Shown here: positions 1 to 64,000 of the stretch, one piece after another
Layout: every line of letters begins with the position of its first letter
Numbering within the stretch: position 1 is the stretch's first letter
Assembly: GCA_964551375.1 (NCBI GenBank)
Contig: CAZKBG010000001.1
Location: forward strand, 490,833-554,832
Source of the DNA: an uncultured archaeon
GTDB lineage: Archaea; Iainarchaeota; Iainarchaeia; Iainarchaeales; JAAZKV01
Direction: 5' to 3'
DNA length: 64,000 nucleotides
Program-made: the position numbers and the translations under genes
The notes under the pieces: model-generated
Seen by the model: the letters and a program-made list of their open reading frames with translations, nothing else
What the model was told of the DNA's origin: nothing
Databases searched by the model: none

Positions 1-987
1 TAAATGAATTACAAATTGCCTGCTTGTACCCTTCAGAATTACCGTACTGGTAAACCGCAGGAGTAGTTACCCCATTGATTAACAATGTAGGCGAGCCAGT
101 AGCGCCAGCAGCGTTTGAAGCAACTTCGCTTTGCGCCATTAGAGCAACTCCTTCCTTAGCAACACAGTCATTAATCAACGCCTTGTTCAAATCAATTAGA
201 GCCGCAGCGCTTTCCCAGCATGAACCGTTACTTCCGCAGTTGTCATTCACAAGAGTTGAGAAATAAAACCACTTGTTCATGTCGTAGTACTTAGCAACGC
301 AAGCTTCTCTCTGATTCTGAACTGCTTCCGGAGCTCCGTGCAAAGAATCAACATTATTTCCGCTTACCGAAACAATGTAATGCACATTGAAATCCGCTTT
401 GTCCTTTAATAATTCGAAAACAGGGAACATTGTGTCTTCAGCCTGATTCCCGTAAGGACAAAAACTCATAACGTAGAGGTCAACAACAGGCTTAGCTGTC
501 TTAACAGGCTCAACGCTCGCAGTCGGAGTAGGTTCAGTTTTTGGCAAATCCTTTGTCATGTCAAACTTCTGACCAATCAAAAGATTTTCCCCGCTGGCAT
601 AAACATTTCCAGCAGCAACTTCTTTTCCTGCCTGAAGAATTGAGTATTTTAGCTCCATCAAGCCTCCGCCTAAATCATTAACATCCGAAATACTAGCCGA
701 AACTGTATCGTCCAAAAGCAAATTCTTGTTAATGAAATCCCCAACTTTAGTTTTCAAAGCCGAAGTATCAACACTTGCTGTATTTGTTGAAGTTGTAGAA
801 ACCTTGTCCGAATTCAGACCAGCTCCATAACCAACATATGTGCCTGCAAGAGCAGCAATTAACACAAGCACAAGCATTACAACCACAGTAGCCAAACTAA
901 ATCCTAATAGCTTGTCTTCCGCGGGTTTGGATTCAGCATCATGCTCGTGATGAGCAGAATGATGAACCTTATGTTCTTTACTCATAA
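1..987 (-). CDS. Membrane-anchored thioredoxin-fold (DsbA-like) protein; C-terminus runs off the window
   Basis: ATG is the complement of 985-987 and the frame is open to position 1. His-rich N-terminus (MSKEHKVHHSAHHEHD), one TM helix, then a thioredoxin CxxC-type motif (DLYVMSFCPYGNQAED). Not in the ORF track because it is truncated at the window edge. Confidence 0.5.
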
Positions 988-1009
988 TATAACCCCCTAT
1001 AGAGTAACT

Positions 1010-1462
1010 TTAAGTCCACTTGCTACTATTTAGGTCGCAAGCAGGATTAACACCACCATTACTTGAAATAACTTCCCCAGTCACAGGGTCCTTGCCGGCT
1101 AATTGATTCAACGTGCACGCAACACTTGAATCCGGCCCATTACAATTACCGTAAGCAATCCAATTATAAACCGCAAGACCGCCCACAAAAGCCGACCAAA
1201 TCAAAGAAATCACCATCACAATAGTGACAATCATTGACAACGCTTCAAAATGCTTAAACACAAAACCCCCAAAAGGCTTGCTCATTTTAGCAATTTTTGA
1301 AGTAATCTTCATCTTCATCTTCTTATCAAAAGAAGACGTGCACTTGCGCAGAGTCGCTTTTCTAAAAACACAATCAGCCGCTTCCAAAAAATAAGACCTG
1401 TACTTGGCCGAAAAAATGCCAAGAACAGCAAAAACAAAAAGAGCAATAAAGCAAATAACCAT
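1010..1462 (-). CDS. Small membrane protein with paired cysteines; possible redox partner of the adjacent thioredoxin-fold protein
   Basis: 150-aa ORF with hydrophobic helices and Cys pairs (ADCVFRKATLRKC; YGNCNGPDSSVAC; NPACD). Only 22 nt downstream of the DsbA-like gene on the same strand. Too few TM helices for a confident VKOR/DsbB call. Confidence 0.35.
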   Translation of the reverse strand: MVICFIALFVFAVLGIFSAKYRSYFLEAADCVFRKATLRKCTSSFDKKMKMKITSKIAKMSKPFGGFVFKHFEALSMIVTIVMVISLIWSAFVGGLAVYNWIAYGNCNGPDSSVACTLNQLAGKDPVTGEVISSNGGVNPACDLNSSKWT

Positions 1463-1811
1463 TAACTAAAACCCCGGATTTTACGTCTTTAACTGAAAAA
1501 ATCAGCAGGAAAATGTTTAAAAACAGAGGCAAAACGTTCTCCAAAAACCCACCTGCCGCCAAGAATGCGCTCGAAAATAAAAAACAACCAAACGGTTGAA
1601 CAAAAAACAACTTTAACCATAATAAGGGGCCAAACAGCAGTTAATTCATGGAAGAACGAATAATAGAATACAAAAACAACTCCGAAATAGAGCCGATTAT
1701 AATAAAACTGACCAAAGAAAACTTCCTTCTTGTAAAACACGCAATCAGAAACAAAACGCTTTACTTCAAAAAAATAACTTCCCCTCCAGAAACCCATTCA
1801 ATAATACTAAT

Positions 1812-2138
1812 GTGAGGCTGAATAAAATGTTTAGTGTAATAGACAACGCATACCTAAGAAAAGCATACGAAAACCAGAAAATCACAATCAAACACCAAAA
1901 AATACTTTTCATACTGCTGCACGATAAAAAATACTACGAAAAAGGAGAACTCTTAGGACTCACAAACCAATCACTAGAAGAACTTGACGAACTCCTAATT
2001 GACTTAGAAAAAACGGGGCTAATAACAGTAGAAGGATGGCTTGTAAAAATAGCCGACCACGCAAAACTATTCTCAACAATCGACGAAGAACCCCAAAAAA
2101 TAAAAATAACCCAAAAACGAACTAAAAAAAGGGTTTAA
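1812..2138 (+). CDS. Hypothetical small protein, possible winged-helix DNA-binding protein
   Basis: 108-aa ORF with a Lys-rich C-terminus. Helix-turn-helix-like middle (HQKILFILLHDKKYYEKGELLGLTNQSLEELDELLIDLEKTGLI). Confidence 0.4.
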   Translation: MRLNKMFSVIDNAYLRKAYENQKITIKHQKILFILLHDKKYYEKGELLGLTNQSLEELDELLIDLEKTGLITVEGWLVKIADHAKLFSTIDEEPQKIKITQKRTKKRV

Positions 2139-2162
2139 ATAAAAAACGCCTCAATAATAAGT

Positions 2163-2999
2163 ATGCTAACCGAAACACTCGCGCCAATATTTGGCAACAA
2201 CACAACAAAAGCGCTAATCATCCAAACACTAACCGAAAAACCCCTCACAATCAAAGAAATACACACAAGAATCCAAAAAACCACAAACAAAAACATAACC
2301 TACCAAGCAATGCACAAAGCAACAAAAGAAATGATAACAGACCAAATACTCGAAAAACACGGAAAACAAGTGAGGATAAATAAAGAGTGGGTTGAAAAGT
2401 TAGCAAAATTAACTGAACAATTACAAAATCAAAAAGATTACAAAACAGTAAGTTCAACCATACAAAAATTTGAATATAACACATTTTCAGAATTTGGAAA
2501 AGCGATTCTGCGTGAATGGATGAAGATTCAAAATCCAAATAACTTGACTAGTTTTTGCATTCTCAACCATGCTTGGCCATTAATGAGCATGGATAAAGAA
2601 GACTGGACATTATTTCAGAAGCTTTTTACAAATGAAAAATTTTACGGCATAATATCAAACAGCACCCAATTAGACATCGCTTTTGAGAAGCCATTTGAAA
2701 CATTTGGAAAACGAGTGATAGTTGATCCAACATTAAATTTAGAATATGACTTAATAATAATAGGCGACTCAATAACCCAAGTATATTTTGAAAAAAGCTT
2801 TAAACAAGAACATGATAAATTATTTAGAAAGTATAAAAAACTTGATGAAAAAGCTGTGCGTGCTTTAACTGAACATTTTTTAATCAATAAAACGCGAATA
2901 GTTGCCCTTTTGATAACTGACCCACAACTTGCTGAACTTAATAGAAGGAATGCACTGTCAATTGTTGAAAAGTCAATCAAAAAGCACAAAACAAAATAA
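2163..2999 (+). CDS. Hypothetical protein with N-terminal winged-helix-like region
   Basis: 278-aa ORF. N-terminus (TKALIIQTLTEKPLTIKEIHTRI) resembles a wHTH. The rest is not recognised. Confidence 0.4.
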   Translation: MLTETLAPIFGNNTTKALIIQTLTEKPLTIKEIHTRIQKTTNKNITYQAMHKATKEMITDQILEKHGKQVRINKEWVEKLAKLTEQLQNQKDYKTVSSTIQKFEYNTFSEFGKAILREWMKIQNPNNLTSFCILNHAWPLMSMDKEDWTLFQKLFTNEKFYGIISNSTQLDIAFEKPFETFGKRVIVDPTLNLEYDLIIIGDSITQVYFEKSFKQEHDKLFRKYKKLDEKAVRALTEHFLINKTRIVALLITDPQLAELNRRNALSIVEKSIKKHKTK

Positions 3000-3035
3000 T
3001 ATTAAGTAAAAAGAACTATTCTACACAGTGGTTTT

Positions 3036-4274
3036 GTGGTTTTTGACATAAGTATTGGAACAAGCCAAAACTGGGATGCCAAAACAGCAACTTTAGAGGC
3101 TCTAAAAACAGCATTAAAAGGAACTGATCCCCCAAAATTTGCCCTCGTTTTTGCAACAATTCATTACTTAAAAAATAAAGGCTTACAACAGATACTTGAT
3201 ACAGTATATCAAAATGTTCCAAAAAGCACGCCTTTAATTGGAGGGACAGTTGCTGGATTTATGAATAAATCTGGTGTATTTACAAGAGGATTAACTGTAT
3301 TATTTGCATATTCTGACGAGATAGATGTAAAAGCTAATATTGGCTATAACACAAAAAGATCCCCTACAATAGCTGCAAAAGATTGTTCAAAAGGATTATT
3401 ATCAACTACTGGTAAAAAAAATAATTTTATATTTCTAGTATCAAGTGCTGTTGTTCCAAATGTCCCAATATTTAATAAAAAGGTTGTACAGTTAAGCGCA
3501 ATATCCCCTTTTGTAAAAATATTTGATACATTTTCTTCGCTTTTACAAATTGGACCAAGCAGAGACGAAACTGTGTTTAATGAATTCTCAAACGAGATGA
3601 AAGATAGTGTTGGAATTGGCGGAGGCGTTTGTGATAATTTAGAATTATTTAATAATTATGTATTTTACAATAACAAAGTTATAACAAATAGTGTTGTAGC
3701 TCTTGCGATTAGCAGTAATACTCAATACACTGTTAGAACCAGTAGCCGATTATTCCCAACTCAAAAGAAGCTCAATATAAGCAAATTATCAAAAAGTAGA
3801 TATGTTATAGAAAAAATAAATGGCAACCCCCCTCTTGACGAATATCTAAAAATAATGGGTTGGCCAAAAGACTTTATTGATGAACGAATGTACCGAAAAA
3901 TATTTTATTACCCAATAATAAATGAAGCTAATAAAAATAAAGAATCTCGAATGTTTGGTTTGGTTTATGGAAATCAATTTATTTGCCCAATGAAAATTTA
4001 TCCTGGAGAAAGCCAATTATACACATCATCAGGAAAAGACTTAATAGATTCAATAACTGATGTTACTGGCGATGAGAAATCTAAATTTACATTCATTGTT
4101 TCATGCGGCACTAGACTTGAAACACTTGGACACAAAGCATACTTAATAAACCAAAAGATATTAGAAAAACACGACGGCAACTTCCTTGTAATATATACTG
4201 CAGGAGAATATTCGAAAGACACTACTAATATAAAAACAAATTATCAGACAGATAATTCATTGTCCTTTTACTAA
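3036..4274 (+). CDS. FIST-domain-like putative sensory protein
   Basis: 412 aa. The N-terminal pattern (PKFALVFATIHY...STPLIGGTVAGFMNKSGVF...GLTVLF) matches the FIST_N layout as I recall it. Confidence 0.45.
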   Translation: MVFDISIGTSQNWDAKTATLEALKTALKGTDPPKFALVFATIHYLKNKGLQQILDTVYQNVPKSTPLIGGTVAGFMNKSGVFTRGLTVLFAYSDEIDVKANIGYNTKRSPTIAAKDCSKGLLSTTGKKNNFIFLVSSAVVPNVPIFNKKVVQLSAISPFVKIFDTFSSLLQIGPSRDETVFNEFSNEMKDSVGIGGGVCDNLELFNNYVFYNNKVITNSVVALAISSNTQYTVRTSSRLFPTQKKLNISKLSKSRYVIEKINGNPPLDEYLKIMGWPKDFIDERMYRKIFYYPIINEANKNKESRMFGLVYGNQFICPMKIYPGESQLYTSSGKDLIDSITDVTGDEKSKFTFIVSCGTRLETLGHKAYLINQKILEKHDGNFLVIYTAGEYSKDTTNIKTNYQTDNSLSFY

Positions 4275-5414
4275 TTCTTTTAATTCATCAACCGAGTGTG
4301 TTTTATAAAACTTAGTTGCTTCATCCAGAGGAATAATTCCTGCAATTGACAACATCAAAATCAATCCACTTTTCTTTTGATCTTTAAATGAATAAATCTT
4401 TTTCACCAATTTAAGTAATGCATCTGATTCTTCAAATTGTTTTGATAGTGGATTGGATTTAATCTTCTTGCCAATATTCTTACCCAAATAATCCCCCATT
4501 ATGATTGCAGGTAGTATGCCCTCAACGAAAGGTTTGAAATTATCATTCGCGGAGTCCCCAACAGAATAAACATTTCCAAATACCCTTTTTTTAGTAACAT
4601 AAAAAAAAGGGGCTTTTTTACTTTTATTTTTAACAAACTTGGCTGAAGAAACTTGCTTTTTCACAATAGGCAAATCTAAGAACTCATAAAAATATTTTTC
4701 AATTGGCTTCGTAGGGGCAATTCCACCAACTCCAACATTAGCAACCCCCTTCCCTTTCGGAAATATGTAAGCATACCCTTTTGGAGTAAATTCACCAAAA
4801 AATATTTGCTCTTTATTATCATCAATTAGTTCTACCCCATGCAACTCCCAAGAATAAACGTCTGCGTATTGACCTTTTTTTAATTTATAAACTCCAAGCA
4901 GAGTTAAAGTTTTTGATTCCACCCCATCAGCAGCAACTACATACTTAGGAAATATTTCAATATATTTTCCGTTATTATTTACTATTACAGAATTAATTTT
5001 TGATTTAGACTTATTTATCTTAACCAACTCTGTTGATGTCAAAACTTGTCCTCCGTTTGACATTACCTCGTTTGATAGCCACTTTTCAAATCCAGCTCTA
5101 TTAAGTGAAAAAGATTTCCAAAACCCATCTTTTAAATTAAGCGAAACACCTTCTGAATAAAATATCATCCCATCCATTTCCAAATCAAGATATTTCTTAG
5201 GAATTGAAAATGGTAATGCAGGTAATAAATATGCAGCAATTCCCTCAGCACATCTAATATCTTCACCAATTTCGCTTTTCTTATCAATACAAATTACTGA
5301 TTTATTATTTAACCGAGCTGCACGAGCAACACTCAATCCCGCAGGCCCTGCGCCAATTACCAAAACATCACAATTCATTAAATTCACTTTTTGTATACAT
5401 TTTAACTTATCCAA
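4257..5414 (-). CDS. Geranylgeranyl reductase family FAD-dependent oxidoreductase (paralog 1)
   Basis: Rossmann FAD motif CDVLVIGAGPAGLSVA near the N-terminus. Length and the ...GDSAN motif near the middle are typical of archaeal digeranylgeranylglycerophospholipid reductases. True start is probably the internal Met (MNCDVLVIG). Confidence 0.8.
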   Translation of the reverse strand: MDKLKCIQKVNLMNCDVLVIGAGPAGLSVARAARLNNKSVICIDKKSEIGEDIRCAEGIAAYLLPALPFSIPKKYLDLEMDGMIFYSEGVSLNLKDGFWKSFSLNRAGFEKWLSNEVMSNGGQVLTSTELVKINKSKSKINSVIVNNNGKYIEIFPKYVVAADGVESKTLTLLGVYKLKKGQYADVYSWELHGVELIDDNKEQIFFGEFTPKGYAYIFPKGKGVANVGVGGIAPTKPIEKYFYEFLDLPIVKKQVSSAKFVKNKSKKAPFFYVTKKRVFGNVYSVGDSANDNFKPFVEGILPAIIMGDYLGKNIGKKIKSNPLSKQFEESDALLKLVKKIYSFKDQKKSGLILMLSIAGIIPLDEATKFYKTHSVDELKELVKGQ

Positions 5415-6620
5415 CTATAAAAGCTTCAATCCCAACCCAACCGACTTTATTGGTCTTCTTAGCACTGCGGTGATTAAGTGTCTGATTTTATAATCATCAG
5501 AGTCAATCAATGAATCCAAGTGTTGTTTTTCGTTTAGGTAGTTTGCTGTTTCAACTAAGAAGTTAAAGTCTGCATTTGATAATTTGTCATAGGTTTTTCG
5601 GAGGTTTATGATGCTGGTTTCGGTTCCAAATTCCTTGTCAATTTTTTTAGCGTATGAGTTGAGCGCTTCTTTATTTGCGCCGATTGATTTTATTTCTTCA
5701 GCAAGCATTGCCCCTGAACGCATTGCGGGATTTACGCCGTAAGCAAATACAGGGCTCATGGTTCTTGCAGCATCTCCTGCGAAGGCAATATTTCCAATTA
5801 CGCGCACTGATGTTTTTGAAATAGTCCTTTCTCCGCCGTTTTGTTTTATTGTCTTTGAGCCAAGCATTATTCCATAAAGTTCCTGATTTTCTTTTATGAA
5901 TTCTTTATATAGTTCTTTTATTGGGCGCTTAATCAAGGCTTTATTCACCACAAGCATGCACATTCCGAATTTTTTTGATACTTTTCCAGCGAAGAAATAT
6001 CCCCCCGGAGCATAATTTGCGTCAAAAAATATCGAGGTGGTTTTGTCTTCCATTCTTAACCCGGATACAAGGGCTCCAAAGCCAAGAATTTCTGTTTTGT
6101 TTGATTCAGAAACCCCAAGCATTTCCATAAAATAGTTATCGCTACCTGTTGCTGCAACAACAATCTTTGGCTTAATTATGAACCGTTTTTCTTTGGACTC
6201 AACTATTACCGAACTAATTTTATTACCTGTTTTGTTAAGCTGGTGTATTCTTGTTGAAAAGAATAAATTAACTTTGTTTCTTTTCATTGCTTTCATTATG
6301 GAATAATCAAGCGACTTTTTTGATTTTCCCCTCAAGAAAAACAAGTCATGCACTTTTGAAACAAAAGTGAATTTGTCATTAGGAGAGTACCATATTGATT
6401 TGTTTGTTTTGGCAAGAACTGAAAGTTTTAATTCAGAAACAAGTTCTCCAATCCCTTTGTTTTCAGTAATATCAATTTTTTCAGTATGCATTGAGCCGGG
6501 AAACTTGCCCGCATCAATGCAGATTACTTTAAACCCGTTTTTTGCAAGCTTTGCCGCGCACACTCCGCCAGCGGGCCCAGCTCCGACAACTAATACATCA
6601 CAGCGAGTTTCTTTTGCCAT
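5415..6620 (-). CDS. Geranylgeranyl reductase family FAD-dependent oxidoreductase (paralog 2)
   Basis: CDVLVVGAGPAGGVCA FAD-binding motif and AFAGDAARTMSP motif. Directly abuts paralog 1 (stop/start adjacent). Confidence 0.8.
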   Translation of the reverse strand: MAKETRCDVLVVGAGPAGGVCAAKLAKNGFKVICIDAGKFPGSMHTEKIDITENKGIGELVSELKLSVLAKTNKSIWYSPNDKFTFVSKVHDLFFLRGKSKKSLDYSIMKAMKRNKVNLFFSTRIHQLNKTGNKISSVIVESKEKRFIIKPKIVVAATGSDNYFMEMLGVSESNKTEILGFGALVSGLRMEDKTTSIFFDANYAPGGYFFAGKVSKKFGMCMLVVNKALIKRPIKELYKEFIKENQELYGIMLGSKTIKQNGGERTISKTSVRVIGNIAFAGDAARTMSPVFAYGVNPAMRSGAMLAEEIKSIGANKEALNSYAKKIDKEFGTETSIINLRKTYDKLSNADFNFLVETANYLNEKQHLDSLIDSDDYKIRHLITAVLRRPIKSVGLGLKLL

Positions 6621-6646
6621 TGGTAAGCACTGCCTTTAATTTTTTG

Positions 6647-7033
6647 TTAAAACGAGGCGCCCTCTTCTTTTCTATCTATAATAATCTTTACTTTTCTTTT
6701 TGTATTTTCAACTTCAACATCAATCAAACCCATGTTTGCGAGCGAAGGAATTATTACAAGAAGCGAGAAAGTCTGGCTGATTGGAGCAAATATTATTGTG
6801 TAATCCCCAAGTTCAAAATTTAATCTGTCAATTTTATACACAAAAAAGTTTTCAATTATTGGAAAAATCTGATTTGTTGTTTCTTTAACCCTGTTCCAAA
6901 GATTAACATCCTTTACTTTAAGCCCTTCAGGAATTACTCCCCCCAACCCTTTTTTTGCAAGCATGCATGCGAGGACATCATCCATTTTGAGCAAATCGCC
7001 AAGAACTGCTAAAACTTCTTCCTTTTTACCCAT
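6647..7033 (-). CDS. Roadblock/LC7 (MglB-like) domain protein, putative
   Basis: 128-aa ORF. Alternating hydrophobic pattern (VLACMLAKKGLGGVIPEG ... YTIIFAPISQTFSLLVIIPSLANMGLIDVEVE) is consistent with the Roadblock fold. Weak call. Confidence 0.4.
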   Translation of the reverse strand: MGKKEEVLAVLGDLLKMDDVLACMLAKKGLGGVIPEGLKVKDVNLWNRVKETTNQIFPIIENFFVYKIDRLNFELGDYTIIFAPISQTFSLLVIIPSLANMGLIDVEVENTKRKVKIIIDRKEEGASF

Positions 7034-7048
7034 AATAATTAGTACTTA

Positions 7049-7690
7049 TTAGGCAGTTTTGTGGTAATAAAACTTTCTCTTGGTGCTTAAATTCTTGCTC
7101 ACAAGCATTACAACAGCATACCCAATATCCCAAGCAAGGAATGCGAAGAAGAACATTAATGGGAAGAATCCCAAAAGCGCAAATGCAAGAACCGCTATTT
7201 TCATCACAAATCTAAATTCAAAGAATAAATGAATATATTTCCCAAACGGCTTGTGTGAGTGATAAACATTGTTTGAATCAACCCAGTCGTTTCCAATTTC
7301 ATCAAAAATACCGGCAATCGAAATTATTATCAAAGGAATTGGAAGAATTAAAACAAACATGAACGCGCTTGGATCCATGAAGAAGTATGCTGTGTAAACG
7401 CAAAGAACCGCAACTATGAAAGCCAAGTTATCAATTTTTCCTTTAACAATTACTCCTATTATTATTGCAGTAAGAAGCATTGCCGAAGCAGGGTGAAGCA
7501 CCATAATGTATGCCCAAAAAATTGCAGTTATTGGAGAAAGAGCAAATGCAATTGCCTGCGGAAAAGTGTTTTCATCAAAAGCATCGTCAATGAATTTAAC
7601 AGCTGCCCCGATTAAGAAATAAGAAAGTATGAAAAAAAACGCGATAAAGAAAGGGTTCTGGGCAACAAGGGTTTCCACAAGGAAAGACAA
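7049..7690 (-). CDS. Integral membrane protein, function unknown
   Basis: 213 aa with at least 6 predicted hydrophobic helices. No recognisable motifs. Confidence 0.5.
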   Translation of the reverse strand: MSFLVETLVAQNPFFIAFFFILSYFLIGAAVKFIDDAFDENTFPQAIAFALSPITAIFWAYIMVLHPASAMLLTAIIIGVIVKGKIDNLAFIVAVLCVYTAYFFMDPSAFMFVLILPIPLIIISIAGIFDEIGNDWVDSNNVYHSHKPFGKYIHLFFEFRFVMKIAVLAFALLGFFPLMFFFAFLAWDIGYAVVMLVSKNLSTKRKFYYHKTA

Positions 7691-7712
7691 TTATAACACC
7701 TAAAAATGCAAC

Positions 7713-8486
7713 TTAAATCTCTGATTCCTTGATTGTTACTCCGCCACTCTCAAGCGCGTAAGGAATAGTTTGTTTTGAATGGTCAGTGTAACGCATTTTT
7801 CTAATTAACAAGCTTCTCAAATCAACAGAGCCTACTCCGACATAGTGGAGAACTAAAACACCGTCTGCGATGAATTCGCTCACACCATCAGCGCTTAAAG
7901 TTTTTTCATCTTCAGGAAGCTCGGTAGTAAGCATTGTTGTAACGCCATACTTTTTTACTTCCTTAAATAGTTTGTAAAGAACATTTTTGTTCCAAATCTC
8001 TTCAGATCTTGGAATCGGGTTGATTGTTTCAGCAATCTGAACCATTGAGAAAGTGTTTCCGTCAGCAATTCCAGATAAAAGCAAGTTATCAACAAGAGTT
8101 GTCAAAGAATCAACAACAATTCTTTTTGGCTTAAATTCATTAATCACGTTATTCAAAGTCTCTGGGAATTTTGATCCGCCTGTAATATCATAATACCAAA
8201 TTTTAATCAAATTCTTCTGTTCAAGCTCCGCAAGTCTCCAATTATAAGCCCCAGCCTGCTTGTACAATTCTTCCCTGTTCTGCTCCGTAGAAATGTAAAG
8301 GCCTTTTTCTCCAAAAATAGTAGCGCCGTTAACCAAGAACTGCATGCAAAAAGTGGATTTACCAGTTCCTGCTCCGCCCGAAATTAAAACAGTGTTTCCA
8401 TTTGGAACCCCGCCGTTCATGGCTTTATCAAGACCCTGAATACCAGTCTTTGTTCGAATAATCTCCTGCAAAGGCATTTTTTCCAA
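7713..8486 (-). CDS. KaiC/RadB-like RecA-superfamily ATPase
   Basis: Walker A GGAGTGKSTFCMQF preceded by the GIQGLDKAMNGG motif typical of KaiC-like archaeal ATPases. A Walker B-like hydrophobic stretch follows. Confidence 0.75.
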   Translation of the reverse strand: MEKMPLQEIIRTKTGIQGLDKAMNGGVPNGNTVLISGGAGTGKSTFCMQFLVNGATIFGEKGLYISTEQNREELYKQAGAYNWRLAELEQKNLIKIWYYDITGGSKFPETLNNVINEFKPKRIVVDSLTTLVDNLLLSGIADGNTFSMVQIAETINPIPRSEEIWNKNVLYKLFKEVKKYGVTTMLTTELPEDEKTLSADGVSEFIADGVLVLHYVGVGSVDLRSLLIRKMRYTDHSKQTIPYALESGGVTIKESEI

Positions 8487-8563
8487 CTCTGTACTTAGTA
8501 AAAAGAACTAGTATTTAAAGATGACTATGGACACAAAAAATTAATCCACTACTTAAATTTGGT

Positions 8564-10879
8564 TCAAATAAAAGCAGAAACTGTTTTTGCGCCGAGATAC
8601 TTTTTGGCAAGATCGGTAAATTCAGCCACTGCGCCAGCCAAATCATCATCGCTTGTCATGCTTTCAATGTAAATAACAGCGTTTTTTGTCCCTTCAGTGA
8701 ATTTTGTTTTGTCAGATTCTCTCCAGTTCCATCTTCTGCATAAAACATCCTTATCATCGCGGTAAATTACTTCCCCTTTATTTGGATGCTCTTTCATTTT
8801 TCCGCCAATCATAAAGAAATTTTCAGAGCCATCAGCAATTGTGAGCCTTACTTTTCCCTCAACTTTATCCAAGTCATCTCCACCCACAGGAACAACATAT
8901 TTTATTGAAATTAAATTATACAAATCAACAAGCGAGTTTATGTTTGGAAGAGGATTGTTGTTCAAAACTCTCCTCACAAGCGCATCAACTGAAGGCTTGT
9001 TCTTTGCAGGATCGCCGTTGAACGAAGAATATGATGCTCTCCAAGCTTTAAGCTGAGGAATATCAAGAGGATTAAATCCGCCAAATCTTGCCCTAAGCGC
9101 TGATTCTTCAGCCCTCAATAAAGAAGTAATTTCCTTATTTTCCTTGGAATTTGTTATTCCTTCAAGAACTACCACGCCAGCTTTATACCCTGGAAACTTT
9201 TCAACAACAGAAGAACTTATTTCAAATTTCAATTTTCCCAAATCAACTTCTTTTGATTTATTCTCATAAGATTTCTTGGATAACGGCTTGTCAATCGACT
9301 CGAGAAGCGCTTTAACTTTATCAAGACCGATAACTATTATGAAGTTTGATAATTTTGGCCCGAAGTTTTTATTTATTATTATTTTATAAAACGCAGTGAA
9401 GAATTCTTTTTGTTCAATTCCAGATTCTTTGCACGCTTCCCCAAAAAGCTTAATCAATTCATCTTCGCTCTTGCCAAGCATCTGTTTTGCAACAAATCTA
9501 ATTGCCGCTTTCTGCTTGTCAGTCAATGCGAGCTTTGCGTCATCGCTTGCATCATTTTGCAAAACAAACTTGAAATTGTCTTCAGCATAATTGTCAATCC
9601 AAAACTTTACCCTATCAACCATTGAATTAACATACTTCATGTCAAAAGAGTTGAAATAGGAGGCAATTTTTTTCCTGTCAAACTGATACACCTGCGAAAC
9701 AGTCACAAGATGCCTAAAATCAATCTGTGAAGGAATTTCTTTTGGCAATGAAACGGAACTTAATTCATAAATTCGGTTGTTTAATTCAAGGTCCTCTTTT
9801 TCGCACGGCTCTTTTCCAAAATAAATTCTTTCAACTTTCTGAAACTCCGAGTAAAGCCTTATTACATCCATTCCCTCAAAGCTCACTTCAAAATATTTTT
9901 CAGGCCTTTTTGAAACAAAAATGTACCTAATAATTTCCGGAGTGTAAACGCCAAGCATTTCTTTTAAGTCAATAGTGTTTCCCTTAGAAGAAGACATTTT
10001 TCCTCCCTGCCCTTTGATTGAAATAAATTCATACATTATGTGTTCAGGCGGAATTCTTCCAAAAATATCTTTTACAATTACTTCAGCAGTTGTATTGCTC
10101 CCTCCCTCGCTTGAGTGCTCTTTTCCAGAAGGCTCAAAATCAACTTTCTCAAACTCCCATCTCATAGGCCAGTCAACACGCCACTGAAGCTTTGCTATTC
10201 CTTTTTTTCTAAAATCAAAAGTATTAGTAAACCCGCATTGGCACATATAACTTAATGAATAATCCCCGTCATAGCCGATGATTGTAGTATCATCCTTGTT
10301 GCATTTCTCGCAAAATACTCTAACAGGATTCCATTCGCCTTCCAAATCCTCAGCTCTCCACTTATCAAGAACCTCTTTAATAGCATCTTTATTCAAAAGA
10401 GCTTTTTTCATCCCTTCAGAATAAGTGCACGCGCGGTATTTTTTTGCCTGATTCAAAAACTCAGGAAAAACACCCATTTGCGGAAGATAACTCTCAACAG
10501 TTTTTTCATTGTGCTCAGCATAACTCGCATGGCATCCAAAAGGATCAGGCACATCAACTATCGGCTGTCTCAAATATTTCTCAAGCATTTCTTTATTTGG
10601 AAAATTAGCGGGAACTTTTCTAAAAACATCATAGTCATCCCAAGAATAAATAAATCTGACTTTCTTTCCCTGCCTTGCAATCGCTTTTGCGACTAAATCA
10701 ACAGTAATAATTTCCCTAAAATTTCCAATGTGAACAACGCCTGAAGGAGTAATGCCCGCAGCAACAGTGATTAAGTCCTGCCCTTTTCTTTTTTCAATGA
10801 CATCCTTTGCTACCGCATCAGCCCAATGCACTTTTGAATCTGATTCATGCATTTTTTCATTAACAGCCATTTTACCCAC
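8564..10879 (-). CDS. lysK: Class I lysyl-tRNA synthetase with a ~218-aa C-terminal B3/4-like extension
   Basis: Class I aaRS signature motifs are VVHIGNFRE (HIGH variant) and KMSSSKGN (KMSKS variant), the combination characteristic of class I LysRS. At 771 aa it is about 240 aa longer than typical LysRS-I. The tail (PSVDALVRRVLNNNPLPNINSLVDLYNLISIKYVVPVGGDDLD) matches my recollection of the B3/4 domain core. Confidence 0.9.
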   Translation of the reverse strand: MGKMAVNEKMHESDSKVHWADAVAKDVIEKRKGQDLITVAAGITPSGVVHIGNFREIITVDLVAKAIARQGKKVRFIYSWDDYDVFRKVPANFPNKEMLEKYLRQPIVDVPDPFGCHASYAEHNEKTVESYLPQMGVFPEFLNQAKKYRACTYSEGMKKALLNKDAIKEVLDKWRAEDLEGEWNPVRVFCEKCNKDDTTIIGYDGDYSLSYMCQCGFTNTFDFRKKGIAKLQWRVDWPMRWEFEKVDFEPSGKEHSSEGGSNTTAEVIVKDIFGRIPPEHIMYEFISIKGQGGKMSSSKGNTIDLKEMLGVYTPEIIRYIFVSKRPEKYFEVSFEGMDVIRLYSEFQKVERIYFGKEPCEKEDLELNNRIYELSSVSLPKEIPSQIDFRHLVTVSQVYQFDRKKIASYFNSFDMKYVNSMVDRVKFWIDNYAEDNFKFVLQNDASDDAKLALTDKQKAAIRFVAKQMLGKSEDELIKLFGEACKESGIEQKEFFTAFYKIIINKNFGPKLSNFIIVIGLDKVKALLESIDKPLSKKSYENKSKEVDLGKLKFEISSSVVEKFPGYKAGVVVLEGITNSKENKEITSLLRAEESALRARFGGFNPLDIPQLKAWRASYSSFNGDPAKNKPSVDALVRRVLNNNPLPNINSLVDLYNLISIKYVVPVGGDDLDKVEGKVRLTIADGSENFFMIGGKMKEHPNKGEVIYRDDKDVLCRRWNWRESDKTKFTEGTKNAVIYIESMTSDDDLAGAVAEFTDLAKKYLGAKTVSAFI

Positions 10880-11020
10880 TTATGTGTAAAGTAATACTTC
10901 GGGCGTTTAGTTAAAAAAGCTTGGCTTAAATTACGAAAAGAGCAGTTTAGGATTAGAGCCATTTTAAGCTCGGGCATTACTATAAAAACCCCCAAAGCAA
11001 GAAATATTTAACGTGATATA

Positions 11021-11884
11021 ATGGGAAGGGCAGAGCTTTATAGAAAAGGGGGACCAGCACAGAAAATGCAAGGCGCAAGAAAATTAAGAGCCACAGGCAA
11101 CCCGATTTTTCGCCCAGCAGTCGGAATTAACAATAAAACAATGCAAATGGTGCTGAAAAGATGGACTGAAAGAAAAAGAGCCGAAGTGGTAAAAACAAAA
11201 TTGCCCCAAAAATTAAAAGAAATTGCAGGACAAACTCCAAAACCAAGCAGGACCCAAATAAATCAAGCAGTTCAAGCATGGCTTAAGGGAGAAGAACACA
11301 GAGTGATGTCCTACTCGCACCCCATAAAAGGAGCAAATGCGACAGGAAGCGAAGTTGCGATGAGATTTGCAGGCAAAGGACTTACTGAAAAAGCAAGAAG
11401 ACTTGCGGGGCTAAATCCAGAAGCAGCGCAGACTTTTTCAAGATTATTTAGAACCACTACAATTAATGTGCCTGAAATTAAGCTATACGTCGGACTTCCA
11501 ACAGCAATAATTATGCTGAAATTAATAAATAAGGCAGGGTTTAGAAGAGCAAATGCCGCAGTCAAAGTTGTTTCAAGAGAATCAAGCAGAATCATGAATA
11601 AAAATAAGCATAACAAAAAACTATCCTCATACCACAGCGACGCTTTCAATAACATCAGCAGCATGTTTTCAATGGCGCACACACTAAGAGAGCTTATGCT
11701 GCTTGACAAAAGAAACGGACTTGAAGCAGCAATGGATACAATCCATGCAAGGGAAGAAGCTCTTGCAAAGCTAAAAGCGCACCCAGAAGTACAAAATTAC
11801 AATTCTATCGCAAAAAGACTGGCTTCTGAAATTGAAGAAGGAAAAAGAGAAGCTGAAATATTCAAACAACAGAATGGACTTTAA
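11021..11884 (+). CDS. Hypothetical basic protein, paralog family A member 1
   Basis: 287 aa, Lys/Arg-rich. Shares a region with the next ORF (SHPIKGANATGSEVAMRFAGKGLTEKARRLAGL vs SHDIAIIRGGSKVTGTELAVRLVSRELIQTARQIGI). No known domain recognised. Confidence 0.5.
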   Translation: MGRAELYRKGGPAQKMQGARKLRATGNPIFRPAVGINNKTMQMVLKRWTERKRAEVVKTKLPQKLKEIAGQTPKPSRTQINQAVQAWLKGEEHRVMSYSHPIKGANATGSEVAMRFAGKGLTEKARRLAGLNPEAAQTFSRLFRTTTINVPEIKLYVGLPTAIIMLKLINKAGFRRANAAVKVVSRESSRIMNKNKHNKKLSSYHSDAFNNISSMFSMAHTLRELMLLDKRNGLEAAMDTIHAREEALAKLKAHPEVQNYNSIAKRLASEIEEGKREAEIFKQQNGL

Positions 11885-11930
11885 TTTTTCATGAGTACAG
11901 TTATATAAACAACTGAGGCTGAAATTATTT

Positions 11931-12929
11931 ATGCCACAATTAAAACCAAGATTAACTCCATTGCAGGCGGAAAAACTGCGAAAAGCAAGGGAGCGAAAGG
12001 GAAAAGGATTGCCTTTTATTTACCCTATGCAGGGAATGACTAAAGAGGCGCAGCTGGCAGTGATTCAAAGAATAAAACAAGACAAAGAAAGATCTTTAAT
12101 AGAAAAAATGAAACAAAGAAAAGTTGCAAAAATACGGGGAAAAATTATCCGCGAAATTGAGCCTGCTTTTGAAAAAATGACCCACAACGAAAGAACTACA
12201 ATAAGACCGAGCATAATGCACACGCTTTCAAGCGAACTTTCAACAATACGTTTTCCTGAAACAAGAAAAGAAGCAGAGCAAGTGGAAAGAGTTCTAAGAA
12301 TGCACCGAAAAGGAAAAGGGAAAACAATAAACTCACATGATATTGCAATAATAAGAGGAGGATCAAAAGTAACTGGAACCGAACTTGCAGTAAGGCTAGT
12401 TTCGCGAGAACTTATTCAAACAGCAAGACAAATAGGAATTGCGCATGAAAGCGCGCTTGTTGTTGAAAGGTTACTGCATAATAGAAATCAAAAAATACAC
12501 GGCACAAATGTCACTACCTATCCTCCAAATAGCTTACTTTTTATTAAGCTGATAAATAGAGAAGGCGAACAAAAAGCGGTGCATGTAATTGATGAAGTTG
12601 AGAAGCGCGCAGTGGAAATACAAAAAGACGCAAATTCACTTGGAAAAGAAACAAACTACAGCGATGTATTTGTTAATGTAAGCCAAAAAGTTCAGCCCCT
12701 GCAAATGGGTTTAGAGATGAACCTAATGAATAAAGAAAAATTTGTCAAGCAAGCGTGGAATGACTTAATGACAAGAACCCAAGCAGTGGCTTCAGCAAAA
12801 AAAACACATGGAGCAGCACTAGGAAAAGTTCTTGACAAGATTTCAAGTGAAAATATGTCATTTATGGGAGAAATACAGGAATACATGAAACGAAATAATA
12901 TTGGCCCGCATGTACTATTCAGCAAATAA
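11931..12929 (+). CDS. Hypothetical basic protein, paralog family A member 2
   Basis: 332-aa tandem paralog of 11021..11884 (shared G-x-x-x-TG-x-E-x-A-x-R motif region). Basic N-terminus. Confidence 0.5.
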   Translation: MPQLKPRLTPLQAEKLRKARERKGKGLPFIYPMQGMTKEAQLAVIQRIKQDKERSLIEKMKQRKVAKIRGKIIREIEPAFEKMTHNERTTIRPSIMHTLSSELSTIRFPETRKEAEQVERVLRMHRKGKGKTINSHDIAIIRGGSKVTGTELAVRLVSRELIQTARQIGIAHESALVVERLLHNRNQKIHGTNVTTYPPNSLLFIKLINREGEQKAVHVIDEVEKRAVEIQKDANSLGKETNYSDVFVNVSQKVQPLQMGLEMNLMNKEKFVKQAWNDLMTRTQAVASAKKTHGAALGKVLDKISSENMSFMGEIQEYMKRNNIGPHVLFSK

Positions 12930-13221
12930 ATGCTAAAAATAACCCAAAATGCTACTTAAAGACATCAAAAATTACCAGAATGTAATAAAAGATACACTCA
13001 AGCCCCCGAAGTATTTAATAATCACCAGGAAGGGTAATTAATGATGGATGTTAACTTTGTCTGGAGCTTATGATTCTGATTGTAGGCTCACCTCATTATT
13101 AAAGCTCCAGGCAGTTCACCAGTTTAACATCCGCTCACCTAATAATCCCCCAAGCCGAGAGGCTCGACATTATTTGAAAATTTTGTGGCAACCATAAACC
13201 CATCAAACAAACTTTTAGAAA

Positions 13222-13292
13222 GGGGTTGTGGTATAACGGCATTACGCAAGGTTCCAGACTTTGTTATTTGGGTTCAACTCCCAATAACCCCA
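13222..13292 (+). tRNA. tRNA-Trp (anticodon CCA)
   Basis: Hand-folded cloverleaf. Acceptor GGGGTTG pairs with TAACCCC. D arm is GTA/TAC with a GG-containing loop. Anticodon stem CAAGG/CTTTG encloses loop TTCCAGA (U33, CCA, A37). T arm is TTGGG-TTCAACT-CCCAA. Discriminator is A. No CCA encoded. Confidence 0.8.
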
Positions 13293-13328
13293 TAATAACT
13301 TTAAAAACAAGAACGGAGTTGATTATTT

Positions 13329-14459
13329 GTGGAAGAAAGAAAGCGTGATGAGATGAATAAAGAAGAAACAGTGATTATTGACCCTTGGGGAAAAGAGCTT
13401 GTCCAGGACTACACACGTTTAATCAAAGAGTTCGGGATGGAAGCGTTTGACAATAATATTTTCCCAGAGCCAAGCTTGCAGATGCGAAGAGGAGTAAATT
13501 TTGGAATGCAGGACGGAGAACAGATTGCAAAAGCCATAAAAGAAAAAAAACCATTCTACTGCCTCACAGGAATCATGCCATCAAGCGAAAAAATACACTT
13601 AGGAACTGAAACTGTTGTACAAAATGTTAGATACTTTCAGGACCACGGCGCAAAAACTTATATTTTAATTGCGGATGTTGAATCACAAGCCACCCGCGGA
13701 GTATCACTTGAAGAAGGAAAAAGAAGAGCAATGGAATTTCACATACCAGCCTACGTGGCTCTTGGACTTGATATTACAAAAACAAATTTTTACCTTCAAA
13801 GTGAAAACAAAAAAGTTTCAAACCTTGCAGCAATATGCTCTCAAAAAATAACTGAAAATGAATTTAGAGCAATTTACGGAAGCGTTCACCCGTCAAAAGT
13901 AATGAGCGCTTTCACCCAAATGGGAGATATACTTTACCCGCAGCTTGAAGAAAGAATGCCAGGAGTAATTCCTGTCGGAATTGACCAAGCCCCCCACATT
14001 AGAATGGTGAGGGATATTTCAAGAAGATTAAAACAAGATTATGGATTCTTCCTTCCAAGCGCAGTATACAATAAATACACAAGCGCTCTTGACGGCTCGT
14101 TTAAAATGAGCAAAAGCTCGGGAGAATTCTCAAAATTTGATATTCCTGAAAAAGATATGAAAATGGTTGAGAAAAAAATACAAAAGGCGCTCACTGGCGG
14201 AAGGGCAACAAAAGAAGAACAGAGGGCAAAGGGCGGAGAAATAGATAAATGCGTTGTTTATGAATATTGCAAAAACCATTTCATAAAAGACGATAAAATT
14301 CTCTCGCAAATGTATGAAGAATGCGTGAGCGGCAAAAACCTTTGCGGAGAGTGCAAGGCAAAATTTGGAATACCGAATGCGGTAAAGTTTTACGAAGATT
14401 TTAATAAAAACTTTGAGAAAGCAAAAAAGTCAATAGGAAAAATAAAATTTGTGAACTGA
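13329..14459 (+). CDS. trpS: Tryptophanyl-tRNA synthetase (archaeal/eukaryotic type)
   Basis: HIGH-region CLTGIMPSSEKIHLGT and KMSKS motif. The C-terminal block (ALTGGRATKEEQRAKGGEIDKCVVYEYCKNHF ... CGECK) matches archaeal TrpRS, not TyrRS. Confidence 0.9.
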   Translation: MEERKRDEMNKEETVIIDPWGKELVQDYTRLIKEFGMEAFDNNIFPEPSLQMRRGVNFGMQDGEQIAKAIKEKKPFYCLTGIMPSSEKIHLGTETVVQNVRYFQDHGAKTYILIADVESQATRGVSLEEGKRRAMEFHIPAYVALGLDITKTNFYLQSENKKVSNLAAICSQKITENEFRAIYGSVHPSKVMSAFTQMGDILYPQLEERMPGVIPVGIDQAPHIRMVRDISRRLKQDYGFFLPSAVYNKYTSALDGSFKMSKSSGEFSKFDIPEKDMKMVEKKIQKALTGGRATKEEQRAKGGEIDKCVVYEYCKNHFIKDDKILSQMYEECVSGKNLCGECKAKFGIPNAVKFYEDFNKNFEKAKKSIGKIKFVN

Positions 14460-14462
14460 TAT

Positions 14463-15158
14463 ATGCCTAAATTACATTCAAACAGGGCAATGCAACAGGA
14501 AAGAATACGCGCAAGCCAGAAACAGCTTCAGCTTTTGAGAAGAAAAGAAAAAATAAAAGGCCCAAAGTTTGAGGCAAACGGAAAACATTTCCAGCAGCAA
14601 AACAGATTAAGAACGCTTCTTGAGAGAGTGCGCCCAAGAGCAATGAAGCCCCAGCAGGAATTTGGAACAGGAGTGGACTTTGTATTCGCTGGGAAAAAGA
14701 TTGATTTTAAGTTTGGATTTGGAACACTCGGACACAACACAATAAGCGTGAGAATGAACGGAAATGAACTCATAAACAAATCAGACTGGACAATGGTATG
14801 CAACGAACGCGGAGACATAATCATATTTGGGACAGACAGGATACGCGACTTTGTAAAAATGAACAGAAGCAAAATGAAGCAAAATATGTTTCTAAATAAA
14901 GGCACTTATACAATGCACAGAATCCCATTAAGCGAAATGCTTGGGGAAACAAGATACACTGGGAACATACGCTCGGGAAAAGGAATCCTTAAAGCATTAA
15001 AAAAAATGAACCGAATTGACAACCCGAATATGCCTGCCAAAAGCCCTTTTTTAGGACTAGGACAAAGCAAAGCTGAACGGATAAGGATTGCGCAATCTTT
15101 CACACGAATGGGCGCGCCGCCGCAAAGGCCGAGATTTGACCGCAGAATAGGCAGATGA
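14463..15158 (+). CDS. Hypothetical basic protein, paralog family B member 1
   Basis: 231 aa. The core (GVDFVFAGKKIDFKFGFGTLGHNTISVRMNGNELINKSDWTMV) is clearly homologous to the next ORF. Arg-rich C-terminus. Starts 4 nt after the trpS stop. Confidence 0.5.
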   Translation: MPKLHSNRAMQQERIRASQKQLQLLRRKEKIKGPKFEANGKHFQQQNRLRTLLERVRPRAMKPQQEFGTGVDFVFAGKKIDFKFGFGTLGHNTISVRMNGNELINKSDWTMVCNERGDIIIFGTDRIRDFVKMNRSKMKQNMFLNKGTYTMHRIPLSEMLGETRYTGNIRSGKGILKALKKMNRIDNPNMPAKSPFLGLGQSKAERIRIAQSFTRMGAPPQRPRFDRRIGR

Positions 15159-15196
15159 AAATAATTATAAACAAGAAGCGTGTTAAAAGGTAAATA

Positions 15197-15841
15197 ATGT
15201 TTGATGCCCCAAACAATGCCTTACTGTTGGAACTTTTTTTAGAGCACACTCGCGCCAAAAATTGCAGGAAAATTTCTTTTAGAAAAAAAATCCAGCAGAA
15301 AATAAACCCAACCTGCATGGAGCAGAACAAAATGCGTTCAGTGCTTTTGGAAATGATTCCAAAAGAAATGGAAATAATAGAAGACGCGCATTTTGGAGTG
15401 GATTATTTATACCGCGGAATAAAAATTGACCAAAAGTTTTCATTCGGCGCGCTTGGAAAAAATACCATCAAAATCAGGGTAAAAAACAGAAGGCTTGTGA
15501 ATAACTCTGACTGGACAATGATAATAAACAAAAACTGGGAGCTTGAATTCTTTGAAACCGGAAAGCTTGAAGAATTTGTGCGAAAGAACTGGAGCACTGT
15601 TCAGAAAAGACTTGTTGAAAAGAAAAAATATTACGCAGAGTATTCAATAAAGCTTGATGAACTTTACCAGCTTGAAAAAATCGAGCCTCTGAAGGCAAAT
15701 CTTGAAAAAGAAATGCTGATTAACGGGCTTAGCCAAATTGAGTTTATTGAAAATGAAAAAGAGCTCCCCCAAACACAGCTCGTGTTTGATGACTCAATTC
15801 TAAAAAGAAGCGTTCTAACTCTCGCACACAAAAGCCCTTAA
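15197..15841 (+). CDS. Hypothetical protein, paralog family B member 2
   Basis: 214 aa. GVDYLYRGIKIDQKFSFGALGKNTIKIRVKNRRLVNNSDWTMI aligns with the previous ORF. Confidence 0.5.
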   Translation: MFDAPNNALLLELFLEHTRAKNCRKISFRKKIQQKINPTCMEQNKMRSVLLEMIPKEMEIIEDAHFGVDYLYRGIKIDQKFSFGALGKNTIKIRVKNRRLVNNSDWTMIINKNWELEFFETGKLEEFVRKNWSTVQKRLVEKKKYYAEYSIKLDELYQLEKIEPLKANLEKEMLINGLSQIEFIENEKELPQTQLVFDDSILKRSVLTLAHKSP

Positions 15842-15863
15842 ATATTACTCTACTTTATTAATT

Positions 15864-16376
15864 ATGCAAAAACTAAAACTAACCCTTCACACCGCAAAAG
15901 AAGAGGATGCCGACTTTGTTTATGAAATGATGCAAGATGAGGATTACAGGAAGCATTACCTTGAGAGACTTATTTTTAAAAACGTGGATGACGCAAAGAG
16001 CGACATTAATCAATCTATTAAAGACGCTAAAAGAGGAACAAGATTTTACTTTATAGTAAGACGGGGAAAAGAAAATATTGGAATACTTGATGTTTATAAA
16101 ATCAGCAAATCTGACAAAAAAGCATCAATAGGATATGGAATAAAAAAAGAATGTTGGGGAAGCGGGATAGGAAGCGAAGTGTGCAAACTGGGGCTTGAAT
16201 TTATTGAAAAAAAGCTGAAACTGCACTCGGTTGAAGCGACTGCTGATCCATTGAATAAAGCAAGCCACAGAGTTCTTGAAAAAAACGGGTTTAAACTGCT
16301 CGCAACTGTAAAAGATTACTACTATGATAGAGGAAAATTCATTGACAGGGCGATTTATTGGAAAGTATTTGAATAA
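15864..16376 (+). CDS. GNAT family N-acetyltransferase (RimL/RimJ-like)
   Basis: 170 aa with the acetyl-CoA binding motif region (CWGSGIGSEV ... ATADPLNKASHRVLEKNGFK) typical of GNAT. Confidence 0.8.
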   Translation: MQKLKLTLHTAKEEDADFVYEMMQDEDYRKHYLERLIFKNVDDAKSDINQSIKDAKRGTRFYFIVRRGKENIGILDVYKISKSDKKASIGYGIKKECWGSGIGSEVCKLGLEFIEKKLKLHSVEATADPLNKASHRVLEKNGFKLLATVKDYYYDRGKFIDRAIYWKVFE

Positions 16377-16525
16377 ATGAGTCAGAACATTTATTCATTG
16401 GATTTGAAGAAGAGAAAGTTTCTGCAACAAAAGCGTTTTTAGAGCTAATAATATCCCAAATAAGACTTATCTGGCAAGCCAGAACAAATGTATTAAATAC
16501 AGCTATAATCAATACTAAGTGCAAT

Positions 16526-16876
16526 ATGCCAAAGAAACTATCTGTCATGCCAGATTTACTTGGAATTACAGGACTTGAGAAAGAGATATACCTTTATGTA
16601 ATTGACAACTGGCCTACTACCCCCATAGAAATTGCATTGCAGAGAAATGAAGACATATCAGACAGGGACAAGAAAAGACGCGCAAGCACAAAATACGCTT
16701 ATTATGTCAAAAAACTTGTTGGAAAAAAACTCCTTCTTTCAAAAAAAGCAGGAAACAGCATAATTGTATGGCCCGTTTTGGCTGAAAAATACAGAACAAT
16801 TCATAATATTCTGAAAAATCATGAGCCTGAGCACATCGCGGCAATAAACACTCACACAGGTGAGAAACTTGCTTAA
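16526..16876 (+). CDS. Hypothetical small protein, possible DNA-binding partner of the V4R protein
   Basis: 116-aa ORF. Overlaps the next ORF by 17 nt in a different frame. Confidence 0.35.
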   Translation: MPKKLSVMPDLLGITGLEKEIYLYVIDNWPTTPIEIALQRNEDISDRDKKRRASTKYAYYVKKLVGKKLLLSKKAGNSIIVWPVLAEKYRTIHNILKNHEPEHIAAINTHTGEKLA

Positions 16877-17432
16877 CACTTTTTATGATAAATTCCTATT
16901 CACTAACACCCTAAAGTACCAGCACAATAACTTCTATCTTCTTAACATGCCATTTTTGATGATGCCGGTGGATGTAATCGCCGCGCTTTTGGAAATTTCA
17001 GACACTGAATTTCAAAAAAAGATTTATACTGCAATAAAAATGCACACAAAAGAGAACCTTCTTCAGCAATTCAGCCTTACTCTCGGAGTTGATAAAAAAA
17101 AGGAGCTTGATTTGCTCAAAGACTACTTTACCGCATCAGGATGGGGAAATTTGCAGACAATTGACCTCGAATTTGAAACAAAAAGAGCAATAATTCTTGT
17201 GGAGAACTCGCCTTTTGCAGCTGCGCTGAAAGGAAAAAGCGCTAGTCCGGTAGATACCTTCCTAAGAGGAGTGCTTGCAGGACTATTTTCAAAAATATTC
17301 AACGAAGACATTGACTGCGTGGAAGTTGAGTGCCTTGCGCAGAACAGCGAAAGGTGCAAATTCATAATAAAACCAAAAACAGAATTTGACTTTACAAATG
17401 CAATAGTGCAACAGCAATTAAGCGCGGATTAA
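16860..17432 (+). CDS. V4R (4-vinyl reductase-like) domain protein
   Basis: C-terminal motif GVLAGLFSKIFNEDIDCVEVECLAQNSERCKFIIKPK (CxE...C..G...C.F) is typical of V4R small-molecule-binding domains. Confidence 0.65.
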   Translation: MRNLLNTFYDKFLFTNTLKYQHNNFYLLNMPFLMMPVDVIAALLEISDTEFQKKIYTAIKMHTKENLLQQFSLTLGVDKKKELDLLKDYFTASGWGNLQTIDLEFETKRAIILVENSPFAAALKGKSASPVDTFLRGVLAGLFSKIFNEDIDCVEVECLAQNSERCKFIIKPKTEFDFTNAIVQQQLSAD

Positions 17433-17434
17433 AA

Positions 17435-18718
17435 TCAAGCCTTTGAAATCTTGATTTCAGTTTTTCCGCCCATGTACTGCTGAAGAGCTTTTGGAATTCT
17501 AATAGTGCCATCCTTAGTCTGATGATTTTCAATAATTGCCCTAAGCATCCTTGGAACAGCAACTTCAGTCGCGTTTAAAGTATGGACAAATTCTTTATCA
17601 TTACCTTTTCTAACCTTAATATTCAATCTTGTTGCCTGGTAAGAAGAGCAATTACTCAATGAATGTGTTTCAAAATATTTGCCCTCTCTTGGAGACCAGC
17701 ACTCAATATCATATTTTTTAGAAGCAACAGTCCCAATATCCCCAGTGCAAATCTTCACAACCCTATACGGCAGTTCCATTGCTTTTACAAATTCTTCAGC
17801 ATTTTTTACAAGAACCTCATGCCACTTCGCGCTGTCCTTTGAATCACAGAAAACAATCTGCTCTACCTTGTCAAACTGATGAAGCCTAAATAGCCCTCTT
17901 TCTTCAAGCCCATGCTTTCCGCCTTCCTTTCTAAAATTCATTGAATAGCCCGTGTAAAGCAAAGGCAGATCCTTTTCTTCAAAAGTTTCATCCATGTGCA
18001 TTGCAGTCAAAGGATGCTCGGCAGTCGCAATCAGGTAATGATCTTCGCCGTCAATTTTATACATCACACTTTCAAAATCAGCAAGGTCAGTCACACCCAT
18101 ATACGCTTTCTTTGTCATCATATAAGGAGGAATTACAAGCTTAAACCCCTGATTTGACAATGAATTTATGGCAAAATTAACTATTGCGATATTTAATAGA
18201 GCCAAATCGCCTTTTAACGCATAAAATCCTTCGCCAGCAATCTTAACCGCTCTGTCAAAATCAGCAACGCCAAGCTTAACTGCAAGCTGACCATGATGAA
18301 CCACAGCAAAATCTTTTTTCTTAACTTCACCAACGGTTCTTACTACAACATTTTCATCTCCGCTCTTTCCATAAGGCACGTCATCAAGAAGCATGTTTGG
18401 AATGCTCATTAAAAGAAGCTTATTCTCTTCCTCAAGCTGCTTAACTCTCTCTTCCTTTGATTTAATCTTGGCAGGAAGCAATTTTGCTTTTTCTAAAAGC
18501 TTTTTAGTATCAAGCCCTTTGCCCTTGGCAAGCTTAATTTCTTCAGTAACAGCGTTTCTTTTTGCCCTTAGTTCATCAACTTCGGCTTTAAGAGTGCGCC
18601 ACTCTTTATCCTGATTAACCCACGCGTCAAATGATGATAGGATTGCGTCATTATGTCTCTTTGACAAGTTTTCCCTAACTGCTTTAGGATTTTCTCTAAT
18701 AATTTTTGGGTCAATCAA
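17435..18718 (-). CDS. serS: Seryl-tRNA synthetase
   Basis: 427 aa. N-terminal coiled-coil tRNA-binding arm (MIDPKIIRENPKAVRENLSKR...) and class II catalytic core motifs (FRKEGGKHG...RLHQFDKVEQ; TGDIGTVASKKYDIECW). Confidence 0.9.
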   Translation of the reverse strand: MIDPKIIRENPKAVRENLSKRHNDAILSSFDAWVNQDKEWRTLKAEVDELRAKRNAVTEEIKLAKGKGLDTKKLLEKAKLLPAKIKSKEERVKQLEEENKLLLMSIPNMLLDDVPYGKSGDENVVVRTVGEVKKKDFAVVHHGQLAVKLGVADFDRAVKIAGEGFYALKGDLALLNIAIVNFAINSLSNQGFKLVIPPYMMTKKAYMGVTDLADFESVMYKIDGEDHYLIATAEHPLTAMHMDETFEEKDLPLLYTGYSMNFRKEGGKHGLEERGLFRLHQFDKVEQIVFCDSKDSAKWHEVLVKNAEEFVKAMELPYRVVKICTGDIGTVASKKYDIECWSPREGKYFETHSLSNCSSYQATRLNIKVRKGNDKEFVHTLNATEVAVPRMLRAIIENHQTKDGTIRIPKALQQYMGGKTEIKISKA

Positions 18719-18815
18719 TCATATCACCAAAATAATGATACTCCAATAAATTATTAAACGGATTTTGCCCCGGCAGGCGCAACTAATATAGTATATAAAC
18801 AGGATACGCGAAAAT

Positions 18816-19805
18816 ATGTGCATGAAAGGAAAAACAATACTGGCTGATTTGCACACTCATTTAAATGAGAAAAAAATTGACCCAAAAGAATGGTGGGCTG
18901 CGGTAAAACAAAAAAAGCTAAGCATAATCGCAATAACCGAACACTCATATTATTCCCCAAAAGAAGCATATTTGAAACTAAAAAAAATCCAGCCGAAAGG
19001 AATACTGCTTATTCCAGGAGTGGAAGCTAAAACAAGCGCAGGGGATTTATTAATTTACGGAGAAGACGAAAGCATTTACGATACTGAAGATATTTTTGAA
19101 AAAGGAGTTAATGTTGACAAAGCCCTAACTGCGGTAAAGAAACATAATTTGTTGGCTAGTTTTGCCCACCCGCACGGATTCAAACTTGACTCAATATGCG
19201 AAGCCCTTGGAGAAAAAGAAGCCCTAAAACTTGTAAAAAAATACCAAACAGGAGCAGAGTACTATAATGGAATGCTTGCAAGCGCAAACCAACTATTGTT
19301 TGGCAGAAAAATAATAAAGAAATTTTATGGACTGCTTGATTTTATGGACCATAACAGAGCGACAAGCGGGCTTAAAATAAACAAGCCAACCCACTGGACA
19401 AAATCAAAACTGGAAAAAATTGCCCTCCAAACAATTGAAAGAGTAAGACAGGGAATGCTTTTTGCGGAAAAAGCAAAATTTATCACGGTCGGAAGCGATG
19501 CGCACTACCCAAGATCCATAGGAAGCTCGGTAATTGAGATGAAAAGAATGCCAAAAAATGAAAAAGAATTTCTAACAATGCTCAAAAACAAAGAAATTTT
19601 GTGGGCCGGGCCAAATATTCACTCGCACAATCCGGTTGACAGAGTGGGAAGAAAAGAAATTTTTGAAGGATTAGTGTATTTAACCAAGAAAAAAATTTTA
19701 AAAAAGCCAAAAATAAGGATTGTGAAGAAAATTAGGCATAAAATCCTTCAGAGGAAAGGAATAAAAAGAAGTAAAAAGATAAGTAAGAAGGCAAAAGGTC
19801 AATAA
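18816..19805 (+). CDS. PHP-domain metal-dependent phosphoesterase with Lys-rich C-terminal tail
   Basis: PHP motifs LADLHTHLNEK ... ITEHSYY ... AHPHG ... GSDAHYP. The last ~45 aa are about 50% Lys/Arg. Confidence 0.75.
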   Translation: MCMKGKTILADLHTHLNEKKIDPKEWWAAVKQKKLSIIAITEHSYYSPKEAYLKLKKIQPKGILLIPGVEAKTSAGDLLIYGEDESIYDTEDIFEKGVNVDKALTAVKKHNLLASFAHPHGFKLDSICEALGEKEALKLVKKYQTGAEYYNGMLASANQLLFGRKIIKKFYGLLDFMDHNRATSGLKINKPTHWTKSKLEKIALQTIERVRQGMLFAEKAKFITVGSDAHYPRSIGSSVIEMKRMPKNEKEFLTMLKNKEILWAGPNIHSHNPVDRVGRKEIFEGLVYLTKKKILKKPKIRIVKKIRHKILQRKGIKRSKKISKKAKGQ

Positions 19806-19858
19806 TTAGGACAAAAAATTGAAAGCTTTTGTTAAAAAAATAAAAAAAGGTTGGGAAA

Positions 19859-20266
19859 ATGAAGTACGCGGTGACTGAGAGCACTAATGTTGAAAATATT
19901 CCTCGCGACACAACCGAAATTCATCTTGTAAGGCCAATTAAATGGGATAAAATCCAGACTCTTATTCAAAAATGCCCAATAAAAATGATTACTCTATCCA
20001 CTTCCTGCCTTAAGCGACTTCCAAGAAAGACGCAGAAGAGATTAAAGGAAAAAGGCGTGTCAATGGCAATAGAAAAAAGAAGAGGAAGGGCAATTGATAT
20101 ACCCATGGAGAAGATGCTTCAGATAATTGAGCTTAGAAAAGATTACCAGACTGTGCGAGAGATTGAAAAAATCACAGGAGTACCAAAATCAACAGTACAC
20201 TATTTGATAAAATACGCTGACAGAGGAAAGATTAAGAAAGGGAATAATGTAGTTTATCTAAAATAG
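19859..20266 (+). CDS. Hypothetical protein with C-terminal HTH
   Basis: 135 aa. C-terminal TVREIEKITGVPKSTVHYLIKYADRG looks like a helix-turn-helix. Confidence 0.4.
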   Translation: MKYAVTESTNVENIPRDTTEIHLVRPIKWDKIQTLIQKCPIKMITLSTSCLKRLPRKTQKRLKEKGVSMAIEKRRGRAIDIPMEKMLQIIELRKDYQTVREIEKITGVPKSTVHYLIKYADRGKIKKGNNVVYLK

Positions 20267-20361
20267 CCAAATAAAACAGCAAAAACAGCCTGATTTTAAA
20301 TAAAAATTAAAAAAATAATCTCCTGAAAAGGAATTAATACCCAAAAAGCACCTAATTTATC

Positions 20362-21477
20362 ATGGCGCTTGATGCAAAAACACTTGCTTACGTAAAAACA
20401 GCCAAGAGAATTGAGAAAGAATTTGGCGTAAAAGCATGCGTTATAAGAAAAAATGAAAAAAGCATGATTCCTTGGATTACAAGCTCTGAAGGATTTGCAA
20501 TTTATATTATCGCAGGACAGGAAAAAAGGGAAATTGTTGAAAAGATACACCAAAAATATCAAATGAGCGGGGTAATGGTGCAGCACATGTACCCTGTGGA
20601 AGAAATGCTCAAAATAATAAGAGCAAATCCAGCCAGAATACGAAACGAACTTGGGGGAATGGGCTTCTTAGTTCCTTTCTTTTTCAATGAAGAAGTTTAC
20701 GGCAAATACTCCGCGGAGTTCACTGAAAAATTCAAAGCGGAATTTGGACCTCAACTCAACAGGGAAATAAACGCACGGCTTGAAAGACTTGCGCAGTCGG
20801 AAAAGCGAAGCGTAGAACAATATAATGCATTCATGAGAAGAGTAAAAGAAAGAGAAAAAAGGCTTGTAGGGCCGATTGAAGAAAGAGACTTAAGCAGACA
20901 AATGAAGGAAATGGCTGAACACATAAACAAAAAGAAAGGAAAAGTGCTCATTGTTCTTGACAAATCAGGAAGGCCGCTTGGAATACCATTAAAGAAAATT
21001 CTTAGAGAAGCATACAAGCGGGATGTGAAGGTATTTTTCCTCGACCCAAAAAAAGCACGTGTGGCAGGAATTGAAAAACTAACCCTTGCAAGCGAAAGCG
21101 CAAAAACTCTTGCAAAAGAGCACCCTTATTTAGTAAAAGCTGTAAGAAACAAGCAAGTAATGCTTGTGGATGACCAAATCTGGCAGGGAAAAGCCCTTAC
21201 TTCAGTCGCGGAATTGTTAAAACCATTCAAGCCAAAAGGAATTGACGCCACTTATTTATCCGCATATCCAACCGAACCCCAGCCAAGCTGGAGATCGCAC
21301 CAGATGCACCACATAAGAGAGCCAGAAAATGCAGGACGCGAGTTTGTTTCAAAACAAGCAGAGCTAAGCGCTTATGAAAGGACAAGATTAAACAAAATGA
21401 GAGCAAGATTAAACCGAGCCGCAGAGAATGCGGTAAAAAGAATTGCGAAAAATAAAACAAAAATTAGAAAACGCTAA
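20362..21477 (+). CDS. Hypothetical protein with C-terminal phosphoribosyltransferase-like domain
   Basis: 371 aa. Segment KGKVLIVLDKSGRPLGIP ... NKQVMLVDDQIWQGKALTSV resembles the type I PRTase PRPP-binding motif. The N-terminal half is unknown. Confidence 0.45.
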   Translation: MALDAKTLAYVKTAKRIEKEFGVKACVIRKNEKSMIPWITSSEGFAIYIIAGQEKREIVEKIHQKYQMSGVMVQHMYPVEEMLKIIRANPARIRNELGGMGFLVPFFFNEEVYGKYSAEFTEKFKAEFGPQLNREINARLERLAQSEKRSVEQYNAFMRRVKEREKRLVGPIEERDLSRQMKEMAEHINKKKGKVLIVLDKSGRPLGIPLKKILREAYKRDVKVFFLDPKKARVAGIEKLTLASESAKTLAKEHPYLVKAVRNKQVMLVDDQIWQGKALTSVAELLKPFKPKGIDATYLSAYPTEPQPSWRSHQMHHIREPENAGREFVSKQAELSAYERTRLNKMRARLNRAAENAVKRIAKNKTKIRKR

Positions 21478-22547
21478 AGTTTTTTATTTAAAATCCAAAG
21501 AGCGGACTGCATTATTGATTCAATTGTCTGCTTTCCCTTCCACTGCGCGGCTCCTGAATGCCCGCCCACTTCCCCGCCGACCTGCTTTTGAAGAGGAATC
21601 ATCAAATCATTCATTAAATTAAAATTATTTTTATCCTTAAACTCGGTTTCAGCCCTTGCTGAAAGAGTGGTAATGCTTCCTTCTTTTTCCTGCCCGGCTA
21701 CAAGAGAAATATCCGCCCCAAAACCCAATAATTTTGTCGCAGCAGGACCCTGAAAAAAAGAAACAACGCTTGTCACAACTATTGCACCCCCCACTTTTTG
21801 TATTTCAGAACGCTGAGCGGCTTTAAGAAAGGCAATTCTTTCATCATCTTTTAAATTATGCTTTGAGAACTCCAGCACTTCGGCATAAGTCCTTCCTGAC
21901 TTTTTTAATGAATTTGCAAAAGAAGCAAATGAATCGGAGTCTCCAACCAAAAAATGCCCTGTGTCTTCAACTATGCCAATGCAATTCCAAAAATGGGGCT
22001 GTTTATCATCAAACTTGTCCAACAATTTGAGCAATAACTCTGTTGTGGACACAGCGTCTTCATTAATGAAAGCATTTTGTCCTTTTACAATGCTGTCTTT
22101 CTCAATCACATGATGGTCAAAAGCAAATACTTTAGGCGCAAGGCAAATCTTAACCCCGCAGTATCCTTTTTGCACTTCTTCAAAACTCTTCCTCAACTTC
22201 CCAAGCTGCTCAAAAGAGTTAAAGTCAAACAAAATAATTACTCCAAATGCGCACAAATCAGGATTTACTTGAAATGAAATCTTTTCCTTAAAACAAAAAG
22301 ATTGCGCCTGCTCATTTATGTGCGAAGGAATCCCGACAACTGAAGAAATCCCCTGCTTTTTCAAATACTTTTGAAAAATTGCCGCAGAGCAGACAGCATC
22401 AAGATCAGCGTTATCATGCGCAAGAAGAAGAACATCTTTGCCTTTGCAGGCAGAAATAAGATTAGCAATCTGAGTAACTGGCTTAGCCATGCATAAGAAA
22501 TGCATTTGAATAATAAAAATGCTTGCCCCACTTATCGGCGCAAGCAA
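21474..22547 (-). CDS. DHH-family phosphoesterase (RecJ-like/nanoRNase-like, DHH+DHHA1)
   Basis: Motifs HDNADLDAVCSA, AFDHH and C-terminal GGHSGAAQ (DHHA1 GGH). True start is likely the internal Met (MAKPVTQ). Confidence 0.8.
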   Translation of the reverse strand: MLAPISGASIFIIQMHFLCMAKPVTQIANLISACKGKDVLLLAHDNADLDAVCSAAIFQKYLKKQGISSVVGIPSHINEQAQSFCFKEKISFQVNPDLCAFGVIILFDFNSFEQLGKLRKSFEEVQKGYCGVKICLAPKVFAFDHHVIEKDSIVKGQNAFINEDAVSTTELLLKLLDKFDDKQPHFWNCIGIVEDTGHFLVGDSDSFASFANSLKKSGRTYAEVLEFSKHNLKDDERIAFLKAAQRSEIQKVGGAIVVTSVVSFFQGPAATKLLGFGADISLVAGQEKEGSITTLSARAETEFKDKNNFNLMNDLMIPLQKQVGGEVGGHSGAAQWKGKQTIESIMQSALWILNKKL

Positions 22548-22571
22548 AATGAGATTAATTACTATTTATTT

Positions 22572-22964
22572 TTACTTTTTTTTCTTCTCAATAACAGTTG
22601 TCTTATCAGCAACAGGAGCCTTTTCTTTTTCAGTCTTCATTTCAGCTTCAAGCTTTGCCTGAATTGCCTTAAGTTTCTTTACTGAATTCTCTTCCTGCTT
22701 TTCAAGAGTCTTAAGTCTAAGATCAGTGCTTTCTTTTTTAGTCTCAAGTTCAGCCTGCATTTCTTTAGCGTCTTTAGGAAACAAAACATTCCCAACAACC
22801 TTATACACAGTCTTTTCCTTTACTTTTGTCAGTTCTTCAAGCGAAGCATTGACAAGTTCAAGCTGCAGCGAAACCTGCTGTTTTTGAGCGCTGATATTTG
22901 CCAGCATCTGCCTGTTCCTCTCAAATTCCAAAATTGCAGCTCTCTGTTCATCCTCATTCATCAA
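22572..22964 (-). CDS. pfdB: Prefoldin beta subunit
   Basis: 130-aa coiled-coil / beta-hairpin / coiled-coil layout (...KEKTVYKVVGNVLFPKDAKE...). Sits in the conserved position at the end of the exosome superoperon. Confidence 0.7.
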   Translation of the reverse strand: MMNEDEQRAAILEFERNRQMLANISAQKQQVSLQLELVNASLEELTKVKEKTVYKVVGNVLFPKDAKEMQAELETKKESTDLRLKTLEKQEENSVKKLKAIQAKLEAEMKTEKEKAPVADKTTVIEKKKK

Positions 22965-23194
22965 AACTCCTCCAACTGATTAAATAAAACTAACGGCTTA
23001 AGTAAAGCATTAAGCGAAGCCCTTAAAGCAGTTTTGTCCTGCGCGCTAATCTTAATATCAAGCAAAGAATCCCGCTGTGAAACAACCGTTTTGCTTCTTA
23101 AGAACTCTTCCTCAACTTCAGGCTTAATAGACTTAAAAAAACGCAGAGCCTGACTCTTTGAATCAAACCCAAGCTTTAATTCAAGCAAAAACAT
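22961..23194 (-). CDS. Pcc1-like KEOPS subunit, putative
   Basis: 77-aa ORF overlapping the pfdB start by 4 nt. Its size and position (between rpoP and pfdB) match the small conserved superoperon gene later identified as Pcc1. Called on position more than sequence. Confidence 0.45.
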   Translation of the reverse strand: MFLLELKLGFDSKSQALRFFKSIKPEVEEEFLRSKTVVSQRDSLLDIKISAQDKTALRASLNALLKPLVLFNQLEEF

Positions 23195-23229
23195 AAAAAT
23201 AAAATCAAAAACAGGCAGGCGATTTAGAA

Positions 23230-23364
23230 TTATTCAGCCTTAACAGTCTTTGAAATTGGTTCGCGAGTCTTGTAAAGAATCCTATAACCGCAAGAAGGGC
23301 ATCTAACTAGACCTTCAGCAACATTAGTAACTTCAGTTCCGCACTTTGCGCATCTATAAGCCAT
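23230..23364 (-). CDS. rpoP: DNA-directed RNA polymerase subunit P (RpoP/Rpb12 homolog)
   Basis: Hand-translated 44 aa (MAYRCAKCGTEVTNVAEGLVRCPSCGYRILYKTREPISKTVKAE) with a CxxC...CxxC zinc ribbon. Absent from the ORF track (under 60 aa). Canonical position after L37ae. Confidence 0.75.
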   Translation of the reverse strand: MAYRCAKCGTEVTNVAEGLVRCPSCGYRILYKTREPISKTVKAE

Positions 23365-23376
23365 TTATTCAACCCC

Positions 23377-23862
23377 TTATTCGCTTTCCTCAGCGTTTTC
23401 TTCAGCACTTTCTTCCACAGCTTCTTCAACAGCCTCTGTCGCAGCTTCTTTTACTTCAGCCTTTTTCTTCTTTGGCTTTCTTCTCGGCTGTTCTTCTTCA
23501 ACAGGAGCCTTTTCAGCTAAAGCAGCTTCAACTTCTCTTTCAATATCAGAGTAAGATGACTTTTCTTCAATAGCTGTAACCAATTCCTTTGAATTTTCAA
23601 TGAATGATTTCTGTGAAACCATTTTGTTAATAGATTTGCCAACAAGAGTCTGAGTCTCGTAAGCTCCGCCTGTAAATTTATTACCGCATTTATTGCAATA
23701 AAATAAACCAGCAGCTTCTCTTTGAAGTTTTTCAAAACCGCAAAACGGACAAGGCACTTTAGCCTTCATCTTATTTTCAACTTCAAGAACTCTCTTCTTT
23801 ACTCCAACACCGTATCTTCCTTTGAATCTGCCTGTGCTTCCAACTTTCTTTGTGCTGCCCAT
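23377..23862 (-). CDS. rpl37ae: Ribosomal protein L37ae with a long acidic/Lys-rich C-terminal extension
   Basis: N-terminal 90 aa (KKVGSTGRFKGRYGVGVKKRVLEVENKMKAKVPCPFCG...YCNKCGNKFTGGAYE) is canonical L37ae with a C4 zinc ribbon. An additional ~70 aa form an E/K/A-rich tail. Confidence 0.85.
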   Translation of the reverse strand: MGSTKKVGSTGRFKGRYGVGVKKRVLEVENKMKAKVPCPFCGFEKLQREAAGLFYCNKCGNKFTGGAYETQTLVGKSINKMVSQKSFIENSKELVTAIEEKSSYSDIEREVEAALAEKAPVEEEQPRRKPKKKKAEVKEAATEAVEEAVEESAEENAEESE

Positions 23863-24053
23863 TTACGCTCACCAATAAACAAAATCCCCATAGGAAAGGT
23901 TTTTAAACTTGAATTGGAGGTTCCCAAAAAAACTGCCAAAATATCAATAAAACCCTAATAATCGGCTAAAATAGCCCATTTAATCAATATAAAAAATCAT
24001 CAAAAAAATAGAAAAAATGGAAAAGGATTTCTCCCCCTCCACTTTAATTAACT

Positions 24054-24851
24054 TTACTTCTTAACCAATTTTAGAATTTTCTTTCTCTTCTCGTCGTTGA
24101 TTTTGTACGCAAGGTCAATCATGTAGTTTACTTCCTCGATTGTGAAAGCGCCAGCGCCTTTCTGCATTGCGCTCATGAAGTTGTCTTCAGTTGTCGCAAC
24201 TGAAAATCTTGCTTCGCTTGCTTTTTCCTCAACGTAAGTAGGATCAACCATAATTTTTCCGCCAACTTTAACAAAAGTTGTAAGAAGAGGCAGTCTCTTT
24301 AGTTCAAGTTTGCCGTCATATTCGCCCTTAATTATTTTATTTTTGTCATTAAGCTTTGGTTTCTTAGCGTTCATGAAAGCTACAAGCCCCGCAATTGAGC
24401 CGGCATCAAACAAGTTGCCGTCAGCGTTGATTGCATAAAAATCCATGAAAGCAATCCAAACAGCTTCCCCTTCTTTTATGCAAAGACTAGCAAAATCTAT
24501 TGCCTTGCTTTCTCTGATTCCTCTGTCAACAACTCTTGCAACCTCAATTTCATCAAGTGATGGAGGGCCTGACTCGTATTCAGAGTGAGACAATGGCAAA
24601 AGTTCTGCGCCTACCGAAATTGCTCCTTCGTCAGGAGAATCAGGGTACGGTTTATCAACACCCATTTTTATTCCTGCAATAACTTCAGTCTGACCTAAAA
24701 GAACTCTTGCGCTTCCTTCAGCGTTCTCGTACTTATCAACTTCAATTGAGAAGTCTCTGATTTCTTCAAGTCCTCTTCCGTCAAGTCTTTTATCCTGTCT
24801 TGCAAGGTCAACTATTTTTGATAGTTCATGTTCAAGTATAGTAGTTCTCAT
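24054..24851 (-). CDS. Exosome complex component Rrp42 (RNase PH-like, non-catalytic)
   Basis: RNase PH fold motifs (RLDGRGLEEIRDFSIEV...AEGSARVLLGQTEVIAGIK...). Overlaps the Rrp41 stop by 4 nt. Confidence 0.85.
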   Translation of the reverse strand: MRTTILEHELSKIVDLARQDKRLDGRGLEEIRDFSIEVDKYENAEGSARVLLGQTEVIAGIKMGVDKPYPDSPDEGAISVGAELLPLSHSEYESGPPSLDEIEVARVVDRGIRESKAIDFASLCIKEGEAVWIAFMDFYAINADGNLFDAGSIAGLVAFMNAKKPKLNDKNKIIKGEYDGKLELKRLPLLTTFVKVGGKIMVDPTYVEEKASEARFSVATTEDNFMSAMQKGAGAFTIEEVNYMIDLAYKINDEKRKKILKLVKK

Positions 24852-25693
24852 TTTTTCACCTTCTTTGCTTTAACTTCTTTAGCTTCCTTTTTGCTTGCCG
24901 CCTTTGGAGCTTTCTCTTCAGACTTTTCCATTACGCCAGCTTCAACAGCTTTTTCAGAAACTTCGTTAAGAACGAATTTTTCTTTCAAGGCATTCTTCTG
25001 AACTTCGTATATGTCAGCGCATGCTTTCTGAGCTAATGGAATAATTCTAGTCCATTCATCTCTTGTCAAAAGACCATCCATCTGGAGCAGAACTACCTGC
25101 CCTGAGTTAGGCATTATTCCGATTGGAATATCAACTGCATCAGGAGCGTCTTCTTCGTGCTTGTCAAGATCTACAACCAAATCGTTGAATGCTTTTCCAA
25201 CACCAGTAGCCGCAACTAAATCCTTCATAGGGATTCCAGCATCAGCTAAAGCGCATGAAGCAGCTGTTAGGCATGCAACTCTTGAGCCCGCCTGCGAATC
25301 AACAACTTCCACGTAAACGCTGATTTCAGTGTTAGGGAATTGCTCAGTGAAAACAACCTGCTCTAAAGCTTCTGTTAACACTTTTGATATTTCCATATCT
25401 CTTCTATTTGGTCTTGGCTGTTTTCTTTCAGGAACCGAGAATGTTGTCATTCTATAAGTTACTTTCATAACAGCTTTGAGCGCGTTTTGAGTGTGCTTAG
25501 GCAGAGCTTCTCTTGGCCCGTATACCGCAGCATAAACTTTATTCTGCCCCCATTCAAGGTAAGCGGAGCCGTCAGCGTTAGGCAACACACCAACTTTGAT
25601 GCTCATCGGCCTTAACTGATCCATTTTTCTTCCGTCAACCCTCTTCTTGTCTTTCTTATAATCCGGTATTTTTTCTTCAGTCATCATATTCAC
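24848..25693 (-). CDS. Exosome complex exonuclease Rrp41 (RNase PH-like, catalytic)
   Basis: RVDGRKMDQLRPMSIKVGVL...ADGSAYLEWGQNKVYAAVYGPRE...DGSRVACLTAASCALADAGIP is canonical Rrp41. Lys-rich tail. Confidence 0.9.
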   Translation of the reverse strand: MNMMTEEKIPDYKKDKKRVDGRKMDQLRPMSIKVGVLPNADGSAYLEWGQNKVYAAVYGPREALPKHTQNALKAVMKVTYRMTTFSVPERKQPRPNRRDMEISKVLTEALEQVVFTEQFPNTEISVYVEVVDSQAGSRVACLTAASCALADAGIPMKDLVAATGVGKAFNDLVVDLDKHEEDAPDAVDIPIGIMPNSGQVVLLQMDGLLTRDEWTRIIPLAQKACADIYEVQKNALKEKFVLNEVSEKAVEAGVMEKSEEKAPKAASKKEAKEVKAKKVKK

Positions 25694-25706
25694 CTTTCAA
25701 TAAGTT

Positions 25707-26438
25707 TTAGTTTAAAACTTCTGACTCCTCTTCGTTTGAAATTACTTCAGACTCATTTTGAGCCTCTTCGCCTGCCATTGGCTTGTTTTTGAAACCGTTT
25801 TGGTCTTCTTTCTTTATTACAGAAACTTCAATTCCTTCAGCCTTAAAGAAAGCTTCAACTGAATTAGTCAAATTGCTTTTGTAAGAATTCTGGTTGATGA
25901 AACTAACAACTTTTCTTAAAAGTTCAGTGTTTCCGTTTCTTGCCCAAACTCTTCCGTTCTTTCCAATGATTATATCGCACTTAGTTCCCTGTTTCAATAA
26001 ATCAAGCATTGAGCCGTTCTTTCCGATTAATCTTGGAGTTCTAACAGGAGTCACTTCTACAACCTCTCCGCCGAACATTTTTCTCGGAAATCCAAGCTCT
26101 GCTTCTCTTAATTCGCTAACGTAAGTAACTTTAGCCGAAACCAGGTCCCCTACTTTCATTTCTTCTCTCATAACGCTTCTTGGTATGAAAGACTCAACAA
26201 ACGAGTTGATGTTGACATTATATCCCGCAAATATTGCGCGCGACACAACCCCAATTACCACATCTTCCATCTGAGGGAAATATTTTCCTTCAAGCGGAAC
26301 AACGCTTGCTTTCTCATCTTCGCTGTCATTTATTCCAAGAACTTTGGAATATATTTTGCCGTTCGCAACAAAAACATTGCTGCCAAGGCGCTTTCTTTCG
26401 TCCGAGACTAATTCTCCCGGAATTACAATTCTCTTCAT
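25707..26438 (-). CDS. Exosome cap subunit Rrp4 (S1 + KH)
   Basis: N-terminal domain IVIPGELV, S1 domain (GDLVSAKVTYVSE) and KH GxxG motif (IGKNGSMLDLL). Confidence 0.85.
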   Translation of the reverse strand: MKRIVIPGELVSDERKRLGSNVFVANGKIYSKVLGINDSEDEKASVVPLEGKYFPQMEDVVIGVVSRAIFAGYNVNINSFVESFIPRSVMREEMKVGDLVSAKVTYVSELREAELGFPRKMFGGEVVEVTPVRTPRLIGKNGSMLDLLKQGTKCDIIIGKNGRVWARNGNTELLRKVVSFINQNSYKSNLTNSVEAFFKAEGIEVSVIKKEDQNGFKNKPMAGEEAQNESEVISNEEESEVLN

Positions 26439-26487
26439 TCATTCACCTTCGTCAAAAATAATTCAAAACTAAAAAGCGCTCATTCTA

Positions 26488-27198
26488 TTATTCTATTCCG
26501 CCAGAAGTTCCGAGTATTTTAATTATAATTTCGCCATGAGTCGCAGAGTTTAATTCATTTAGCAAATCCTGCTTTGCTCCGCTTGGAAGCAAAAATTCCG
26601 CGGCGAGGCTTCCATCCTTGAGCCACTCTTCTTTTTTCATTTCATATTTATGAATAATAGAACTTGCACGTCCTGCGTACTGCGCGGGAACTTTAACAGC
26701 AAAATCAATCTTCTCCATTGAAATCGGAAGAATATGCCGAATTGCTTTTACGATTTCAGGAACCTGCTCATCCACTCCCTTAAACGGATCAACATGAACT
26801 TTCGCCTGCTCCATTGCGTTTTCAATTCTCACAACTGGATGAGGAGCTTTGTTCTGCGGATTAATCGAGTTTCTTGAAATAAAATTAACAACTTCCACTC
26901 TTCTCTTTTCATGAAGCCTTCTTCTCTGCTCTGTTGTAAGCTGAACATCCCCTTCACGGATAATTTTTACAACAATACTTGCAAGGTCTTCAGTTTGAAA
27001 ACTTTTCTTTAAATTCTCAGGGCTCTGCTCGTCCCCGATTTTAGAATCCTTAAAAACTCTCTCAATCGCCATCAGCGAATCAAGAGGAATGCTTTTTCCG
27101 TGCTTTACTTCCATAGCCAAATTTGGCTCAACAAGTATCTCAAATTTATGCCCAAATCTCTCAAGTCTCGCTACAACAGCATCTTCTACTCGTACCAT
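26488..27198 (-). CDS. SBDS (Shwachman-Bodian-Diamond) family ribosome maturation protein
   Basis: 236 aa. VVARLERFGHKFEILVEP...IERVFKD is a typical SBDS N-terminus. Canonical position after psmA. Confidence 0.85.
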   Translation of the reverse strand: MVRVEDAVVARLERFGHKFEILVEPNLAMEVKHGKSIPLDSLMAIERVFKDSKIGDEQSPENLKKSFQTEDLASIVVKIIREGDVQLTTEQRRRLHEKRRVEVVNFISRNSINPQNKAPHPVVRIENAMEQAKVHVDPFKGVDEQVPEIVKAIRHILPISMEKIDFAVKVPAQYAGRASSIIHKYEMKKEEWLKDGSLAAEFLLPSGAKQDLLNELNSATHGEIIIKILGTSGGIE

Positions 27199-27287
27199 CT
27201 AACAACCCCATTTAGTGCTGTTAACTAGCCCCCGCTTTTTTTGTATTTCCCTCACGGGAGCAAATTAAGTCAATTAATATAAATTAA

Positions 27288-28010
27288 TTAATTCTTGAAA
27301 GCCTGCTTTAGTTCCTTATCGCTAAGGTGCCTAAATCCTTTCTTATCAACTACAGCAAACTCAATTCTTGCCATAGAGATTTTTTCTTTTTCAGGCATGC
27401 TTTTTTCAATAGCCTTGTAAGCCAAATTAATTGCGTCGGTTAAATTCAAGCCTTCCTTGAATTCTTTTTCAAAAACTTCCATTGCTTTTTCTTTATTTCT
27501 TCCAATGCTAACAGCCTTGTACTCAGCAAGCGCTCCGCTTGGCTCGGTTTCAAAAATCTTAGGCCCTTTCTCGTCCACTCCGCCGATAATAAAAGCAACT
27601 CCAAACGGCCTTAGTCCGCCGTATTGAGTAAATGCCTGCTTTGTTTCAGCAATCTCTTTAGCCATTACTTCAACTTGAATGTCTTCAGAATAAACCATCT
27701 TATTGTCCTGCGCTTGTCTTCTTGCAATGCCAACTAATCTTCTCGCATCTCCTACAAGTCCTGCAGAAACAACAGCAATATTGCCGTCAATTTTAAAGAT
27801 TTTTTCAATAGATTCAGGAATTACTAATTTGCTCTGAATACTTTTATCAGCAGCTAAAACTACCCCTTCAGCATAAGTTATTCCAACGCCTGTTGTGCCC
27901 TGCTCAACAATCTTTGAAGCATATTCTACCTGGTATAATCTGCCGTCAGGAGAAAACATTGTAGCTGCCTTGTCATAGGCAGGAACCTTTGAATTTTGAA
28001 CTGGATACAT
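27288..28010 (-). CDS. psmA: Proteasome subunit alpha
   Basis: AYDKAATMFSPDGRLYQVEYA alpha-subunit signature. 240 aa. Confidence 0.9.
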   Translation of the reverse strand: MYPVQNSKVPAYDKAATMFSPDGRLYQVEYASKIVEQGTTGVGITYAEGVVLAADKSIQSKLVIPESIEKIFKIDGNIAVVSAGLVGDARRLVGIARRQAQDNKMVYSEDIQVEVMAKEIAETKQAFTQYGGLRPFGVAFIIGGVDEKGPKIFETEPSGALAEYKAVSIGRNKEKAMEVFEKEFKEGLNLTDAINLAYKAIEKSMPEKEKISMARIEFAVVDKKGFRHLSDKELKQAFKN

Positions 28011-28037
28011 AAAACAACCCCCGAAATCTTGCTTAAA

Positions 28038-28052
28038 CTATAAATGCAAAAA
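28038..28052 (-). promoter_or_regulatory. Candidate TATA-like box for psmA (minus-strand TTTATAG about 30 nt upstream of ATG)
   Basis: On the minus strand the sequence gcaTTTATAGttt lies roughly 30 nt upstream of the psmA start codon. Weak: pattern match only, consistent with a leaderless/short-leader archaeal promoter. Confidence 0.25.
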
Positions 28053-28211
28053 CTACATTACTCCTATATCCTATCCCTTAAAAAGAAATCGTTAGTGCGT
28101 TAAAACGCACCTATTTGCTTTCCCTGTACAATATACTTAGTTTAAAGAATGTTTAAAAACCTGCTTTGAGAGGACTGCCCGCCAAAATGAGCAGGATATT
28201 TGAAAGAGAAC

Positions 28212-28373
28212 TTACCTTTTTCGCTTTCTTCCCCAAAGCCTTCTCATGGCCGCGCTGACATTATTTCCGACTACTTTAACACTAGCCCCAGGATTTGCCC
28301 TTTTACTTTTCCCAAGCGGACCCCTTATTGTAGTAGCCTTAAAACCAGTTGCCTTAAACTTCGGACGAGCCAT
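28212..28373 (-). CDS. Small basic ORF (53 aa), unassigned
   Basis: Hand-translated MARPKFKATGFKATTIRGPLGKSKRANPGASVKVVGNNVSAAMRRLWGRKRKR. Lies between psmA and the opposite-strand gene. Composition resembles a small ribosomal/nucleic-acid-binding protein but I cannot match it to a family. Confidence 0.25.
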   Translation of the reverse strand: MARPKFKATGFKATTIRGPLGKSKRANPGASVKVVGNNVSAAMRRLWGRKRKR

Positions 28374-28506
28374 TAAAAAAACACCTTACAAAACTACTTC
28401 ACTTGTTATATTTAAACTAATTTAAAACAAATTTAATCATTCAAGTAAATTAACGCGTGTTTTACCCACAATTAGAATTATAAATAACCGAAGCAGAGTT
28501 ATTGAT

Positions 28507-29352
28507 ATGAGTCCCCTACCAAGACAAAGATTAAGTATGAGAGGAAGAGCGCTTACTGCAAAAGAAATTGAAGTAATGGACAGGGCAAAAAAAGTAAGAG
28601 CAGAACTTAAAGCAAACTTTGCAGGCGCAGTTAATAGAAATGTAAAAACATTAACTCCTGAAGCAAGAAAAAGATTTGCGCTTGAAAGAAGCGCGAGAGT
28701 AAAAATTGAGCGAATAATAAAAGCAACAAACCCAAGCAACCAATGGATGACAAGATTTGCGCTTGAAGGATTATTCAAATCAGCGGCAAAAAAAGAATAC
28801 GCTGCAGAGGAGCTTGCATTAATTCCAAAAGCATTTGGAAAAGACTCAAAAGCGCTCACAGGATTTTTCTGGGTAAAAGGAGTAAGAAAAGGAAATTTAG
28901 TTGATTATGAAGCAAGAAACGAGCACGCCGTAAAATTATTTGTAAAAGCGCGCGGAAACAGCGCAATACTACTTGAACCCATAATTTATAGAGCGGTAAG
29001 ACAAGAAGCGCTAAATCAAGAAACACGCGAAAGCCACCACGCGCATGAAGAGCACAGAAGAAAAGAAGTGGAAGCAGCAAGAAATATTCACCAGGAAAGA
29101 GTTGCAGGAGTCAGCGGAGGATACAGAATACCATCAAACTCAGGGCGCGAACCTCTAAGGCACCAGATTGGAATGGACACAACGCTTTCTGAAAGACTTG
29201 ACGTGCGAGCAGGAATAATTAGGGGACGAATCCAAAAAGAAGTCAACTCCGAATTTTCAGGGCTGATGCAAAAACATAATGATAATTTTATCAGATCATT
29301 TATCGAACTTGGCGAAAGGCACGGAATAAGCGTTATGAACATAAGGCTTTAG
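28507..29352 (+). CDS. Hypothetical basic protein inserted (opposite strand) inside the exosome superoperon
   Basis: 281-aa ORF with a basic N-terminus (MSPLPRQRLSMRGRALTAKE) and a His-rich patch (ESHHAHEEHRRKE). No recognised domain. Longest ORF at this locus. The antisense ORFs here are low-complexity. Confidence 0.5.
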   Translation: MSPLPRQRLSMRGRALTAKEIEVMDRAKKVRAELKANFAGAVNRNVKTLTPEARKRFALERSARVKIERIIKATNPSNQWMTRFALEGLFKSAAKKEYAAEELALIPKAFGKDSKALTGFFWVKGVRKGNLVDYEARNEHAVKLFVKARGNSAILLEPIIYRAVRQEALNQETRESHHAHEEHRRKEVEAARNIHQERVAGVSGGYRIPSNSGREPLRHQIGMDTTLSERLDVRAGIIRGRIQKEVNSEFSGLMQKHNDNFIRSFIELGERHGISVMNIRL

Positions 29353-29403
29353 AAAAAAATTTAAGGCAAAAAACAAATTCTAAATTTTTTAGTAAATTAT
29401 TTT

Positions 29404-29763
29404 TTATTCTAATTTTGCAAAATCTTTTAGTGTTTTTATCGTCCCAGAAGTCAAAAGCGGATTGATTATAACTTTCTTGTTTCTGATTTTCTCAATAAAA
29501 GCAGTGCCTGCGATTAATTCAAGCTCACGACCGCGCTTGCATTTGATTATTGCCTTGTTTCCTTTAAACAAAACAATTCTTGGATTAATTTCAGCCAAAC
29601 CCTTAGAGCCGAAGAAAGAAAGCAAATCAATCCAAAACCCAAAGTAAAAATCCTTTTCGTTAACATCCGCATTCAGCACTTCAAGAAGAATATAGCGCTT
29701 ACGCTCGCGCTTTGAAAGAGGCGTAATTGTTTTCTTTACCTTTTCAATTTTCATAAAAATCAA
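29404..29763 (-). CDS. RNase P protein subunit Pop5 (Rpp14/Rnp2)
   Basis: RERKRYILLEV ... GNKAIIKCKRG ... TSGTIKTLK aligns with archaeal Pop5 landmarks (RYI..., GNKAII, SGTIKRLK). Canonical position upstream of psmA. Confidence 0.7.
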   Translation of the reverse strand: MIFMKIEKVKKTITPLSKRERKRYILLEVLNADVNEKDFYFGFWIDLLSFFGSKGLAEINPRIVLFKGNKAIIKCKRGRELELIAGTAFIEKIRNKKVIINPLLTSGTIKTLKDFAKLE

Positions 29764-29815
29764 CCAAAAATAATTTTTCTAAAAATAATCAAACCATCAT
29801 CTGCAAAATACTAAT

Positions 29816-30379
29816 TTACTTAACCTCTTCTTCCAAATATTTTCCAGCAAGAGCATTTGGCAGCCCAAGTAAAACCGCAAGAGATTCCCTTACTTTTCTC
29901 GGCCTTAAATGAAGCGGATCCTTTGCTCCCGAAGCCACAATAAATTTAGTTCCCTTCATTTTGCAATATCTCACAACTTCAACGTAATTTTTCCAATACT
30001 GGTGCCTTTCAAAAGAATTAGCTTTCATTAACTCTTCAAACATCAAAACTACAACAGTTTTGTTGTCAGAAAGCTTTTTTGCCAATCCCAAATCAAAATT
30101 CTGCTTTGTATCAGAAGGCTGGAGAAGATAATCAGCATTAATTTTCACAGCAAATTCATTTTCTTTCAAATCAGAGCCGATAACTGCTTTCTTTTTTTTA
30201 GAAAGTTTAGAAAGCTCGCTTGGAGCAGTTTTAGTGGAAACAACAAAACAAGGAGTCATTTTAGCGTCCTTTGCCACTTTTTCCTGAGCGTCAGTATTAA
30301 CAAGCACAATTAGTTCTTCCTTGAAATAAGTGCTGACTGCTAGGAGCTCTTTGAGCGGCTGAGCATAAACTATGTCCAT
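29816..30379 (-). CDS. RNase P protein subunit Rpp30 (Rnp3), putative
   Basis: 187 aa. The C-terminal half (VVVLMFEELMKA ... YCKMKGTKFIVASGAKDPLHLRPRKVRESLAVLLGL) resembles the Rpp30 TIM-barrel C-terminus. Adjacent to Pop5 as in Methanothermobacter. Confidence 0.55.
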   Translation of the reverse strand: MDIVYAQPLKELLAVSTYFKEELIVLVNTDAQEKVAKDAKMTPCFVVSTKTAPSELSKLSKKKKAVIGSDLKENEFAVKINADYLLQPSDTKQNFDLGLAKKLSDNKTVVVLMFEELMKANSFERHQYWKNYVEVVRYCKMKGTKFIVASGAKDPLHLRPRKVRESLAVLLGLPNALAGKYLEEEVK

Positions 30380-30463
30380 TCCAAAAAAACCTTTTAGGTT
30401 AATAGCACACAGGGGAAAATAAACCTTTCCCTCGCGCGTTAAAAATGAATTCCGTGCCGGACT

Positions 30464-31060
30464 TCAGCCGTGGTGGTGGTCAAGAGATTTTTTGAATCTT
30501 ATTTTTCTCTTGTTTGTCAAGTTTGTCAACTTGTTTGCTCCGCCAGCGTAAGTCTTTCCTCTTTCAGCTCTTCCTCTTGAAGTTCCGCTTGAAAGATACT
30601 TTAAGTTCTTATCAGCCATTACAGCAGGAGCTGTTCTATCAGCTAAAACAACTTCAAAATAATGCCACTTACCGTCTTCAGCAATCTTGTATGAGCCAAG
30701 AGCTTCAGCGTTTTCGAAATACTTAGAAGCTTTCTGCTCGCTCATTGCCTGAGTGCTTAATCTTCTTGATAATTTTGCCTGACCCTGTCTCTTTGGTCTT
30801 CTCTTGTTCTTAGGCCTGTGATGAGTTCCAGTTCCTTTTCTAACTCTAACTCTAACAACAAAAACTCCCTGCTTAGCCTTGTAACCAACGCTTCTGGCAG
30901 AAACTAAATTAGTGGGGTGGTCAACTTTAACAACAGCCCTTTCTTCATTTCTAAACTCAATACCGCGCTTTCTCATGATTAACGCATAATCGTAATTCTC
31001 GTCCTTTACTCCTTTCCATTCATTTTGAAAAGCTGCTCTTATGTATTTTGCTGCACCCAT
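30464..31060 (-). CDS. rpl15e: Ribosomal protein L15e
   Basis: MGAAKYIRAAFQNEWKG ... HRPKNKRRPKRQGQ is a canonical L15e N-terminus. 198 aa. Confidence 0.9.
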   Translation of the reverse strand: MGAAKYIRAAFQNEWKGVKDENYDYALIMRKRGIEFRNEERAVVKVDHPTNLVSARSVGYKAKQGVFVVRVRVRKGTGTHHRPKNKRRPKRQGQAKLSRRLSTQAMSEQKASKYFENAEALGSYKIAEDGKWHYFEVVLADRTAPAVMADKNLKYLSSGTSRGRAERGKTYAGGANKLTNLTNKRKIRFKKSLDHHHG

Positions 31061-31127
31061 TTGTACTCACCAGAATAATAAAACGTCTATAACTAAAACT
31101 TCAAAAAAAGCATTTATAAAGCTACCT

Positions 31128-31502
31128 TTAAGGAGATTTTTTTCTAATAGCAACCCGGCGATTTGCGGCTAATTCTCTGCTTTGAACAGGTTTTGAGGAA
31201 GAAACTTTTTCTTTGCCGGATTTTGCTTGAGCAATAAACTTAATTGGAACATTAACAGGACTCTCAGAATTTTTGCCTTTAATTTTGATCTTAAAAGAAG
31301 GTTTAATCGGTTGAGAAGTTCTATCAAACCTAACAGGACTCCTTAAACCAACCTTTTTCATTGACATATTCCTTGCAGCTGCTTTTGCTATTGAAACATT
31401 TCTTTCAGAAAGGAAAAATCTGTCTGCAATGTGCTGAAAAGGATTAGGCTTTCTTTGCGCGGAAGCAGCTCTGTGATTTTGAGCGGTTCTTGTCTGAGGC
31501 AT
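31128..31502 (-). CDS. Hypothetical basic protein
   Basis: 124-aa Arg/Lys/Ser-rich ORF filling the gap upstream of L15e. No family recognised. Could be non-coding. Confidence 0.3.
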   Translation of the reverse strand: MPQTRTAQNHRAASAQRKPNPFQHIADRFFLSERNVSIAKAAARNMSMKKVGLRSPVRFDRTSQPIKPSFKIKIKGKNSESPVNVPIKFIAQAKSGKEKVSSSKPVQSRELAANRRVAIRKKSP

Positions 31503-31548
31503 TTAATCACTAAATAACTATAAGCTTTGCCTTATATAAACGTTAACT

Positions 31549-32628
31549 ATGAGCGAGCCAAAAAATTTTAAAAAAGCAAAAAATAATCTCTGCGACAGAT
31601 GCCGTGAAAAAAGCGCAATAACTCTTGATTACGGGCCGCATAAATTCTGCGAAAAACACTTTATTTACTTTTTTGAGCAAAGAGTGAAGAAAACAATAAG
31701 AAAATACAGCCTCATAAGACCGCATGAGAAAATACTAATAGCTCTCAGCGGAGGAAAAGACTCTGTGGTGCTCTTGCATATGCTTGCAAAATATTATTCA
31801 AAGCTAAATGAGCTTGAAGCTCTTATTATTGATGAAGGAGTGAAAGGATACCGCGACAAATCCATCAATACTGCTGTTGAAAATTGCAAAAGTCTTGGCG
31901 TGCCATATAAAGTTGTGAGTTTTAAGGAAGAATTTGGAATAACAAACGACAAATTAATGCCACTTATTTTGAACAACCCAAAAATGGGAGGAACTTGCGC
32001 ATTTTGCGGAACAATGAGAAGAAATATCATGAACCGCTATGCCAAAATTCTAAAAGCGGACAAGCTTGCAACAGGACATAACCTTGACGATGAAGTGCAG
32101 AGCTTTGTAATGAACGTTTTTAACAATGATTTTGAACGAATGAAAAGAATGAGCGCTAAAGGAGGCGCTGTAGAGCATGAAGGATTTGTAAAAAGAATAA
32201 AACCGCTTTATGAAACCCCTGAAAAGGAAATAATAGCATACTGCGCGTTTAAGGGAATAAAACACCACTCAGAAGAGTGCTGTCCCTACTCATGGACTGC
32301 TAAGAGAAACGAATTTAGGGAAATGCTGAACAATTTTGAGAACAGATTCCCAGGAACGCAGTACTCAATCATCAGATTTTATGAAAATCTACAAAAATAT
32401 GTAAAGCCCGATGAGAATGAAAAGCCAAAACTTGCGCTATCGCTTCATGAATGCAAAAAATGCGGGGAGCCAACTGAACGCGAAATGTGCAAAGCATGCA
32501 AAATGATTGAGAAAATAAAAAATGAAATTAAATCCGGGAAATTAAAAAGCAAAAAACCAGCTGTGTTAAAAAAATACAACAAAAAGCTCACCTGTCACTC
32601 AACAAAGACAGGAATAAAATGCGATTAA
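31549..32628 (+). CDS. tRNA 2-thiolation PP-loop ATPase (NcsA/TtuA/Ctu1-like)
   Basis: PP-loop LIALSGGKDSVV. N-terminal CxxC...CxxH zinc finger (CDRCREK...FCEKH) and C-terminal CxxC...CxxC (CKKCGEP...CKACK) are typical of the TtuA/Ncs6 family. Confidence 0.7.
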   Translation: MSEPKNFKKAKNNLCDRCREKSAITLDYGPHKFCEKHFIYFFEQRVKKTIRKYSLIRPHEKILIALSGGKDSVVLLHMLAKYYSKLNELEALIIDEGVKGYRDKSINTAVENCKSLGVPYKVVSFKEEFGITNDKLMPLILNNPKMGGTCAFCGTMRRNIMNRYAKILKADKLATGHNLDDEVQSFVMNVFNNDFERMKRMSAKGGAVEHEGFVKRIKPLYETPEKEIIAYCAFKGIKHHSEECCPYSWTAKRNEFREMLNNFENRFPGTQYSIIRFYENLQKYVKPDENEKPKLALSLHECKKCGEPTEREMCKACKMIEKIKNEIKSGKLKSKKPAVLKKYNKKLTCHSTKTGIKCD

Positions 32629-32644
32629 GCGATTTGCCTAAGGA

Positions 32645-32983
32645 TCATTTTCTCTTTTTAGGCTTGCTTTTGTTTTTATTTGTAAAAAAGCTGAAAAGAG
32701 GCTCGTTTGGCTCTCTAAAATGAATTTTCAAGGCTAAAACTAAAGTTGTGCCCACAACCGCAATACCATAACCCCAGATAATAGGATAATTTTCAATCAA
32801 AATACCATAAACCAGCCAAATATACGCTCCTGCGACAAAAATCAAATACGCTGTAAGGCTAATGTCTTTTGCGCTGCGATTAATCACAATTTTTCTTGCT
32901 TGAAGAATATGCGCAAAGCTCATCAAGACTCCAAACATTGTCGCAAGAAAATAGAATATTGTTGTCAACAAAGAATCCATCAA
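32645..32983 (-). CDS. Small 3-TM membrane protein (possibly PQ-loop/SemiSWEET-like) with Lys-rich tail
   Basis: 112 aa with three hydrophobic helices and a basic C-terminus (KNKSKPKKRK). Family assignment is tentative. Confidence 0.35.
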   Translation of the reverse strand: MMDSLLTTIFYFLATMFGVLMSFAHILQARKIVINRSAKDISLTAYLIFVAGAYIWLVYGILIENYPIIWGYGIAVVGTTLVLALKIHFREPNEPLFSFFTNKNKSKPKKRK

Positions 32984-32984
32984 A

Positions 32985-34667
32985 TCACTTCAAGGCTTTT
33001 TTCTCAAGCCTGTCGGTTAATTCTTTCTCAAACTTTGTCAGCTCTTCAATCTTAGCGTCAATTACAAGCGTCTTTTCCTGCAGAACCCTGTCCGCTGTGG
33101 CGTTTTTCATATTTAATTCATCAATTGCAGAATTAATCTGAGTCAAGCTCTGCTGCATACCGCTCAAAAACTGCTTTCTGAACTCGTCAAGAACCATAAT
33201 CTTCTGTTCCAATGCCTCAGGGGAAATCTTCTTGCTCACAGACTGAAGCCTGTTCAACTCAACCTGCATCTGCGCAATTAATTCATCCGCGCGCTGGATT
33301 GTAAGCTGCTCAATTCTCTGCTCCGCCTGATTCAACATTCCTTCAGCAATATTTTTTTCAAGCTCAAGAGTTTTATTTATCCTTGCATCCATCTGCGACA
33401 AGTGCGCCGATGCTGAATCAATAAAAGCCTGCGCGCTTGACTTGCTTTTAATCAATTCAGAATTCATTTCAACAACAATCTGGGCTTTTGTTCTCTTTAC
33501 TTCCTCAAGCGCAATAGTAACCTGAGAAAGAGAATGCTCCTGCTGTTTTCTTGCGCTTTCAATAGCCGCAAGATTTTCGCTCAACTGCTTGTTGTACTGC
33601 TTGATTTCAGCAATCTTAGCGTCAATTATAAAAACAATTTCCCTCTGCTTCTGCTCCAGCGCCTCTTTATTGCTTGACTGGATTAAATCCTTCTGCGAAT
33701 CCATCAAAACTTTAAACTGATACAATTCTTTTCTAACAGCCTCATCAACTTTCTGCTGAACTTGTGAATCAACATCTTCCTTTAAGTGCTTCATTTCAGC
33801 AAGCTTAGCATTCACAGCAACAACAATTCCTTTCTTCCAAAGCTCCTCAAAATCAGGGCCCATGTCAATATCCCTTGCTGTTTGAGTTGAAAGATTAAAC
33901 GAAGAAAAATCATCCGCGCTTTTTGAATTCGCAAGCTTTGTCGCAGCATCAAAATCAATTTTTGGAACAACAATATCCTTTGGAACTTCTTTCTCTTTAG
34001 GCTTCACTTCAGATTGAGCCTGAGAAGTTTGATTTTGCGCGCTTGAAGAAGTTTGCGCTTGAGGTTGAGAAGTTTGAGTAACTGCAATTTTTGAAACATC
34101 TTTCTGAACTGAAGGATTTTTCTGGGCAGGAGGAGTATAATTTTTCTGCAGATTTTTTAACGCATCGGTTGGAACAGCATTAGTTTTTGAATCAGAACCG
34201 CCTGATTTTTGCCCGCTTGCAAGAGTGTCCTCAACTTTTTCTTCAAACTCATCGCCGTCATCCATTGACTCGCCAGACTGCTCTGCAACATCCTTCATTA
34301 TTTTATCAGCAATATCCCCTTCGCTTTTTGCTTTATCTTGGGGAGAGCTTTTCACAGTAAGCCCGCTTTCAGAAGTTTTTTTTGCAATTGGAATCTGCTT
34401 TACAATCTGCTCATCCATCGGAACATCAGTTCCGTCAAACTCGGGTTTCTCAGGGCCCGCTGGTTTTTTTGCAGCTGTTTTTTGAGAAGAAGCATCAACA
34501 GGAGCATTTGCGGCTTCAACGGATTTTCTTGCTTCGGCGATCAACTGCATTGCCTCATTCTGGTCAATTCCAACATCGTACAAATTGTCGGCAATTTCTT
34601 TATCTGAAACCCCAAGAGCAATTAGCTTTTGGATAGATTCAATGACAGTAGCGCGCTTATCCATCAT
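32985..34667 (-). CDS. Large coiled-coil protein with low-complexity acidic/Ser/Gln-rich linker
   Basis: 560 aa. Short globular N-terminus (MMDKRATVIESIQKLIALGVSDKEIADNLYDVGID), then a long low-complexity linker, then heptad-repeat-rich C-terminal 300 aa. Confidence 0.5.
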   Translation of the reverse strand: MMDKRATVIESIQKLIALGVSDKEIADNLYDVGIDQNEAMQLIAEARKSVEAANAPVDASSQKTAAKKPAGPEKPEFDGTDVPMDEQIVKQIPIAKKTSESGLTVKSSPQDKAKSEGDIADKIMKDVAEQSGESMDDGDEFEEKVEDTLASGQKSGGSDSKTNAVPTDALKNLQKNYTPPAQKNPSVQKDVSKIAVTQTSQPQAQTSSSAQNQTSQAQSEVKPKEKEVPKDIVVPKIDFDAATKLANSKSADDFSSFNLSTQTARDIDMGPDFEELWKKGIVVAVNAKLAEMKHLKEDVDSQVQQKVDEAVRKELYQFKVLMDSQKDLIQSSNKEALEQKQREIVFIIDAKIAEIKQYNKQLSENLAAIESARKQQEHSLSQVTIALEEVKRTKAQIVVEMNSELIKSKSSAQAFIDSASAHLSQMDARINKTLELEKNIAEGMLNQAEQRIEQLTIQRADELIAQMQVELNRLQSVSKKISPEALEQKIMVLDEFRKQFLSGMQQSLTQINSAIDELNMKNATADRVLQEKTLVIDAKIEELTKFEKELTDRLEKKALK

Positions 34668-34780
34668 ACCACAAAACTACATAGAACTAGTTATAGTTGA
34701 TTTTTCATGAATAAAAAGGTTATGTTAAAGAGCTAAAATAAAAGAAAAAAGCTTGCCCAAAACGGGCAAGATAGCTAAAA

Positions 34781-34999
34781 TTAAGGAGAAATCATGATTA
34801 CGCTGTCTCCGCGAATCATTACTTTACCATACTTAGTCTTCATCTCTCCCTCAACTACTTGAGAGGCGTTTTCTAAATGCAGATTCATATGCACATCAAA
34901 TGCTTTTAGGGTTCCCCTAACCTGCTGATTGCCTTTTAGAACAACCAAAACTTCTTTTTCTATCGCTTCGTTCAATAAATCGAACGGTCTATTACTCAT
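34781..34999 (-). CDS. Sm-like archaeal protein (SmAP/LSm)
   Basis: 72 aa with an Sm1 motif (VLVVLKGNQQVRGTLKAFDVHMNLHLENA) and an Sm2 motif (VMIRGDSVIMI). Confidence 0.85.
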   Translation of the reverse strand: MSNRPFDLLNEAIEKEVLVVLKGNQQVRGTLKAFDVHMNLHLENASQVVEGEMKTKYGKVMIRGDSVIMISP

Positions 35000-35008
35000 G
35001 AAAACACC

Positions 35009-35794
35009 TCATTTTTTCTTAAAAATTGAAAACAACGCCTGCAAAAAGCCGCCTTTTTTAGGAGCAGTGCTTTCTGTAACCTTTAGACCAGTAAGCCTCG
35101 AAGCAATCTTCACCACTTCAACCGCAGCAGGGCAGTCAGGCTTTCTTACAATAACCGGAGAAACTTTCTCCTGCATGAAGCTCTTTCGAACTTCAGGATC
35201 ATAAGGCACAGAACCGTAAATTGGGAGCTCAAGCATATTCGCTATGTCATTTTTTGTTATTTCTCCAGTTTCATTCATCACAAAATTAACAATAACTCCA
35301 ATAACTTTAGAACCAAGCCTTTGCGCAACAATTTTAGTCTTCAACGCATCAGCAATTGCGGGCGAAGTCGGCATAGTAACAATAACAGTTTCCTGCGAAG
35401 CGCTTAACGCGCTTAAAACATTCTTTTCAATTCCAGCAGCAACATCAAGCAAAATATAATCATACTTATCAGTCAACTGGGAAACAACACTTGAGAGCCT
35501 TTCGCTATCCACTCTTTTATAATTATCAAGGCTTAATCCTGAAGGAATAAATCTAACTCCCATCGGACCGTCATAAATAGAATCATGAACCTGAGCTTCT
35601 CCCAAAAGAACATCGTGAAGAGTGATTGGAGAAGACTGCATTCCTAAAAGCAGAGAAAGATTTGCCATTGCAACATCAGCATCGATTAACAAGACTTTTT
35701 GCCCCATTTTTGAAAGAGCAATACCTAAGTTGGCAGTAATAGTAGTTTTTCCTGTTCCGCCTTTTCCTGAAGCAATTGCAATTACTCTCCCCAT
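35009..35794 (-). CDS. MinD/ParA-family P-loop ATPase
   Basis: Deviant Walker A IAIASGKGGTGKTT, LLIDAD and Walker B-like DYILLD. 261 aa. Confidence 0.85.
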   Translation of the reverse strand: MGRVIAIASGKGGTGKTTITANLGIALSKMGQKVLLIDADVAMANLSLLLGMQSSPITLHDVLLGEAQVHDSIYDGPMGVRFIPSGLSLDNYKRVDSERLSSVVSQLTDKYDYILLDVAAGIEKNVLSALSASQETVIVTMPTSPAIADALKTKIVAQRLGSKVIGVIVNFVMNETGEITKNDIANMLELPIYGSVPYDPEVRKSFMQEKVSPVIVRKPDCPAAVEVVKIASRLTGLKVTESTAPKKGGFLQALFSIFKKK

Positions 35795-35886
35795 AAAAAC
35801 ACCAAATAATGAATGAAACTTACAAATAAAAAGCTACTCTTCGGGCCCTAAAAACAAAAACCCCAAATCCTCCAAATCAATTCAAA

Positions 35887-36366
35887 TCATGCCGTCTGCG
35901 CAAGCTTCTTCTTTTCGCCGTTCTGCTTATTTGTCTGAAGCAAGCCGTTTAACTCAAAAGCAAGAGCACGAAGTTCAATATTTGATAATTCGCTTCCAGC
36001 TTTAACAATAAAAACTTTCTTTTCAAGCGGGAAAAGCATAAACCAAGAATCATTTCGCTTAATTAAAACAGATTCAGAATCAGGCATCTCGCTCTTTATG
36101 TAAGACAACATTGCTGTGCCCATAATTCCTTCAGTGTGCCCGTTGCCTTCGCTTGAAACAACCAAGCTCCCGTCAAGATTAGTTACCAAAAAAGAATCAA
36201 CCAAATGTTTTCTTTTCAAAATCATTAAGTTTTCTTCAAAATCCTGCGAATAAACATATTTATGTTTTGATAAAAAGTCTCTCAAAAAATCCAGCTGTGA
36301 GTGAGGCTTCTTAGTGTCATCATCAAGAACGCGAAGCGCGAATCTTCTTAAGACTTTGATTACCAT
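35887..36366 (-). CDS. Roadblock/LC7 (MglB-like) domain protein
   Basis: LVDSFLVTNLDGSLVVSSEGNGHTEGIMGTAMLSYIKSE ... KVFIVKAGSELSNIELRALAFEL is a good match to the Roadblock fold pattern. Confidence 0.55.
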   Translation of the reverse strand: MVIKVLRRFALRVLDDDTKKPHSQLDFLRDFLSKHKYVYSQDFEENLMILKRKHLVDSFLVTNLDGSLVVSSEGNGHTEGIMGTAMLSYIKSEMPDSESVLIKRNDSWFMLFPLEKKVFIVKAGSELSNIELRALAFELNGLLQTNKQNGEKKKLAQTA

Positions 36367-36388
36367 ACAAGCTCACCAATTAAGCACT

Positions 36389-36847
36389 CTAAATTTTTAA
36401 TTCGCCAAGACCATAAGCTTCAAGAGCGCTCTTCTGCGTCTGAGTCTTGCTAAACCTTGGCGAGAATGCTGAAGGAATGCTCTTTGGAATGTCTTTTAAA
36501 TCTATTTTATTAGTTAAAAGTTTTTCGTCAAATGCAGTAACAAGGTCAACTTGGCTTCTGGTTAAGCCAACGCACTGAAAAAAGCCCAAACCCCTTGTTT
36601 CATTGAAGAAATAAGGCAAAGCTTCAGCGCCTTTAACCGTTTTTTCAGCGCCTAAACACTCAACAATGCAGGCAAAAATCACACCATCCCTAAAAAATAG
36701 AGCCCCTTCTTCAATAAAATTGCCTTTAACAGAAAGAATGAGGTAACCGTTGAATCTATTATCCAAAAGCTCCTGAGCTTTCGCCATAAAGTCAAAAGGC
36801 ACATCTCCTTTTGCAACAACTTCCCCAACTGGAAAATTCAAACTCAC
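36389..36847 (-). CDS. Hypothetical protein, possibly a second Roadblock-like protein
   Basis: 152 aa. FNGYLILSVKGNFIEEGALFFRDGVIFACIV is loosely Roadblock-like. Same strand, 22 nt downstream of the previous gene. Confidence 0.3.
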   Translation of the reverse strand: MSLNFPVGEVVAKGDVPFDFMAKAQELLDNRFNGYLILSVKGNFIEEGALFFRDGVIFACIVECLGAEKTVKGAEALPYFFNETRGLGFFQCVGLTRSQVDLVTAFDEKLLTNKIDLKDIPKSIPSAFSPRFSKTQTQKSALEAYGLGELKI

Positions 36848-36964
36848 ACACCGCCAACCAAATTAAACTTAATACTTGCTTTAAACTTCAACAAATACTT
36901 CTAAACTCAACAAACACTTCAAAACTCAACAAACCAATGAAACTAATGAAAATCCAAGTATATA

Positions 36965-37576
36965 TTATTTCTTATCAGCTGAATTTTGATTCTCAACAGG
37001 AGAGGATGCTTTCTTCCCCTTCAAAAAAACCACTTTATCAGCAGTATTCTTTAACGCTGCAGCGCTCATCTCTTCAGCCACCATAGCAACAGTTTCTTTC
37101 CCTCTTTCTTTTGCTTTAATTAACGCAGGAAGAAAATCAGAATCCCTTGTTGCAAACACCAAAGTATCAATCGCATCATTAAACACAGTTTCAGTAGCAT
37201 CGCAAGCCATCACAACATCAATATCAGTAGTGGAAATTATTGGAGTAAACCCTTGATTAACCACCGCTTCAACTAACTTATCGCTCGCAAACTGATTGAG
37301 ATAAACTTTTCCAATCTTAATAATCCCAATCTTCTGCGCTTCTTTTTTTATTAAATCAAGGTCAATCCCGAGTTCCTTTCTCAAAAGATTAGGACCGTCC
37401 ACAAAAACAGCAATCTTCTTCTCATGCGACTTGCCAATCAGCTTCTTAAGTCTTGAAAGCACCAAAAACACCCAACATAATCTGATGAAAACTGAATAAA
37501 ATACTTTCCAAGAATAATTCAAGTGAATAAAAGTGATAAAATGACGGACTTTACCGAACTTGCAAAACTCAAACAA
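36965..37576 (-). CDS. NYN-domain (LabA/DUF88-like, PIN-like) protein
   Basis: KKIAVFVDGPNL ... TDIDVVMACDA ... FATRDSDFLP are hallmark NYN motifs. The annotated N-terminus overlaps the divergent AlkD-like gene by ~54 nt, so the real start is probably further downstream (non-ATG start). Confidence 0.65.
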   Translation of the reverse strand: MFEFCKFGKVRHFITFIHLNYSWKVFYSVFIRLCWVFLVLSRLKKLIGKSHEKKIAVFVDGPNLLRKELGIDLDLIKKEAQKIGIIKIGKVYLNQFASDKLVEAVVNQGFTPIISTTDIDVVMACDATETVFNDAIDTLVFATRDSDFLPALIKAKERGKETVAMVAEEMSAAALKNTADKVVFLKGKKASSPVENQNSADKK

Positions 37577-38281
37577 GAGCTTCTATTACTAAAAAACCCC
37601 GCAAAAGCAAAACTCCTGCAAGGATTCTTTAAAACAGGAAAAGGAGAATACGCAGAAGGAGACGTATTTTACGGAATACAAGTTCCAGACACGCGAATTG
37701 TAGCAAAAAAGTATTTGGATTTAAGCGAAGAAGAACTTAGCGAGCTGATAAACTCAAAAATCCACGAAGAAAGACTATGCGCGCTAGTAATTTTAGTTCA
37801 AAAAACAAAAAGCAAAAAAACAACACTTTCAAAAAGAGAAAAAATGTTTGAATTTTACCTAAAAAACACTAAACATATAAACAACTGGGACTTGGTTGAC
37901 TTAAGCGCCCCAAGAGTAATGGGCGAGTACTTATATTTGGCGAGAAAAGAAGGAAAAGACGAAACAAAAATCCTTTACACTCTCGCAAAATCAAGCAACT
38001 TATGGGAAAAAAGAATATCCATCCTCTCCACAGCATATTTTATAAGCAAAAAAGAATACCAGCACACCATAAAAATCTCAGAAATCCTGCTAAACGATAC
38101 CCACGACTTAATGCACAAAGCAGTAGGATGGATGCTTCGCGAAATCGGCAAGCGAAATTTGGAAGTTGAAGAAGAGTTCTTGAAAAAACACTATAAAAAA
38201 ATGCCCAGAACCATGCTAAGATACGCAATAGAAAAATTCCCTGAACAGAAACGACAATCCTACCTCAAAGGGACAATTTAA
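37523..38281 (+). CDS. DNA alkylation repair enzyme (AlkC/AlkD-like HEAT-repeat glycosylase family)
   Basis: KAKLLQGFFKTGKGEYAEGDVFYGIQVPDTR ... WDLVD ... AVGWMLREIG ... LRYAIEKF matches the DNA_alkylation family layout. Confidence 0.8.
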   Translation: MNKSDKMTDFTELAKLKQELLLLKNPAKAKLLQGFFKTGKGEYAEGDVFYGIQVPDTRIVAKKYLDLSEEELSELINSKIHEERLCALVILVQKTKSKKTTLSKREKMFEFYLKNTKHINNWDLVDLSAPRVMGEYLYLARKEGKDETKILYTLAKSSNLWEKRISILSTAYFISKKEYQHTIKISEILLNDTHDLMHKAVGWMLREIGKRNLEVEEEFLKKHYKKMPRTMLRYAIEKFPEQKRQSYLKGTI

Positions 38282-38350
38282 ATTAACTCACAAACACAAA
38301 AATAAATACGAAAAAGCACAAAAAAATATTAAAAGTTAAAATGTGATAAA

Positions 38351-38803
38351 ATGACTGAAGAACAACTAAGAATCGGCGCCGGAGTTGGAGTAATGGTAGT
38401 AAGAGCAGGAAAAGTTCTGCTTGGAATGAGAGCTCAAAAACCCGAAGAAATAGACGCAGGACTCCACGGAGAAGGAACATGGTGCCTCCCAGGCGGAAAA
38501 ATGGAATACGGCGAAAGCTTCGAAGAAACCGCTAAAAGAGAACTAATGGAAGAAACAGGAATAGAACTAAGAGAATCAAGAGTATTATGCGTAAATAACG
38601 ACATGAACGAATACGCGCACTTTATCACAGTCGGAATGCTGGCAAAAAAATACATTGGAGAAGCGCAGGTAACAGAGCCAGATGAGATAATAGAATGGCG
38701 ATGGTTTGACTTAAACAAAGTCCCAAAAGATTTATTCTTCCCGACAAGAAAGATAATTGAATGCTACAAACAAGGAAGATTCAATCTGCCTGAAAAACAC
38801 TAA
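38351..38803 (+). CDS. NUDIX hydrolase
   Basis: Nudix box GGKMEYGESFEETAKRELMEETGIE (GX5EX7REUXEEXGU). Confidence 0.9.
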   Translation: MTEEQLRIGAGVGVMVVRAGKVLLGMRAQKPEEIDAGLHGEGTWCLPGGKMEYGESFEETAKRELMEETGIELRESRVLCVNNDMNEYAHFITVGMLAKKYIGEAQVTEPDEIIEWRWFDLNKVPKDLFFPTRKIIECYKQGRFNLPEKH

Positions 38804-38927
38804 ACCAAACAAATTTTGCCCAAATAACCCTGATTAACTTTCAAAAAAACAGCTAAAAGGCGAGATTTTTAAACCCAACTAAACTAGTGTGTTTAAGGAA
38901 AAGCTGGGATAAGGCTGAAAACGAAGG

Positions 38928-39338
38928 GTGTTGAAAATGGAAGACGAAAAGAAGTTTGAACAAACAGGATCACTAAAACCAGGGCACTTAGTTCTAATTG
39001 ACGGAGAAGTTTGCCAAGTAAAAAGCGTTGAAAAATCAAAGCCGGGCAAACACGGAGCAGCAAAAGCAAGAGTAACTGCATTTAATATTTTTACAGGACA
39101 AAAAAGAGGACTGCTAAAGGGAACAGATGCTGAAGTAGAAATCCCAATCGTTCCAAAATCAGACGCTACAGTTGTTGCAATCGTTGGAGAAGTAGTTCAG
39201 ATAATGGACAGCACTTCATACGAAACACTTGACGCACCAAAACCAGGCGCTGACTCAGGAGTACCTGAACTAAAATCAGGAGACTCTGTTGAGTACCAAA
39301 AATACGGAACAGCAGTAAAGATTGTAAGAAAAAGGTAA
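38928..39338 (+). CDS. Translation initiation factor 5A (aIF5A, hypusine-containing)
   Basis: Hypusine loop SKPGKHGAAKARV and a C-terminal OB-like domain. 136 aa (start may be Met4). Confidence 0.9.
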   Translation: MLKMEDEKKFEQTGSLKPGHLVLIDGEVCQVKSVEKSKPGKHGAAKARVTAFNIFTGQKRGLLKGTDAEVEIPIVPKSDATVVAIVGEVVQIMDSTSYETLDAPKPGADSGVPELKSGDSVEYQKYGTAVKIVRKR

Positions 39339-39396
39339 TTAAAATTTTAGAGAAGGAAGCAAAAGCTTCCTTTTCAAACTATTTTTTTAGAAAAAA

Positions 39397-39999
39397 TTAT
39401 TCTCTTCCAAAGTACTTGCTTTTAGTGTATCTTTTTCTAATCTCAGGCATGGACTTTAAATTAATTTTTAACCCAGGCACGTGCTTTTCAGCATTTCTAA
39501 TAACATCCATTCCATGAATCACCATAAAAGGCTCTTCATGCTCGACAGCAAAGTCCAAATGATTCACAAACTCTTTAACATCAAAAACATGAACGTCGCA
39601 CTTAAATCCGACTCGTCCAAGCCAGCCTGAAGCTTCGCTCTCAAAAGCTTTTCGTTCAGTATATGAGTGAAAATGATTCTCTGGAACCGCAACCGACAAA
39701 TCAACATCGCTTTTATGCTTTCCATAAACTGGAGTTTCCCGCTCAGTGGCTTTTCTTACCCCCACTTGCGCGCTGCCGTGCATAGTCATTGCCAAAAATC
39801 CAGTTCCAAGTTTTTCTTTAAAAAAAGGAAGCGCCCTAGTTCTTACAAAAAACTCTCTTGCAAGCGACTGGCGCGTAGTTTCCTTAACAAGACGCCCTCT
39901 TGAAGCCTTAAGCCCCCGCTTTCGAATAACCGCAATCCTTTCCCCAGCGCTTTTGAGCTTAGCAGGAACCCTCTTAATCATACCATAAATACTGCTCAA
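39397..39999 (-). CDS. Putative nucleotidyltransferase-fold protein
   Basis: HGSAQVG-x(16)-SDVDLSV fits the minimal pol-beta-type nucleotidyltransferase motif (GS...D.D). Otherwise unrecognised. Confidence 0.4.
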   Translation of the reverse strand: MSSIYGMIKRVPAKLKSAGERIAVIRKRGLKASRGRLVKETTRQSLAREFFVRTRALPFFKEKLGTGFLAMTMHGSAQVGVRKATERETPVYGKHKSDVDLSVAVPENHFHSYTERKAFESEASGWLGRVGFKCDVHVFDVKEFVNHLDFAVEHEEPFMVIHGMDVIRNAEKHVPGLKINLKSMPEIRKRYTKSKYFGRE

Positions 40000-40035
40000 A
40001 GCAAATTAATTAACTTATCCCAAGGTAAAATAAAT

Positions 40036-40737
40036 ATGCAAAACAAGAAAACCGCTGAAAATGCTAAAAAAACTGATAAAAACGCTTTACTCTTAATTTC
40101 AGGCGGAATTGACAGCCCAGTTGCAGGAAAACTGCTAATGGACGCAGGATTTAATCTGCAAGGGATTCACTTTTCACAAGTCCCTTATACTGATGATACT
40201 CCAGAAAAAAAATCCTTGCTTCTTGCAAGAGCCCTTGGATTAAAAGAGATGATTGTTATTGACGCGGGAGAGGAGTTTAAGGAAATTGCGGAGAACTCAA
40301 AGAGAGAATATTACTTTATTTTAATAAAAATGTTTATGATGAAATGCACAGAGAGAATTGCAAATGAAAAAGGAATAGAATTTATCGCAACAGGCGAAAG
40401 CCTCGGGCAAGTAAGCTCCCAAACTATGAGCAACTTAAACACAATAAATTCCTCCGTTCAGATTGAAATACTCCGCCCGCTATTATTTATGACAAAGCAG
40501 GAAATAATTGACATAAGCGCAAAGGAAAAATATTTTGAGATTTCAAAAGGGCCTGAAATGTGCGATGCTCTCGCAAGCGGAAGACCAAAAACAAGAAGCA
40601 GAATAATTGAAACCGAATTTGAAGTAGAATCAAGCAAAATGAATGAACTTGTGAATAGAGCGGTTAATAAAATAAGAATTGAAAGCGCTTCAAAAGAAAT
40701 AAAGCTTGAAAATGAAAGAATAAGTATTTGTAAATAG
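40036..40737 (+). CDS. ThiI-like PP-loop ATPase (stand-alone adenylation domain, no THUMP)
   Basis: PP-loop LLLISGGIDSPVAG plus downstream ATGESLGQVSSQT typical of the ThiI sulfurtransferase adenylation domain. 233 aa, lacks the N-terminal THUMP domain. Confidence 0.65.
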   Translation: MQNKKTAENAKKTDKNALLLISGGIDSPVAGKLLMDAGFNLQGIHFSQVPYTDDTPEKKSLLLARALGLKEMIVIDAGEEFKEIAENSKREYYFILIKMFMMKCTERIANEKGIEFIATGESLGQVSSQTMSNLNTINSSVQIEILRPLLFMTKQEIIDISAKEKYFEISKGPEMCDALASGRPKTRSRIIETEFEVESSKMNELVNRAVNKIRIESASKEIKLENERISICK

Positions 40738-40740
40738 GCA

Positions 40741-41037
40741 TTGTTGATAATAATGGAACTTGAAGATTACACAGGAAAGCCGTGCCGGAGCAAAATGGCT
40801 TACGAATTCCTCCCAAAAAAACAAGTGAAGATAAATCTTGAAATCGCGCGCGAAGAGCTTGAGAAAATCGCCAAAACTGAAATCGCTTCAAAAGTTCTTT
40901 TAATGATAAAACTTGAAAATGCAGTTATTTCAATATTCCCTTCAGGAAAAATACTTGTAAGAGGAGAAAAAGAAGAAGAAAAAGCAAAACTCCTCGCAAA
41001 AAAAGCAATCAAAGTCCTAAAGAAAAGCTTTTCTTAA
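40741..41037 (+). CDS. Hypothetical small protein
   Basis: 98-aa ORF 4 nt after the ThiI-like gene. Lys-rich C-terminus. No family recognised. Confidence 0.35.
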   Translation: MLIIMELEDYTGKPCRSKMAYEFLPKKQVKINLEIAREELEKIAKTEIASKVLLMIKLENAVISIFPSGKILVRGEKEEEKAKLLAKKAIKVLKKSFS

Positions 41038-41241
41038 AGACAAAAAGAAACCTATTTAAAAAAAATCAAAAAAACAATTAACCCTTAAATCCTTGCTGTG
41101 CCAAAACTCCGCAAAAATGCACTAAAACACAATTTACCCTCAAAAAACTTACCCTGCACAAAAATCGAAAGCATTAAATAGAATTCATATGTTAATTCTA
41201 ACATTTAAGTTAAAATCTTCACAACGGGGTTAAATGGAATT

Positions 41242-41997
41242 GTGAAGACAAAAGCAAAGGAGGCTTTTCAAATGGTTGATTTCGGAGGCTGTATCAAAAA
41301 GCCTTTTAGCGACATGAAAACGCTGTTAGTAGGAATGATAATTGGAGCAATTCCAATTGTAAACATTCTCTTAAGCGGATTCATCCTAAAAGTGGCTGAA
41401 GATACATCAAAAGGAAAAAATGAACTAAGAGCATGGGCTGTTGGAGATATTCTTGACTATATATTAAAGGCAATAATATCAGTAGTTATTGCAATAGTCT
41501 ACATGATAGTCCCAATAATACTAATAGTTCTTGGAATAGGCAGCGCACTATTAAGCACAATTGCAACATTGTTGCCGTCATTTAATCCGGCAGCAGGCAG
41601 CGGAGCAATGGCAAATGTAGACCCGATGACTATAATATCAGCAATAATGAATGGAGTTAGCGCAGGCGCGCCATTAATCATTATTGGAGTAATCATAGGA
41701 ATAATCGCAGCATTGCTTTTGCCAATGGCTCTGGTGAAATGGCTAAAGTCAGGATCAGTAGGGGCTGCATTCAACGTAATCGCAGTAATAAAAAACTGCC
41801 TGACAGGTAAATATATTGCAGCGCTAATAGTTGGAGCAATACTCGCAATAATCATCTCAATGATTCTTGGAGCAATATCAATTGCACTGGCTTTAGTGCC
41901 AATAGTTGGATTCATACTAACAATGTTAGTAATGGGATTGACAAGCTACATCGTGGGAGTAATGTACTACTCTATGATAGCACAAACAGTGGATTAA
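41242..41997 (+). CDS. Polytopic membrane protein (paralog 1; possibly Yip1-like)
   Basis: 251 aa with a short soluble N-terminus and 5-6 Gly/Ala/Ile-rich helices. Confidence 0.5.
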   Translation: MKTKAKEAFQMVDFGGCIKKPFSDMKTLLVGMIIGAIPIVNILLSGFILKVAEDTSKGKNELRAWAVGDILDYILKAIISVVIAIVYMIVPIILIVLGIGSALLSTIATLLPSFNPAAGSGAMANVDPMTIISAIMNGVSAGAPLIIIGVIIGIIAALLLPMALVKWLKSGSVGAAFNVIAVIKNCLTGKYIAALIVGAILAIIISMILGAISIALALVPIVGFILTMLVMGLTSYIVGVMYYSMIAQTVD

Positions 41998-42144
41998 AAT
42001 CGTTAAGATCAAAAAGCGGCTAAAATGCCGCTTTTTCTATTTTTTTAAAACTCAAAAACGCAAGAATAACATCCAAAGAAAACCATTAAATAATGTTCAA
42101 CTCCATTTCTACAAGTCAACAATTGAAAAAGACCAAAATTAAGT

Positions 42145-42891
42145 TTGAATTCAGACTTTTTTAAAAGTCTTTTATCAAAATATACCTTGGGGGTGTTGGG
42201 GTTGATTAACGCGCTAATTGATTTATACTTTAATCCGGAAAAGTCGATGAAAAAAGCAGTAGGAAAAGAAAGCATTGTTAGAGGAATATTTAATTTTTCA
42301 ATAATTCCCGTGGTTATTGCATTTATTTTCGGGCTGTTGATAGGAATACTCACACTTGTTTTTGGAGGAAGCCCGACTCCGACTGAAATGATAATGCCAA
42401 TAATCGGATTTCCAATAGGCGCATTCATTTTAGTTCTAATAGGCTCGCTTCTTGTAAATCTATTCTTCTGGTTTGCAAATAAACTAGTAAAAAACCCAAA
42501 AAACTTCACAAAATTATACTACACCCTATCAGTTGGATTTTTGTCAGTAATGATAGTGCTTGTAGTTCCTGCAATAATTTACATTATTGGAATGATGCTC
42601 ACTCAAATAGCCGCAGTTGGACTCGCAGTTAACCCTGCAATGAGCTCATTTGCTTTTTTGGGACTCGCATTAAGCGCAATAGGACTAGTTCTACTAATTC
42701 CATTAGCACTGCTTGGACACTACACATGCTGGCTAGTGTTAAAAGAAGCTACCGGTCTAGAAAACAAGAAACTTGTAAAAGCGCTTTTAATCACAACAAT
42801 CATAACAGCAGTGGCAGGATTCATAATACTAGTACTGCTTGGAGCAATTTTAATTCAAGTACTTGGACTAGGCGCAGTGCCTGCAGTGTAA
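42145..42891 (+). CDS. Polytopic membrane protein (paralog 2)
   Basis: 248 aa. Same topology and composition as the previous gene. Tandem arrangement. Confidence 0.5.
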   Translation: MNSDFFKSLLSKYTLGVLGLINALIDLYFNPEKSMKKAVGKESIVRGIFNFSIIPVVIAFIFGLLIGILTLVFGGSPTPTEMIMPIIGFPIGAFILVLIGSLLVNLFFWFANKLVKNPKNFTKLYYTLSVGFLSVMIVLVVPAIIYIIGMMLTQIAAVGLAVNPAMSSFAFLGLALSAIGLVLLIPLALLGHYTCWLVLKEATGLENKKLVKALLITTIITAVAGFIILVLLGAILIQVLGLGAVPAV

Positions 42892-42991
42892 GAAAGCGAA
42901 ACAAAAGCTTGGCTATAAAAAAGCCAAGCGCCCTTATTCTTTTAAAAAAACATCACACGCTTAAATCATTATAATTAAACAAACAATCGGG

Positions 42992-43438
42992 ATGAAAATG
43001 GAACACTGCTATAAAGAAGGATGCATTTTCTGCAAATTCGCAAAAAAAGAAATTGAAACCGCAATAATTTACGAAAACGACCACATAATCGCATTTCCCG
43101 ACATTAACCCCGCAGGAGTCCTATTAGGGCACACATTAGTTGTTCCAAAAAAACACTTTGACACAATTGACGAAGTTGAGGAAGAATACTTAAAAGAAGC
43201 AATAATTGCAATAAAGAATCTGACAAAAGCAATAAAGAAAATGTCAGGAGCTGAAGGGATAAATATCCTCCAAAACAACGGAAAAGCCGCAGGACAACTA
43301 ATTCCGCACGTTCATTTTCATATTATTCCAAGAAAACATGGAGATGGAATATTTTTTGACGAGAAAAGAAGAAAAATGCACCCAATGGAACAGACAGAAA
43401 CCGCCAAATTAATCAAAGAAACCATTCAAAACCAATAA
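42992..43438 (+). CDS. HIT-family (histidine triad) hydrolase
   Basis: HIT motif IPHVHFHIIPR. N-terminal CxxC (CIFCKF). 148 aa. Confidence 0.9.
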   Translation: MKMEHCYKEGCIFCKFAKKEIETAIIYENDHIIAFPDINPAGVLLGHTLVVPKKHFDTIDEVEEEYLKEAIIAIKNLTKAIKKMSGAEGINILQNNGKAAGQLIPHVHFHIIPRKHGDGIFFDEKRRKMHPMEQTETAKLIKETIQNQ

Positions 43439-43811
43439 AACTCATGAAAAGAACTTTATTTTTGCAGAAAATGAGCGGTTTGGATTTTGTTTTCACCCAA
43501 ACCCCCAAGCGTTTACTTTTCAAACTCAAAAAGTATTAATCTTTAGGGAGTATTATACTAACAAAGAGAAAACGCCAAAAAATCTTACCGGAAAAATTTG
43601 ATTTATTGGCAAATCCCAACACATTTTCTCTAAAATATAGCTCCAAAGAAAAGAAATCGGGTACGCCAAGGGGAATACTTGCGAACAGACGCCGTGGAAA
43701 AGAGGCGGCGCTGTTAAGAAACTCGATTTCTTTTCACAAAAAATGCACCGGCAAAAAGGGGCAAATAGTATTAAAACAAGAAAATGGGCAAAATGGTTGG
43801 GACTGATTAGG

Positions 43812-45929
43812 ATGTATTCAGATTCGGAAGAAGTAGTAAAGCAGGAAAGCTCGCCTTACTTAGAAAGGTTTGAAGAATTCTTTAACGCTGAATACAAAAA
43901 GCAAATTGAAAGAATTGTAGAAGCATACCCGCAGGAAAGAAGTATAACTGTTGACTTTAAAGCGCTTGAAAAATATGACCCGATTTTAGCAGATGAACTT
44001 CTTGACAAACCGGATGAAGTGCTTGAAGCGGCGCACAACGCAATTCAAAATATTCACATACCAACACTTACTACAGAAATTTTCAGACCGCACGTTCGAT
44101 TCTCAAATCTCCCAAAAGATAGGGAAATTGATGTAAGAAACTTAAGCGCAAAACACCTTGGGAAAATGATAAGCATAGAAGGGCTTGTTAGGCTAATTAC
44201 TGATTCTCTGCCTAAAATAACAATGGCTATATGGAAATGCAAAAGATGCGGAAATGTATATAAAATTCCCCAGAAAAAGCACAAAATATACCCTCCCAAT
44301 ATGTGCGAATGCCACTCAAAGGACTTTGACTTAGAAGAAGACAAGAGCGCATTTATTGATTATCAGAAAATACAAATACAGGAAACGCTTGAAAAGTTAA
44401 AAGGAAATGAACAAGCAACTTATGTTGATGTTTATGTCAGCGATGATTTTGTAAATAGAGTAGCAGCAGGAGACAAAACAAGATTTGTCGGAGTACTCAG
44501 ACTAGTTCCGCCGCAAAAAGACAAAAAAGATATTTACGGCAGATATCTTGAAGCAATACACTTAGAAGAAACTGCCAAAGAATTTTCTGAAGTTGATATT
44601 GCAAAAGAAGAAGAAGAGGAAATAAAAAAACTTGCTAAAAATCCGCAGATTTATGAAATGCTTGCGCAAAGTGTGGCTCCCGCAATTTACGGACATGATA
44701 CAGTAAAAGAAAGCATATCTCTCCAGCTTTTTGGAGGAGTGACAAAACACCTTCCTAACGGACAAAAAATCAGGGGAAACATTCACATCCTACTAATCGG
44801 GGACCCAGGATGCGGAAAATCACAATTACTTCAGGCAACAAATAACATAGCTCCAAAATCAATTTACATTTCAGGAAAAACAACAAGTGGAGTAGGACTA
44901 ACCGCATCCGCTGTAAAGGACGAATTTGGAGAAGGAGGATGGACGCTAAAAGCAGGAGCGCTTGTATTAAGCTCAGGCGGAGTATGCATGGCAGATGAAC
45001 TTGACAAAATGGCGCCTGAAGATAGGAGCGCGCTGCATGAAGCAATGGAACAGGGAATGATTTCAGTAGCAAAAGCAGGAATTGTGGCAAGATTTAAAGC
45101 AGACACTTCACTACTTGCAGCAGCAAATCCAAAATTTTCAAGATTTGACAAATTCACTCCTTTTTTAGAACAAATTGACCTACCTGCTTCACTAATCTCA
45201 AGATTTGACTTATTTTTCATGATAAGAGATATTCTTGATAGAACTCAAGACCAGAAAATTTCAAGACACATACTTGAAACCCACCAAAGCGGGGAAAAAT
45301 TAATGCAAGCGCAGCAAAAAGGAATAGCTTTGGCAAAAGAAGAAAAAGAAGAAATTGACAAAAAAACAAAGCCAATAATCGACATGATGGTATTTAGAAA
45401 ATACGTTTCATTCGCAAGGCAAAAATGCTACCCAATACTAAGCCCTGAAGCAATGGAAACAATTTCTGACTTTTATGTAAGTCTGCGTGACCAGGGAAGA
45501 AGCCAAGGCTCATACGCAGCAACAGCAAGACAGCTTGAAGGACTTGTAAGACTTGCAGAAGGAAGCGCAAGAGTAAGACTAAGCGATGTAGTTGAAGTGC
45601 AGGACGCCCAAAGAGCAATAAGACTTGTAAAAAAATCCTTAGAAGAAACAGTAACGGACCCTGACACCGGAAGAATCGACATTGATATTGTAACAACAGG
45701 AGTGACACAGGCAAAACAAAATGCAATCTCAACCGTGCTTAGAATTATTAAAGAACAAATGGCAAACGGAATTGACATGGTTCCAGTGGAAGAAGTTGTA
45801 ACACAAGGAATGGAAAAAGGGCTTGACGAACAAAAAATCAATCAGGCGCTTGACGAGCTTGAAAAGAAAGGAGAAATATACAAACCAAGACACCACTTTG
45901 TAAAACCCACAACTGAAAAGAAAAGCTAA
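43812..45929 (+). CDS. mcm: MCM replicative helicase
   Basis: Zn finger CKRCGN...CECHS. Walker A IHILLIGDPGCGKSQLL, Walker B CMADELDKM and arginine finger SRFDL. Start placed at the internal Met (MYSDSEE), not the longer ORF-track start at 43743. Confidence 0.95.
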   Translation: MYSDSEEVVKQESSPYLERFEEFFNAEYKKQIERIVEAYPQERSITVDFKALEKYDPILADELLDKPDEVLEAAHNAIQNIHIPTLTTEIFRPHVRFSNLPKDREIDVRNLSAKHLGKMISIEGLVRLITDSLPKITMAIWKCKRCGNVYKIPQKKHKIYPPNMCECHSKDFDLEEDKSAFIDYQKIQIQETLEKLKGNEQATYVDVYVSDDFVNRVAAGDKTRFVGVLRLVPPQKDKKDIYGRYLEAIHLEETAKEFSEVDIAKEEEEEIKKLAKNPQIYEMLAQSVAPAIYGHDTVKESISLQLFGGVTKHLPNGQKIRGNIHILLIGDPGCGKSQLLQATNNIAPKSIYISGKTTSGVGLTASAVKDEFGEGGWTLKAGALVLSSGGVCMADELDKMAPEDRSALHEAMEQGMISVAKAGIVARFKADTSLLAAANPKFSRFDKFTPFLEQIDLPASLISRFDLFFMIRDILDRTQDQKISRHILETHQSGEKLMQAQQKGIALAKEEKEEIDKKTKPIIDMMVFRKYVSFARQKCYPILSPEAMETISDFYVSLRDQGRSQGSYAATARQLEGLVRLAEGSARVRLSDVVEVQDAQRAIRLVKKSLEETVTDPDTGRIDIDIVTTGVTQAKQNAISTVLRIIKEQMANGIDMVPVEEVVTQGMEKGLDEQKINQALDELEKKGEIYKPRHHFVKPTTEKKS

Positions 45930-46026
45930 AAAATCAAATCCAGACTAACTTTCAAAAAAACAGCAGAATTAATGACAAAAAACAGGCTAACAGCTTCTTT
46001 TTAAAAACAAAGAGCGTAAATTTCTT

Positions 46027-46968
46027 TTGAGAAAAATGGCAAAACCAACCAGAACAAGAACAATTAAGAAAAAGCCAGCGCATGCGCCACACAAAACACC
46101 TGCTTTAAAGCACGCCCAAAAACCTGTTTCAAAAACCGAAGCAAACGGCGGCACTTGGATAAATAATGAAATCTTCCTAAAACTTGCAACCGTATTTTTG
46201 GCGACAGAAGTACTTGGATTATTTGTTGCAAAAGCATTATTTGCTCAGGGACTCCAGCAGGCACCGTTTGCTGAAGATATTAATGATATTTTAAATGCAT
46301 TCTACTTATTCGGCGTAATAATTTTCATGACAATAGTAATACTTCTTGCGCTCAAAATGAAGCACACAAAGAAAATGCTTTGGGTTGTTGAAGCGCTTGC
46401 CATATTTGCAACATCAACAATAGTGATGAGCGCCTTTTTCCCGACAAACGACTTAGTAGTTCTTGGAACAGTAGCGCTTTTGCTAATACTAAGATACACA
46501 AACCGCAAAAATTTAATGATAAGAAATTTAGCAAGCGTAATCGCAGTAGCAGGCGCAGGCGCCTTTTTAGGAATCTCGCTTGGATTATTCCCAGTAGTTG
46601 CATTTGCAATAATACTTGCAATATACGACATAATCGCAGTGTTTTACACAAAACACATGGTGACAATCGGAAAACAGTCGCTTGAAAACAATTTTGCATT
46701 CACAATTGCAATGCCGACAAAAGAACACAAATTTGAACTTGGAAACGGGGACTTAGTAATTCCATTAATGATAGCATCAAGCGTGCTTGTAAACGGGCCA
46801 TTTTTAAATAATGGAATAATGGCAGGAATCTCCCTCTCAGCAAGCTACATAGGACTTGTACTAAGCATTTATTCAGTATCCAAATGGAAAAAACCAATGC
46901 CGGCGCTCCCCCCACAAACCGCTCTCATAGTAATCGCAATCCTAATCGGGCTTGCTCTTGGGCTTTAA
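46027..46968 (+). CDS. Presenilin/signal-peptide-peptidase family (A22) intramembrane aspartyl protease homolog
   Basis: The family's catalytic motifs appear in order: LAIYDIIAVF (YD), ELGNGDLVIP (GxGD) and MPALPP (PAL). About 9 hydrophobic helices. Confidence 0.75.
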   Translation: MRKMAKPTRTRTIKKKPAHAPHKTPALKHAQKPVSKTEANGGTWINNEIFLKLATVFLATEVLGLFVAKALFAQGLQQAPFAEDINDILNAFYLFGVIIFMTIVILLALKMKHTKKMLWVVEALAIFATSTIVMSAFFPTNDLVVLGTVALLLILRYTNRKNLMIRNLASVIAVAGAGAFLGISLGLFPVVAFAIILAIYDIIAVFYTKHMVTIGKQSLENNFAFTIAMPTKEHKFELGNGDLVIPLMIASSVLVNGPFLNNGIMAGISLSASYIGLVLSIYSVSKWKKPMPALPPQTALIVIAILIGLALGL

Positions 46969-47051
46969 ATAAATAAAACCGCCTGCAAAAGAGCCTAAAT
47001 TTGATTTATATACGTTTTGCTGGGCAATTAAATAGTAGAAGTGAGCCAACA

Positions 47052-47459
47052 ATGCAGAAATATGAAGATTTACTTGTAAAAGCATACCACTCAATACCGC
47101 AAAAGGCGCTAAGCCACGAAAGATTTGAAATACCAAGAGTAGAATCATTCATTCAGGGCGGAAAAACTATTGTAAGAGGATTTAATATTTTAATTAAAGA
47201 CATGCGAAGGGACAAAAAGCATTTCATAAAATGGCTGAACAAAGAAACCGCAGCCCCGATCAGCGAAGGAAACAACCAGCTCTTAATTAATGGAAAAGTA
47301 GGAGCAATACAACTCAACAAATTAATTGAAGCATATTTCAACCAATATGTTTTGTGCTCAGAATGCAAAAAACCGGACACAAAAGTTGTTTCACAGGACG
47401 GAATAAGAATGCTCAAATGCGAAGCGTGCGGAGCAATAAAACCAGTATCAGGACTATAA
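47052..47459 (+). CDS. Translation initiation factor 2 beta subunit (aIF2-beta)
   Basis: MQKYEDLLVKAYHSIP ... RFEIP ... C-terminal zinc ribbon CSECKKPDTKVV...LKCEACGA. Start moved to the internal Met. Confidence 0.85.
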   Translation: MQKYEDLLVKAYHSIPQKALSHERFEIPRVESFIQGGKTIVRGFNILIKDMRRDKKHFIKWLNKETAAPISEGNNQLLINGKVGAIQLNKLIEAYFNQYVLCSECKKPDTKVVSQDGIRMLKCEACGAIKPVSGL

Positions 47460-47543
47460 GACAAAACTTAACAAAACTTATTTTTAGAAATTAAATTAAA
47501 GCAAAAAATTTTGATAAATACGGCTAAATGTTAAAGAAAGCAA

Positions 47544-47843
47544 GTGATATTGATGATAGCAAAAAAACACGAGATTGAATACAAAACAATTGTCGGAGTA
47601 TGCGACAAAGAACACCTTGGAAAAACTTTCACCGAAGGCGAAATAGAATTCACTGCAAGCAAAAAATTCTACGAAGGAGAAGAAATAACAGAAGAAGAGT
47701 TAAACAAAATATTAGACGAAGCGGATTCGGTAAACCTGTTCGGAAACAAATGCGTCGGAATTGCGGAGAAAAAAGGGCTTGTTAGCGAAAAAGGAACGCT
47801 GAAAATAAAAGGAATCAAGCACGCGCAAGTATACAAAATGTAA
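47544..47843 (+). CDS. Hypothetical conserved small protein
   Basis: 99-aa ORF between aIF2-beta and aIF1A. No motif recognised. Confidence 0.4.
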   Translation: MILMIAKKHEIEYKTIVGVCDKEHLGKTFTEGEIEFTASKKFYEGEEITEEELNKILDEADSVNLFGNKCVGIAEKKGLVSEKGTLKIKGIKHAQVYKM

Positions 47844-47882
47844 AACAGGGCAATTTTTGATAAACGATGATTTTTATAGGTT

Positions 47883-48302
47883 TTGAAGAATAAGAATAAG
47901 TTAATTGGAGATGAAATATTGGCAAATTTTAACAGTCAGAAGAGAAAAAACCAGATGAACAAGCGAAAGAGCTTTGGCTCGGCTCCGCAGCCAACCACTG
48001 AAGTTCAAGAAATGGGCTACACAAGAATGAGACTGCCAAACCCAAGCGAGCTTGAAGAATTTGCTATTGTAACACAATTAATGGGCTCAAACCAGGTAAA
48101 AGCAATGTGCGAAGACGGCACAGAAAGCCAGTTTAGAATACCAGGAAAACTTATGAAAAAAGTATGGCTAAGAGAAAATGATATTATAATTATCCAAAGA
48201 TGGGAATTTCAGCCAAGCAAAGGAAATGTTGTTTGGAGATACCTTGGAAACCAAGTGGAATGGCTGAAAAGAAACGGAAAACTTGCAAAACTAGGGCTTT
48301 AA
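47883..48302 (+). CDS. Translation initiation factor 1A (aIF1A)
   Basis: S1-like OB core (FAIVTQLMGSNQVKAMCEDGTESQFRIPGKLMKKVWLRENDIIIIQRWEF ... VVWRY) is canonical eIF1A. Confidence 0.85.
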   Translation: MKNKNKLIGDEILANFNSQKRKNQMNKRKSFGSAPQPTTEVQEMGYTRMRLPNPSELEEFAIVTQLMGSNQVKAMCEDGTESQFRIPGKLMKKVWLRENDIIIIQRWEFQPSKGNVVWRYLGNQVEWLKRNGKLAKLGL

Positions 48303-48358
48303 TTCTAATAAACCAGCACCAAGCTAAGATATAAAAAGTAAAAATCGCTTACTAAATA

Positions 48359-49672
48359 ATGCAAAACAAAGGACAGGGAGCAATAGAATATCTGCTTATA
48401 ATCGGCTCGGCAATACTTGTCGTGGCAATTGTAATAATTGCAATAACAGGAGCGCTTGGCACAGGGCAAACTCAAGTAAAAGACTCAAACCCGGGAAAAA
48501 CAAACAACCCATTAGTTAAGTTAAAAGACGACATGCAGGGGCTGGAAAGAATTGAATTTACTTTTCCTCCAGGAACTACTGAAGTAACTCTACCTCTTGC
48601 AGGAATTGAATACCCAACGCTTAGCGATATTTTTTCCAATGCCCCGGGAGGAACGCAAGTGCTTCTTGTAAGAACCGGAATTAATTATATAAAGAATCCA
48701 GACGACACATGGTTTCCAGACGCAAGCCAAGTACAAGTCACAAACGCTGAAAACTTTAGAGTGACAACCCCGCAGGAATTTTTAATTTCAGTGGCAGGAA
48801 TAGGATACACTACAGACTGCCAAAGCAACATTAACTTTTTAGGAACAATAAATTCAAGACCGACCTGTTGTGATTATTACCCTTTAATTGCAGGATGCCT
48901 TGACCAAAATCTTACAAGCTTTTGGAAGCTTGATGAAACAAGCGGTAAAATATTTTCAGATTTTAAAAGCACAGCAGACGGACAATGCTTTGACATAAAC
49001 TGCCCGTCCCCCACAACCGGACTTTTTGGAACAGGAGGACAATTATTTACTCCAAACAGACAAAATAACCAATACATCCAAATACTAAACCCGACAAGAT
49101 GGAATGACTCAAAAGTAACATATGTAATATGGTTCTACCCAATTGATCAAAACACAAACACAATAGTAAGCTTTCTTTACGATTTAGGCGGAGGAGCAAA
49201 TAGCCCTGATAACTACATGCACGGACGCGGAGGAATATACATTGTGCCCGCAGGAAACGTTGAAGGATATGTAATGAATTACTCGCCGGGAAATGCAAAC
49301 CCCGCCCTAAGCTGCTATGAAAACGGATTTGGAGTAAAGACAACAAATAGAATTAATCTCAACCAATGGAATATGCTTGCCTTCCAAGCGGATTACACAG
49401 GAGTAACAAAAGGGAAATTATACCTAAACGGAGTATTGAGCATTTCAGGAACCAGCCAAAAACAACTGCAGTGCAATAATGAAACAAACATAATGTGGAT
49501 TGGCAGAAGAAAAACAGGCGGAGACGGAAAACTATACCTTGACGGAGAGCATCGATTAGTAAATGATTTCAATGGAATAATAGATGAGGTAGCAGTATGG
49601 AAACGCCACTTAACAGATGCGGAAATAATTGCTCTTTGGAATAACGGCAGCGGAAGAAGGGTTCCTGGCTAA
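48359..49672 (+). CDS. Class III signal peptide (archaeal type IV pilin-like, DUF361-type) protein with C-terminal LamG/concanavalin-like domain
   Basis: N-terminus MQNKG|QGAIEYLLIIGSAILVVAIVIIAI has a prepilin peptidase site KG|Q with Glu at +5 and a hydrophobic helix. C-terminal ~200 aa end in the LamG_3-type motif (GKLYLDGEHRLVNDFNGIIDEVAVWKRHLTDAEIIALWN). Confidence 0.7.
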   Translation: MQNKGQGAIEYLLIIGSAILVVAIVIIAITGALGTGQTQVKDSNPGKTNNPLVKLKDDMQGLERIEFTFPPGTTEVTLPLAGIEYPTLSDIFSNAPGGTQVLLVRTGINYIKNPDDTWFPDASQVQVTNAENFRVTTPQEFLISVAGIGYTTDCQSNINFLGTINSRPTCCDYYPLIAGCLDQNLTSFWKLDETSGKIFSDFKSTADGQCFDINCPSPTTGLFGTGGQLFTPNRQNNQYIQILNPTRWNDSKVTYVIWFYPIDQNTNTIVSFLYDLGGGANSPDNYMHGRGGIYIVPAGNVEGYVMNYSPGNANPALSCYENGFGVKTTNRINLNQWNMLAFQADYTGVTKGKLYLNGVLSISGTSQKQLQCNNETNIMWIGRRKTGGDGKLYLDGEHRLVNDFNGIIDEVAVWKRHLTDAEIIALWNNGSGRRVPG

Positions 49673-49725
49673 AAACCAAAAACATTACTCTAAAAATCCA
49701 AAAGCAACCCTAAAAAAGCCTCTGA

Positions 49726-50544
49726 ATGACAATATATCTAATGGATGTAAGCACACTAACGGATAAAGACACATTAATCGACAGAATGAAAAGAGAAAAG
49801 CGATTAATCAAAGACGAGCACACAAGAAGCGTGTTCAATAAAGTTTTTGACAATGCAACAATTGCAGCTGTGCATGAACTTGCAAGAAAAAAATACTTTG
49901 AAGAGCTTGAATTTGTAATATCCACAGGAAAAGAAGGAAACGTATTTAGATGCGTATCGGGAGACAACTACTACGCGCTGAAAATATACAAAGTTGATAC
50001 TTCTGACTTTAAGCACATGACCGAATACATCATCGGAGACGAGAGATTTAAAGATGTGAGAAAAGACAAGCTTGAAATTGTAAAACTTTGGACAAAAAAA
50101 GAATTTAGAAACCTTGAAGACTTTACAAAAGCAAAAATAAGAGTGCCTCTTCCAATAGGAACAAGCAGAAACTGCCTGTTAATGGAATTAATCGGAAAAA
50201 ACGGGGAAGCCGCTCCAAGAGCAAAAGAAAAACCATTTATTGACATGCAGGCGGCTTATGAAAAAATGTGCGAATACATGGCAAAAATGATAAATGCCAA
50301 GTTAGTGCACTCGGATTTAAGCGAATACAATATTTTGAACAACGATGAAGAACTTGTAATAATTGATGTAGGACAGGCAGTAACAACCATGCACCCGATG
50401 GCAAAAACATTCTTTGAAAGAGATGTACAAAATATTTCAAAATGGTTCGCAAAAAACGGAGTGGCAACTGACTATGACATAATGTACCTTGCAATAAAAG
50501 AAAAAAGCGCGAAATTAAAAGACAAAAAATCAGCTAAAAAGTAA
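49726..50544 (+). CDS. RIO-type serine/threonine kinase (Rio1-like)
   Basis: STGKEGNVFRC (P-loop), ALKIYKV, catalytic loop VHSDLSEYNIL and IIDVGQAV (DFG-equivalent). Confidence 0.85.
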   Translation: MTIYLMDVSTLTDKDTLIDRMKREKRLIKDEHTRSVFNKVFDNATIAAVHELARKKYFEELEFVISTGKEGNVFRCVSGDNYYALKIYKVDTSDFKHMTEYIIGDERFKDVRKDKLEIVKLWTKKEFRNLEDFTKAKIRVPLPIGTSRNCLLMELIGKNGEAAPRAKEKPFIDMQAAYEKMCEYMAKMINAKLVHSDLSEYNILNNDEELVIIDVGQAVTTMHPMAKTFFERDVQNISKWFAKNGVATDYDIMYLAIKEKSAKLKDKKSAKK

Positions 50545-50652
50545 AATTTAAGGCCAAAGCATTAATTTAAAACCTTTCAAAATCATAAATTTATTATTAG
50601 AGAGACAAAGTTAAATTAGAAAAAGAACGGGCAAAATTAAATTTAATAAAAT

Positions 50653-51180
50653 GTGATAAAAATGGAAGAACTAATTAGAATCCCTGAAGACAGAGTGGGC
50701 GTGCTCATAGGCCCTAAGGGAAGCGTTAAGCGAAAGATTGAATCAAAAACAAAAGTTACGCTTGACATTGACTCCGCAGAAGGAGAAGTAACTGTTGACG
50801 GAGAAGGCGAAGGATATTTTAAAGCTCATGACATTGTAAAAGCAATCGGGCGAGGATTTTCTCCTGAGAAAGCATTCACTCTGTTGAAGGATGATTACTT
50901 ACTGAAAATAATTGACATTACAGATTACACAGGAAAAAATACTTCAAACCAGAAAGCAAAAAGAGGAAGGGTTATTGGAAGGCACGGACTTGCAAGGCTT
51001 GAAATAGAAAAAAGAACACACTGCTTAATTTCAGTGCATGGAAAAACTGTTGCAATAATAGGACTTGCGGGAGAAATTGACACCGCGGTTGATGCTGTGC
51101 AAATGCTTCTTGAAGGCGCAAAGCACGAAACAGTAGAACACATCTTATTTGGCGTTAAAAAAGAAAGATTTGAACTTTAA
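50653..51180 (+). CDS. KH-domain RNA-binding protein (archaeal Dim2/Pno1-like)
   Basis: Two KH-like units with GxxG loops (LIGPKGSVKRKIE; VIGRHGLARLEIE). Canonical neighbour of the RIO kinase. Confidence 0.7.
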   Translation: MIKMEELIRIPEDRVGVLIGPKGSVKRKIESKTKVTLDIDSAEGEVTVDGEGEGYFKAHDIVKAIGRGFSPEKAFTLLKDDYLLKIIDITDYTGKNTSNQKAKRGRVIGRHGLARLEIEKRTHCLISVHGKTVAIIGLAGEIDTAVDAVQMLLEGAKHETVEHILFGVKKERFEL

Positions 51181-51347
51181 AAAAAAACGCGCGTTTTTGT
51201 CTAAAATGCCCTAATATGCCCCCCAATATCAAAAAGAACACCTCCATTTAGACTTTTTTTAGCGAAAAAACGGGCATTAGAATATAAACCTTTTGGGCTT
51301 TCCTATTTTGGAAGACAAAAACTTTGAAAAAAACTTGGTGAATATAC

Positions 51348-53063
51348 TTGCCTGAAAAGAAACCAAAAGAAGTTGACGCAACAGTAGCAATGGATGCGGC
51401 AACAAAACACCTTGACAATGAGTTTAAGGAACACTCCGTAGCCGAATTCTTTAAGAAAAACAAGCAAATGCTTGGATTATACGGAAAAGTAAGAACATTG
51501 ACAATGGTAATCCACGAATATGTTTCTAATTCTCTTGATGCATGCGAAGAAACAGGAATACTTCCAAACATTGATGTAAAAATTGACGAACTTGGAGAAG
51601 AATATTACGAAGTAACAGTTACCGACAACGGACCCGGAATAAGCCAGGCGAATGTTGGAAAAGCATTTGGAAAATTACTCGCAGGAACAAAATTTCACAG
51701 AATGATGCAGTCAAGAGGGCAGCAGGGAATCGGAGCATCAGGATGCACAATGCTATCACAAATGACTACTGGAAAAGCATCAAAAGTAATTACAGGGAGA
51801 CAGGACGGCAAAGCAATTTCACTTGAACTTACAATTGACCCAAAAATGAACGAGCCAAAAATCAGCAACGTAAAAGAACTTGACAAAGAATTTAGAGGAA
51901 CTGCAATACAAGCAAAATTTAAGGGAACACTTTACAGAGACTCCGACCAGGGGCCGCTTGAATACTTAAGAAGAACCGCAATTGCAAACCCGCACGCGCA
52001 GCTTTCATTTAGAGACCCTGCAGGACAGAAATTCGTATTTAAGCGAACTCATAATCAAATACCTGAAAGACCAGCTGAAATCAAGCCGCACCCAAAAGGA
52101 ACAACAGTTGACGACATACTTTCATACTGCAAAACATCAAAAGGCAGAACTGTAGGAACATTCCTTTCAAATGATTTTGACAGAATGGGAGCAAAAGCTC
52201 TTGAAGAAGTAAAAAAGAAAGTTCACTTTGACTTAAACAAGGACCCAAAAACTCTTACTTGGGAAGAAGCGGAAGAAATTATTAAAGCATTCAAATCAAT
52301 CGACTTCATCGCTCCAACTACTGACGCGCTTAGACCAATAACTGAAGACCAAATCAGAAAATCGCTTCAAAGCATAGTTCAGCCAGAATTTTTAACAGTA
52401 CTAACAAGAAAACCAGCAGTATACGCTGGAGGATACCCGTTCCAAGTTGAAATTGCAATCGCATACGGCGGAAACGCGGGAAGAAAAGTCGGCGAACAGA
52501 CACAAATGGAAATAATGAGATTTGCAAACAGAGTTCCACTTTTATTTGACACGGGAAACTGCGCGCTAACAAAAGCAGTGCAGACAATTGACTGGAAGAG
52601 ATATGACATAAAGGACCCTGAAACTGCGCCGGTAACAGTATTCATTAATTTTATTTCAGTTCACATCCCTTACACAGGAGCGGGAAAACAGGCAATCGCA
52701 GATGAAGAAGATGTGCTTGAAGAAATAAGACTTGCTTTAATGCAGACAGGAAGAAAAGCAGGAATTTATATCGCACACAAAAGAAGAGAAGCTGAAAACC
52801 AGCAAAAAAGACAGATGTTTTACAAATACATTCCTGAAATTACTAGAGCATTAAGCACAATAACAAAAGCAAGCGAACCGGACCTTCGAAAAAACATGGA
52901 AAAAATGGTTCTGACAAAATTAAAACTTGAAGAGGCAAAAGAAGCTCAAGAAAAAGCAAGAGTGGACAAAGTGCTTAAAGACGATGATAATAGTTTTATA
53001 ACAAAGCCAAAAGCGGAGAAAGCTAAGGCTGAAGAAAAAGCAAAGGGAGATAAGAAGAAGTAA
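51348..53063 (+). CDS. top6B: DNA topoisomerase VI subunit B
   Basis: GHKL ATPase motifs (EYVSNSLDACEE; TVTDNGPGIS; GQQGIGASG), transducer domain and a Lys-rich C-terminal tail. Confidence 0.9.
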   Translation: MPEKKPKEVDATVAMDAATKHLDNEFKEHSVAEFFKKNKQMLGLYGKVRTLTMVIHEYVSNSLDACEETGILPNIDVKIDELGEEYYEVTVTDNGPGISQANVGKAFGKLLAGTKFHRMMQSRGQQGIGASGCTMLSQMTTGKASKVITGRQDGKAISLELTIDPKMNEPKISNVKELDKEFRGTAIQAKFKGTLYRDSDQGPLEYLRRTAIANPHAQLSFRDPAGQKFVFKRTHNQIPERPAEIKPHPKGTTVDDILSYCKTSKGRTVGTFLSNDFDRMGAKALEEVKKKVHFDLNKDPKTLTWEEAEEIIKAFKSIDFIAPTTDALRPITEDQIRKSLQSIVQPEFLTVLTRKPAVYAGGYPFQVEIAIAYGGNAGRKVGEQTQMEIMRFANRVPLLFDTGNCALTKAVQTIDWKRYDIKDPETAPVTVFINFISVHIPYTGAGKQAIADEEDVLEEIRLALMQTGRKAGIYIAHKRREAENQQKRQMFYKYIPEITRALSTITKASEPDLRKNMEKMVLTKLKLEEAKEAQEKARVDKVLKDDDNSFITKPKAEKAKAEEKAKGDKKK

Positions 53064-53077
53064 CAAGGTGTATTTAC

Positions 53078-54232
53078 TTGGCGAAAAAGGTGAAGAATAT
53101 GGCGGGCGAAAAAAGAAAAGCAAAGACAGTTGAAAAGGTAAGCCCTAAGGAAATTGCCGACAGAATAAGCGGAACAGCAAAAAGCATGGTCACACAAATC
53201 AACAAACTTGAAGACCCGCAGTTTACTACAATGCAGAGAGGAAAAAGCAATGTTGTTTGGGACGAGAAAAAAGGATACTTGGGACTTGGCGAAAAAGAAG
53301 TTACACGAACATTCCTTAACATTGCGCACGCAAGAAAATTCATGCAAACAAGCATGATAATGGCAAAAACACAGGAATACTTGCTGCACAACAAGACAGC
53401 GTCTATTCGTGAGATTTATTACGAATTAAAACACACAGTGGTTGATACTAAAGAAAACACTTTTGAAGGGCAGGACGAGAGCGACCCAATCATAGTTGAT
53501 CTTGAACACAGCGTTGACACTATCAGAGAAAAACTAAACCTGCACGCTAATCCCAAGGGAACACTTTACGGGGATGTAACTCTGCTTGATAGAATGCACC
53601 ACAATGATAAATTCAACGCGTCAAAACTGGGAAGAGGCGGATGGAGCATAATGTCAAGAGTTGAGCCTGAAGAAATTGAAATCGTTGACTCAAACGCAGA
53701 ATACCTGCTTGTAGCTGAAACCGAAGCAATTTTTGAAAGACTTATTGAAGAAGGATTTCCAAAAGCAAACAAATGCCTATTAATCGGAACAGGGGGACAG
53801 GCAGCAAGAGGAGCAAGAAGATTAATCCACAGAATACACCACGAGCTTGACTTGCCGACAATTGTATTCACAGACGGGGACCCTTACGGATGGTACATTT
53901 ACTCAGTAATAAAGCAGGGCTCAATGGCTCTTGCAGCGCACTCTGAATTCATGTCGGTTCCTGACGCAAAATATGTTGGAATGACTATTGATGATGTGAA
54001 AGAATACAAACTTGAAGCAGTAACAGAACACATGACTGACGGAGATATTAAAAGAGCAAAAGAAATGCTTGCTTACCCATGGTTCCAGAACAAAGAATGG
54101 CAGGCACAGCTGAAAAAAGCAATTGAAGAAAAAGTTAGAATCGAGCAGCAGGCTCTTGCAAACAAAAGACTTGACTTTGTTGCGACACAATACCTGCCTG
54201 AAAAGATTAAGAACAAAATATTTTTGCCTTAA
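53078..54232 (+). CDS. top6A: DNA topoisomerase VI subunit A (Spo11 homolog)
   Basis: 384 aa immediately downstream of top6B. Toprim-region motifs (LLVAETEAIFERL ... FTDGDPYGWYIY). Confidence 0.9.
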   Translation: MAKKVKNMAGEKRKAKTVEKVSPKEIADRISGTAKSMVTQINKLEDPQFTTMQRGKSNVVWDEKKGYLGLGEKEVTRTFLNIAHARKFMQTSMIMAKTQEYLLHNKTASIREIYYELKHTVVDTKENTFEGQDESDPIIVDLEHSVDTIREKLNLHANPKGTLYGDVTLLDRMHHNDKFNASKLGRGGWSIMSRVEPEEIEIVDSNAEYLLVAETEAIFERLIEEGFPKANKCLLIGTGGQAARGARRLIHRIHHELDLPTIVFTDGDPYGWYIYSVIKQGSMALAAHSEFMSVPDAKYVGMTIDDVKEYKLEAVTEHMTDGDIKRAKEMLAYPWFQNKEWQAQLKKAIEEKVRIEQQALANKRLDFVATQYLPEKIKNKIFLP

Positions 54233-54254
54233 TTAAAGAAAAAATTATTCGGGT

Positions 54255-54722
54255 TTATTTGCCGTTTATTACCTGAGTGAGCGACGCGCCCCCTCTTTTT
54301 CTAACACCCTGATCGCTTTGAGTTCTTCTAATAACAGGAACCCCTGCTTCTTCAAGTCTTTTAAGAAGCTCAACAGCTGCTTTTTTTGTCCCGCCATAAC
54401 GCTTCATCAAGTCATTAGCAGAAACTCCCCGCTTATGAGCAGCCTCGTCCCTAACAAACTGCGCCATTTTCCTTGCTCTTTCAATAAGCCTTGCATTAAT
54501 TTTAGGCTGTTTCACAGCGCGTGTTTGCACAAAATTCCCACGAGGCCTATACCCAGTCTCGCGCGCATGCTTAATCACAGTAGCCCTTGAAACACCGGAA
54601 TGCTCCGCAATTTGAGCATACGATACTAACGCAGGATTGCCCAAAGCAGCGCGAAGTTTCTCCTTTTGAGCAGGAGTCAACACAACAAAACCTTTTTTTC
54701 TTTTTGGACCCATAAATAACAC
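54255..54722 (-). CDS. Arg-rich helix-turn-helix protein with atypical (higher GC) composition
   Basis: 155 aa with two HTH-like segments (VSYAQIAEHSGVSRATVIKHARETGY; VSANDLMKRYGGTKKAAVELLKRLEEAGV). Codon usage is visibly more GC-rich than its neighbours. Its start overlaps the stop of the upstream Mre11-like gene by 1 nt. Confidence 0.5.
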   Translation of the reverse strand: MLFMGPKRKKGFVVLTPAQKEKLRAALGNPALVSYAQIAEHSGVSRATVIKHARETGYRPRGNFVQTRAVKQPKINARLIERARKMAQFVRDEAAHKRGVSANDLMKRYGGTKKAAVELLKRLEEAGVPVIRRTQSDQGVRKRGGASLTQVINGK

Positions 54723-55951
54723 TACTCTTTATTCATTAATAACAGTTCTGCCTTCTCATTTTCGCCAATTGAAAGCAAATCAAACAGCCTTCTTGTTTCA
54801 AAATTCTTAAGCCCTGCTTCTTCAACATTCTTTTCTAATAAATCCACGCCTAAGTCAATAACATTCTTTTTCCCAAGCTGCTCTTCTTTTAATCCCTCAA
54901 TTTTCTTCTTAAAATTCTCAATTGAGAAATTCTTTGAAACGCTAAAAACAGCTTTGTCAGAATATTTTGAAAAATCAAGTACTACATCGCTTTGAGAAAA
55001 GCCCTTTGCAAGCGAGCCGGTTAGTTTTATTCTTACAAGAGGCTTTATTTCAAAAGATTTGCCGCCCAAGAAAGAATCAACTTTTTCATTTGCTGATTTT
55101 ATTACTTCATCAGGCTTAGCGGAAGAAAAATTTATTTTAGCATAAAACAATTTTCTCTGATGAGGAAAAGGAATGAACGTTAATTTCTTTGATTTTGTTT
55201 CAAATAAATAAATTCCTTTAGGCATTTCAGCCTCAAGCTTCTTCATTTGAGTAAAAATTGCAGAGCCAGTTAAGAGAAACCTTTTACCTTCCAGATTCTG
55301 CTCGCTTGTCCAATGAAGGTGCCCATTTAGGATTAAATCAAATCCTTTAGGAAGGTCTGTGAGAGAAAGAGAGGCAATTGCATCATCATCAAAAGGGAGA
55401 AAATCAATAAAGGACTGATGAAGAAGCAAAAGATTTGTGTGATTTGGAATTGGAGTCGGATTGTACTTTTCAAGAACGGCTTTTGCATTCTTTTCAGGAA
55501 CCCCGCCCATTCCATGAATGTAAACAACTTCGCCTTCTTTTTCTAAAATTGCATACCCTGCATGAACATGAACTAAACAATTTGATTCCTCAAGAATATC
55601 AAGCGCGTTTGCAAAATCCTTCCCCCTGAACTCATGAGTTCCATGAATTCCAATAATTGGAATCCCCTTAACTTGAACCCTTTTCTCAGCGCCTAAATAT
55701 GTCCGCTTCATTTCCCTTAACTCGCCATTATTCTCGCTAAATGCATTAAATACTTTCTGCCACACTTCCTGTTCAGGAACCGCGCTGTCAAACAAATCCC
55801 CCGCGTGAAGAATGTAATCAACTTTGTGATGCTTAAACATCCTAATTGATTCTTTGAATCTGGCAAATGCCTCTTCATATCTATCCTCGCCGTTAAAGCC
55901 AAGATGGGAATCAGAAAAAATACCTAATAGCATACAATACCCCCCATCCAA
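54722..55951 (-). CDS. Mre11/SbcD-like calcineurin-type phosphoesterase (DNA repair nuclease family)
   Basis: Metallophosphoesterase motifs GIFSDSHLG, LHAGDLFD, GIHGTHE and GHLHW in canonical order. About 150-aa C-terminal extension. No Rad50 gene adjacent. Confidence 0.65.
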   Translation of the reverse strand: MDGGYCMLLGIFSDSHLGFNGEDRYEEAFARFKESIRMFKHHKVDYILHAGDLFDSAVPEQEVWQKVFNAFSENNGELREMKRTYLGAEKRVQVKGIPIIGIHGTHEFRGKDFANALDILEESNCLVHVHAGYAILEKEGEVVYIHGMGGVPEKNAKAVLEKYNPTPIPNHTNLLLLHQSFIDFLPFDDDAIASLSLTDLPKGFDLILNGHLHWTSEQNLEGKRFLLTGSAIFTQMKKLEAEMPKGIYLFETKSKKLTFIPFPHQRKLFYAKINFSSAKPDEVIKSANEKVDSFLGGKSFEIKPLVRIKLTGSLAKGFSQSDVVLDFSKYSDKAVFSVSKNFSIENFKKKIEGLKEEQLGKKNVIDLGVDLLEKNVEEAGLKNFETRRLFDLLSIGENEKAELLLMNKE

Positions 55952-55968
55952 AAAAGTTAAAACAACTA

Positions 55969-56841
55969 CTAAGGCGCTGAAAATCTTGTTGCTCCGCCAA
56001 TAAACGGAGCGAATGCCTTAACACCAGCCAGCTTTGAATCAGCAATCGCCTCTTCTTTTGATTTTGCAAATGAAAAAAATGCTTCAAGTTCCCCTTGCGC
56101 CAAAAGCTCTTTTGCTTCAATAACAGAAATCTGCTTGAATAATCTGAAACTATTAAATGGAATAAGCCTATCTGAAAGATTTTGCGAAAGAACTTTATCC
56201 CCCATAAAGCAAACTGTGCTCCCGCACTTTAGGATGCTATAAACCAATTCAAAAATTTCAATATCTGAAGCTTTACTTGAGTTGTTCAAAATAACACATG
56301 CTCTCCTCTGGCACCCCACAGGCATTCCTTTTGCTCCGTTTACCGCCCCAAAATAAAAATAAGCTTTCTTATCCTGCGCAATGCAAAACACTTCACTCTT
56401 TGGAGAAGTCAATTTCACTTTCAAACCCTTAATAGAGTCCAATAGTTTTGCTCCAAGCTCTTCTTCAAGTTTTTTTGAAGAAAACTGTTTGCAAAAACTT
56501 TTTCCTCTTACTGCAAAAGTCCCCTCGGGCAGATTATCCTTGCTTATCTTTGCCCCAGATTCGCATAAATCGGCTAATTCAGTAAACTCAACTTCCATTG
56601 AAAGATGCATTGAATGAATTCCAAGACAAGTCAGTAAAGAATCAATCACTTTTTTAGGTTTTGAGTGATACAAAACCATTCTTCCGCCAAATTTATTGAA
56701 CTTCACCCCTTCAACACCCGCTTGTTTTAAGTAAAGCTGAATATTTTTTTTTAGCTTCTTGTTCATGAAAGAGCGAACAACAGGACTTTTTATCGCAAGC
56801 TCAGGATTTGGCACAAGAACTACACAATTAGGCTCAAACAT
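55969..56841 (-). CDS. ThiI N-terminal-like protein (ferredoxin-like + THUMP domain, PP-loop degenerate/truncated)
   Basis: N-terminal KKLKKNIQLYLKQAGVEGVKFNKFGGRMVLY and THUMP-like FAVRGKSF...AYFYFGAVNGAKGMPVG. Where ThiI has SGGxDS this protein has ILNNSSKASD, and it is only 290 aa. Confidence 0.5.
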   Translation of the reverse strand: MFEPNCVVLVPNPELAIKSPVVRSFMNKKLKKNIQLYLKQAGVEGVKFNKFGGRMVLYHSKPKKVIDSLLTCLGIHSMHLSMEVEFTELADLCESGAKISKDNLPEGTFAVRGKSFCKQFSSKKLEEELGAKLLDSIKGLKVKLTSPKSEVFCIAQDKKAYFYFGAVNGAKGMPVGCQRRACVILNNSSKASDIEIFELVYSILKCGSTVCFMGDKVLSQNLSDRLIPFNSFRLFKQISVIEAKELLAQGELEAFFSFAKSKEEAIADSKLAGVKAFAPFIGGATRFSAP

Positions 56842-56920
56842 AAAATAATCAGAATCAAAAAGCCATTTAAATTAAACTAACGGGGGTCGAACAAAACTCG
56901 CTAACTACAATAAAAACAAG

Positions 56921-57439
56921 CTACTTTTTAGAGATTAAAGCATCTTTGACGCCTTTTGAGAGCTTAATAATATTGGTTTTTCCAAAATGTTCAACTTCAA
57001 TTACCCCCCTGTCTGAAAGCCTCTGAATTACCCTATGAGACCTAAGCTTTCCAATCCCCTCAATTCGAGATATTTCAGCCTGAAGAACTTTGCCGTCATT
57101 TTCAAGCAGTTTTTGAACAACCTGCTTTTCATCCTTAGCAAGGAACTGAATTAAAATATCTGAAACATTTTTCAGATTCTTTGACTTGTCCTCAAGCCTT
57201 GAACTCATGAAGAAAAATACAAGCGCCCCTATTACAACTCCAACAATTATGAAAACAGGCGCAAGTTCAGCTAAAAAATTAGCGTAAGCTTCATGCTGGC
57301 AGACTCCATCAATTGTGCACTGCGCAGGCTCTAAATTTGTAATAATCGTAGGAAGATAAAAAGCAAGCCCGATAAGGCAAACTAATATTATTACTCCGGC
57401 AAGGGCGCGCTTGTTTGAAAAGTTAATTGAAATGTCCAT
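56921..57439 (-). CDS. Membrane-anchored winged-helix transcriptional regulator (putative metal-responsive regulator of the adjacent cop locus)
   Basis: Two N-terminal TM helices followed by a wHTH-like domain (KQVVQKLLENDGKVLQAEISRIEGIGKLRSHRVIQRLSDRGVIEV). Divergent to the copZ-like gene. Confidence 0.5.
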   Translation of the reverse strand: MDISINFSNKRALAGVIILVCLIGLAFYLPTIITNLEPAQCTIDGVCQHEAYANFLAELAPVFIIVGVVIGALVFFFMSSRLEDKSKNLKNVSDILIQFLAKDEKQVVQKLLENDGKVLQAEISRIEGIGKLRSHRVIQRLSDRGVIEVEHFGKTNIIKLSKGVKDALISKK

Positions 57440-57647
57440 ATCAAAATATACTCAAAAAGGGTTTATATGAATTACTATTCATTTAATCCCTGTAAAAAGA
57501 GCAAAAATCACGGTTTCATGAACTCGTATATATGGTTTCAGGACCAATATGTGTGGAAAACTCCAAGAAAAAAGCGATAGTGCTTTTTGGTGCCAAGAAA
57601 CCCCTAATGTTTCCCACGCACCAAAAACACTAAAAAAAGGTGAAAAT

Positions 57648-57872
57648 ATGAATGCGGAATTCAAAATAGGCGGAATACACTGCAAAAGCTGTATTGCCCT
57701 AATAAAAATGAATATTGAAGAAATAAAAGGAATAAGCGAAATCAGCGGAAATAATGACAAAGGCACACTGAAAGTAAAATACGACGAAAAGACTGCAAAA
57801 CTCACAGATATAATAAAGGCAATAGAACAGGATGGATACAAAGTAGAATCATACAAGGAAAGCAAAAATTAA
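57648..57872 (+). CDS. Heavy-metal-associated (HMA) domain copper chaperone, CopZ-like
   Basis: GIHCKSC metal-binding motif in the first beta-alpha unit. 74 aa from the internal Met, preceded by a GGTGA SD-like sequence. The ORF-track start at 57549 is probably too far upstream. Confidence 0.8.
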   Translation: MNAEFKIGGIHCKSCIALIKMNIEEIKGISEISGNNDKGTLKVKYDEKTAKLTDIIKAIEQDGYKVESYKESKN

Positions 57873-57880
57873 GCGGGGCG

Positions 57881-59413
57881 ATGAAAATGACTGAACACAA
57901 CAAGAAACTTACGCATGCAACAATCAAAATAAACAATATGGTTTGCACAAGCTGCGAAACAATCATTGAAAAAAGCGTGAAGAAGAAAAACGGGATTGAA
58001 AGAATAAATGTTGATTACAATAATGGGGAAGCAAAAGTTACTTATGATTCTTCAAAAGCGACTCTTAAGGAAATTTATGACGCAGTAAGAGAAGCAGGAT
58101 ATGAAGTTGTTGAAGGCGATGAAAAAAGAAGAATCAGCCCTACACACATTGCCCTTGGAATATTTGTGGCAATAATGCTTGTATTTGGATACTTAGCAGT
58201 ATCAAGCACGCTTGAAGGAATGAACATATCAATACCCCAAATAGATGCAGGCACAAGCGCAATAATAATTTTCTTTGTAGGACTTTTAACAGGATTTCAC
58301 TGCATAGGAATGTGCGGAGGATTTGTATTAGGATACACCGCAGAAGCAAGAAAAGCGAACCCAAAATCGCTTAACCTTGGAGCGCACGCCCAATATTCAA
58401 TTGGAAAAATAATCTCCTATTCAATAATAGGAGGAATATTTGGACTTGTTGGAAGCATATTTGTATTCAGCCCAACACTAAGAGCCATGATCGCAATAAT
58501 TGCGGGAATATTTTTAATATTTTACGCACTAAAAATGCTTAATGTTCACCCATCCTTAAGAAAACTAAGCCTTCCAAGAGGACTCTTTGACAGGCTAAGA
58601 ATCGGACCGCTAAAGAAAAGCTCAAACCCGCTTGCAATCGGACTTGCTAACGGATTATTTATCGCATGCGGACCATTACAAGCCATGTACATCCTTGCCA
58701 TGGCAACTGGCTCATTCACGGGAGGAGCAATAATATTATTTGCGTTTGCAATCGGAACACTAATCCCAATGATGGGTTTTGGAATCTTCGCCTCATTCAT
58801 AAGCAGAGGAATGCAAAACAGCATAGTAAGGATTTCGGCAATAATAGTTCTTGTAATGGGAATACTAATGATAAACAACGGATTAGTTCTGACAGGAAAT
58901 AATGTAACTTCCATATTTGCCACCCCAAACTTAAACGCTTCAAATACACAAGGCAACAACACTAATCTTGCAATTTCAAATAACCCAGCCGATTCAGGAA
59001 CTCAAACAAGCAACGGACCAGGATATCAAGTGATAAACATGGATGTAGTAGGCACAGGATACTCGCCAAACAGCTTTGTGCTCAAAACAGGAGTTCCTGT
59101 TAAATGGGTAATTAATGGAAAAGAAGTCACAGGATGCAACGGAGGAATAATAGTTCCAGCATACAACCTTGATTTTAAGATAAAAAAAGGAATACAAACA
59201 ATCGAATTCACCCCTACAAAAGCAGGAACAATAAACTGGAGCTGCTGGATGGGAATGATACCAGGACAATTTATTGTAAGAGATGATGTGAGCATTGACA
59301 AAGACGGAAAAGTTGTTCTAAGCCCAGCTATTGAAAAAGAAGCGGTTGCTAGCGCAGCCGCTGCACCAAAAGCAAGCGGACACTCATGCGGATGCGGGAT
59401 GAAAAGCGCATAA
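57881..59413 (+). CDS. Three-part fusion: N-terminal HMA domain + DsbD/CcdA-like (DsbD_2) membrane domain + C-terminal cupredoxin-like domain
   Basis: HMA motif NMVCTSCE. Polytopic membrane core with Cys motifs in helices (TGFHCIGMCGGF; FIACGPLQA). Gly/Asn/Thr-rich linker, then a beta-rich domain with copper-ligand-like residues (GCNGG ... WSCWMGMIPGQF) and a terminal CGCG. Confidence 0.6.
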   Translation: MKMTEHNKKLTHATIKINNMVCTSCETIIEKSVKKKNGIERINVDYNNGEAKVTYDSSKATLKEIYDAVREAGYEVVEGDEKRRISPTHIALGIFVAIMLVFGYLAVSSTLEGMNISIPQIDAGTSAIIIFFVGLLTGFHCIGMCGGFVLGYTAEARKANPKSLNLGAHAQYSIGKIISYSIIGGIFGLVGSIFVFSPTLRAMIAIIAGIFLIFYALKMLNVHPSLRKLSLPRGLFDRLRIGPLKKSSNPLAIGLANGLFIACGPLQAMYILAMATGSFTGGAIILFAFAIGTLIPMMGFGIFASFISRGMQNSIVRISAIIVLVMGILMINNGLVLTGNNVTSIFATPNLNASNTQGNNTNLAISNNPADSGTQTSNGPGYQVINMDVVGTGYSPNSFVLKTGVPVKWVINGKEVTGCNGGIIVPAYNLDFKIKKGIQTIEFTPTKAGTINWSCWMGMIPGQFIVRDDVSIDKDGKVVLSPAIEKEAVASAAAAPKASGHSCGCGMKSA

Positions 59414-59462
59414 ATATAACAACAATTAATTAAATAATTAATGCGAGACGAAGGAATGCCTT

Positions 59463-61661
59463 ATGAAAAAAATCACACTACAAGTAGGCGGAATGCACTG
59501 CGCAAGCTGTGCTGTGATAATCAATAAAACCCTGTCAAATAAAGAGGGCGTGAAAGAAGCTAATGTTAATTACTCTAATTCAAAAGCAACAATAGAATTT
59601 GATGAAACCAAGCTAAAGGATACAGAGTTAATTAATGCGATAAAAGGAGCAGGTTATGACGCAACACTCCTTGCAAAAAGAATTGACGCAGAAAAACAAA
59701 ATACGCTTCAAACTAAAGAAATCAAACACATTAGAAATACTTTTTTACTCAGCTTAACATTCGCACTCCCCGCATTCATAATAGGAATGGTATTAATGCA
59801 AATAGGAATTGAACTCCCACACATGGGGCTGATTCTTTTTGTTCTAGCAACCCCAGTTCAATTCATTGTAGGAAAACAATTTTATTTAGGAGCATGGGCG
59901 GCTCTGAAAAATAAAACAGCAAGCATGGACACATTAATTGCGGTAGGCACAAGCGCAGCATATTTGCTTAGTTTGTATAATATTTTATTCAACCCGACTG
60001 CGGGGCAATACTTTGAAACAAGCGCAATACTAATTACACTTGTAATTCTAGGAAAATGGCTTGAAGCAATAGCAAAAAGCAAAACAAGCGAAGCAATAAA
60101 AAAACTAATGAATTTAACTCCAAAAACAGCAAATGTAATTCGAAACCGCAAAGAAATTACAATACCTGTTGATGACATCAAACTCGGGGATTTAATTATT
60201 GTAAAACCCGGCGAAAGAATCGCAGTTGACGGCGAAATAACAAGCGGACACTCAGCAATTGATGAAAGCATGATAACAGGAGAAAGCATTCCTGTGGAAA
60301 AGAAAACAGGAGACAGCGTAATAGGGGGAACAATAAATAAACACGGAACAATTACATTCAAAGCAACAAAAATCGGCGAAAACACCACACTTGCGCACAT
60401 AATAAAACTAATTGAAGACGCTCAAGGCAAAAAAGCGCCAATACAAAGATACGCTGATACGATAAGCGGATACTTTGTTCCAGCAGTTATTGCAATTGCA
60501 ATATGCACATTTATTGTTTGGTACTTTATTTTCAATATGGGATTTTCATTCAGCATCTTAACAAGCGTAGCAGTGCTTGTAATTGCATGCCCTTGCGCAT
60601 TAGGACTAGCCACCCCAACTTCAATAATGGTTGGAACTGGGCTAGGCGCAAAATACGGGATATTAATTAAAGGAGGAGATGCTCTTGAAACTGCCCACAA
60701 ATTAAAATATGTTATTTTTGACAAAACAGGAACTATTACAAAAGGAGTTCCTGAAGTAACCGAAATAATACCTTTAGGAAAAATCAGCGCTCAAAAAGTT
60801 CTTGAAATAGCAGCAAGCATGGAAAAAACAAGCGAACACCCTCTTGCTGATGCAATTGTGGAAAAGGCAAGGCAGGATAAAATTGAGCTTAGCAAAGTTC
60901 TGCACTTTAAAGCAATAGTCGGGCACGGAATTGAAGGAGAAATAAACAAAAAGAAATATTACCTGGGAAACACAAAACTTCTGCTTAAAATCGGAATTAA
61001 ATCCGATGAAATAAAAGAAAAAATGGCAAAACTTGAAAGCGAAGGAAAAACAGTAATGATACTGGCTGATTCAAAGCAAGCGCTTGGATTAATCGCAGCA
61101 GCCGACGCAATAAAAGAAACTTCAAAAGAGGCTGTTTCTTCGCTTGAAAAACTTGGAATAGAAGTTTATATGATTACTGGAGACAACGAAAGAACAGCAA
61201 GAGCAATCGCAACACAAGCGGGAATAAAAAATATATTTGCTGAAGTTCTTCCTGCAGACAAGGCAAATTATGTGAAAAAACTTCAGGAAAACGGAAAATA
61301 CAAAGTAGCAATGGTGGGGGACGGGATAAATGACTCTCCAGCGCTTGCCCAAGCGGATATTGGAATAGCAATGGGAAGCGGAACTGATGTAGCAATGGAA
61401 ACAGGAAATATAGTACTAATGCAGAATAACCTAAAAGATGTGTCAAAAGCAATCAAACTCTCAAGAATTACAATAGGAAAAATAAAACAAAACATGTTCT
61501 GGGCATTGTTCTACAACGTGGTTGGAATACCAATCGCAGCAGGAGTGCTGTACTTTTCATTAGGAATACTCCTATCCCCAATAATCGCAGGCGGAGCAAT
61601 GGCGCTAAGCTCAGTATCCGTTGTAACCAATTCTCTTTTAATGAAAAGAAGAAAATTGTAA
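59463..61661 (+). CDS. copA: Copper-translocating P1B-type ATPase
   Basis: HMA GMHCASC, TGES, CPC (ACPCALGLATP), DKTGTIT phosphorylation site, GDGINDSPAL. Confidence 0.95.
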   Translation: MKKITLQVGGMHCASCAVIINKTLSNKEGVKEANVNYSNSKATIEFDETKLKDTELINAIKGAGYDATLLAKRIDAEKQNTLQTKEIKHIRNTFLLSLTFALPAFIIGMVLMQIGIELPHMGLILFVLATPVQFIVGKQFYLGAWAALKNKTASMDTLIAVGTSAAYLLSLYNILFNPTAGQYFETSAILITLVILGKWLEAIAKSKTSEAIKKLMNLTPKTANVIRNRKEITIPVDDIKLGDLIIVKPGERIAVDGEITSGHSAIDESMITGESIPVEKKTGDSVIGGTINKHGTITFKATKIGENTTLAHIIKLIEDAQGKKAPIQRYADTISGYFVPAVIAIAICTFIVWYFIFNMGFSFSILTSVAVLVIACPCALGLATPTSIMVGTGLGAKYGILIKGGDALETAHKLKYVIFDKTGTITKGVPEVTEIIPLGKISAQKVLEIAASMEKTSEHPLADAIVEKARQDKIELSKVLHFKAIVGHGIEGEINKKKYYLGNTKLLLKIGIKSDEIKEKMAKLESEGKTVMILADSKQALGLIAAADAIKETSKEAVSSLEKLGIEVYMITGDNERTARAIATQAGIKNIFAEVLPADKANYVKKLQENGKYKVAMVGDGINDSPALAQADIGIAMGSGTDVAMETGNIVLMQNNLKDVSKAIKLSRITIGKIKQNMFWALFYNVVGIPIAAGVLYFSLGILLSPIIAGGAMALSSVSVVTNSLLMKRRKL

Positions 61662-61734
61662 GCAAATCTCTTAAGCGCAACCGCACCCAGATAATTTATT
61701 AACCAAAAAAACATACTACTATCGGTGCAACAGT

Positions 61735-62763
61735 TTGGAAAAAAAAGGATTTAACAACAACAAATACTTCAAAGCCCAATTAAAAGCAATAAAAAAAAGG
61801 GCTGGAAAATTTGACAGAGTATACCTTGAGATAGGCGGAAGATTGACTTACGACGGACATGCCTCAAGAGTAATGCCCGGATATAATCCAAAAAATAAAG
61901 TTGAACTTTTAAAAATACTGAAAAATGATGTTGAAGTGCTTTACTGCATAAGCTCTCACGAACTACAAAAAGGAACTAAATGGAGCAATACAGGAATGAC
62001 ACTAAATAAACTTGCGCTAAAAGAAATAGCAGAACTTGAGAGCTACGGGATAAAAGTGCATGGGGTAGTAGCAACACGCTTCAAAGGCGAAAAGAAAGTC
62101 CTTGAGTTCAAAAAAGAACTTGAAGAAACAGGAAAAGATTTATACACAACTTACAACATTGAAGGGTATCCTTACGAAATGCACCACATCTTTGGAAAAC
62201 ATGGATTTAATGCTCAGCCGTACATTCCAACGACTCGAAAAATAATTGTAGTAACAGGCGCAGGAGCAAATTCAGGCAAAATGTTTGTATGTCTCTCTCA
62301 AATCTTCCACGAAGACAAAAGAGGACTTGACAGCGGATTTGCAAAGTGGGAAACATTCCCAATATGGAACCTTCCGCTAAATCATGAAGTCAACATTGCC
62401 TACGAAGCAGCAACTGCTGATATTAAAGATGTAATAATGATTGATCCATTTCACAAAAAGAAATACGGAATTGATGCTGTGAACTACAACAGGGATGTTG
62501 AGAACTTTTATATTTTGAAAAAAATCATCACAAAAATTGCAAAACCGCACAACTTCATGCACAAATACAACTCCCCCACAGATATGGGAATGAATATGGC
62601 AAAAAAAGGGATAGTAAATGACGCTGTTTGCAGAGCTGCTGGAAGAGAAGAAATAATTCGAAGAAACGAATTCTACAAAAAAGAGCTGAAAGGGACTGCC
62701 AGAGAAGAAACACTAAAAAGAATGGAAGAAATATTCAAATCCGCCAAAATTGCGCTTAAATAA
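61735..62763 (+). CDS. Conserved hypothetical protein
   Basis: 342-aa ORF with good coding character. No family confidently recognised from memory. Confidence 0.4.
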   Translation: MEKKGFNNNKYFKAQLKAIKKRAGKFDRVYLEIGGRLTYDGHASRVMPGYNPKNKVELLKILKNDVEVLYCISSHELQKGTKWSNTGMTLNKLALKEIAELESYGIKVHGVVATRFKGEKKVLEFKKELEETGKDLYTTYNIEGYPYEMHHIFGKHGFNAQPYIPTTRKIIVVTGAGANSGKMFVCLSQIFHEDKRGLDSGFAKWETFPIWNLPLNHEVNIAYEAATADIKDVIMIDPFHKKKYGIDAVNYNRDVENFYILKKIITKIAKPHNFMHKYNSPTDMGMNMAKKGIVNDAVCRAAGREEIIRRNEFYKKELKGTAREETLKRMEEIFKSAKIALK

Positions 62764-62785
62764 TTCGACTAAATTGATTAAAAAA

Positions 62786-62856
62786 AGCAGGGAAAGGGAG
62801 TTGAACCCTCCTAACTCCCTCTGCAGGGGAGTGCATAACCGCTTTGCTATCCCTGC
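62786..62856 (-). tRNA. tRNA-Cys (anticodon GCA)
   Basis: Reverse complement GCAGGGA-TA-GCA-AAGCGGTTA-TGC-A-CTCCC-CTGCAGA-GGGAG-TTAG-GAGGG-TTCAACT-CCCTT-TCCCTGC folds as a cloverleaf. U33, anticodon GCA, G37, discriminator U. Confidence 0.7.
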
Positions 62857-62947
62857 CTGAATAGCAAATAAATTACCTAACATTTCATTTAAAAAACTGC
62901 TTAATTGAATGAATTAAAAAACAAACCAGCCATAAAATAAGCTAAAT

Positions 62948-63102
62948 GCAGCTGTGGTGAAGTGGTATCATGCAACCTTCCCAGAGCCTTGCTAAGGCTC
63001 GCGAAAGGGCTATCTTCGCGCTAACTGCGCTCGATAACCCAGATGCAATTAGACAAAGACTGGAAAGAGGTTGAGCTCCGGGTTCGATTCCCGGCGGCTG
63101 CA
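62948..63102 (+). tRNA. Intron-containing tRNA (84-nt intron at canonical 37/38; anticodon CCC = Gly if canonical)
   Basis: Acceptor GCAGCTG pairs with CGGCTGC (one G-U). D arm GTGA-AGTGGTA-TCAT. Anticodon stem CAACC pairs with GGTTG, which lies 85 nt downstream (63069-63073). T arm is CCGGG-TTCGATT-CCCGG. Discriminator A. Intron is 62984..63067. Confidence 0.6.
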
Positions 63103-63143
63103 TCATTATTAATTATTCAAGCAGTTAATCAATAGGTGATCTT

Positions 63144-63674
63144 TTGGAAGCAATTAAATGCATTATGACAAGAAAAAGCATCAGAAAATATTCAAACAAA
63201 GAAGTTTCTGAAAGCGAATTAAAAATAATACTTGAGTGCGCAATGCAAGCTCCATCAGCTGTAAACGAACAGCCATGGGAATTCATCGTAGTAAGAGAAA
63301 AATCCCTTCTTGAAAAACTATCTAAAGTGACACTTTATAGCGGAATGATTAAAACTTCTTCAGTGGCAATAGTTATCTGCATTAATGAAAAAAAAGAAAA
63401 TGTGTGGGGAAAAACTTTTTATGGTAAAGGATTTTCAATACAAGACTGCTCAGCAGCCGCGCAAAATATACTCCTCTCTGCGCACGCACAGGGATTAGGA
63501 GCAGTTTGGGTGGGAGCATACCCAAGCGAAAAAATAGTTTCAACAATTAGAGAAATATTTGACATCCCTAAACACATAACTCCGCTTTGCATAATTCCAA
63601 TCGGCTATCCAAAGGAAAAATTAAAAGCTGAAAAAAGATACAAAGAAGAAAGGGTGCATAAAGAAAAATGGTAA
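63144..63674 (+). CDS. Nitroreductase-family flavoprotein
   Basis: RKSIRKY ... AMQAPSAVNEQPWEFIVV ... and downstream conserved Gly-rich segments. 176 aa. Confidence 0.85.
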   Translation: MEAIKCIMTRKSIRKYSNKEVSESELKIILECAMQAPSAVNEQPWEFIVVREKSLLEKLSKVTLYSGMIKTSSVAIVICINEKKENVWGKTFYGKGFSIQDCSAAAQNILLSAHAQGLGAVWVGAYPSEKIVSTIREIFDIPKHITPLCIIPIGYPKEKLKAEKRYKEERVHKEKW

Positions 63675-63708
63675 AAATAATAATAAACAATATCAGAAGG
63701 ACTGGTAA

Positions 63709-64000
63709 ATGATTATCGTAAGCGCATGCCTTGCAGGATACCACTGCACATACAAAGGAGGCAGCGCGCCCGCAAAGCATGTAATTGAACTTGTGAAGCA
63801 GGGGAAAGCGGTTCCTGTGTGCCCTGAACAACTCGCGGGCTTTGGAACACCAAGACTTGACGCTGAAATAAAAGACGGGAGAGTATATGAACTTGGCGGA
63901 AGAGACATTACAGAAATGTTTGAAAAAGGCGCGCAAGAAGTTCTGCGAATAGCAAAACAATATGGCTGCAAAGAAGCGATATTAAAAGCCCGCTCCCCAT
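63709..64000 (+). CDS. DUF523-like protein (YbbK-type), partial; runs off the window end
   Basis: Hand-translated MIIVSACLAGYHCTYKGG...VPVCPEQLAGFGTPR matches the DUF523 N-terminal pattern (SACLLG.PCRYDG ... CPE..GG.PTPR). The ORF-track minus-strand ORFs here are antisense artefacts. Confidence 0.5.
   Translation, partial: MIIVSACLAGYHCTYKGGSAPAKHVIELVKQGKAVPVCPEQLAGFGTPRLDAEIKDGRVYELGGRDITEMFEKGAQEVLRIAKQYGCKEAILKARSP

Follow-up and report, generated by a model that had tools for sequence, protein, structure and literature searches.

Lysyl-tRNA synthetase (LysRS) is unique among aminoacyl-tRNA synthetases in having two structural classes that are unrelated to each other. Both of these classes and arginyl-tRNA synthetase (ArgRS) are textbook synthetases without a post-transfer editing domain, and to our knowledge no dedicated domain of this type is known for either LysRS class. 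ArgRS is absent from the list of proofreading synthetases in the review that was consulted. The quality control known for a LysRS is the pre-transfer editing of class II LysRS, which cyclises homocysteine, homoserine and ornithine; this activity has been described for class II only, precedes transfer, is carried out by the synthetic active site and needs no extra domain. For mischarged tRNA-Lys, post-transfer editing has been described only for ProXp-ST1 and ProXp-ST2 of the INS superfamily, trans-editing factors whose substrates include other tRNAs as well (PMC7373986). Editing in the arginine system is represented by CtdA (canavanyl-tRNA-Arg deacylase), which corrects an error of ArgRS (PMC10018355) and strongly prefers canavanyl over arginyl esters (PMC12449066). 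Its reference structures are PDB entries 9F7E (P. canavaninivorans) and 9MKL (S. enterica). Archaeal CtdA homologues have been assigned to a divergent clade, CtdA-2, in which the Cys is missing (PMC10018355, PMC12449066).

The gene described here lies in a 64-kb window (the whole stretch of DNA that was analyzed) and is predicted to encode a class I LysRS (LysRS-I) with a CtdA-family domain as its C-terminal tail. Whereas CtdA is a free-standing, single-domain protein of about 230 residues known mainly from bacteria, the tail is covalently joined, within a single open reading frame (ORF), to the LysRS-I of a DPANN archaeon. With ProXp-ST1/ST2 it would share mischarged tRNA-Lys as the proposed client, but those proteins have an unrelated fold, are free-standing and are specific for Ser/Thr and not for long basic side chains. 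In contrast to the editing activity of class II LysRS, the tail would act after transfer and in a separate domain. A parallel in organization is provided by the archaeal ThrRS N-terminal editing domain and ThrRS-ed, a deacylase module that is either fused through a linker to the synthetase or encoded by a separate gene in related archaea, much as fused, adjacent and free CtdA-like genes occur here; the ThrRS domain, however, has an unrelated DTD-like fold, its client is Ser-tRNA-Thr, and its function is experimentally established. The B3/B4 region of PheT is likewise a cis post-transfer editing domain built into a synthetase, and has the Pfam family PF03483, the overall fold and a catalytic-site Asn in common with the tail. 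It is, however, internal to a multidomain subunit whereas the tail is a terminal appendage on a linker, and the Asn is the only residue that the CtdA and PheRS sites have in common: other editing-site residues of PheRS are replaced in the tail, H265 and G318, for instance, by Gly666 and Glu721. No LysRS-CtdA fusion is described in the CtdA papers (including PMC10018355 and PMC12449066) or reviews that were checked, and a literature search combining CtdA with LysRS returned nothing relevant to the fusion.

Organization of the fusion protein

A complete, unbroken ORF on the minus strand (8564..10879) codes for 771 residues from a GTG start codon at 10879 to the stop codon at 8564-8566. A public protein of 100% identity (P0121) starts three codons downstream at an ATG (10870) and comprises 768 residues. 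The synthetase body (residues 17-524, 9308..10831, minus strand) includes the catalytic Rossmann fold, the anticodon-binding domain and the C-terminal helical domains. It scores 533.5 bits over residues 17-524 against the equivalog model TIGR00467, well above the cutoff of 147.55, and matches Pfam tRNA-synt_1f (PF01921) over residues 18-376 with E = 5e-124 (414 bits vs 27). Its predicted structure superposes on P. horikoshii LysRS-I (1IRX) with a target-normalised TM of 0.86 at 35% identity (Foldseek). The class I signatures 'HIGH' and 'KMSKS' are represented in the translation by HIGN (residues 50-53, 10721..10732) and KMSSS (residues 294-298, 9986..10000), both on the minus strand; the original prediction had noticed the two motifs. 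As that prediction held, the body is by these comparisons intact and complete, the synthesis of Lys-tRNA-Lys itself being inferred. It does not extend to about residue 550 as had been thought but ends near residue 528, since the TIGR00467 match stops at 524.

The body is followed by a Lys/Ser/Glu-rich interdomain linker (residues 529-549, IDKPLSKKSYENKSKEVDLGK, 9233..9295, minus strand), in which the pLDDT of the full-length model is only about 66 around residues 531-540. The added domain, of about 220 residues, begins at L550 (LKFEIS...) and continues to residue 771 (8567..9232, minus strand). Its extent had been given as residues 554-771 (8567-9220), which is nearly right but misses the first four residues; the two tail peptides originally quoted are both present in the translation. 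The isolated tail matches Pfam B3_4 (PF03483) with E = 1.2e-26 and 93.8 bits (gathering cutoff 29.3), so that the assignment to B3/4 survives the check that could have refuted it, and phmmer against PDB sequences retrieves 9F7E (E = 3.3e-33) and 9MKL (E = 2.4e-28), neither search giving a result that chance could account for. The AlphaFold model of the tail (pLDDT 92.2, pTM 0.88) aligns with CtdA in Foldseek with TM 0.85-0.86, an rmsd of about 3 Å and 31-33% identity (31-40% over the comparisons with CtdA); CtdA is the best solved relative both by sequence and by fold. Comparison with PheRS beta gives only TM 0.5-0.6 and 9-13% identity, and the PheT equivalog TIGR00472 yields 18.8-21.9 bits against a cutoff of 402.65. 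These values rule out a PheT-type editing domain, and of the kinship first proposed it is the free-standing, trans-editing branch of B3/4 proteins that stands. From the HMM and PDB matches and the fold model, we identify the tail as a module of the CtdA family.

Modelling of the full-length fusion (pLDDT 91.8, pTM 0.72) results in a body that resembles 1IRX and a tail that resembles CtdA. The covalent attachment to LysRS-I anticipated earlier is thus borne out by the single ORF, the intact synthetase and a confident full-length model. Among orthologues, identity amounts to 58-80% in the synthetase body, 46-73% in the tail and 17-54% in the linker, suggesting that the constraint on the tail is similar to that on the body and that the linker is not so constrained.

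The predicted pocket

The stretch containing the predicted aminoacyl-binding pocket (8669..8992, minus strand) was mapped onto S. enterica CtdA (Se-CtdA), with residue roles taken from PMC12449066. Tail residues S630, L634, Y654, N655, V665, G666 and D668 correspond to S80, L84, Y104, N105, V115, G116 and E118 of Se-CtdA, and C714, N718, W719, R720, E721 and Y737 to C166, N170, W171, R172, Q173 and I189. The motif CRRWNWRE (residues 714-721, 8717..8740, minus strand), which holds the equivalents of C166, N170, W171, R172 and Q173, is the most conserved stretch in the CtdA-like family, and 450 relatives found with the pattern [LI]CRRWNWR were confirmed. Mutation of N105, G116, C166 or Q173 inactivates S. 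enterica CtdA (PMC12449066); these required residues are matched by N655, G666, C714 and E721, and the CtdA of C. perfringens, which is functional, likewise has a Glu in place of Q173 (PMC12449066). The equivalents of S80, L84, Y104, N105, G116, C166, N170 and R172 are invariant or nearly so in 63 fused and 120 free homologues. The rest of the pocket is not fully conserved: D668 is a conservative change with respect to E118, and the Tyr at 737 far exceeds the corresponding Ile in size; CtdA is reported to become defective when residue size is altered at G116, Q173 and I189. Unlike CtdA-2, the archaeal tail keeps the Cys that distinguishes CtdA-1, although no CtdA-2 sequences were included in any of our trees. 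The tail therefore resembles CtdA in having the same fold and the pocket equivalents of N105, G116, C166, N170, W171 and R172, and differs from it by the Tyr at the I189 position; it may differ too in the tRNA that it serves and in the amino acid that it rejects. Hydrolysis of an aminoacyl ester on tRNA is only presumed as its chemistry. We infer from residue conservation that the tail is catalytically competent as a deacylase, in the absence of any experiment on a member of the DPANN/CPR clade.

In their pocket, the domains fused to LysRS hardly differ from free relatives and from those linked to ArgRS, and therefore no specificity switch toward a lysine-related substrate is visible. Tyr737 looked fusion-specific at first, Val being found in 103 of the 120 free homologues; it was rejected as a LysRS-specific switch because five of the six free genes next to ArgRS also encode Tyr, and some fusions to LysRS-II and ArgRS have Val. 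It seems rather to mark a DPANN synthetase-linked subclade. K628, Y661 and S740 were considered as discriminators of ArgRS-linked and LysRS-linked domains and were not relied on, only seven related ArgRS-linked sequences being available.

Distribution among synthetases

The proposed survey of relatives was carried out and reveals the domain fused in 62 of the 120 closest LysRS-I clusters, namely at the C-terminus in 23 close and 9 divergent clusters and at the N-terminus in 30; free copies were found as well. It is also present on class II LysRS, at the C-terminus (L009, L056, P0254, P0260, P0274, P0343) or at the N-terminus (P0308, P0381, P0432). The domain of L009 nests within the LysRS-I C-terminal clade (bootstrap 94), and those of P0274 and P0343 fall together with the divergent tails of LysRS-I (bootstrap 100); as far as these trees indicate, one and the same lineage of the domain can be attached to a LysRS of either class. 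The two classes are structurally unrelated, and their substrates and product are what they have in common. Fusions to ArgRS, most often at its N-terminus, number 20 among the top 150 family representatives and make up 20 of the 34 long representatives. Other partners are rare (one TyrRS, one GNAT and one amidase among the top 150 representatives), and fusions of the CtdA-like domain family are nearly confined to LysRS, of both classes, and to ArgRS. AlaX-like domains, which are likewise modules of the editing type, occur on some LysRS-I/CtdA-like proteins (P0128, P0135, P0138) and on LysRS-II (P0246, P0248, P0251, P0252).

Free copies lie within 90 nt of a same-strand ArgRS gene at 4 of the 63 unfused loci (P ~1e-10), the only significant adjacency among the neighbours tested for free genes; adjacency to LysRS-I (3/63) or AspRS (2-3/63) is not significant alone (P ~0.06-0.14). 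The closest free relatives (P0072, P0077, L031, L053, L080) adjoin ArgRS genes in operon-like positions. Free CtdA-like proteins are sometimes annotated 'lysyl-tRNA synthetase class 2', a misleading automated label that the fusion explains. Neither a second CtdA-like copy nor an ArgRS gene was found in the 64-kb window, the rest of the ~946-kb genome being outside the search.

The tail is dispensable in close relatives. A syntenic relative (L001/P0126) possesses a LysRS of 80% identity without tail, no tail remnants were found when looked for in the unfused syntenic relatives L001 and L002, and 17 unfused enzymes share one clade of 100% bootstrap with the fusion LysRS-I. Comparison of fused with unfused enzymes disclosed no residues of the LysRS-I body that co-vary with the fusion state and no convergent substitutions.

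Proposed function and its alternatives

We favour, with some reserve, a role of the tail in post-transfer editing, as a tethered module by which mischarged tRNA-Lys is cleared; its activity, its client and the route, in cis or in tethered trans, are all inferred. The protein would be a bifunctional enzyme made of a complete class I LysRS, a flexible linker of about 20 residues and a CtdA-family deacylase domain. The LysRS body would grip tRNA-Lys via its anticodon-binding domain and aminoacylate it; the 3' end of a tRNA bearing a non-cognate amino acid could then be captured by the tethered deacylase, either while the tRNA is still bound or when it re-binds at once owing to the high local concentration. 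The CtdA-type pocket (N655, G666, C714 and N718-W719-R720-E721) would position the ester for hydrolysis, Lys-tRNA-Lys being spared. The rejected amino acid is probably long and polar or basic, with an Arg/canavanine-like side chain as the leading guess, its identity being likewise inferred. Attachment of the domain at either terminus argues against one fixed geometry for shuttling the CCA end.

Several arguments bear on the choice of client. Where the domain is fused to ArgRS, it is joined to the enzyme that makes the error, and by the same logic LysRS is indicated for the LysRS fusions. In PMC5370406, which cites Jakubowski 1999, LysRS is described as not deacylating Arg-, Thr- or Met-tRNA-Lys; the absence of such deacylation supports a need of LysRS for editing of this type. 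Against tRNA-Lys as client, mischarging of canavanine or arginine by LysRS-I is not known, the pocket shows no switch, the tail is dispensable and no body residue co-varies with the fusion. Deacylation of mischarged tRNA-Lys is the best inference, and trans-editing of tRNA-Arg remains a serious rival that we nevertheless hold to be rather unlikely. According to the latter, the tail is an ordinary CtdA-type trans-editor of mischarged tRNA-Arg (a canavanyl or related ester) for which tRNA-Lys is not a client, and all that fusion to LysRS offers is joint expression, stoichiometry or a location close to the translation machinery or to a synthetase complex. Such a role would agree with a pocket that is essentially that of CtdA and of the ArgRS-linked relatives, with the position of the closest free relatives next to ArgRS genes, with ArgRS as by far the commonest fusion partner family-wide, with a tail that close relatives can do without, and with attachment at either terminus, which suggests a loosely tethered, trans-like module. 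A passive carrier, however, could be any abundant protein, whereas the partners are LysRS-I, LysRS-II and ArgRS with rare exceptions; moreover, both LysRS classes, which are structurally unrelated, have acquired the domain at either terminus, a single lineage of the domain remains on a LysRS despite the change of class, and the logic of the partner as error source points to LysRS.

It is also conceivable, although we regard it as improbable, that the tail has lost its hydrolytic activity and acts as an additional domain for binding or retaining tRNA, which aids affinity for tRNA-Lys or channelling in an archaeon with a reduced genome. The acceptor end of tRNA is indeed bound by domains of the B3/4 fold, synthetases commonly carry appended tRNA-binding domains without catalytic activity, and activity data are lacking for the whole clade. 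On the other hand, the residues required for CtdA activity are kept (with Glu for Q173) and are invariant across independently fused lineages, which is not expected of a mere RNA-binding scaffold, the tail is conserved on a par with the catalytic body, and its fold is intact and confidently predicted. Finally, an artefactual fusion of adjacent genes by assembly or frameshift error, for which it could be said that free-standing CtdA-like genes do adjoin LysRS-I genes (L043, L048, L064) and that at L064 the two genes are in different reading frames, is effectively refuted by the continuous ORF with its clean junction, free of the frame break whose absence had been claimed from the start, by the identical P0121 in an independent public record, by the confident full-length model, and by the recurrence of the same single-ORF architecture across 12 independent genomes at species level, dozens of protein clusters at 90% identity and many metagenomes.

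The recurrent fusion to both LysRS classes and to ArgRS suggests an undescribed, built-in proofreading step. We put forward as a tentative generalization, somewhat short of an even chance, that LysRS and ArgRS of DPANN/CPR organisms often have a CtdA-type editing module gained many times independently, and that the CtdA family is a general proofreader for the charging of basic amino acids and not a canavanine specialist. If this generalization holds, the LysRS fusions point to an unrecognised and widespread mischarging of tRNA-Lys, for which arginine, ornithine or some other basic amino acid that occurs naturally but not in proteins are candidates. Because the client enzyme is probably the one to which the domain is fused in nature, the editing hypothesis is directly testable by deacylation. 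It would bear on the question raised by the authors of the CtdA work themselves, why CtdA-like genes are present in organisms that never meet canavanine, and the map of translation fidelity would gain a new editing system, in the form of a hydrolase domain that LysRS-I, LysRS-II and ArgRS have recruited time and again.

A LysRS-I with a C-terminal domain of the CtdA family

The fusion gene (8564..10879, (-)) is a single uninterrupted ORF of 771 aa counted from a GTG start; the identical public protein (P0121, on a 946-kb contig) begins at an ATG three codons downstream and has 768 aa. Public records label the fusion proteins simply 'lysine--tRNA ligase'. The N-terminal two-thirds is, as judged from its sequence, a complete class I LysRS: TIGR00467 matches residues 17–524 with 533.5 bits (cutoff 147.55), Pfam tRNA-synt_1f matches the protein with E = 5e-124, and the HIGN and KMSSS motifs are located in the translation at residues 50–53 and 294–298, respectively, which bears out the original prediction of an intact enzyme. 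A Lys/Ser/Glu-rich linker (residues 529–549), weakly conserved (17–54% identity among orthologues) and modelled with reduced confidence, immediately precedes the CtdA-like domain. That a B3/4-like tail resides in the same protein is confirmed by the continuous ORF, the clean DNA across the junction, the TIGR00467 match and a Pfam search of residues 554–771 (nt 8567–9220), which gave a B3_4 match far beyond chance (E = 1.2e-26, 93.8 bits, cutoff 29.3). Alignment to free-standing homologues places the true start of the domain at L550 instead of residue 554.

The B3/4 assignment itself stands. The nearest solved proteins are two canavanyl-tRNA-Arg deacylases (CtdA), from P. canavaninivorans (9F7E, phmmer E = 3.3e-33) and S. 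enterica (9MKL, E = 2.4e-28). In Foldseek comparisons the AlphaFold2 model of the tail (pLDDT 92.2, pTM 0.88) matches CtdA with TM 0.85–0.86 and 31–33% identity, as against TM 0.5–0.6 and 9–13% identity for the B3/4 domain of PheRS-beta, and the PheT model TIGR00472 reaches only 19–22 bits, far under its cutoff of 402. Since the tail scores near CtdA and is remote from PheT in both sequence and fold, it is a CtdA-family domain and not of the PheT type.

The pocket of S. enterica CtdA involves S80, L84, N105, V115, G116, E118, C166, N170, W171, R172, Q173 and I189 (NAR 2025, PMC12449066); the equivalents in the window protein are, in the same order, S630, L634, N655, V665, G666, D668, C714, N718, W719, R720, E721 and Y737. 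The changes N105A, G116H/W, Q173G and C166G inactivate the S. enterica enzyme, and C. perfringens CtdA is functional with Glu at position 173 (PMC12449066). All residues with a demonstrated requirement in CtdA are kept in the tail, which is CtdA-1-like because the Cys is retained. Only at the I189 position is the substitution non-conservative, with Tyr (Y737) in place of Ile; the CtdA authors regard this position as a determinant of pocket size (PMC12449066). Whereas CtdA is free-standing and carries Ile at 189, the window tail is fused and does not. Among the homologues compared (63 fused, 120 free), the equivalents of S80, L84, Y104, N105, G116, C166, N170 and R172 are invariant or nearly so. 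The tail is a Pfam B3_4 member, and its sequence, its fold and the required residues place it in the CtdA family.

Recurrence of the fusion and partners of the domain

A survey of related LysRS-I with or without the tail, as originally envisaged, reveals the CtdA-like domain in 62 of the 120 LysRS-I clusters nearest to the window protein (23 close C-terminal, of the window type; 9 divergent C-terminal; 30 N-terminal, residues ~6–215). A domain-based scan of species-representative genomes recovered 450 relatives, and 82 loci were inspected, namely the best 80 plus L005 and L006. Free copies occupy 63 of these, adjoining ArgRS in 6, LysRS-I in 3 and neither in 54; the others are C-terminal (12) or N-terminal (4) fusions to LysRS-I, C-terminal fusions to LysRS-II (L009 and L056; TIGR00499 557 and 522 bits, cutoff 427.6) and one N-terminal fusion to ArgRS (L079). 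More LysRS-II fusions were recovered with a LysRS-II fusion as query, including P0308 from a Simkaniaceae bacterium, with the domain N-terminal, and P0343, with an additional HD domain. The fusion of LysRS with a CtdA-like domain is real and recurrent. The genomes nearest to the window are Candidatus Iainarchaeum and uncultured-archaeon MAGs, and the window contains the archaeal markers MCM, topoisomerase VI and class III signal peptide. In a Chloroflexi MAG (L064:2924-5228), a CtdA-like ORF comes directly after a LysRS-I gene in another frame, the two overlapping or lying about 53 nt from each other; either a tight operon or a fusion broken by a frameshift could account for this arrangement.

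A family census of the tail against 1.84 billion 50%-identity representatives (E <= 1e-3) yielded 3,296 relatives, the best 150 of which comprise 116 short free-standing proteins and 34 long ones. The latter carry ArgRS (20, domain N-terminal), LysRS-II (4), LysRS-I (2), TyrRS, a GNAT acetyltransferase or an amidase (1 each), or, in 5 proteins of 310–433 aa, no other domain that could be recognised or merely an extension without assignment. Among these best 150, the recognisable partners are overwhelmingly synthetases of the two basic amino acids. In 4 of the 63 unfused loci the free gene lies within 90 nt of a same-strand ArgRS gene (naive P about 1e-10, although the loci cluster phylogenetically); for LysRS-I or AspRS, adjacency alone does not reach significance in this set.

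ArgRS with an N-terminal CtdA-like domain occurs in L079:3887-6727, P0363 (two tandem copies), P0368, P0369, P0373, P0387 and others. One synthetase review does not place ArgRS among the proofreading synthetases, and the CtdA papers checked do not mention ArgRS fusions. The rare partners are TyrRS (P0457, TIGR00234 above cutoff), GNAT (P0451) and amidase (P0453); the GNAT fusion may be linked to canavanine detoxification, since a canavanine-specific GNAT is reported in the literature (PMC10416765). Four records (P0072, P0113, P0241, P0026), which comprise free CtdA-like proteins as well as a 119-aa fragment, bear the JGI/UniRef labels 'lysyl-tRNA synthetase class 2' or 'Lysine-tRNA ligase', annotation probably carried over from fusion proteins.

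Gain, loss and genomic surroundings

Trees were distance-based (neighbour-joining for the LysRS-I bodies) and used simple corrections; support at deep nodes is weak. Window-type fusions and 17 unfused enzymes form one clade of LysRS-I bodies (bootstrap 100%), N-terminal and divergent C-terminal fusions being interleaved elsewhere. Locus L001 encodes a tail-less LysRS-I of 80% identity in the gene order of the window (TrpRS, LysRS, KaiC-like ATPase), nested among fused enzymes (bootstrap 99%); comparison of its positions 6001–8000 with window 7713–10879 revealed no tail remnant but a 357-nt intergenic gap. This implies loss of the tail in situ, and the module is therefore accessory and non-essential. 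In the domain tree, the L009 domain, on LysRS-II, falls within the clade of C-terminal LysRS-I domains (bootstrap 94), those of P0274 and P0343, also on LysRS-II, join divergent LysRS-I tails (bootstrap 100), and the remaining LysRS-II and ArgRS fusions are nearest to free proteins. Thus, many independent fusions have occurred, and one domain lineage is able to sit on either LysRS class.

Three synthetase genes cluster at window 8564–18718: the LysRS-I fusion, TrpRS (13329–14459, TIGR00233 above cutoff) and SerRS (17435–18718), with a tRNA-Trp gene (13222–13292) ending 36 nt before the TrpRS ORF. L001 has the same set (SerRS, class Ib synthetase, LysRS) and L003 has SerRS with a LysRS fusion. 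A FIST-domain protein (3036–4274) adjoins two tandem FAD-dependent geranylgeranyl-reductase-like genes (4257–6620; 385 and 401 aa). At 57881–61661, a heavy-metal-associated (HMA) domain fused to a DsbD_2 membrane protein immediately precedes, on its upstream side, a P-type ATPase that also contains HMA; the two are likely a metal-handling pair. ORFs of 560, 287, 332, 371, 128 and 213 aa (32985–34667, 11021–12929, 20362–21477, 6647–7690) had no Pfam match at the thresholds used; the 213-aa product has the appearance of a membrane protein.

Proposed function of the fused domain

The two LysRS classes are unrelated in fold, their common ground being lysine, ATP and tRNA-Lys. That a single hydrolase family has repeatedly been fused to both, at either terminus, is accounted for best if the domain acts on what LysRS produces. 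The established role of CtdA is correction of an ArgRS error (PMC10018355) and ArgRS is the commonest partner, an analogy that supports such action. The only editing that reviews ascribe to a LysRS is pre-transfer editing by LysRS-II, and they describe no editing domain for LysRS (PMC7373986). On balance we lean towards the tail being a tethered post-transfer editor that would clear mischarged tRNA-Lys, the rejected amino acid being unidentified. The pocket of LysRS-fused domains is nearly identical to that of ArgRS-linked relatives, without obvious lysine-specific retuning, which suggests a putative Arg/canavanine-like substrate and keeps alive the less probable possibility that the tail still edits tRNA-Arg in trans. 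A non-catalytic tRNA-binding role appears improbable: tail identity is close to that of the synthetase body, both in the four closest orthologues (69–73% vs 65–80%) and in more distant ones (46–54% vs 58–59%), which argues for a retained catalytic function, the activity itself being inferred. An artefactual fusion can practically be dismissed.

In functional terms, the closest resemblance of the tail is to the archaeal ThrRS editing domain, which likewise exists fused and free. The CtdA papers checked mention neither a fusion nor LysRS, and a LysRS/CtdA co-search and reviews yielded nothing of relevance, an incomplete search that does not exclude earlier mention elsewhere.

Extra AlaX-like domains (C-terminal part of PF01411 plus tRNA_SAD) form triple fusions with LysRS-I and the CtdA-like domain in P0128, P0135 and P0138 (L003:4001-7066, L004:1254-4319), lying at the N-terminus in P0128 and at the C-terminus in the other two; P0138 is present on two independent contigs. 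Diapherotrites-type LysRS-II without a CtdA-like domain (P0246, P0248, P0251, P0252, P0253, P0288) carry AlaX-like domains (the first four) and/or DUF2000 (PF09391). Such AlaX-like additions fit the idea that LysRS has been gathering deacylase modules in these lineages.

Follow-up and report, generated by a model that had tools for sequence, protein, structure and literature searches.

A tandem pair of basic, fast-evolving proteins of one archaeal lineage in a variable slot between lysS and a tRNA-Trp/trpS unit with a candidate leader peptide

Ribosome-mediated sensing of amino acids is considered typical of Bacteria, and E. coli trpL is a ribosome-mediated attenuator with tandem Trp codons. 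In mycobacteria, leaderless Cys-rich uORFs act as attenuators (bioRxiv 10.1101/834739). Our full-text literature search returned no example of a leader-peptide attenuator from Archaea. Here we analyse a 64,000-nucleotide stretch of DNA from an uncultured archaeon (the window), in which two genes for basic proteins of the same family (family A) lie beside an element with the anatomy of such a leader.

A candidate Trp leader element

In the intergenic region at 13014–13221, a conserved hairpin contains the single Trp codon of a leaderless mini-ORF (MDVNFVWSL); tRNA-Trp (13222–13292) and the TrpRS gene (13329–14459) follow. We found this leader at 23 loci, once in each, and in all of them tRNA-Trp, trp genes or trpS lie downstream. 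The ORF has 7–15 codons including exactly one UGG, with the stop 1–4 codons further; the ATG-to-UGG spacing is 12, 15, 18, 21 or 30 nt, in frame every time, and a TATA box is located ~20–26 nt upstream of the ORF. The hairpin (P1) sequesters the UGG, as indicated by 91.6% of cells being paired versus 25–51% in slid controls, and has three compensatory pairs; its z score is −5.1. Attenuators of this kind have a short translated ORF, enriched in codons for the amino acid that is sensed, in front of the genes under control. The anatomy fits this for a putatively translated mini-ORF, which with its hairpin looks from the sequence like an archaeal leader-peptide attenuator.

As in trpL and the mycobacterial uORF attenuators, a short ORF directly 5′ of trp, trpS or tRNA-Trp contains a codon for the amino acid concerned, this codon is part of a hairpin arm, the mRNA has no leader, and in several loci (L006, L038, L047, L013 and L005) there is a downstream hairpin with a T-run. 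The element differs from these systems in its archaeal host, its single rather than tandem Trp codon, its repeated CUCACC boxes complementary to a downstream GGUGGC box, and in that folding revealed no clear switch. When folding was constrained to simulate a ribosome at the UGG or the stop codon, the CUCACC/GGUGGC complementarity was seen in L009 and L014, and no uniform terminator/antiterminator switch was found across the loci. Using Rfam, only two tRNAs reached gathering scores in the window, six related loci gave nothing, and there was no T-box match. Should its function match its anatomy, the leader would be a case of ribosome-mediated amino-acid sensing in Archaea. We consider that the leader, as well as the change of lysS class described below, matters more than family A itself.

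The gene pair and its family

The initial annotation had placed two consecutive ORFs of 287 and 332 aa on the same strand between the genes for LysRS and tRNA-Trp, and its coordinates, strand and lengths proved exact. Copy 1 (A1, 11021–11884, + strand; pI 10.6, net charge +29) is a short form of the family and copy 2 (A2, 11931–12929, + strand; pI 10.2, net charge +25) a long form with an additional helical insert of ~45 residues (about residues 50–113). Their homology had been proposed from an internal block (A1 98–131 and A2 135–171). Pairwise BLASTP confirmed it (55.1 bits, E = 3e-13, 22% identity and 42% positives over ~280 residues), and the likeness extends beyond this block to nearly the entire proteins. 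By this alignment, A1 and A2 are true paralogs that were duplicated in tandem. A six-frame ORF profile search of the window recovered A1, A2 and no further copy.

Orthologs of both genes were found in MAG GCA_964544205, with dN/dS of 0.16 for A1 (75% aa identity) and 0.29 for A2 (47% aa identity). Because of these values, we regard A1 and A2 as real genes that, as judged from codon changes, are under purifying selection. The A1 ortholog (P0004) is at the same position in L001, the closest relative of the window, and is 75% identical, whereas the A2 orthologs P0002, P0005 and P0006 are 47, 47 and 38% identical, respectively. The two-copy arrangement was seen in the window, in L001, probably also on the contig of P0005, and nowhere else. 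The tandem pair thus arose by local expansion, in agreement with the earlier suggestion of a lineage-specific one.

The A1 stop is followed by a T5 run (11885–11889) and by a TATA-like box, TTATATAAA, read from the sequence at 11901–11909 (+ strand) and centred 26 nt upstream of the A2 ATG. In archaea, the spacing between TATA box and start is usually about 26 nt. Because the two spacings match, the box implies that A2 has its own putative promoter and an essentially leaderless mRNA, and we infer that A1 and A2 are independently promoted.

Among 1.84 billion proteins, 37 cluster representatives match family A, and every context that we recovered was an archaeal metagenome contig or MAG. Loci of relatives were located with a TrpRS-anchored metagenome scan, as family A alignments have no stretch conserved enough to serve as an anchor. 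Wherever trpS was present on the same contig, it was 72–88% identical to that of the window. Family A is lineage-specific, as had been proposed, and confined to a single lineage of archaea that are uncultured and have small genomes.

Members are ~225–340 aa long, and all 38 of them have a pI of 9.9–10.9 and a net charge of +16 to +36, a charge that is kept although the sequence diverges. The Arg/Lys-rich N-termini noted in the initial annotation were recovered as a net charge of +6 to +7 in the first 30 residues of both A1 and A2. Each member has 0–2 Cys, and the highest 19-residue hydropathy among the 38 is 1.32; inspection of hydropathy and of the N-terminal h-region revealed no TM segment or signal peptide in any member. 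By sequence, the proteins are predicted to be cytoplasmic. These data bear on the idea, raised at the outset, that A1 and A2 are secreted or host-directed effectors of an episymbiotic archaeon. The family is indeed lineage-specific, fast-evolving and duplicated, and the genome looks small (946-kb contig), but 38 members without a hydrophobic h-region or TM segment, N-termini that are strongly basic and hydrophilic, and a neighbourhood without genes of secretion function make this idea extremely improbable.

The conserved core comprises about residues 76–287 of A1 (11246–11881, + strand; S97, R115, N170, G173, D207, N211 and R244) and about residues 114–323 of A2 (12270–12899, + strand; S135, R155, N209, G212, D245, N249 and R282), and distant members match profile positions about 115–323. 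The invariant Asp is D207 in A1 (codon 11639–11641) and D245 in A2 (codon 12663–12665). Although mean identity is ~22%, R155, N209, D245, N249 and R282 (A2 numbering) are conserved in 82–100% of members. Between genomes with 72–81% identical TrpRS, family A is ~20% identical. It evolves 3–10 times faster than its neighbours, yet under purifying selection.

One alternative is that family A is an enzyme of a new, all-alpha fold, with these five residues as its active site. Their retention at such low mean identity would fit this, as would an SDAFxN motif that the AF2 model places in a loop between helices. However, no enzyme family or fold was matched, very high net charge combined with rapid evolution is unusual for enzymes, and the gene is dispensable in sister genomes (see below); we consider an enzyme very unlikely.

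A variable slot flanked by lysS and the Trp unit

The neighbourhood of aminoacyl-tRNA synthetase genes is as initially described: a class I LysRS fused to a B3_4 domain (8564–10879, − strand), tRNA-Trp and TrpRS as above, and SerRS (17435–18718, − strand). The divergent intergenic region between lysS (−) and A1 (+) at 10880–11020 and the spacer at 12930–13013, which separates the A2 stop from the Trp leader's TATA box, are the left and right edges of a slot. The same lysS(−)/A(+) arrangement was found in L001, L005, L008, L009, L013, L014, L026 and L027. The block KaiC-lysS-slot-Trp unit-family B-GNAT-V4R-SerRS is syntenic across the lineage, and the slot is its sole variable position. In sister genomes with TrpRS 70–88% identical, it contains two copies of family A, one copy, a broken copy, a minus-strand gene of another family (family C), or nothing. 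Occupancy is mutually exclusive: family A was in 13 distinct places and family C, which is unrelated to A and in the opposite orientation, in seven, and two were empty. Of the two broken copies, one (L031) has an in-frame TAA and the other (L037) is frameshifted within an A8 run. Thus, family A is dispensable: sister genomes lack it, carry a broken copy or have another gene in its place. In loci without a tRNA gene, ARAGORN, run with and without intron mode, detected neither an intron-containing tRNA-Trp nor any other tRNA in the gaps.

Among closely related genomes, lysS switches in place between class I and class II. This swap indicates recombination at the lysS junction, and the slot is a recombination hotspot at which even the essential lysS is exchanged between two unrelated LysRS classes. 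One explanation is that family A and the family C that replaces it are conflict genes (anti-virus, toxin-like or selfish) turned over as cargo by recombination between the conserved flanks, lysS and the Trp unit. Mutually exclusive occupancy (13, 7 and 2 places), the opposite orientations of A and C, fast evolution, the two broken copies, the neighbouring lysS swap and the adjoining tRNA gene would all be expected of such cargo. On the other hand, dN/dS is well under 1, there is no toxin-antitoxin-type partner gene, and we found neither an integrase nor flanking direct (att-like) repeats. PADLOC and PHROGs gave no match; in PADLOC-DB, A1, A2, two distant members and family C had no defence-model match at E ≤ 1. 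Nor were relatives of family A detected on viral or other mobile DNA, i.e., in PHROGs, IMG/VR scans, viral contigs, tblastn against phage and plasmid records, or BFVD (best E 0.23). On balance, we consider conflict genes unlikely. Tyrosine recombinases have an R..HxxR..Y catalytic set and att repeats. This identity, prompted by the tRNA neighbour and the basic helical protein, was rejected since family A has no conserved His or Tyr columns, no Pfam or PHROG match and no flanking direct repeats.

The position of the pair had also been taken as a hint of a tRNA-associated function. Family A genes do tend to neighbour such genes: a flank was recovered for 12 distinct places, and in 10 of them family A adjoins lysS and/or the Trp leader or trpS. 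A functional link with lysS or the Trp unit is possible on these numbers. Family A is also present in unrelated contexts, in L049, where the gene is between thioredoxin-like and NUDIX genes, and in L012. Because the whole block is syntenic in the lineage, the adjacency is inherited and not selected for family A. With the variable slot and the unrelated contexts, this leaves the positional argument unsupported, and aaRS/tRNA adjacency in this lineage should not be taken as function. What is tied to tRNA-Trp and trpS is the cis-acting leader, with or without family A: it is present in the absence of family A in L015, L016, L020, L022, L029, L030, L033, L038 and L047.

A more specific proposal would be that family A is an accessory factor or regulator of lysS or the Trp unit, for example a DNA-binding regulator of the divergent lysS gene, or a cofactor that binds tRNA or leader RNA and recognises the CUCACC boxes. 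In addition to the 10 of 12 places between or beside lysS and the Trp leader, family A is always divergent from an on-contig lysS with a spacer of 80–140 nt, family C, if present, likewise abuts the lysS 5′ side, the charge is very basic, and a 16-nt inverted repeat (CCCGAAGTATT) precedes lysS as well as the leader TATA box. Yet among relatives this close (TrpRS 69–88% identical), with block-wide synteny, adjacency carries little information. The leader, tRNA-Trp and trpS are unchanged where A is missing, A is retained with either class of lysS, the number of CUCACC boxes is independent of its presence, some members are in unrelated contexts, and no HTH or RNA-binding domain was detected. We judge such a factor quite unlikely. 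We would put it as highly improbable that family A, perhaps also C, is a trans-acting RNA-binding protein of unseen fold that works with the Trp leader, reading the CUCACC boxes or tRNA-Trp and setting the expression of tRNA-Trp, trp genes and trpS. If true, the locus would be a complete archaeal amino-acid-sensing module of leader peptide and protein factor, analogous to TRAP/anti-TRAP or the T-box.

Predicted structure and candidate functions of family A

The AF2 model of A1 (m3a34b7b728e2; pLDDT 88.3, pTM 0.79) has 11 helices and one small beta-hairpin, and that of A2, built with four sequences, is all-alpha (pLDDT 72). The N-terminal 30–35 residues have low pLDDT (47–59 and 53–80 in the two models) and the remainder is confidently helical. 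The predicted architecture is therefore a Lys/Arg-rich, low-confidence tail ahead of a compact all-alpha domain that includes a single beta-hairpin. Foldseek searches against the PDB (best E 0.28 and 0.9) and against BFVD (0.23) returned mostly designed helical repeats, and a profile search of PDB sequences gave a designed repeat protein alone, with a 25-residue low-complexity-like match. According to the models, the fold is confidently predicted and has no relative among the solved or viral structures searched.

No domain could be named at the outset, and this still holds: Pfam, NCBIfam and PHROGs have no above-threshold match for A1 or A2, there was no confident match to a well-characterised family, and with PADLOC added and A1, A2, B1, B2 and all 38 family members as queries nothing was recurrent. 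Using hhalign, family A aligned to E. coli Nth, E. coli S3, family B, the p278 family and family C with a probability of 0.1–2%. Family A joins the orphan families of archaeal 'dark matter', and its fold could represent a new architecture for binding nucleic acids.

One member, P0005, matched KH_2 (PF07650) at residues 214–254 (24.2 bits, cutoff 22; E = 2.9e-5), and the helix-strand-strand-helix-helix order near 'IPGTNI..RP..L.LKL.N..GE.K' resembles the alpha-beta-beta-alpha-alpha order of type II KH domains. We rejected the match as spurious. It occurs in one of 38 members, the other 37 having nothing at E ≤ 1; the Gly of 'VIGKRT' is not conserved and is mid-helix in the AF2 model, so there is no conserved GxxG loop; hhalign against E. 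coli S3 gave a probability of 0.2%; and no KH structure was returned by Foldseek. HhH-GPD glycosylases have an EndoIII-like fold in which the hairpin is followed, about 20 residues on, by the catalytic Asp. An HhH or HhH-GPD identity, prompted by the pattern 'L.LKL.N.LGEKKT..IL ... SDAF', was likewise discarded: there was no Pfam match at E ≤ 1 in 38 members, a probability of 0.2% against E. coli Nth and no glycosylase among the Foldseek PDB matches. aaRS-associated tRNA-binding cofactors of the Arc1p/Trbp111/EMAPII type have an OB-fold beta-barrel tRNA-binding domain, whereas in the all-alpha AF2 model the only strands are the two of the hairpin, and no matching Pfam domain was found.

Family A is closest in character to small basic proteins with disordered Lys/Arg tails that bind nucleic acids, of ribosomal-protein-like or nucleoid-associated type, with which it shares a conserved, extreme positive charge, a low-confidence basic N-terminal tail, a predicted cytoplasmic location and the absence of cofactor or Cys motifs. 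It has no sequence or fold likeness to them, and is larger (225–340 aa), fast-evolving and dispensable in sister genomes. Our tentative reading, which we hold at somewhat less than an even chance, is that family A is a dispensable, non-enzymatic, nucleic-acid-binding accessory protein whose location reflects inherited synteny. A1 and A2 would use their basic tail and basic helical surface for electrostatic binding of RNA or DNA and act as an accessory factor of architectural or chaperone type; at about 22–23% identity, they may pair as a heteromer through their long C-terminal helices. Their site near lysS, tRNA-Trp and trpS would be inherited and imply no tRNA-specific role, and regulation of the Trp unit would fall to another, cis-acting element, the leader peptide and hairpin at 13014–13221. 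The charge kept by all 38 members despite sequence divergence and the low-pLDDT basic tail ahead of a helical body favour nucleic-acid binding, as does the absence of matches among enzyme families, defence systems, phage families and solved structures. Against it, no nucleic-acid-binding domain was detected in family A, and the near-invariant R155, N209, D245, N249 and R282 equally resemble a ligand or active site.

Charge must be read against the background of the window, whose whole proteome is basic with many enzymes at pI 9–10, and for this reason it is weak evidence for nucleic-acid binding. The initial annotation had counted four basic proteins around trpS, the other two being a pair of family B, which has no detectable relation to family A (hhalign probability 0.1%). 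This description suits A1 and A2, which are strongly basic, but not family B copy 2, which is mildly basic (pI 9.1, net charge +6).

The A1 and A2 gene pair

A1 (11021..11884, + strand, 287 aa) and A2 (11931..12929, + strand, 332 aa) are real paralogs: pairwise BLASTP aligned ~280 residues at 22% identity (55 bits, E = 3e-13). The initial annotation had described two consecutive same-strand ORFs sharing a homologous internal block and proposed a pairwise alignment; its coordinates and lengths are exact and the homology is real, but since the alignment covers ~280 residues it is nearly full length rather than confined to that block. The proteins are, as also described, strongly basic (pI 10.6 and net +29 for A1; pI 10.2 and net +25 for A2) and devoid of a nameable domain, with no match in Pfam, NCBIfam or PHROGs. 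A family profile search of the 64-kb window found no third copy. On one side of the pair lies a minus-strand gene for a class I LysRS fused to a C-terminal B3_4 domain (8564..10879, 771 aa), and on the other tRNA-Trp (13222..13292) and TrpRS (13329..14459), followed by the family B pair, a GNAT, a V4R protein and SerRS. The archaeal-type LysRS, geranylgeranyl reductases and ribosomal protein L15e identify the source organism as an archaeon.

The closest relative (L001, GCA_964544205) carries an orthologous pair, with 75% identity for A1 and 47% for A2. Between the two genomes, dN/dS was 0.16 (A1) and 0.29 (A2), compared with 0.02-0.06 for the flanking KaiC, p213, AF0774 and GGR1 genes; the family A genes thus encode proteins under constraint, which evolve 3-10 times faster than these neighbours. 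Among 5.8 billion proteins, a word-indexed search returned only A1 and A2 themselves and one ortholog of each. Exhaustive HMMER searching of 1.84 billion cluster representatives with a 4-sequence profile recovered 37 family proteins at E <= 1e-3, most of them ~250 aa long and covering profile positions ~115-323. This small, lineage-restricted family with local paralogs supports the lineage-specific expansion suggested initially. A1 groups with the A2-type clade in a rough NJ tree and by a common N-terminal helical extension, which is consistent with A1 having arisen there by duplication and then diverged rapidly. TrpRS is 72-81% identical between genomes whose family A proteins are only ~20% identical.

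A variable slot in a conserved gene order

Exact-sequence look-ups of distant family A members and a TrpRS-anchored metagenome scan yielded some 30 loci from this lineage, whose TrpRS are 69-88% identical to that of the window. Their order is conserved: KaiC, minus-strand lysS, a slot, the Trp leader, in some cases tRNA-Trp and trp biosynthesis genes, trpS, family B (1-2 copies) and GNAT, and further on wHTH, V4R and SerRS. The slot is the variable position. It holds two family A copies in the window, L001 and probably the contig of family member P0005, and one copy in L005, L006, L008, L009, L013, L014, L026 and L027. Broken copies occur in L031 (in-frame TAA, 3131-3133) and L037 (frameshift in an A8 run, ~1510-1520); these may be pseudogenes or sequencing errors, the L037 frameshift perhaps an assembly error. 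In L015 and L016 the slot is empty (gap 360-420 nt). Elsewhere it holds a second orphan family, the minus-strand family C (L020, 2888-3520; L022, 578-1276; L029, 1-591; L030, 1482-2150; L033, 4075-4794; L038, 5988-6632; L047, 962-1630), which is co-directional with lysS and occurs in genomes without family A at the slot. Family C proteins (~200-220 aa, pI 9.8-10.3, motifs KDW.HPKVR and YY..NA.DAF.HI) are not detectably related to family A (hhalign probability 2%), the only common motif being '[SR]DAF'. The family A gene is dispensable and turns over.

A function as regulator or cofactor linked to lysS or the Trp unit would fit the many family A copies in this slot, whereas other members lie away from the block: P0018 between a thioredoxin-like and a NUDIX gene (L049), and P0035 on L012. 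Because the synteny is inherited, the slot variable and some members elsewhere, adjacency to aaRS and tRNA genes says little about function. The initial tRNA-associated reading is accordingly not supported, and we consider such a linked role rather unlikely.

Other genes of the block also vary. Between KaiC and the slot, one lysS has been exchanged for another: the class I (archaeal) enzyme is encoded there in the window, L015, L016 and L037, and a class II (bacterial-type) LysRS in L001 and most other loci (window, 8564-10879, minus strand; L001, 7482-8954; L009, 3220-4692). KaiC of L001 is 96% identical to that of the window, yet its lysS is class II; the class II LysRS of L013 carries a DUF2000 extension. 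Between KaiC and lysS, the lineage-specific gene p278 (window 2163-2999; no Pfam match, pI 9.5, dN/dS 0.22) varies in tandem copy number, with three copies in L005, L013 and L038 and further occurrences in L008, L014, L016, L027 and L033, so the whole KaiC-lysS-slot area gathers fast-evolving orphan genes. Family B, which is unrelated to family A, is bound more tightly to trpS: nearly all related loci have a copy behind trpS (27-61% identity). In the window its two members (B1, 14463-15158, starting 4 nt past the trpS stop codon; 15197-15841) are true paralogs (E = 8e-28).

Predicted structure and possible function of family A

The 38-sequence alignment (mean column identity 22%) contains a basic N-terminus 'R.K.KKD.PI', the motifs 'RW.KRKG..V.S.D', 'A..A.RF..K.L', 'IPGTNI..RP...L.LKL.N..GE.K' and 'SDAF.N' with an invariant Asp, and a C-terminal 'F...N.L'. 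All 38 members have a pI of 9.9-10.9, a net charge of +16 to +36 and 0-2 cysteines. The window proteome is basic in general, so this charge is suggestive and not decisive. In no member does hydrophobicity reach the level of a membrane helix or signal-peptide core, features for which the initial annotation had proposed a check. The proteins are thus predicted to be cytoplasmic, and they keep their extreme positive charge despite rapid divergence; a secreted effector, a role suggested by the lineage-specific expansion, is highly improbable.

AlphaFold2 modeled A1 confidently from this alignment (pLDDT 88.3, pTM 0.79), as ~11 helices with a single two-strand hairpin at 'IPGTNI..RP', preceded by a basic tail of lower confidence; an A2 model from 4 sequences agrees but is weaker. 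Family A is predicted to combine a basic flexible tail with a compact helical domain of unmatched fold. Foldseek against 350,542 PDB chains gave best E-values of 0.9 (A1 model) and 0.28 (A2 model), mostly to designed helical repeats, the BFVD viral structures gave 0.23 at best, and profile searches of PDB sequences returned solely a designed repeat protein. KH type II was rejected: P0005 alone scored (24.2 bits) among the 38 members, and the matched Gly is unconserved and mid-helix. HhH-GPD glycosylases were likewise rejected (no Pfam match; hhalign probability against Nth 0.2%), as were tyrosine recombinases (neither His nor Tyr conserved in any column). None of the libraries searched contains family A, which as a family and as a fold is thus unclassifiable and not a variation on a known type. 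Orphans of this kind are common in uncultured archaea, and its intrinsic interest is modest.

Tentatively, we infer that family A may be an accessory, non-enzymatic protein that would bind nucleic acids without specificity for the Trp unit. Five nearly invariant polar residues (R155, N209, D245, N249 and R282 in A2 numbering) could instead form the active set of an enzyme, which we regard as improbable given the unmatched fold. Turnover of the slot contents would suit conflict-type or selfish hotspot cargo, an unlikely but more plausible reading; family A matched no known defence system, and viral, phage and plasmid searches gave no support for a viral or plasmid origin.

A putative Trp-codon leader upstream of tRNA-Trp and trpS

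The 292-nt spacer between A2 and tRNA-Trp is not empty. It contains a leader element (13014-13221) upstream of tRNA-Trp and trpS which, like the switch between lysS classes described above, is a by-product meriting separate study. A TATA box (TTTAATAAT, 13014-13022) is followed after 21 nt by a mini-ORF (ATGGATGTTAACTTTGTCTGGAGCTTATGA, 13044-13073) encoding MDVNFVWSL*. A conserved hairpin, P1 (arms ~13058-13070 / 13101-13113; 3' arm GCUCCAGGCA, 13104-13113), holds the only UGG of the mini-ORF (13062-13064) in its 5' arm. In an outer stem, the region of the start codon (13046-13055) is paired with 13122-13132. The folding energy of the 97-nt element is -33.8 kcal/mol (z = -5.1). CUCACC-type boxes occur in the apical loop (13087-13092) and 3' of the hairpin (13115-13120, 13134-13139), followed by a small GNRA hairpin (13153-13164), T-runs and a box (GUGGCAACCAUAAACCC, 13185-13201) 20 nt ahead of tRNA-Trp.

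A covariance model found exactly one plus-strand leader in each of 23 loci (83.8 bits for the window copy), always upstream of tRNA-Trp, trpBA(CF)(EGD) or trpS and independent of family A, with the slot holding A, C or nothing. No Rfam family matched the leader in the window or in six related loci. The peptides (MDIKSVWSPFI, MDIEFAWSR, MNFDVWSL, MKFNNFVWSQLL, MKEVWSQ, MERLVWSQ, MKSSLFVWSPRY and MKVNLVEEIVWSPFI, among others) each have exactly one Trp, then Ser, and a stop 1-4 codons on. At ATG-to-UGG distances of 12, 15, 18, 21 or 30 nt, every Trp codon falls in frame. Pairing in the hairpin amounts to 91.6%, compared with 25-51% in slid controls, and three pairs have changed on both sides, e.g. 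the Ser codon third position (AGC/AGU) with its partner (G/A). A classical hairpin and T-run lie downstream in L005, L006, L013, L038 and L047; in L009 and L014 a CUCACC box pairs with the downstream GGUGGC box in constrained or free folds.

By its sequence anatomy, with translation predicted, the element looks like an archaeal leader-peptide attenuator with a Trp codon and a leaderless transcript. To our knowledge, ribosome-mediated attenuation has not been demonstrated in Archaea. Full-text literature searches for an archaeal leader-peptide attenuator turned up bacterial cases alone, the nearest likeness being the leaderless Cys uORF attenuators of mycobacteria (bioRxiv 10.1101/834739). Read-out could be by termination, by factor-dependent termination on untranslated RNA or by occlusion of a tRNA promoter.

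The box (GU)CUGGUGGCA(A/G)CCAUAA(A)CCC is conserved in the window (13185-13201), L014, L015, L016, L022, L029 and L030, and, in all loci with the tRNA, ends 16-23 nt before the mature tRNA-Trp 5' end. The box could serve as BRE/TATA for a separate promoter of tRNA-Trp, or pair as RNA with the CUCACC boxes; UGGUGG is complementary to the CCACCA 3' end of tRNA-Trp as well. A 16-nt inverted repeat (10893-10908 and 13000-13015, 88% complementary) places CCCGAAGTATT just upstream of lysS, on the lysS strand, and of the leader TATA box; the two sites could have a promoter or operator element in common, or the match could be due to chance. Two contigs, Logan SRR12133403_8193 (L002) and GCA_964544205 contig 17 (L001), break off within the leader hairpin, just past A2, at window ~13073 and ~13098, respectively; such independent breaks suggest an assembly problem or strain heterogeneity there.

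Behind the leader, the window has only tRNA-Trp and trpS (13293-13328 between the two). L008, L009, L013, L020, L030 and L031 carry trpBA, trpCF and/or trpEGD between leader and trpS, and L014, L015, L016, L026 and others a TrpB2-like gene instead, so the Trp biosynthesis content behind one and the same leader is variable. The tRNA-Trp gene itself is present in some related loci and absent in others.

What the first reader, a model, noticed from the sequence alone, without database searches (positions are those of the whole stretch)
32985..36847. Sm, MinD/ParA-ATPase and Roadblock module next to a 560-aa coiled-coil protein
Five consecutive minus-strand genes: a giant coiled-coil protein with a long acidic/Ser/Gln linker, an Sm-like protein, a MinD/ParA deviant-Walker-A ATPase, a clear Roadblock/LC7 (MglB-like) protein, and a second small protein with a Roadblock-like pattern. 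Roadblock proteins classically partner small Ras-like GTPases (MglA/MglB). Here the only NTPase is a ParA/MinD-type ATPase. This suggests an undescribed ATPase plus Roadblock positioning/polarity switch, possibly acting with the coiled-coil filament-like protein in division or cell-surface organisation.
Basis: partly seen in the sequence, partly recalled or inferred. Interest (0 to 1): 0.55.

Follow-up and report, generated by a model that had tools for sequence, protein, structure and literature searches.

The report
MinD operon with PATAN and Roadblock partners
In this small uncultured (DPANN) archaeon, a membrane-binding MinD positioning ATPase sits in a conserved operon with a PATAN-like protein and a Roadblock-fold protein, which makes these two the first concrete candidates for the unknown partner proteins of archaeal MinD.

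Summary
The five minus-strand genes exist as described. The Sm protein and the archaeal MinD ATPase are confirmed by sequence.

- **159-aa protein (35887-36366):** it has no Pfam match, but its AlphaFold model matches Roadblock, LAMTOR and MglB structures. It is a Roadblock-fold protein.
- **152-aa protein (36389-36847):** it is not Roadblock-like. It is a divergent DUF2226/PATAN-like protein with no solved structural relative.
- **Conservation:** the order DUF2226, Roadblock, MinD, Sm, usually preceded by an NYN gene, is kept with very short gaps in 49 Iainarchaeota species genomes and in a second lineage of 13 metagenome loci.
- **Core pair:** in Micrarchaeota and other distant archaea the DUF2226-MinD pair persists while the Roadblock gene is absent and the flanking genes differ. 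DUF2226 plus MinD is therefore the core, and Roadblock is a lineage-restricted accessory.
- **Coiled-coil protein:** it is confined to Iainarchaeota, is separated from Sm by a terminator-like hairpin, and is only loosely linked.

PATAN plus Roadblock plus MglA GTPase neighbourhoods are already known. Here a MinD ATPase takes the NTPase position.

I found no paper describing this. The function is inferred, not shown. I class it as a new variant of a known kind, of moderate interest.

The parts
36965..37576 (-). NYN-domain protein (TIGR00288 family), probably the first gene of the operon. The true start is likely near 37440.
   Evidence: PF01936 E 1.2e-22. TIGR00288 scores 183 bits against a cutoff of 178. 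It lies directly upstream of the DUF2226 gene in most loci (median gap 15 nt). Homologues are 152-159 aa.
36389..36847 (-). PATAN-like DUF2226-family protein ('p5', 150-152 aa). It is the invariant upstream neighbour of MinD. The start is probably TTG at 36841.
   Evidence: The window protein scores sub-threshold on PF09987 (11.8 bits). Of 37 homologues, 28 hit DUF2226 and 15 hit DUF4388. Distant relatives score 40-48 bits against a cutoff of 22. AlphaFold2 pLDDT is 88. There is no PDB fold match.
35887..36366 (-). Roadblock/LC7-fold protein ('p4', 159 aa) with an N-terminal basic amphipathic helix (residues 2-14).
   Evidence: AlphaFold2 model. Foldseek matches to LAMTOR2, Roadblock and MglB at probability 1.0. 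No Pfam hit. Hydrophobic moment 0.76 against a protein mean of 0.26.
35009..35794 (-). Archaeal MinD ATPase with a deviant Walker A and a C-terminal amphipathic motif resembling a membrane-targeting sequence (GFLQALFSIFKKK).
   Evidence: TIGR01969 E 2.6e-88. The P-loop and C-terminal motif are conserved in all loci. Hydrophobic moment 0.61.
34781..34999 (-). Sm/LSM protein. It lies 9 nt after MinD and is probably co-transcribed.
   Evidence: PF01423 E 3.8e-23. The median MinD-Sm gap is 6 nt, and many pairs overlap by 4 nt. Sm follows MinD in Micrarchaeota and other lineages.
34752..34770 (-). Terminator-like hairpin plus T-run just after Sm. It is the probable 3' end of the operon.
   Evidence: Read directly from the sequence and found by the pattern scan. 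The number of such sites in the region is not above chance.
32985..34667 (-). Iainarchaeota-specific 560-aa protein with a conserved roughly 45-aa N-terminal helical domain, a variable low-complexity linker and a conserved helical C-terminal domain. It is probably a separate transcription unit.
   Evidence: No Pfam, NCBIfam or PDB relative. Orthologues lie 0-4.2 kb downstream of Sm in Iainarchaeota. It was not seen in other lineages.

Best explanation
This is a conserved DPANN-archaeal operon: NYN, DUF2226/PATAN-like, Roadblock-fold, MinD, Sm. Its functional core is a MinD-type positioning ATPase and a PATAN-like partner protein.

Proposed mechanism:
1. ATP-bound MinD dimers bind the membrane through the C-terminal amphipathic helix. 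The motifs are shown; membrane binding is inferred.
2. The PATAN-like protein, and in Iainarchaeota and at least one other lineage the Roadblock-fold protein, bind MinD. They act as its regulator and/or cargo adaptor, in the role MinE/MinC play for bacterial MinD or MglB plays for MglA. This would set where a membrane-associated machine is placed, either the FtsZ/SepF divisome or a pilus-type surface structure.
3. The basic amphipathic N-terminal helix of the Roadblock protein and the conserved C-terminal 'YGLGELK' tail of the PATAN-like protein are the candidate contact or ATPase-stimulating peptides. This is inferred.

Sm and NYN are probably co-transcribed RNA-metabolism genes and not parts of the machine. 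The downstream coiled-coil protein is at most a lineage-specific scaffold or cargo.
For: - Domain identities: MinD, Roadblock fold, PATAN/DUF2226.
- Gene order and co-orientation hold in all 49 GTDB species loci. Median gaps are 21, 58 and 6 nt, and many genes overlap by 4 nt.
- The same five-gene string occurs in a second lineage of 13 metagenome loci plus L056 and L059. There MinD is only about 43% identical and p5 about 25% identical to the window.
- DUF2226-MinD adjacency survives where the flanking genes differ completely: Micrarchaeota L054, and L057, L060, L061, L062.
- The MinD P-loop and its C-terminal amphipathic basic motif are conserved in all of these loci.
- Published precedents. 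PATAN genes neighbour MglB/MglA genes (PMC4316618). PATAN response regulators bind the pilus motor PilB1 (bioRxiv 10.1101/2021.06.11.447907). PatA binds the divisome proteins ZipN and SepF (PMC7380572). ParA/MinD ATPases generally need a partner that stimulates hydrolysis. No partner of archaeal MinD has been established (PMC11588486).
Against: - There is no experimental or co-folding evidence of any interaction.
- The whole neighbourhood (eIF5A, NYN ... Sm, PP-loop ATPase, L15e, RNase P subunits) is syntenic. Part of the linkage may therefore be inherited gene order beside the RNase P/exosome superoperon.
- Sm is as tightly linked to MinD as DUF2226 is, yet has no obvious role in positioning.
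- The Roadblock gene is absent in several lineages that keep DUF2226-MinD.
- The window's own p5 is below the Pfam threshold for DUF2226.
- T-rich, TATA-like sequence between p4 and MinD may mean MinD also has its own promoter.
- The cargo is unknown, and no FtsZ or SepF gene lies in the window.
Confidence: 0.5

Rival explanations
1. The gene order is inherited and has no shared function. These compact DPANN genomes keep an old string of unrelated housekeeping genes (NYN, DUF2226, Roadblock, MinD, Sm) next to the RNase P/exosome superoperon. MinD works alone or with unlinked partners.
For: Wide synteny around the cluster within Iainarchaeota. Sm and NYN are RNA-related genes embedded in the same string. 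RNase P, L15e, proteasome and SBDS/Rrp4 genes lie adjacent.
Against: DUF2226-MinD adjacency persists in lineages where both flanks differ. Gaps are very short or the genes overlap. PATAN and Roadblock are both known NTPase-associated adaptor domains.
Confidence: 0.25
2. The PATAN-like and Roadblock proteins regulate a small Ras-like (MglA/Arf-type) GTPase encoded elsewhere in the genome, as in classical PATAN-MglB-MglA modules. The adjacency to MinD is incidental, or MinD is a downstream effector.
For: Roadblock proteins classically pair with small GTPases, and PATAN genes neighbour mglA/mglB. Only 64 kb of a genome of about 0.95 Mb could be inspected.
Against: No GTPase-like ORF occurs in the window. 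None appears among the called genes of the nine distant loci whose gene calls were read. MinD is the NTPase in every locus except the most distant PATAN relative, L058.
Confidence: 0.12
3. The module serves RNA metabolism. MinD with its PATAN and Roadblock partners localises or organises an RNA-processing assembly involving the NYN nuclease and the Sm protein at the membrane.
For: NYN and Sm flank the module and are conserved with it across lineages. TatD often lies upstream.
Against: No precedent was found. L054 and L057 lack NYN, and L057 lacks Sm. Sm is a general RNA chaperone found in nearly all archaea.
Confidence: 0.08

Closest known systems
MglA-MglB(-PATAN) polarity modules of bacteria and some archaea
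   Same: A Roadblock-fold protein and a PATAN-family protein are encoded beside a P-loop NTPase. Such neighbourhoods are documented (Makarova et al. 2006 as cited in PMC4316618).
   Different: The NTPase here is a MinD/ParA-type deviant-Walker-A ATPase, not a Ras-like GTPase. p4 has no detectable sequence similarity to MglB or PF03259. The Roadblock gene is dispensable in several lineages.
Bacterial MinCDE system
   Same: A MinD ATPase with a deviant Walker A and a C-terminal amphipathic membrane-targeting motif. Small partner proteins are encoded in the same operon. The Roadblock protein carries an N-terminal amphipathic helix reminiscent of the MinE N-terminus.
   Different: No MinC or MinE homologues. 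The partners have unrelated folds (PATAN-like and Roadblock). Oscillation and FtsZ inhibition are untested.
Archaeal MinD paralogues of Haloferax volcanii (MinD4, MinD2)
   Same: Archaeal MinD family. MinD4 has a C-terminal membrane-targeting sequence. They position motility and chemotaxis machinery rather than the divisome. Their partners are unknown.
   Different: The haloarchaeal genes are not reported with PATAN or Roadblock neighbours. The MinD2 operon partner HVO_0596 gave no phenotype.
Dip system (DipA GTPase, DipB, DipC) of FtsZ-using archaea
   Same: A three-protein membrane-associated NTPase positioning system: a small regulator detaches the NTPase from the membrane, and a third protein has a long disordered region (PMC13228585). 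The logic is analogous.
   Different: The protein families are unrelated (GTPase, DUF2073/SepF-like, Zn-ribbon). Among DPANN, Dip is reported only in Nanohaloarchaeota, which leaves room for another system in Iainarchaeota.
Cyanobacterial PATAN-REC response regulators (PatA, PixG, PixE)
   Same: The PATAN domain acts as a protein-protein adaptor to the divisome (ZipN, SepF) or to the pilus motor ATPase PilB1.
   Different: p5 has no REC domain and belongs to the archaeal DUF2226 branch. Its partner would be MinD.

Membership tests
Roadblock/LC7 (PF03259) - for the 159-aa protein | alpha-beta-beta-alpha-beta-beta-beta(-alpha) Roadblock fold | tested here: met
   AlphaFold2 secondary-structure order H43-52, E58-63, E68-71, H77-93, E100-104, E107-114, E117-123, H129-158. 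Foldseek top hits are LAMTOR2/p14, Asgard Roadblock, dynein Roadblock and MglB, with E from 7e-7 to 1e-4 and probability 1.0.
Roadblock/LC7 (PF03259) - for the 159-aa protein | Sequence match to the Pfam Robl_LC7 model | tested here: not met
   No PF03259 hit at E<=1 for the window protein or for any of 38 family members. A profile search against PDB sequences found nothing.
Roadblock/LC7 (PF03259) - for the 152-aa protein | Roadblock fold or sequence similarity | tested here: not met
   A different topology (b-a-b-b-b-b-a-b-a) at pLDDT 88. No Roadblock entry among the Foldseek hits listed, best E 0.45. hhalign against the p4 family gives probability 10%.
MglA/MglB-type polarity module | A Ras-like small GTPase (MglA) partnered with the Roadblock protein | tested here: not met
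   No ORF with a P-loop plus NKxD/DxxG GTPase motifs in the 64-kb window. None among the called genes of the nine related loci outside Iainarchaeota whose gene calls were read. The rest of the genome could not be searched.
Archaeal MinD (TIGR01969) | Score above the curated cutoff, plus a deviant Walker A KGGxGK[ST] | tested here: met
   295.4 bits against a cutoff of 201.75. SGKGGTGKTT at residues 9-18.
Membrane-binding MinD (Min-system type) | C-terminal amphipathic membrane-targeting helix | tested here: met
   GFLQALFSIFKKK at the extreme C-terminus, hydrophobic moment 0.61 against a mean of 0.26. The motif is conserved in all lineages. Actual membrane binding was not tested.
Bacterial MinCDE system | MinC and/or MinE partner genes | tested here: not met
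   No MinC or MinE family hit among the neighbouring gene products.
DUF2226 (PF09987) / PATAN (PF14332, DUF4388/PatA_N) - for the 152-aa protein | Match to the Pfam model above the gathering score | tested here: inconclusive
   The window protein scores 11.8 bits against a cutoff of 22. Of 37 homologues, 28 hit DUF2226 (best E 5e-6) and 15 hit DUF4388 (best E 4e-5). More distant relatives, linked to the window by the family profile at E<=1e-20, score 40-48 bits. Membership therefore rests on transitive homology.
Sm/LSM (PF01423) | LSM domain above the gathering score | tested here: met
   81.4 bits against 23.4. NF001963 scores 100.7 against 101, which is borderline.

The most novel reading that the evidence does not exclude
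The DUF2226/PATAN-like protein is the missing MinE/MinC-like partner of an archaeal MinD, with the Roadblock-fold protein as co-regulator in some lineages. Together they would form a self-organising, membrane-based ATPase patterning or polarity system that positions the divisome or a surface machine in DPANN archaea. This would be an NTPase swap, MinD in place of MglA, within the ancient PATAN-Roadblock regulatory module.
Probability: 0.25. Interest if true: 0.75.

Novelty: new variant of a known kind. Interest (0 to 1): 0.55.

Why it matters
Archaeal MinD proteins are widespread. In the literature I read, their regulators have not been identified: the equivalents of MinE, MinC or ParB are still missing.

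A tightly conserved operon that pairs one MinD clade with a PATAN-like protein, and often a Roadblock-fold protein, gives specific candidates that can be tested biochemically.

It would also show that the PATAN/Roadblock regulatory pair is not tied to Ras-like GTPases. That would extend Koonin and Aravind's idea that Roadblock proteins are general NTPase regulators.

DPANN lineages other than Nanohaloarchaeota are reported to lack the Dip divisome-positioning system. This module is therefore a plausible alternative spatial organiser in these very small cells.

Tried and rejected
- **Sequence searches of both small proteins against PDB sequences**, as single sequences and as profiles: no significant hits.
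- **Pfam and NCBIfam on the Roadblock-fold protein and its family**: nothing relevant. Its assignment therefore rests on the predicted fold alone.
- **Third homologue search, using a p5 profile**: returned only Iainarchaeota-like sequences in its top 120. The wider reach came from the exhaustive representative search.
- **Metagenome scans with diverse DUF2226 alignments:** A five-sequence alignment worked.
- **Both small proteins being paralogous Roadblock proteins:** rejected.
- **The coiled-coil protein belonging to a known family:** no Pfam, NCBIfam or PDB support. The weak latrotoxin hit (E 4e-4) covers one helical stretch, and I treat it as compositional.
- **FtsZ or SepF in the window:** none, although both lie near the cluster in L004.
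- **Rfam:** only two tRNAs in the window.
- **Bacterial-type promoter and terminator scan:** counts no higher than in shuffled sequence. Only the position of the hairpin after Sm is suggestive.
- **Literature:** 'DUF2226' gave zero papers. 'PATAN domain' plus 'MinD' gave only two cyanobacterial motility reviews.


Full report
**What is there.** The window comes from a low-GC DPANN archaeon of the Iainarchaeota (Diapherotrites). Near-identical proteins occur in MAGs labelled Candidatus Iainarchaeum or Diapherotrites, and the window's own 159-aa protein sits on a 946-kb contig. At 32985-36847 there are five consecutive minus-strand ORFs of 560, 72, 261, 159 and 152 aa.

- The 72-aa protein is a canonical Sm/LSM protein (PF01423, E 3.8e-23).
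- The 261-aa protein is an archaeal MinD. TIGR01969 scores 295 bits against a cutoff of 201.75. It carries the deviant Walker A SGKGGTGKTT and a C-terminal basic amphipathic motif, GFLQALFSIFKKK, with hydrophobic moment 0.61 against a protein mean of 0.26. This motif resembles bacterial MinD membrane-targeting sequences.

**The two small proteins.** Neither hits Pfam or NCBIfam significantly, and neither matches PDB sequences.

- For the 159-aa protein (p4), an AlphaFold2 model built on 36 homologues has pLDDT 74. It shows a low-confidence N-terminal extension followed by an a-b-b-a-b-b-b-a core at residues 43-150. Foldseek against the PDB returns 108 hits at E<=1e-3. The top of the list is made up of LAMTOR2/p14, Asgard and Streptomyces Roadblock proteins, dynein Roadblock/LC7 and Myxococcus MglB, at probability 1.0. 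None of 38 family members hits PF03259 even at E<=1. The Roadblock assignment is therefore correct but rests on the predicted fold.
- For the 152-aa protein (p5), the model is confident (pLDDT 88) and has a different topology. It has no PDB match; the best E is 0.45.
- Scanning its family shows that 28 of 37 members hit DUF2226 (PF09987, best E 5e-6) and 15 of 37 hit DUF4388/PatA_N, the PATAN domain (best E 4e-5).
- More distant relatives found with the family profile exceed the DUF2226 gathering score, at 40-48 bits against 22.
- p4 and p5 are not related to each other (hhalign probability 10%).

**Conservation within the phylum.** A scan of one genome per GTDB species returned 49 loci. All are Iainarchaeota-type; one is labelled Micrarchaeota.

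- Wherever the contig extends far enough, the order p5, p4, MinD, Sm is kept on one strand.
- Median intergenic gaps are 21, 58 and 6 nt, and many genes overlap by 4 nt.
- An NYN-domain gene (TIGR00288 family) precedes p5 with a median gap of 15 nt in 36 loci. eIF5A lies divergently upstream.
- In the window a hairpin plus T-run follows Sm at 34770-34752. The probable operon is therefore NYN, p5, p4, MinD, Sm, and the 560-aa gene is a separate unit.

**Conservation beyond the phylum.** An exhaustive profile search of 1.84 billion representative proteins found only 268 relatives of p5 at E<=1e-3. Those carrying names are Micrarchaeota, Norongarragalinales, Diapherotrites or unclassified archaea.

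| Loci | Gene arrangement |
|---|---|
| Micrarchaeota L054/L055 | DUF2226, MinD, Sm; no Roadblock gene; entirely different flanks (S15, S3Ae, SpoU upstream; asparaginase downstream) |
| L057 | DUF2226, MinD only |
| L060, L061 | NYN, DUF2226, MinD, Sm |
| L062 | DUF2226, an unassigned 135-aa ORF, MinD, Sm |
| L056, L059 and 13 JGI metagenome loci (second lineage) | NYN, DUF2226, Roadblock-like, MinD, Sm, wherever the contig extends far enough; MinD about 43% and p5 about 25% identical to the window |
| L058 (most distant hit) | A double-PATAN protein among Cache/HAMP genes; no MinD |

The invariant pair is therefore DUF2226 plus MinD. Roadblock is an accessory found in at least two divergent lineages. 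Sm almost always follows MinD.

**The 560-aa protein.**
- It has a strongly conserved roughly 45-aa N-terminal helical domain (consensus MDKxxxVIDSIKKLLxLxVSDxEIIxNLxDVGIxKxxAxxLIxEAK).
- A variable linker rich in K, S, D, A and Q follows. The C-terminal domain is conserved, Pro-poor and rich in E, K, L and Q.
- It has no Pfam, NCBIfam or PDB relative.
- Orthologues lie 0 to 4.2 kb downstream of Sm in Iainarchaeota. They were not seen in the other lineages.
- Its link to the module is positional and weak.

**Mechanism.** What is shown is the domain identities, the conserved motifs and the conserved operon. What is inferred from established knowledge is as follows.

- ParA/MinD ATPases dimerise with ATP, bind a surface, and need a partner protein that stimulates hydrolysis and couples them to cargo. 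For MinD the surface is the membrane, reached through a C-terminal amphipathic helix.
- Roadblock proteins are dimeric NTPase regulators or platforms, such as MglB and Ragulator.
- PATAN domains are protein-protein adaptors. They bind the pilus motor PilB1 and the divisome proteins ZipN and SepF. Their genes neighbour mglB and mglA.

I therefore propose that p5, and where present p4, are the regulators or adaptors of this MinD. They would form a membrane-based positioning module for the divisome or a surface machine.

The p4 N-terminus, IKVLRRFALRV, has the strongest amphipathic moment in the protein (0.76). It has low pLDDT, as expected for a helix that folds on binding. The conserved p5 C-terminal tail is the other candidate contact peptide.

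No small GTPase is encoded in the window. None appears among the called genes of the nine distant loci I read.

**Rivals.**
1. The order is inherited synteny beside the RNase P/exosome superoperon. Rpp14, p30 and L15e lie at 29404-31060, and L056 shows the full superoperon next to Sm.
2. p4 and p5 serve an unlinked MglA-like GTPase.
3. The module organises RNA metabolism together with NYN and Sm.

The persistence of DUF2226-MinD where the flanks change argues against the first rival. It does not exclude it.

**Comparison and novelty.** PATAN + Roadblock + MglA neighbourhoods are known, and so are MinD systems with MinE and MinC. I found no paper describing a MinD with PATAN-like or Roadblock partners: 'DUF2226' returned zero papers, and 'PATAN domain' plus 'MinD' returned only cyanobacterial reviews. 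Papers on Haloferax MinD2 and MinD4 report no established partner. The recently described Dip system uses unrelated proteins and, among DPANN, is reported only in Nanohaloarchaeota. I class the finding as a new variant of a known kind. It is a well-supported comparative-genomic prediction whose function is untested.

Noticed in passing
L048:10461-12764 and L052:10483-12786: In two related genomes the MinD ORF is 767 aa, and its sequence diverges immediately after the P-loop (GKGGVGKS|LAYDE...). This is probably an intein inserted in the Walker A motif of MinD.
   Followed up: no
window 36841-36847: The PATAN-like ORF starts at GTG 36847, but all homologues begin MNFPVG. That corresponds to TTG at 36841, so the real protein is probably 150 aa.
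   Followed up: partly
window 36965-37576: The NYN ORF has a roughly 45-aa N-terminal extension that is absent from homologues (152-159 aa). The extension overlaps the divergent DNA-alkylation-repair gene (37523-38281). The true start is probably near 37440, which would leave a short divergent promoter region.
   Followed up: partly
window 29404-31060; L056:8302-12606: RNase P subunits Rpp14 and p30 and ribosomal protein L15e lie just downstream of the cluster. In L056 the MinD-Sm cluster directly abuts L10e, L15e, RNase P, proteasome alpha, SBDS and Rrp4. This is the archaeal exosome/RNase P superoperon.
   Followed up: partly
protein P0301: A 5048-aa protein from the representative library matches positions 38-75 of the p5 profile in 55 separate stretches. 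It looks like a giant repeat protein built from a PATAN-like hairpin element, or a compositional artefact.
   Followed up: no
window 31128-31502: A 124-aa, very basic ORF (rich in K, R and S) with no Pfam hit lies between L15e and the PP-loop ATPase gene.
   Followed up: no
L004:1692-2036 and L004:8165-9238: In one distant Iainarchaeota genome, SepF and FtsZ genes lie within 5 kb of the DUF2226-Roadblock-MinD-Sm cluster. Neither is in the present window.
   Followed up: partly
L001:8310-9140, L059:5838-6530, and the MCM genes at the ends of L001 and L004: Free-standing LAGLIDADG homing-endonuclease ORFs sit right after the Sm gene in some relatives, and intein-containing MCM genes lie nearby. 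Mobile selfish elements are frequent around this locus.
   Followed up: no
window 32645-32983: A SemiSWEET-type transporter gene starts 1 nt after the stop of the 560-aa gene, so the two are probably co-transcribed.
   Followed up: no
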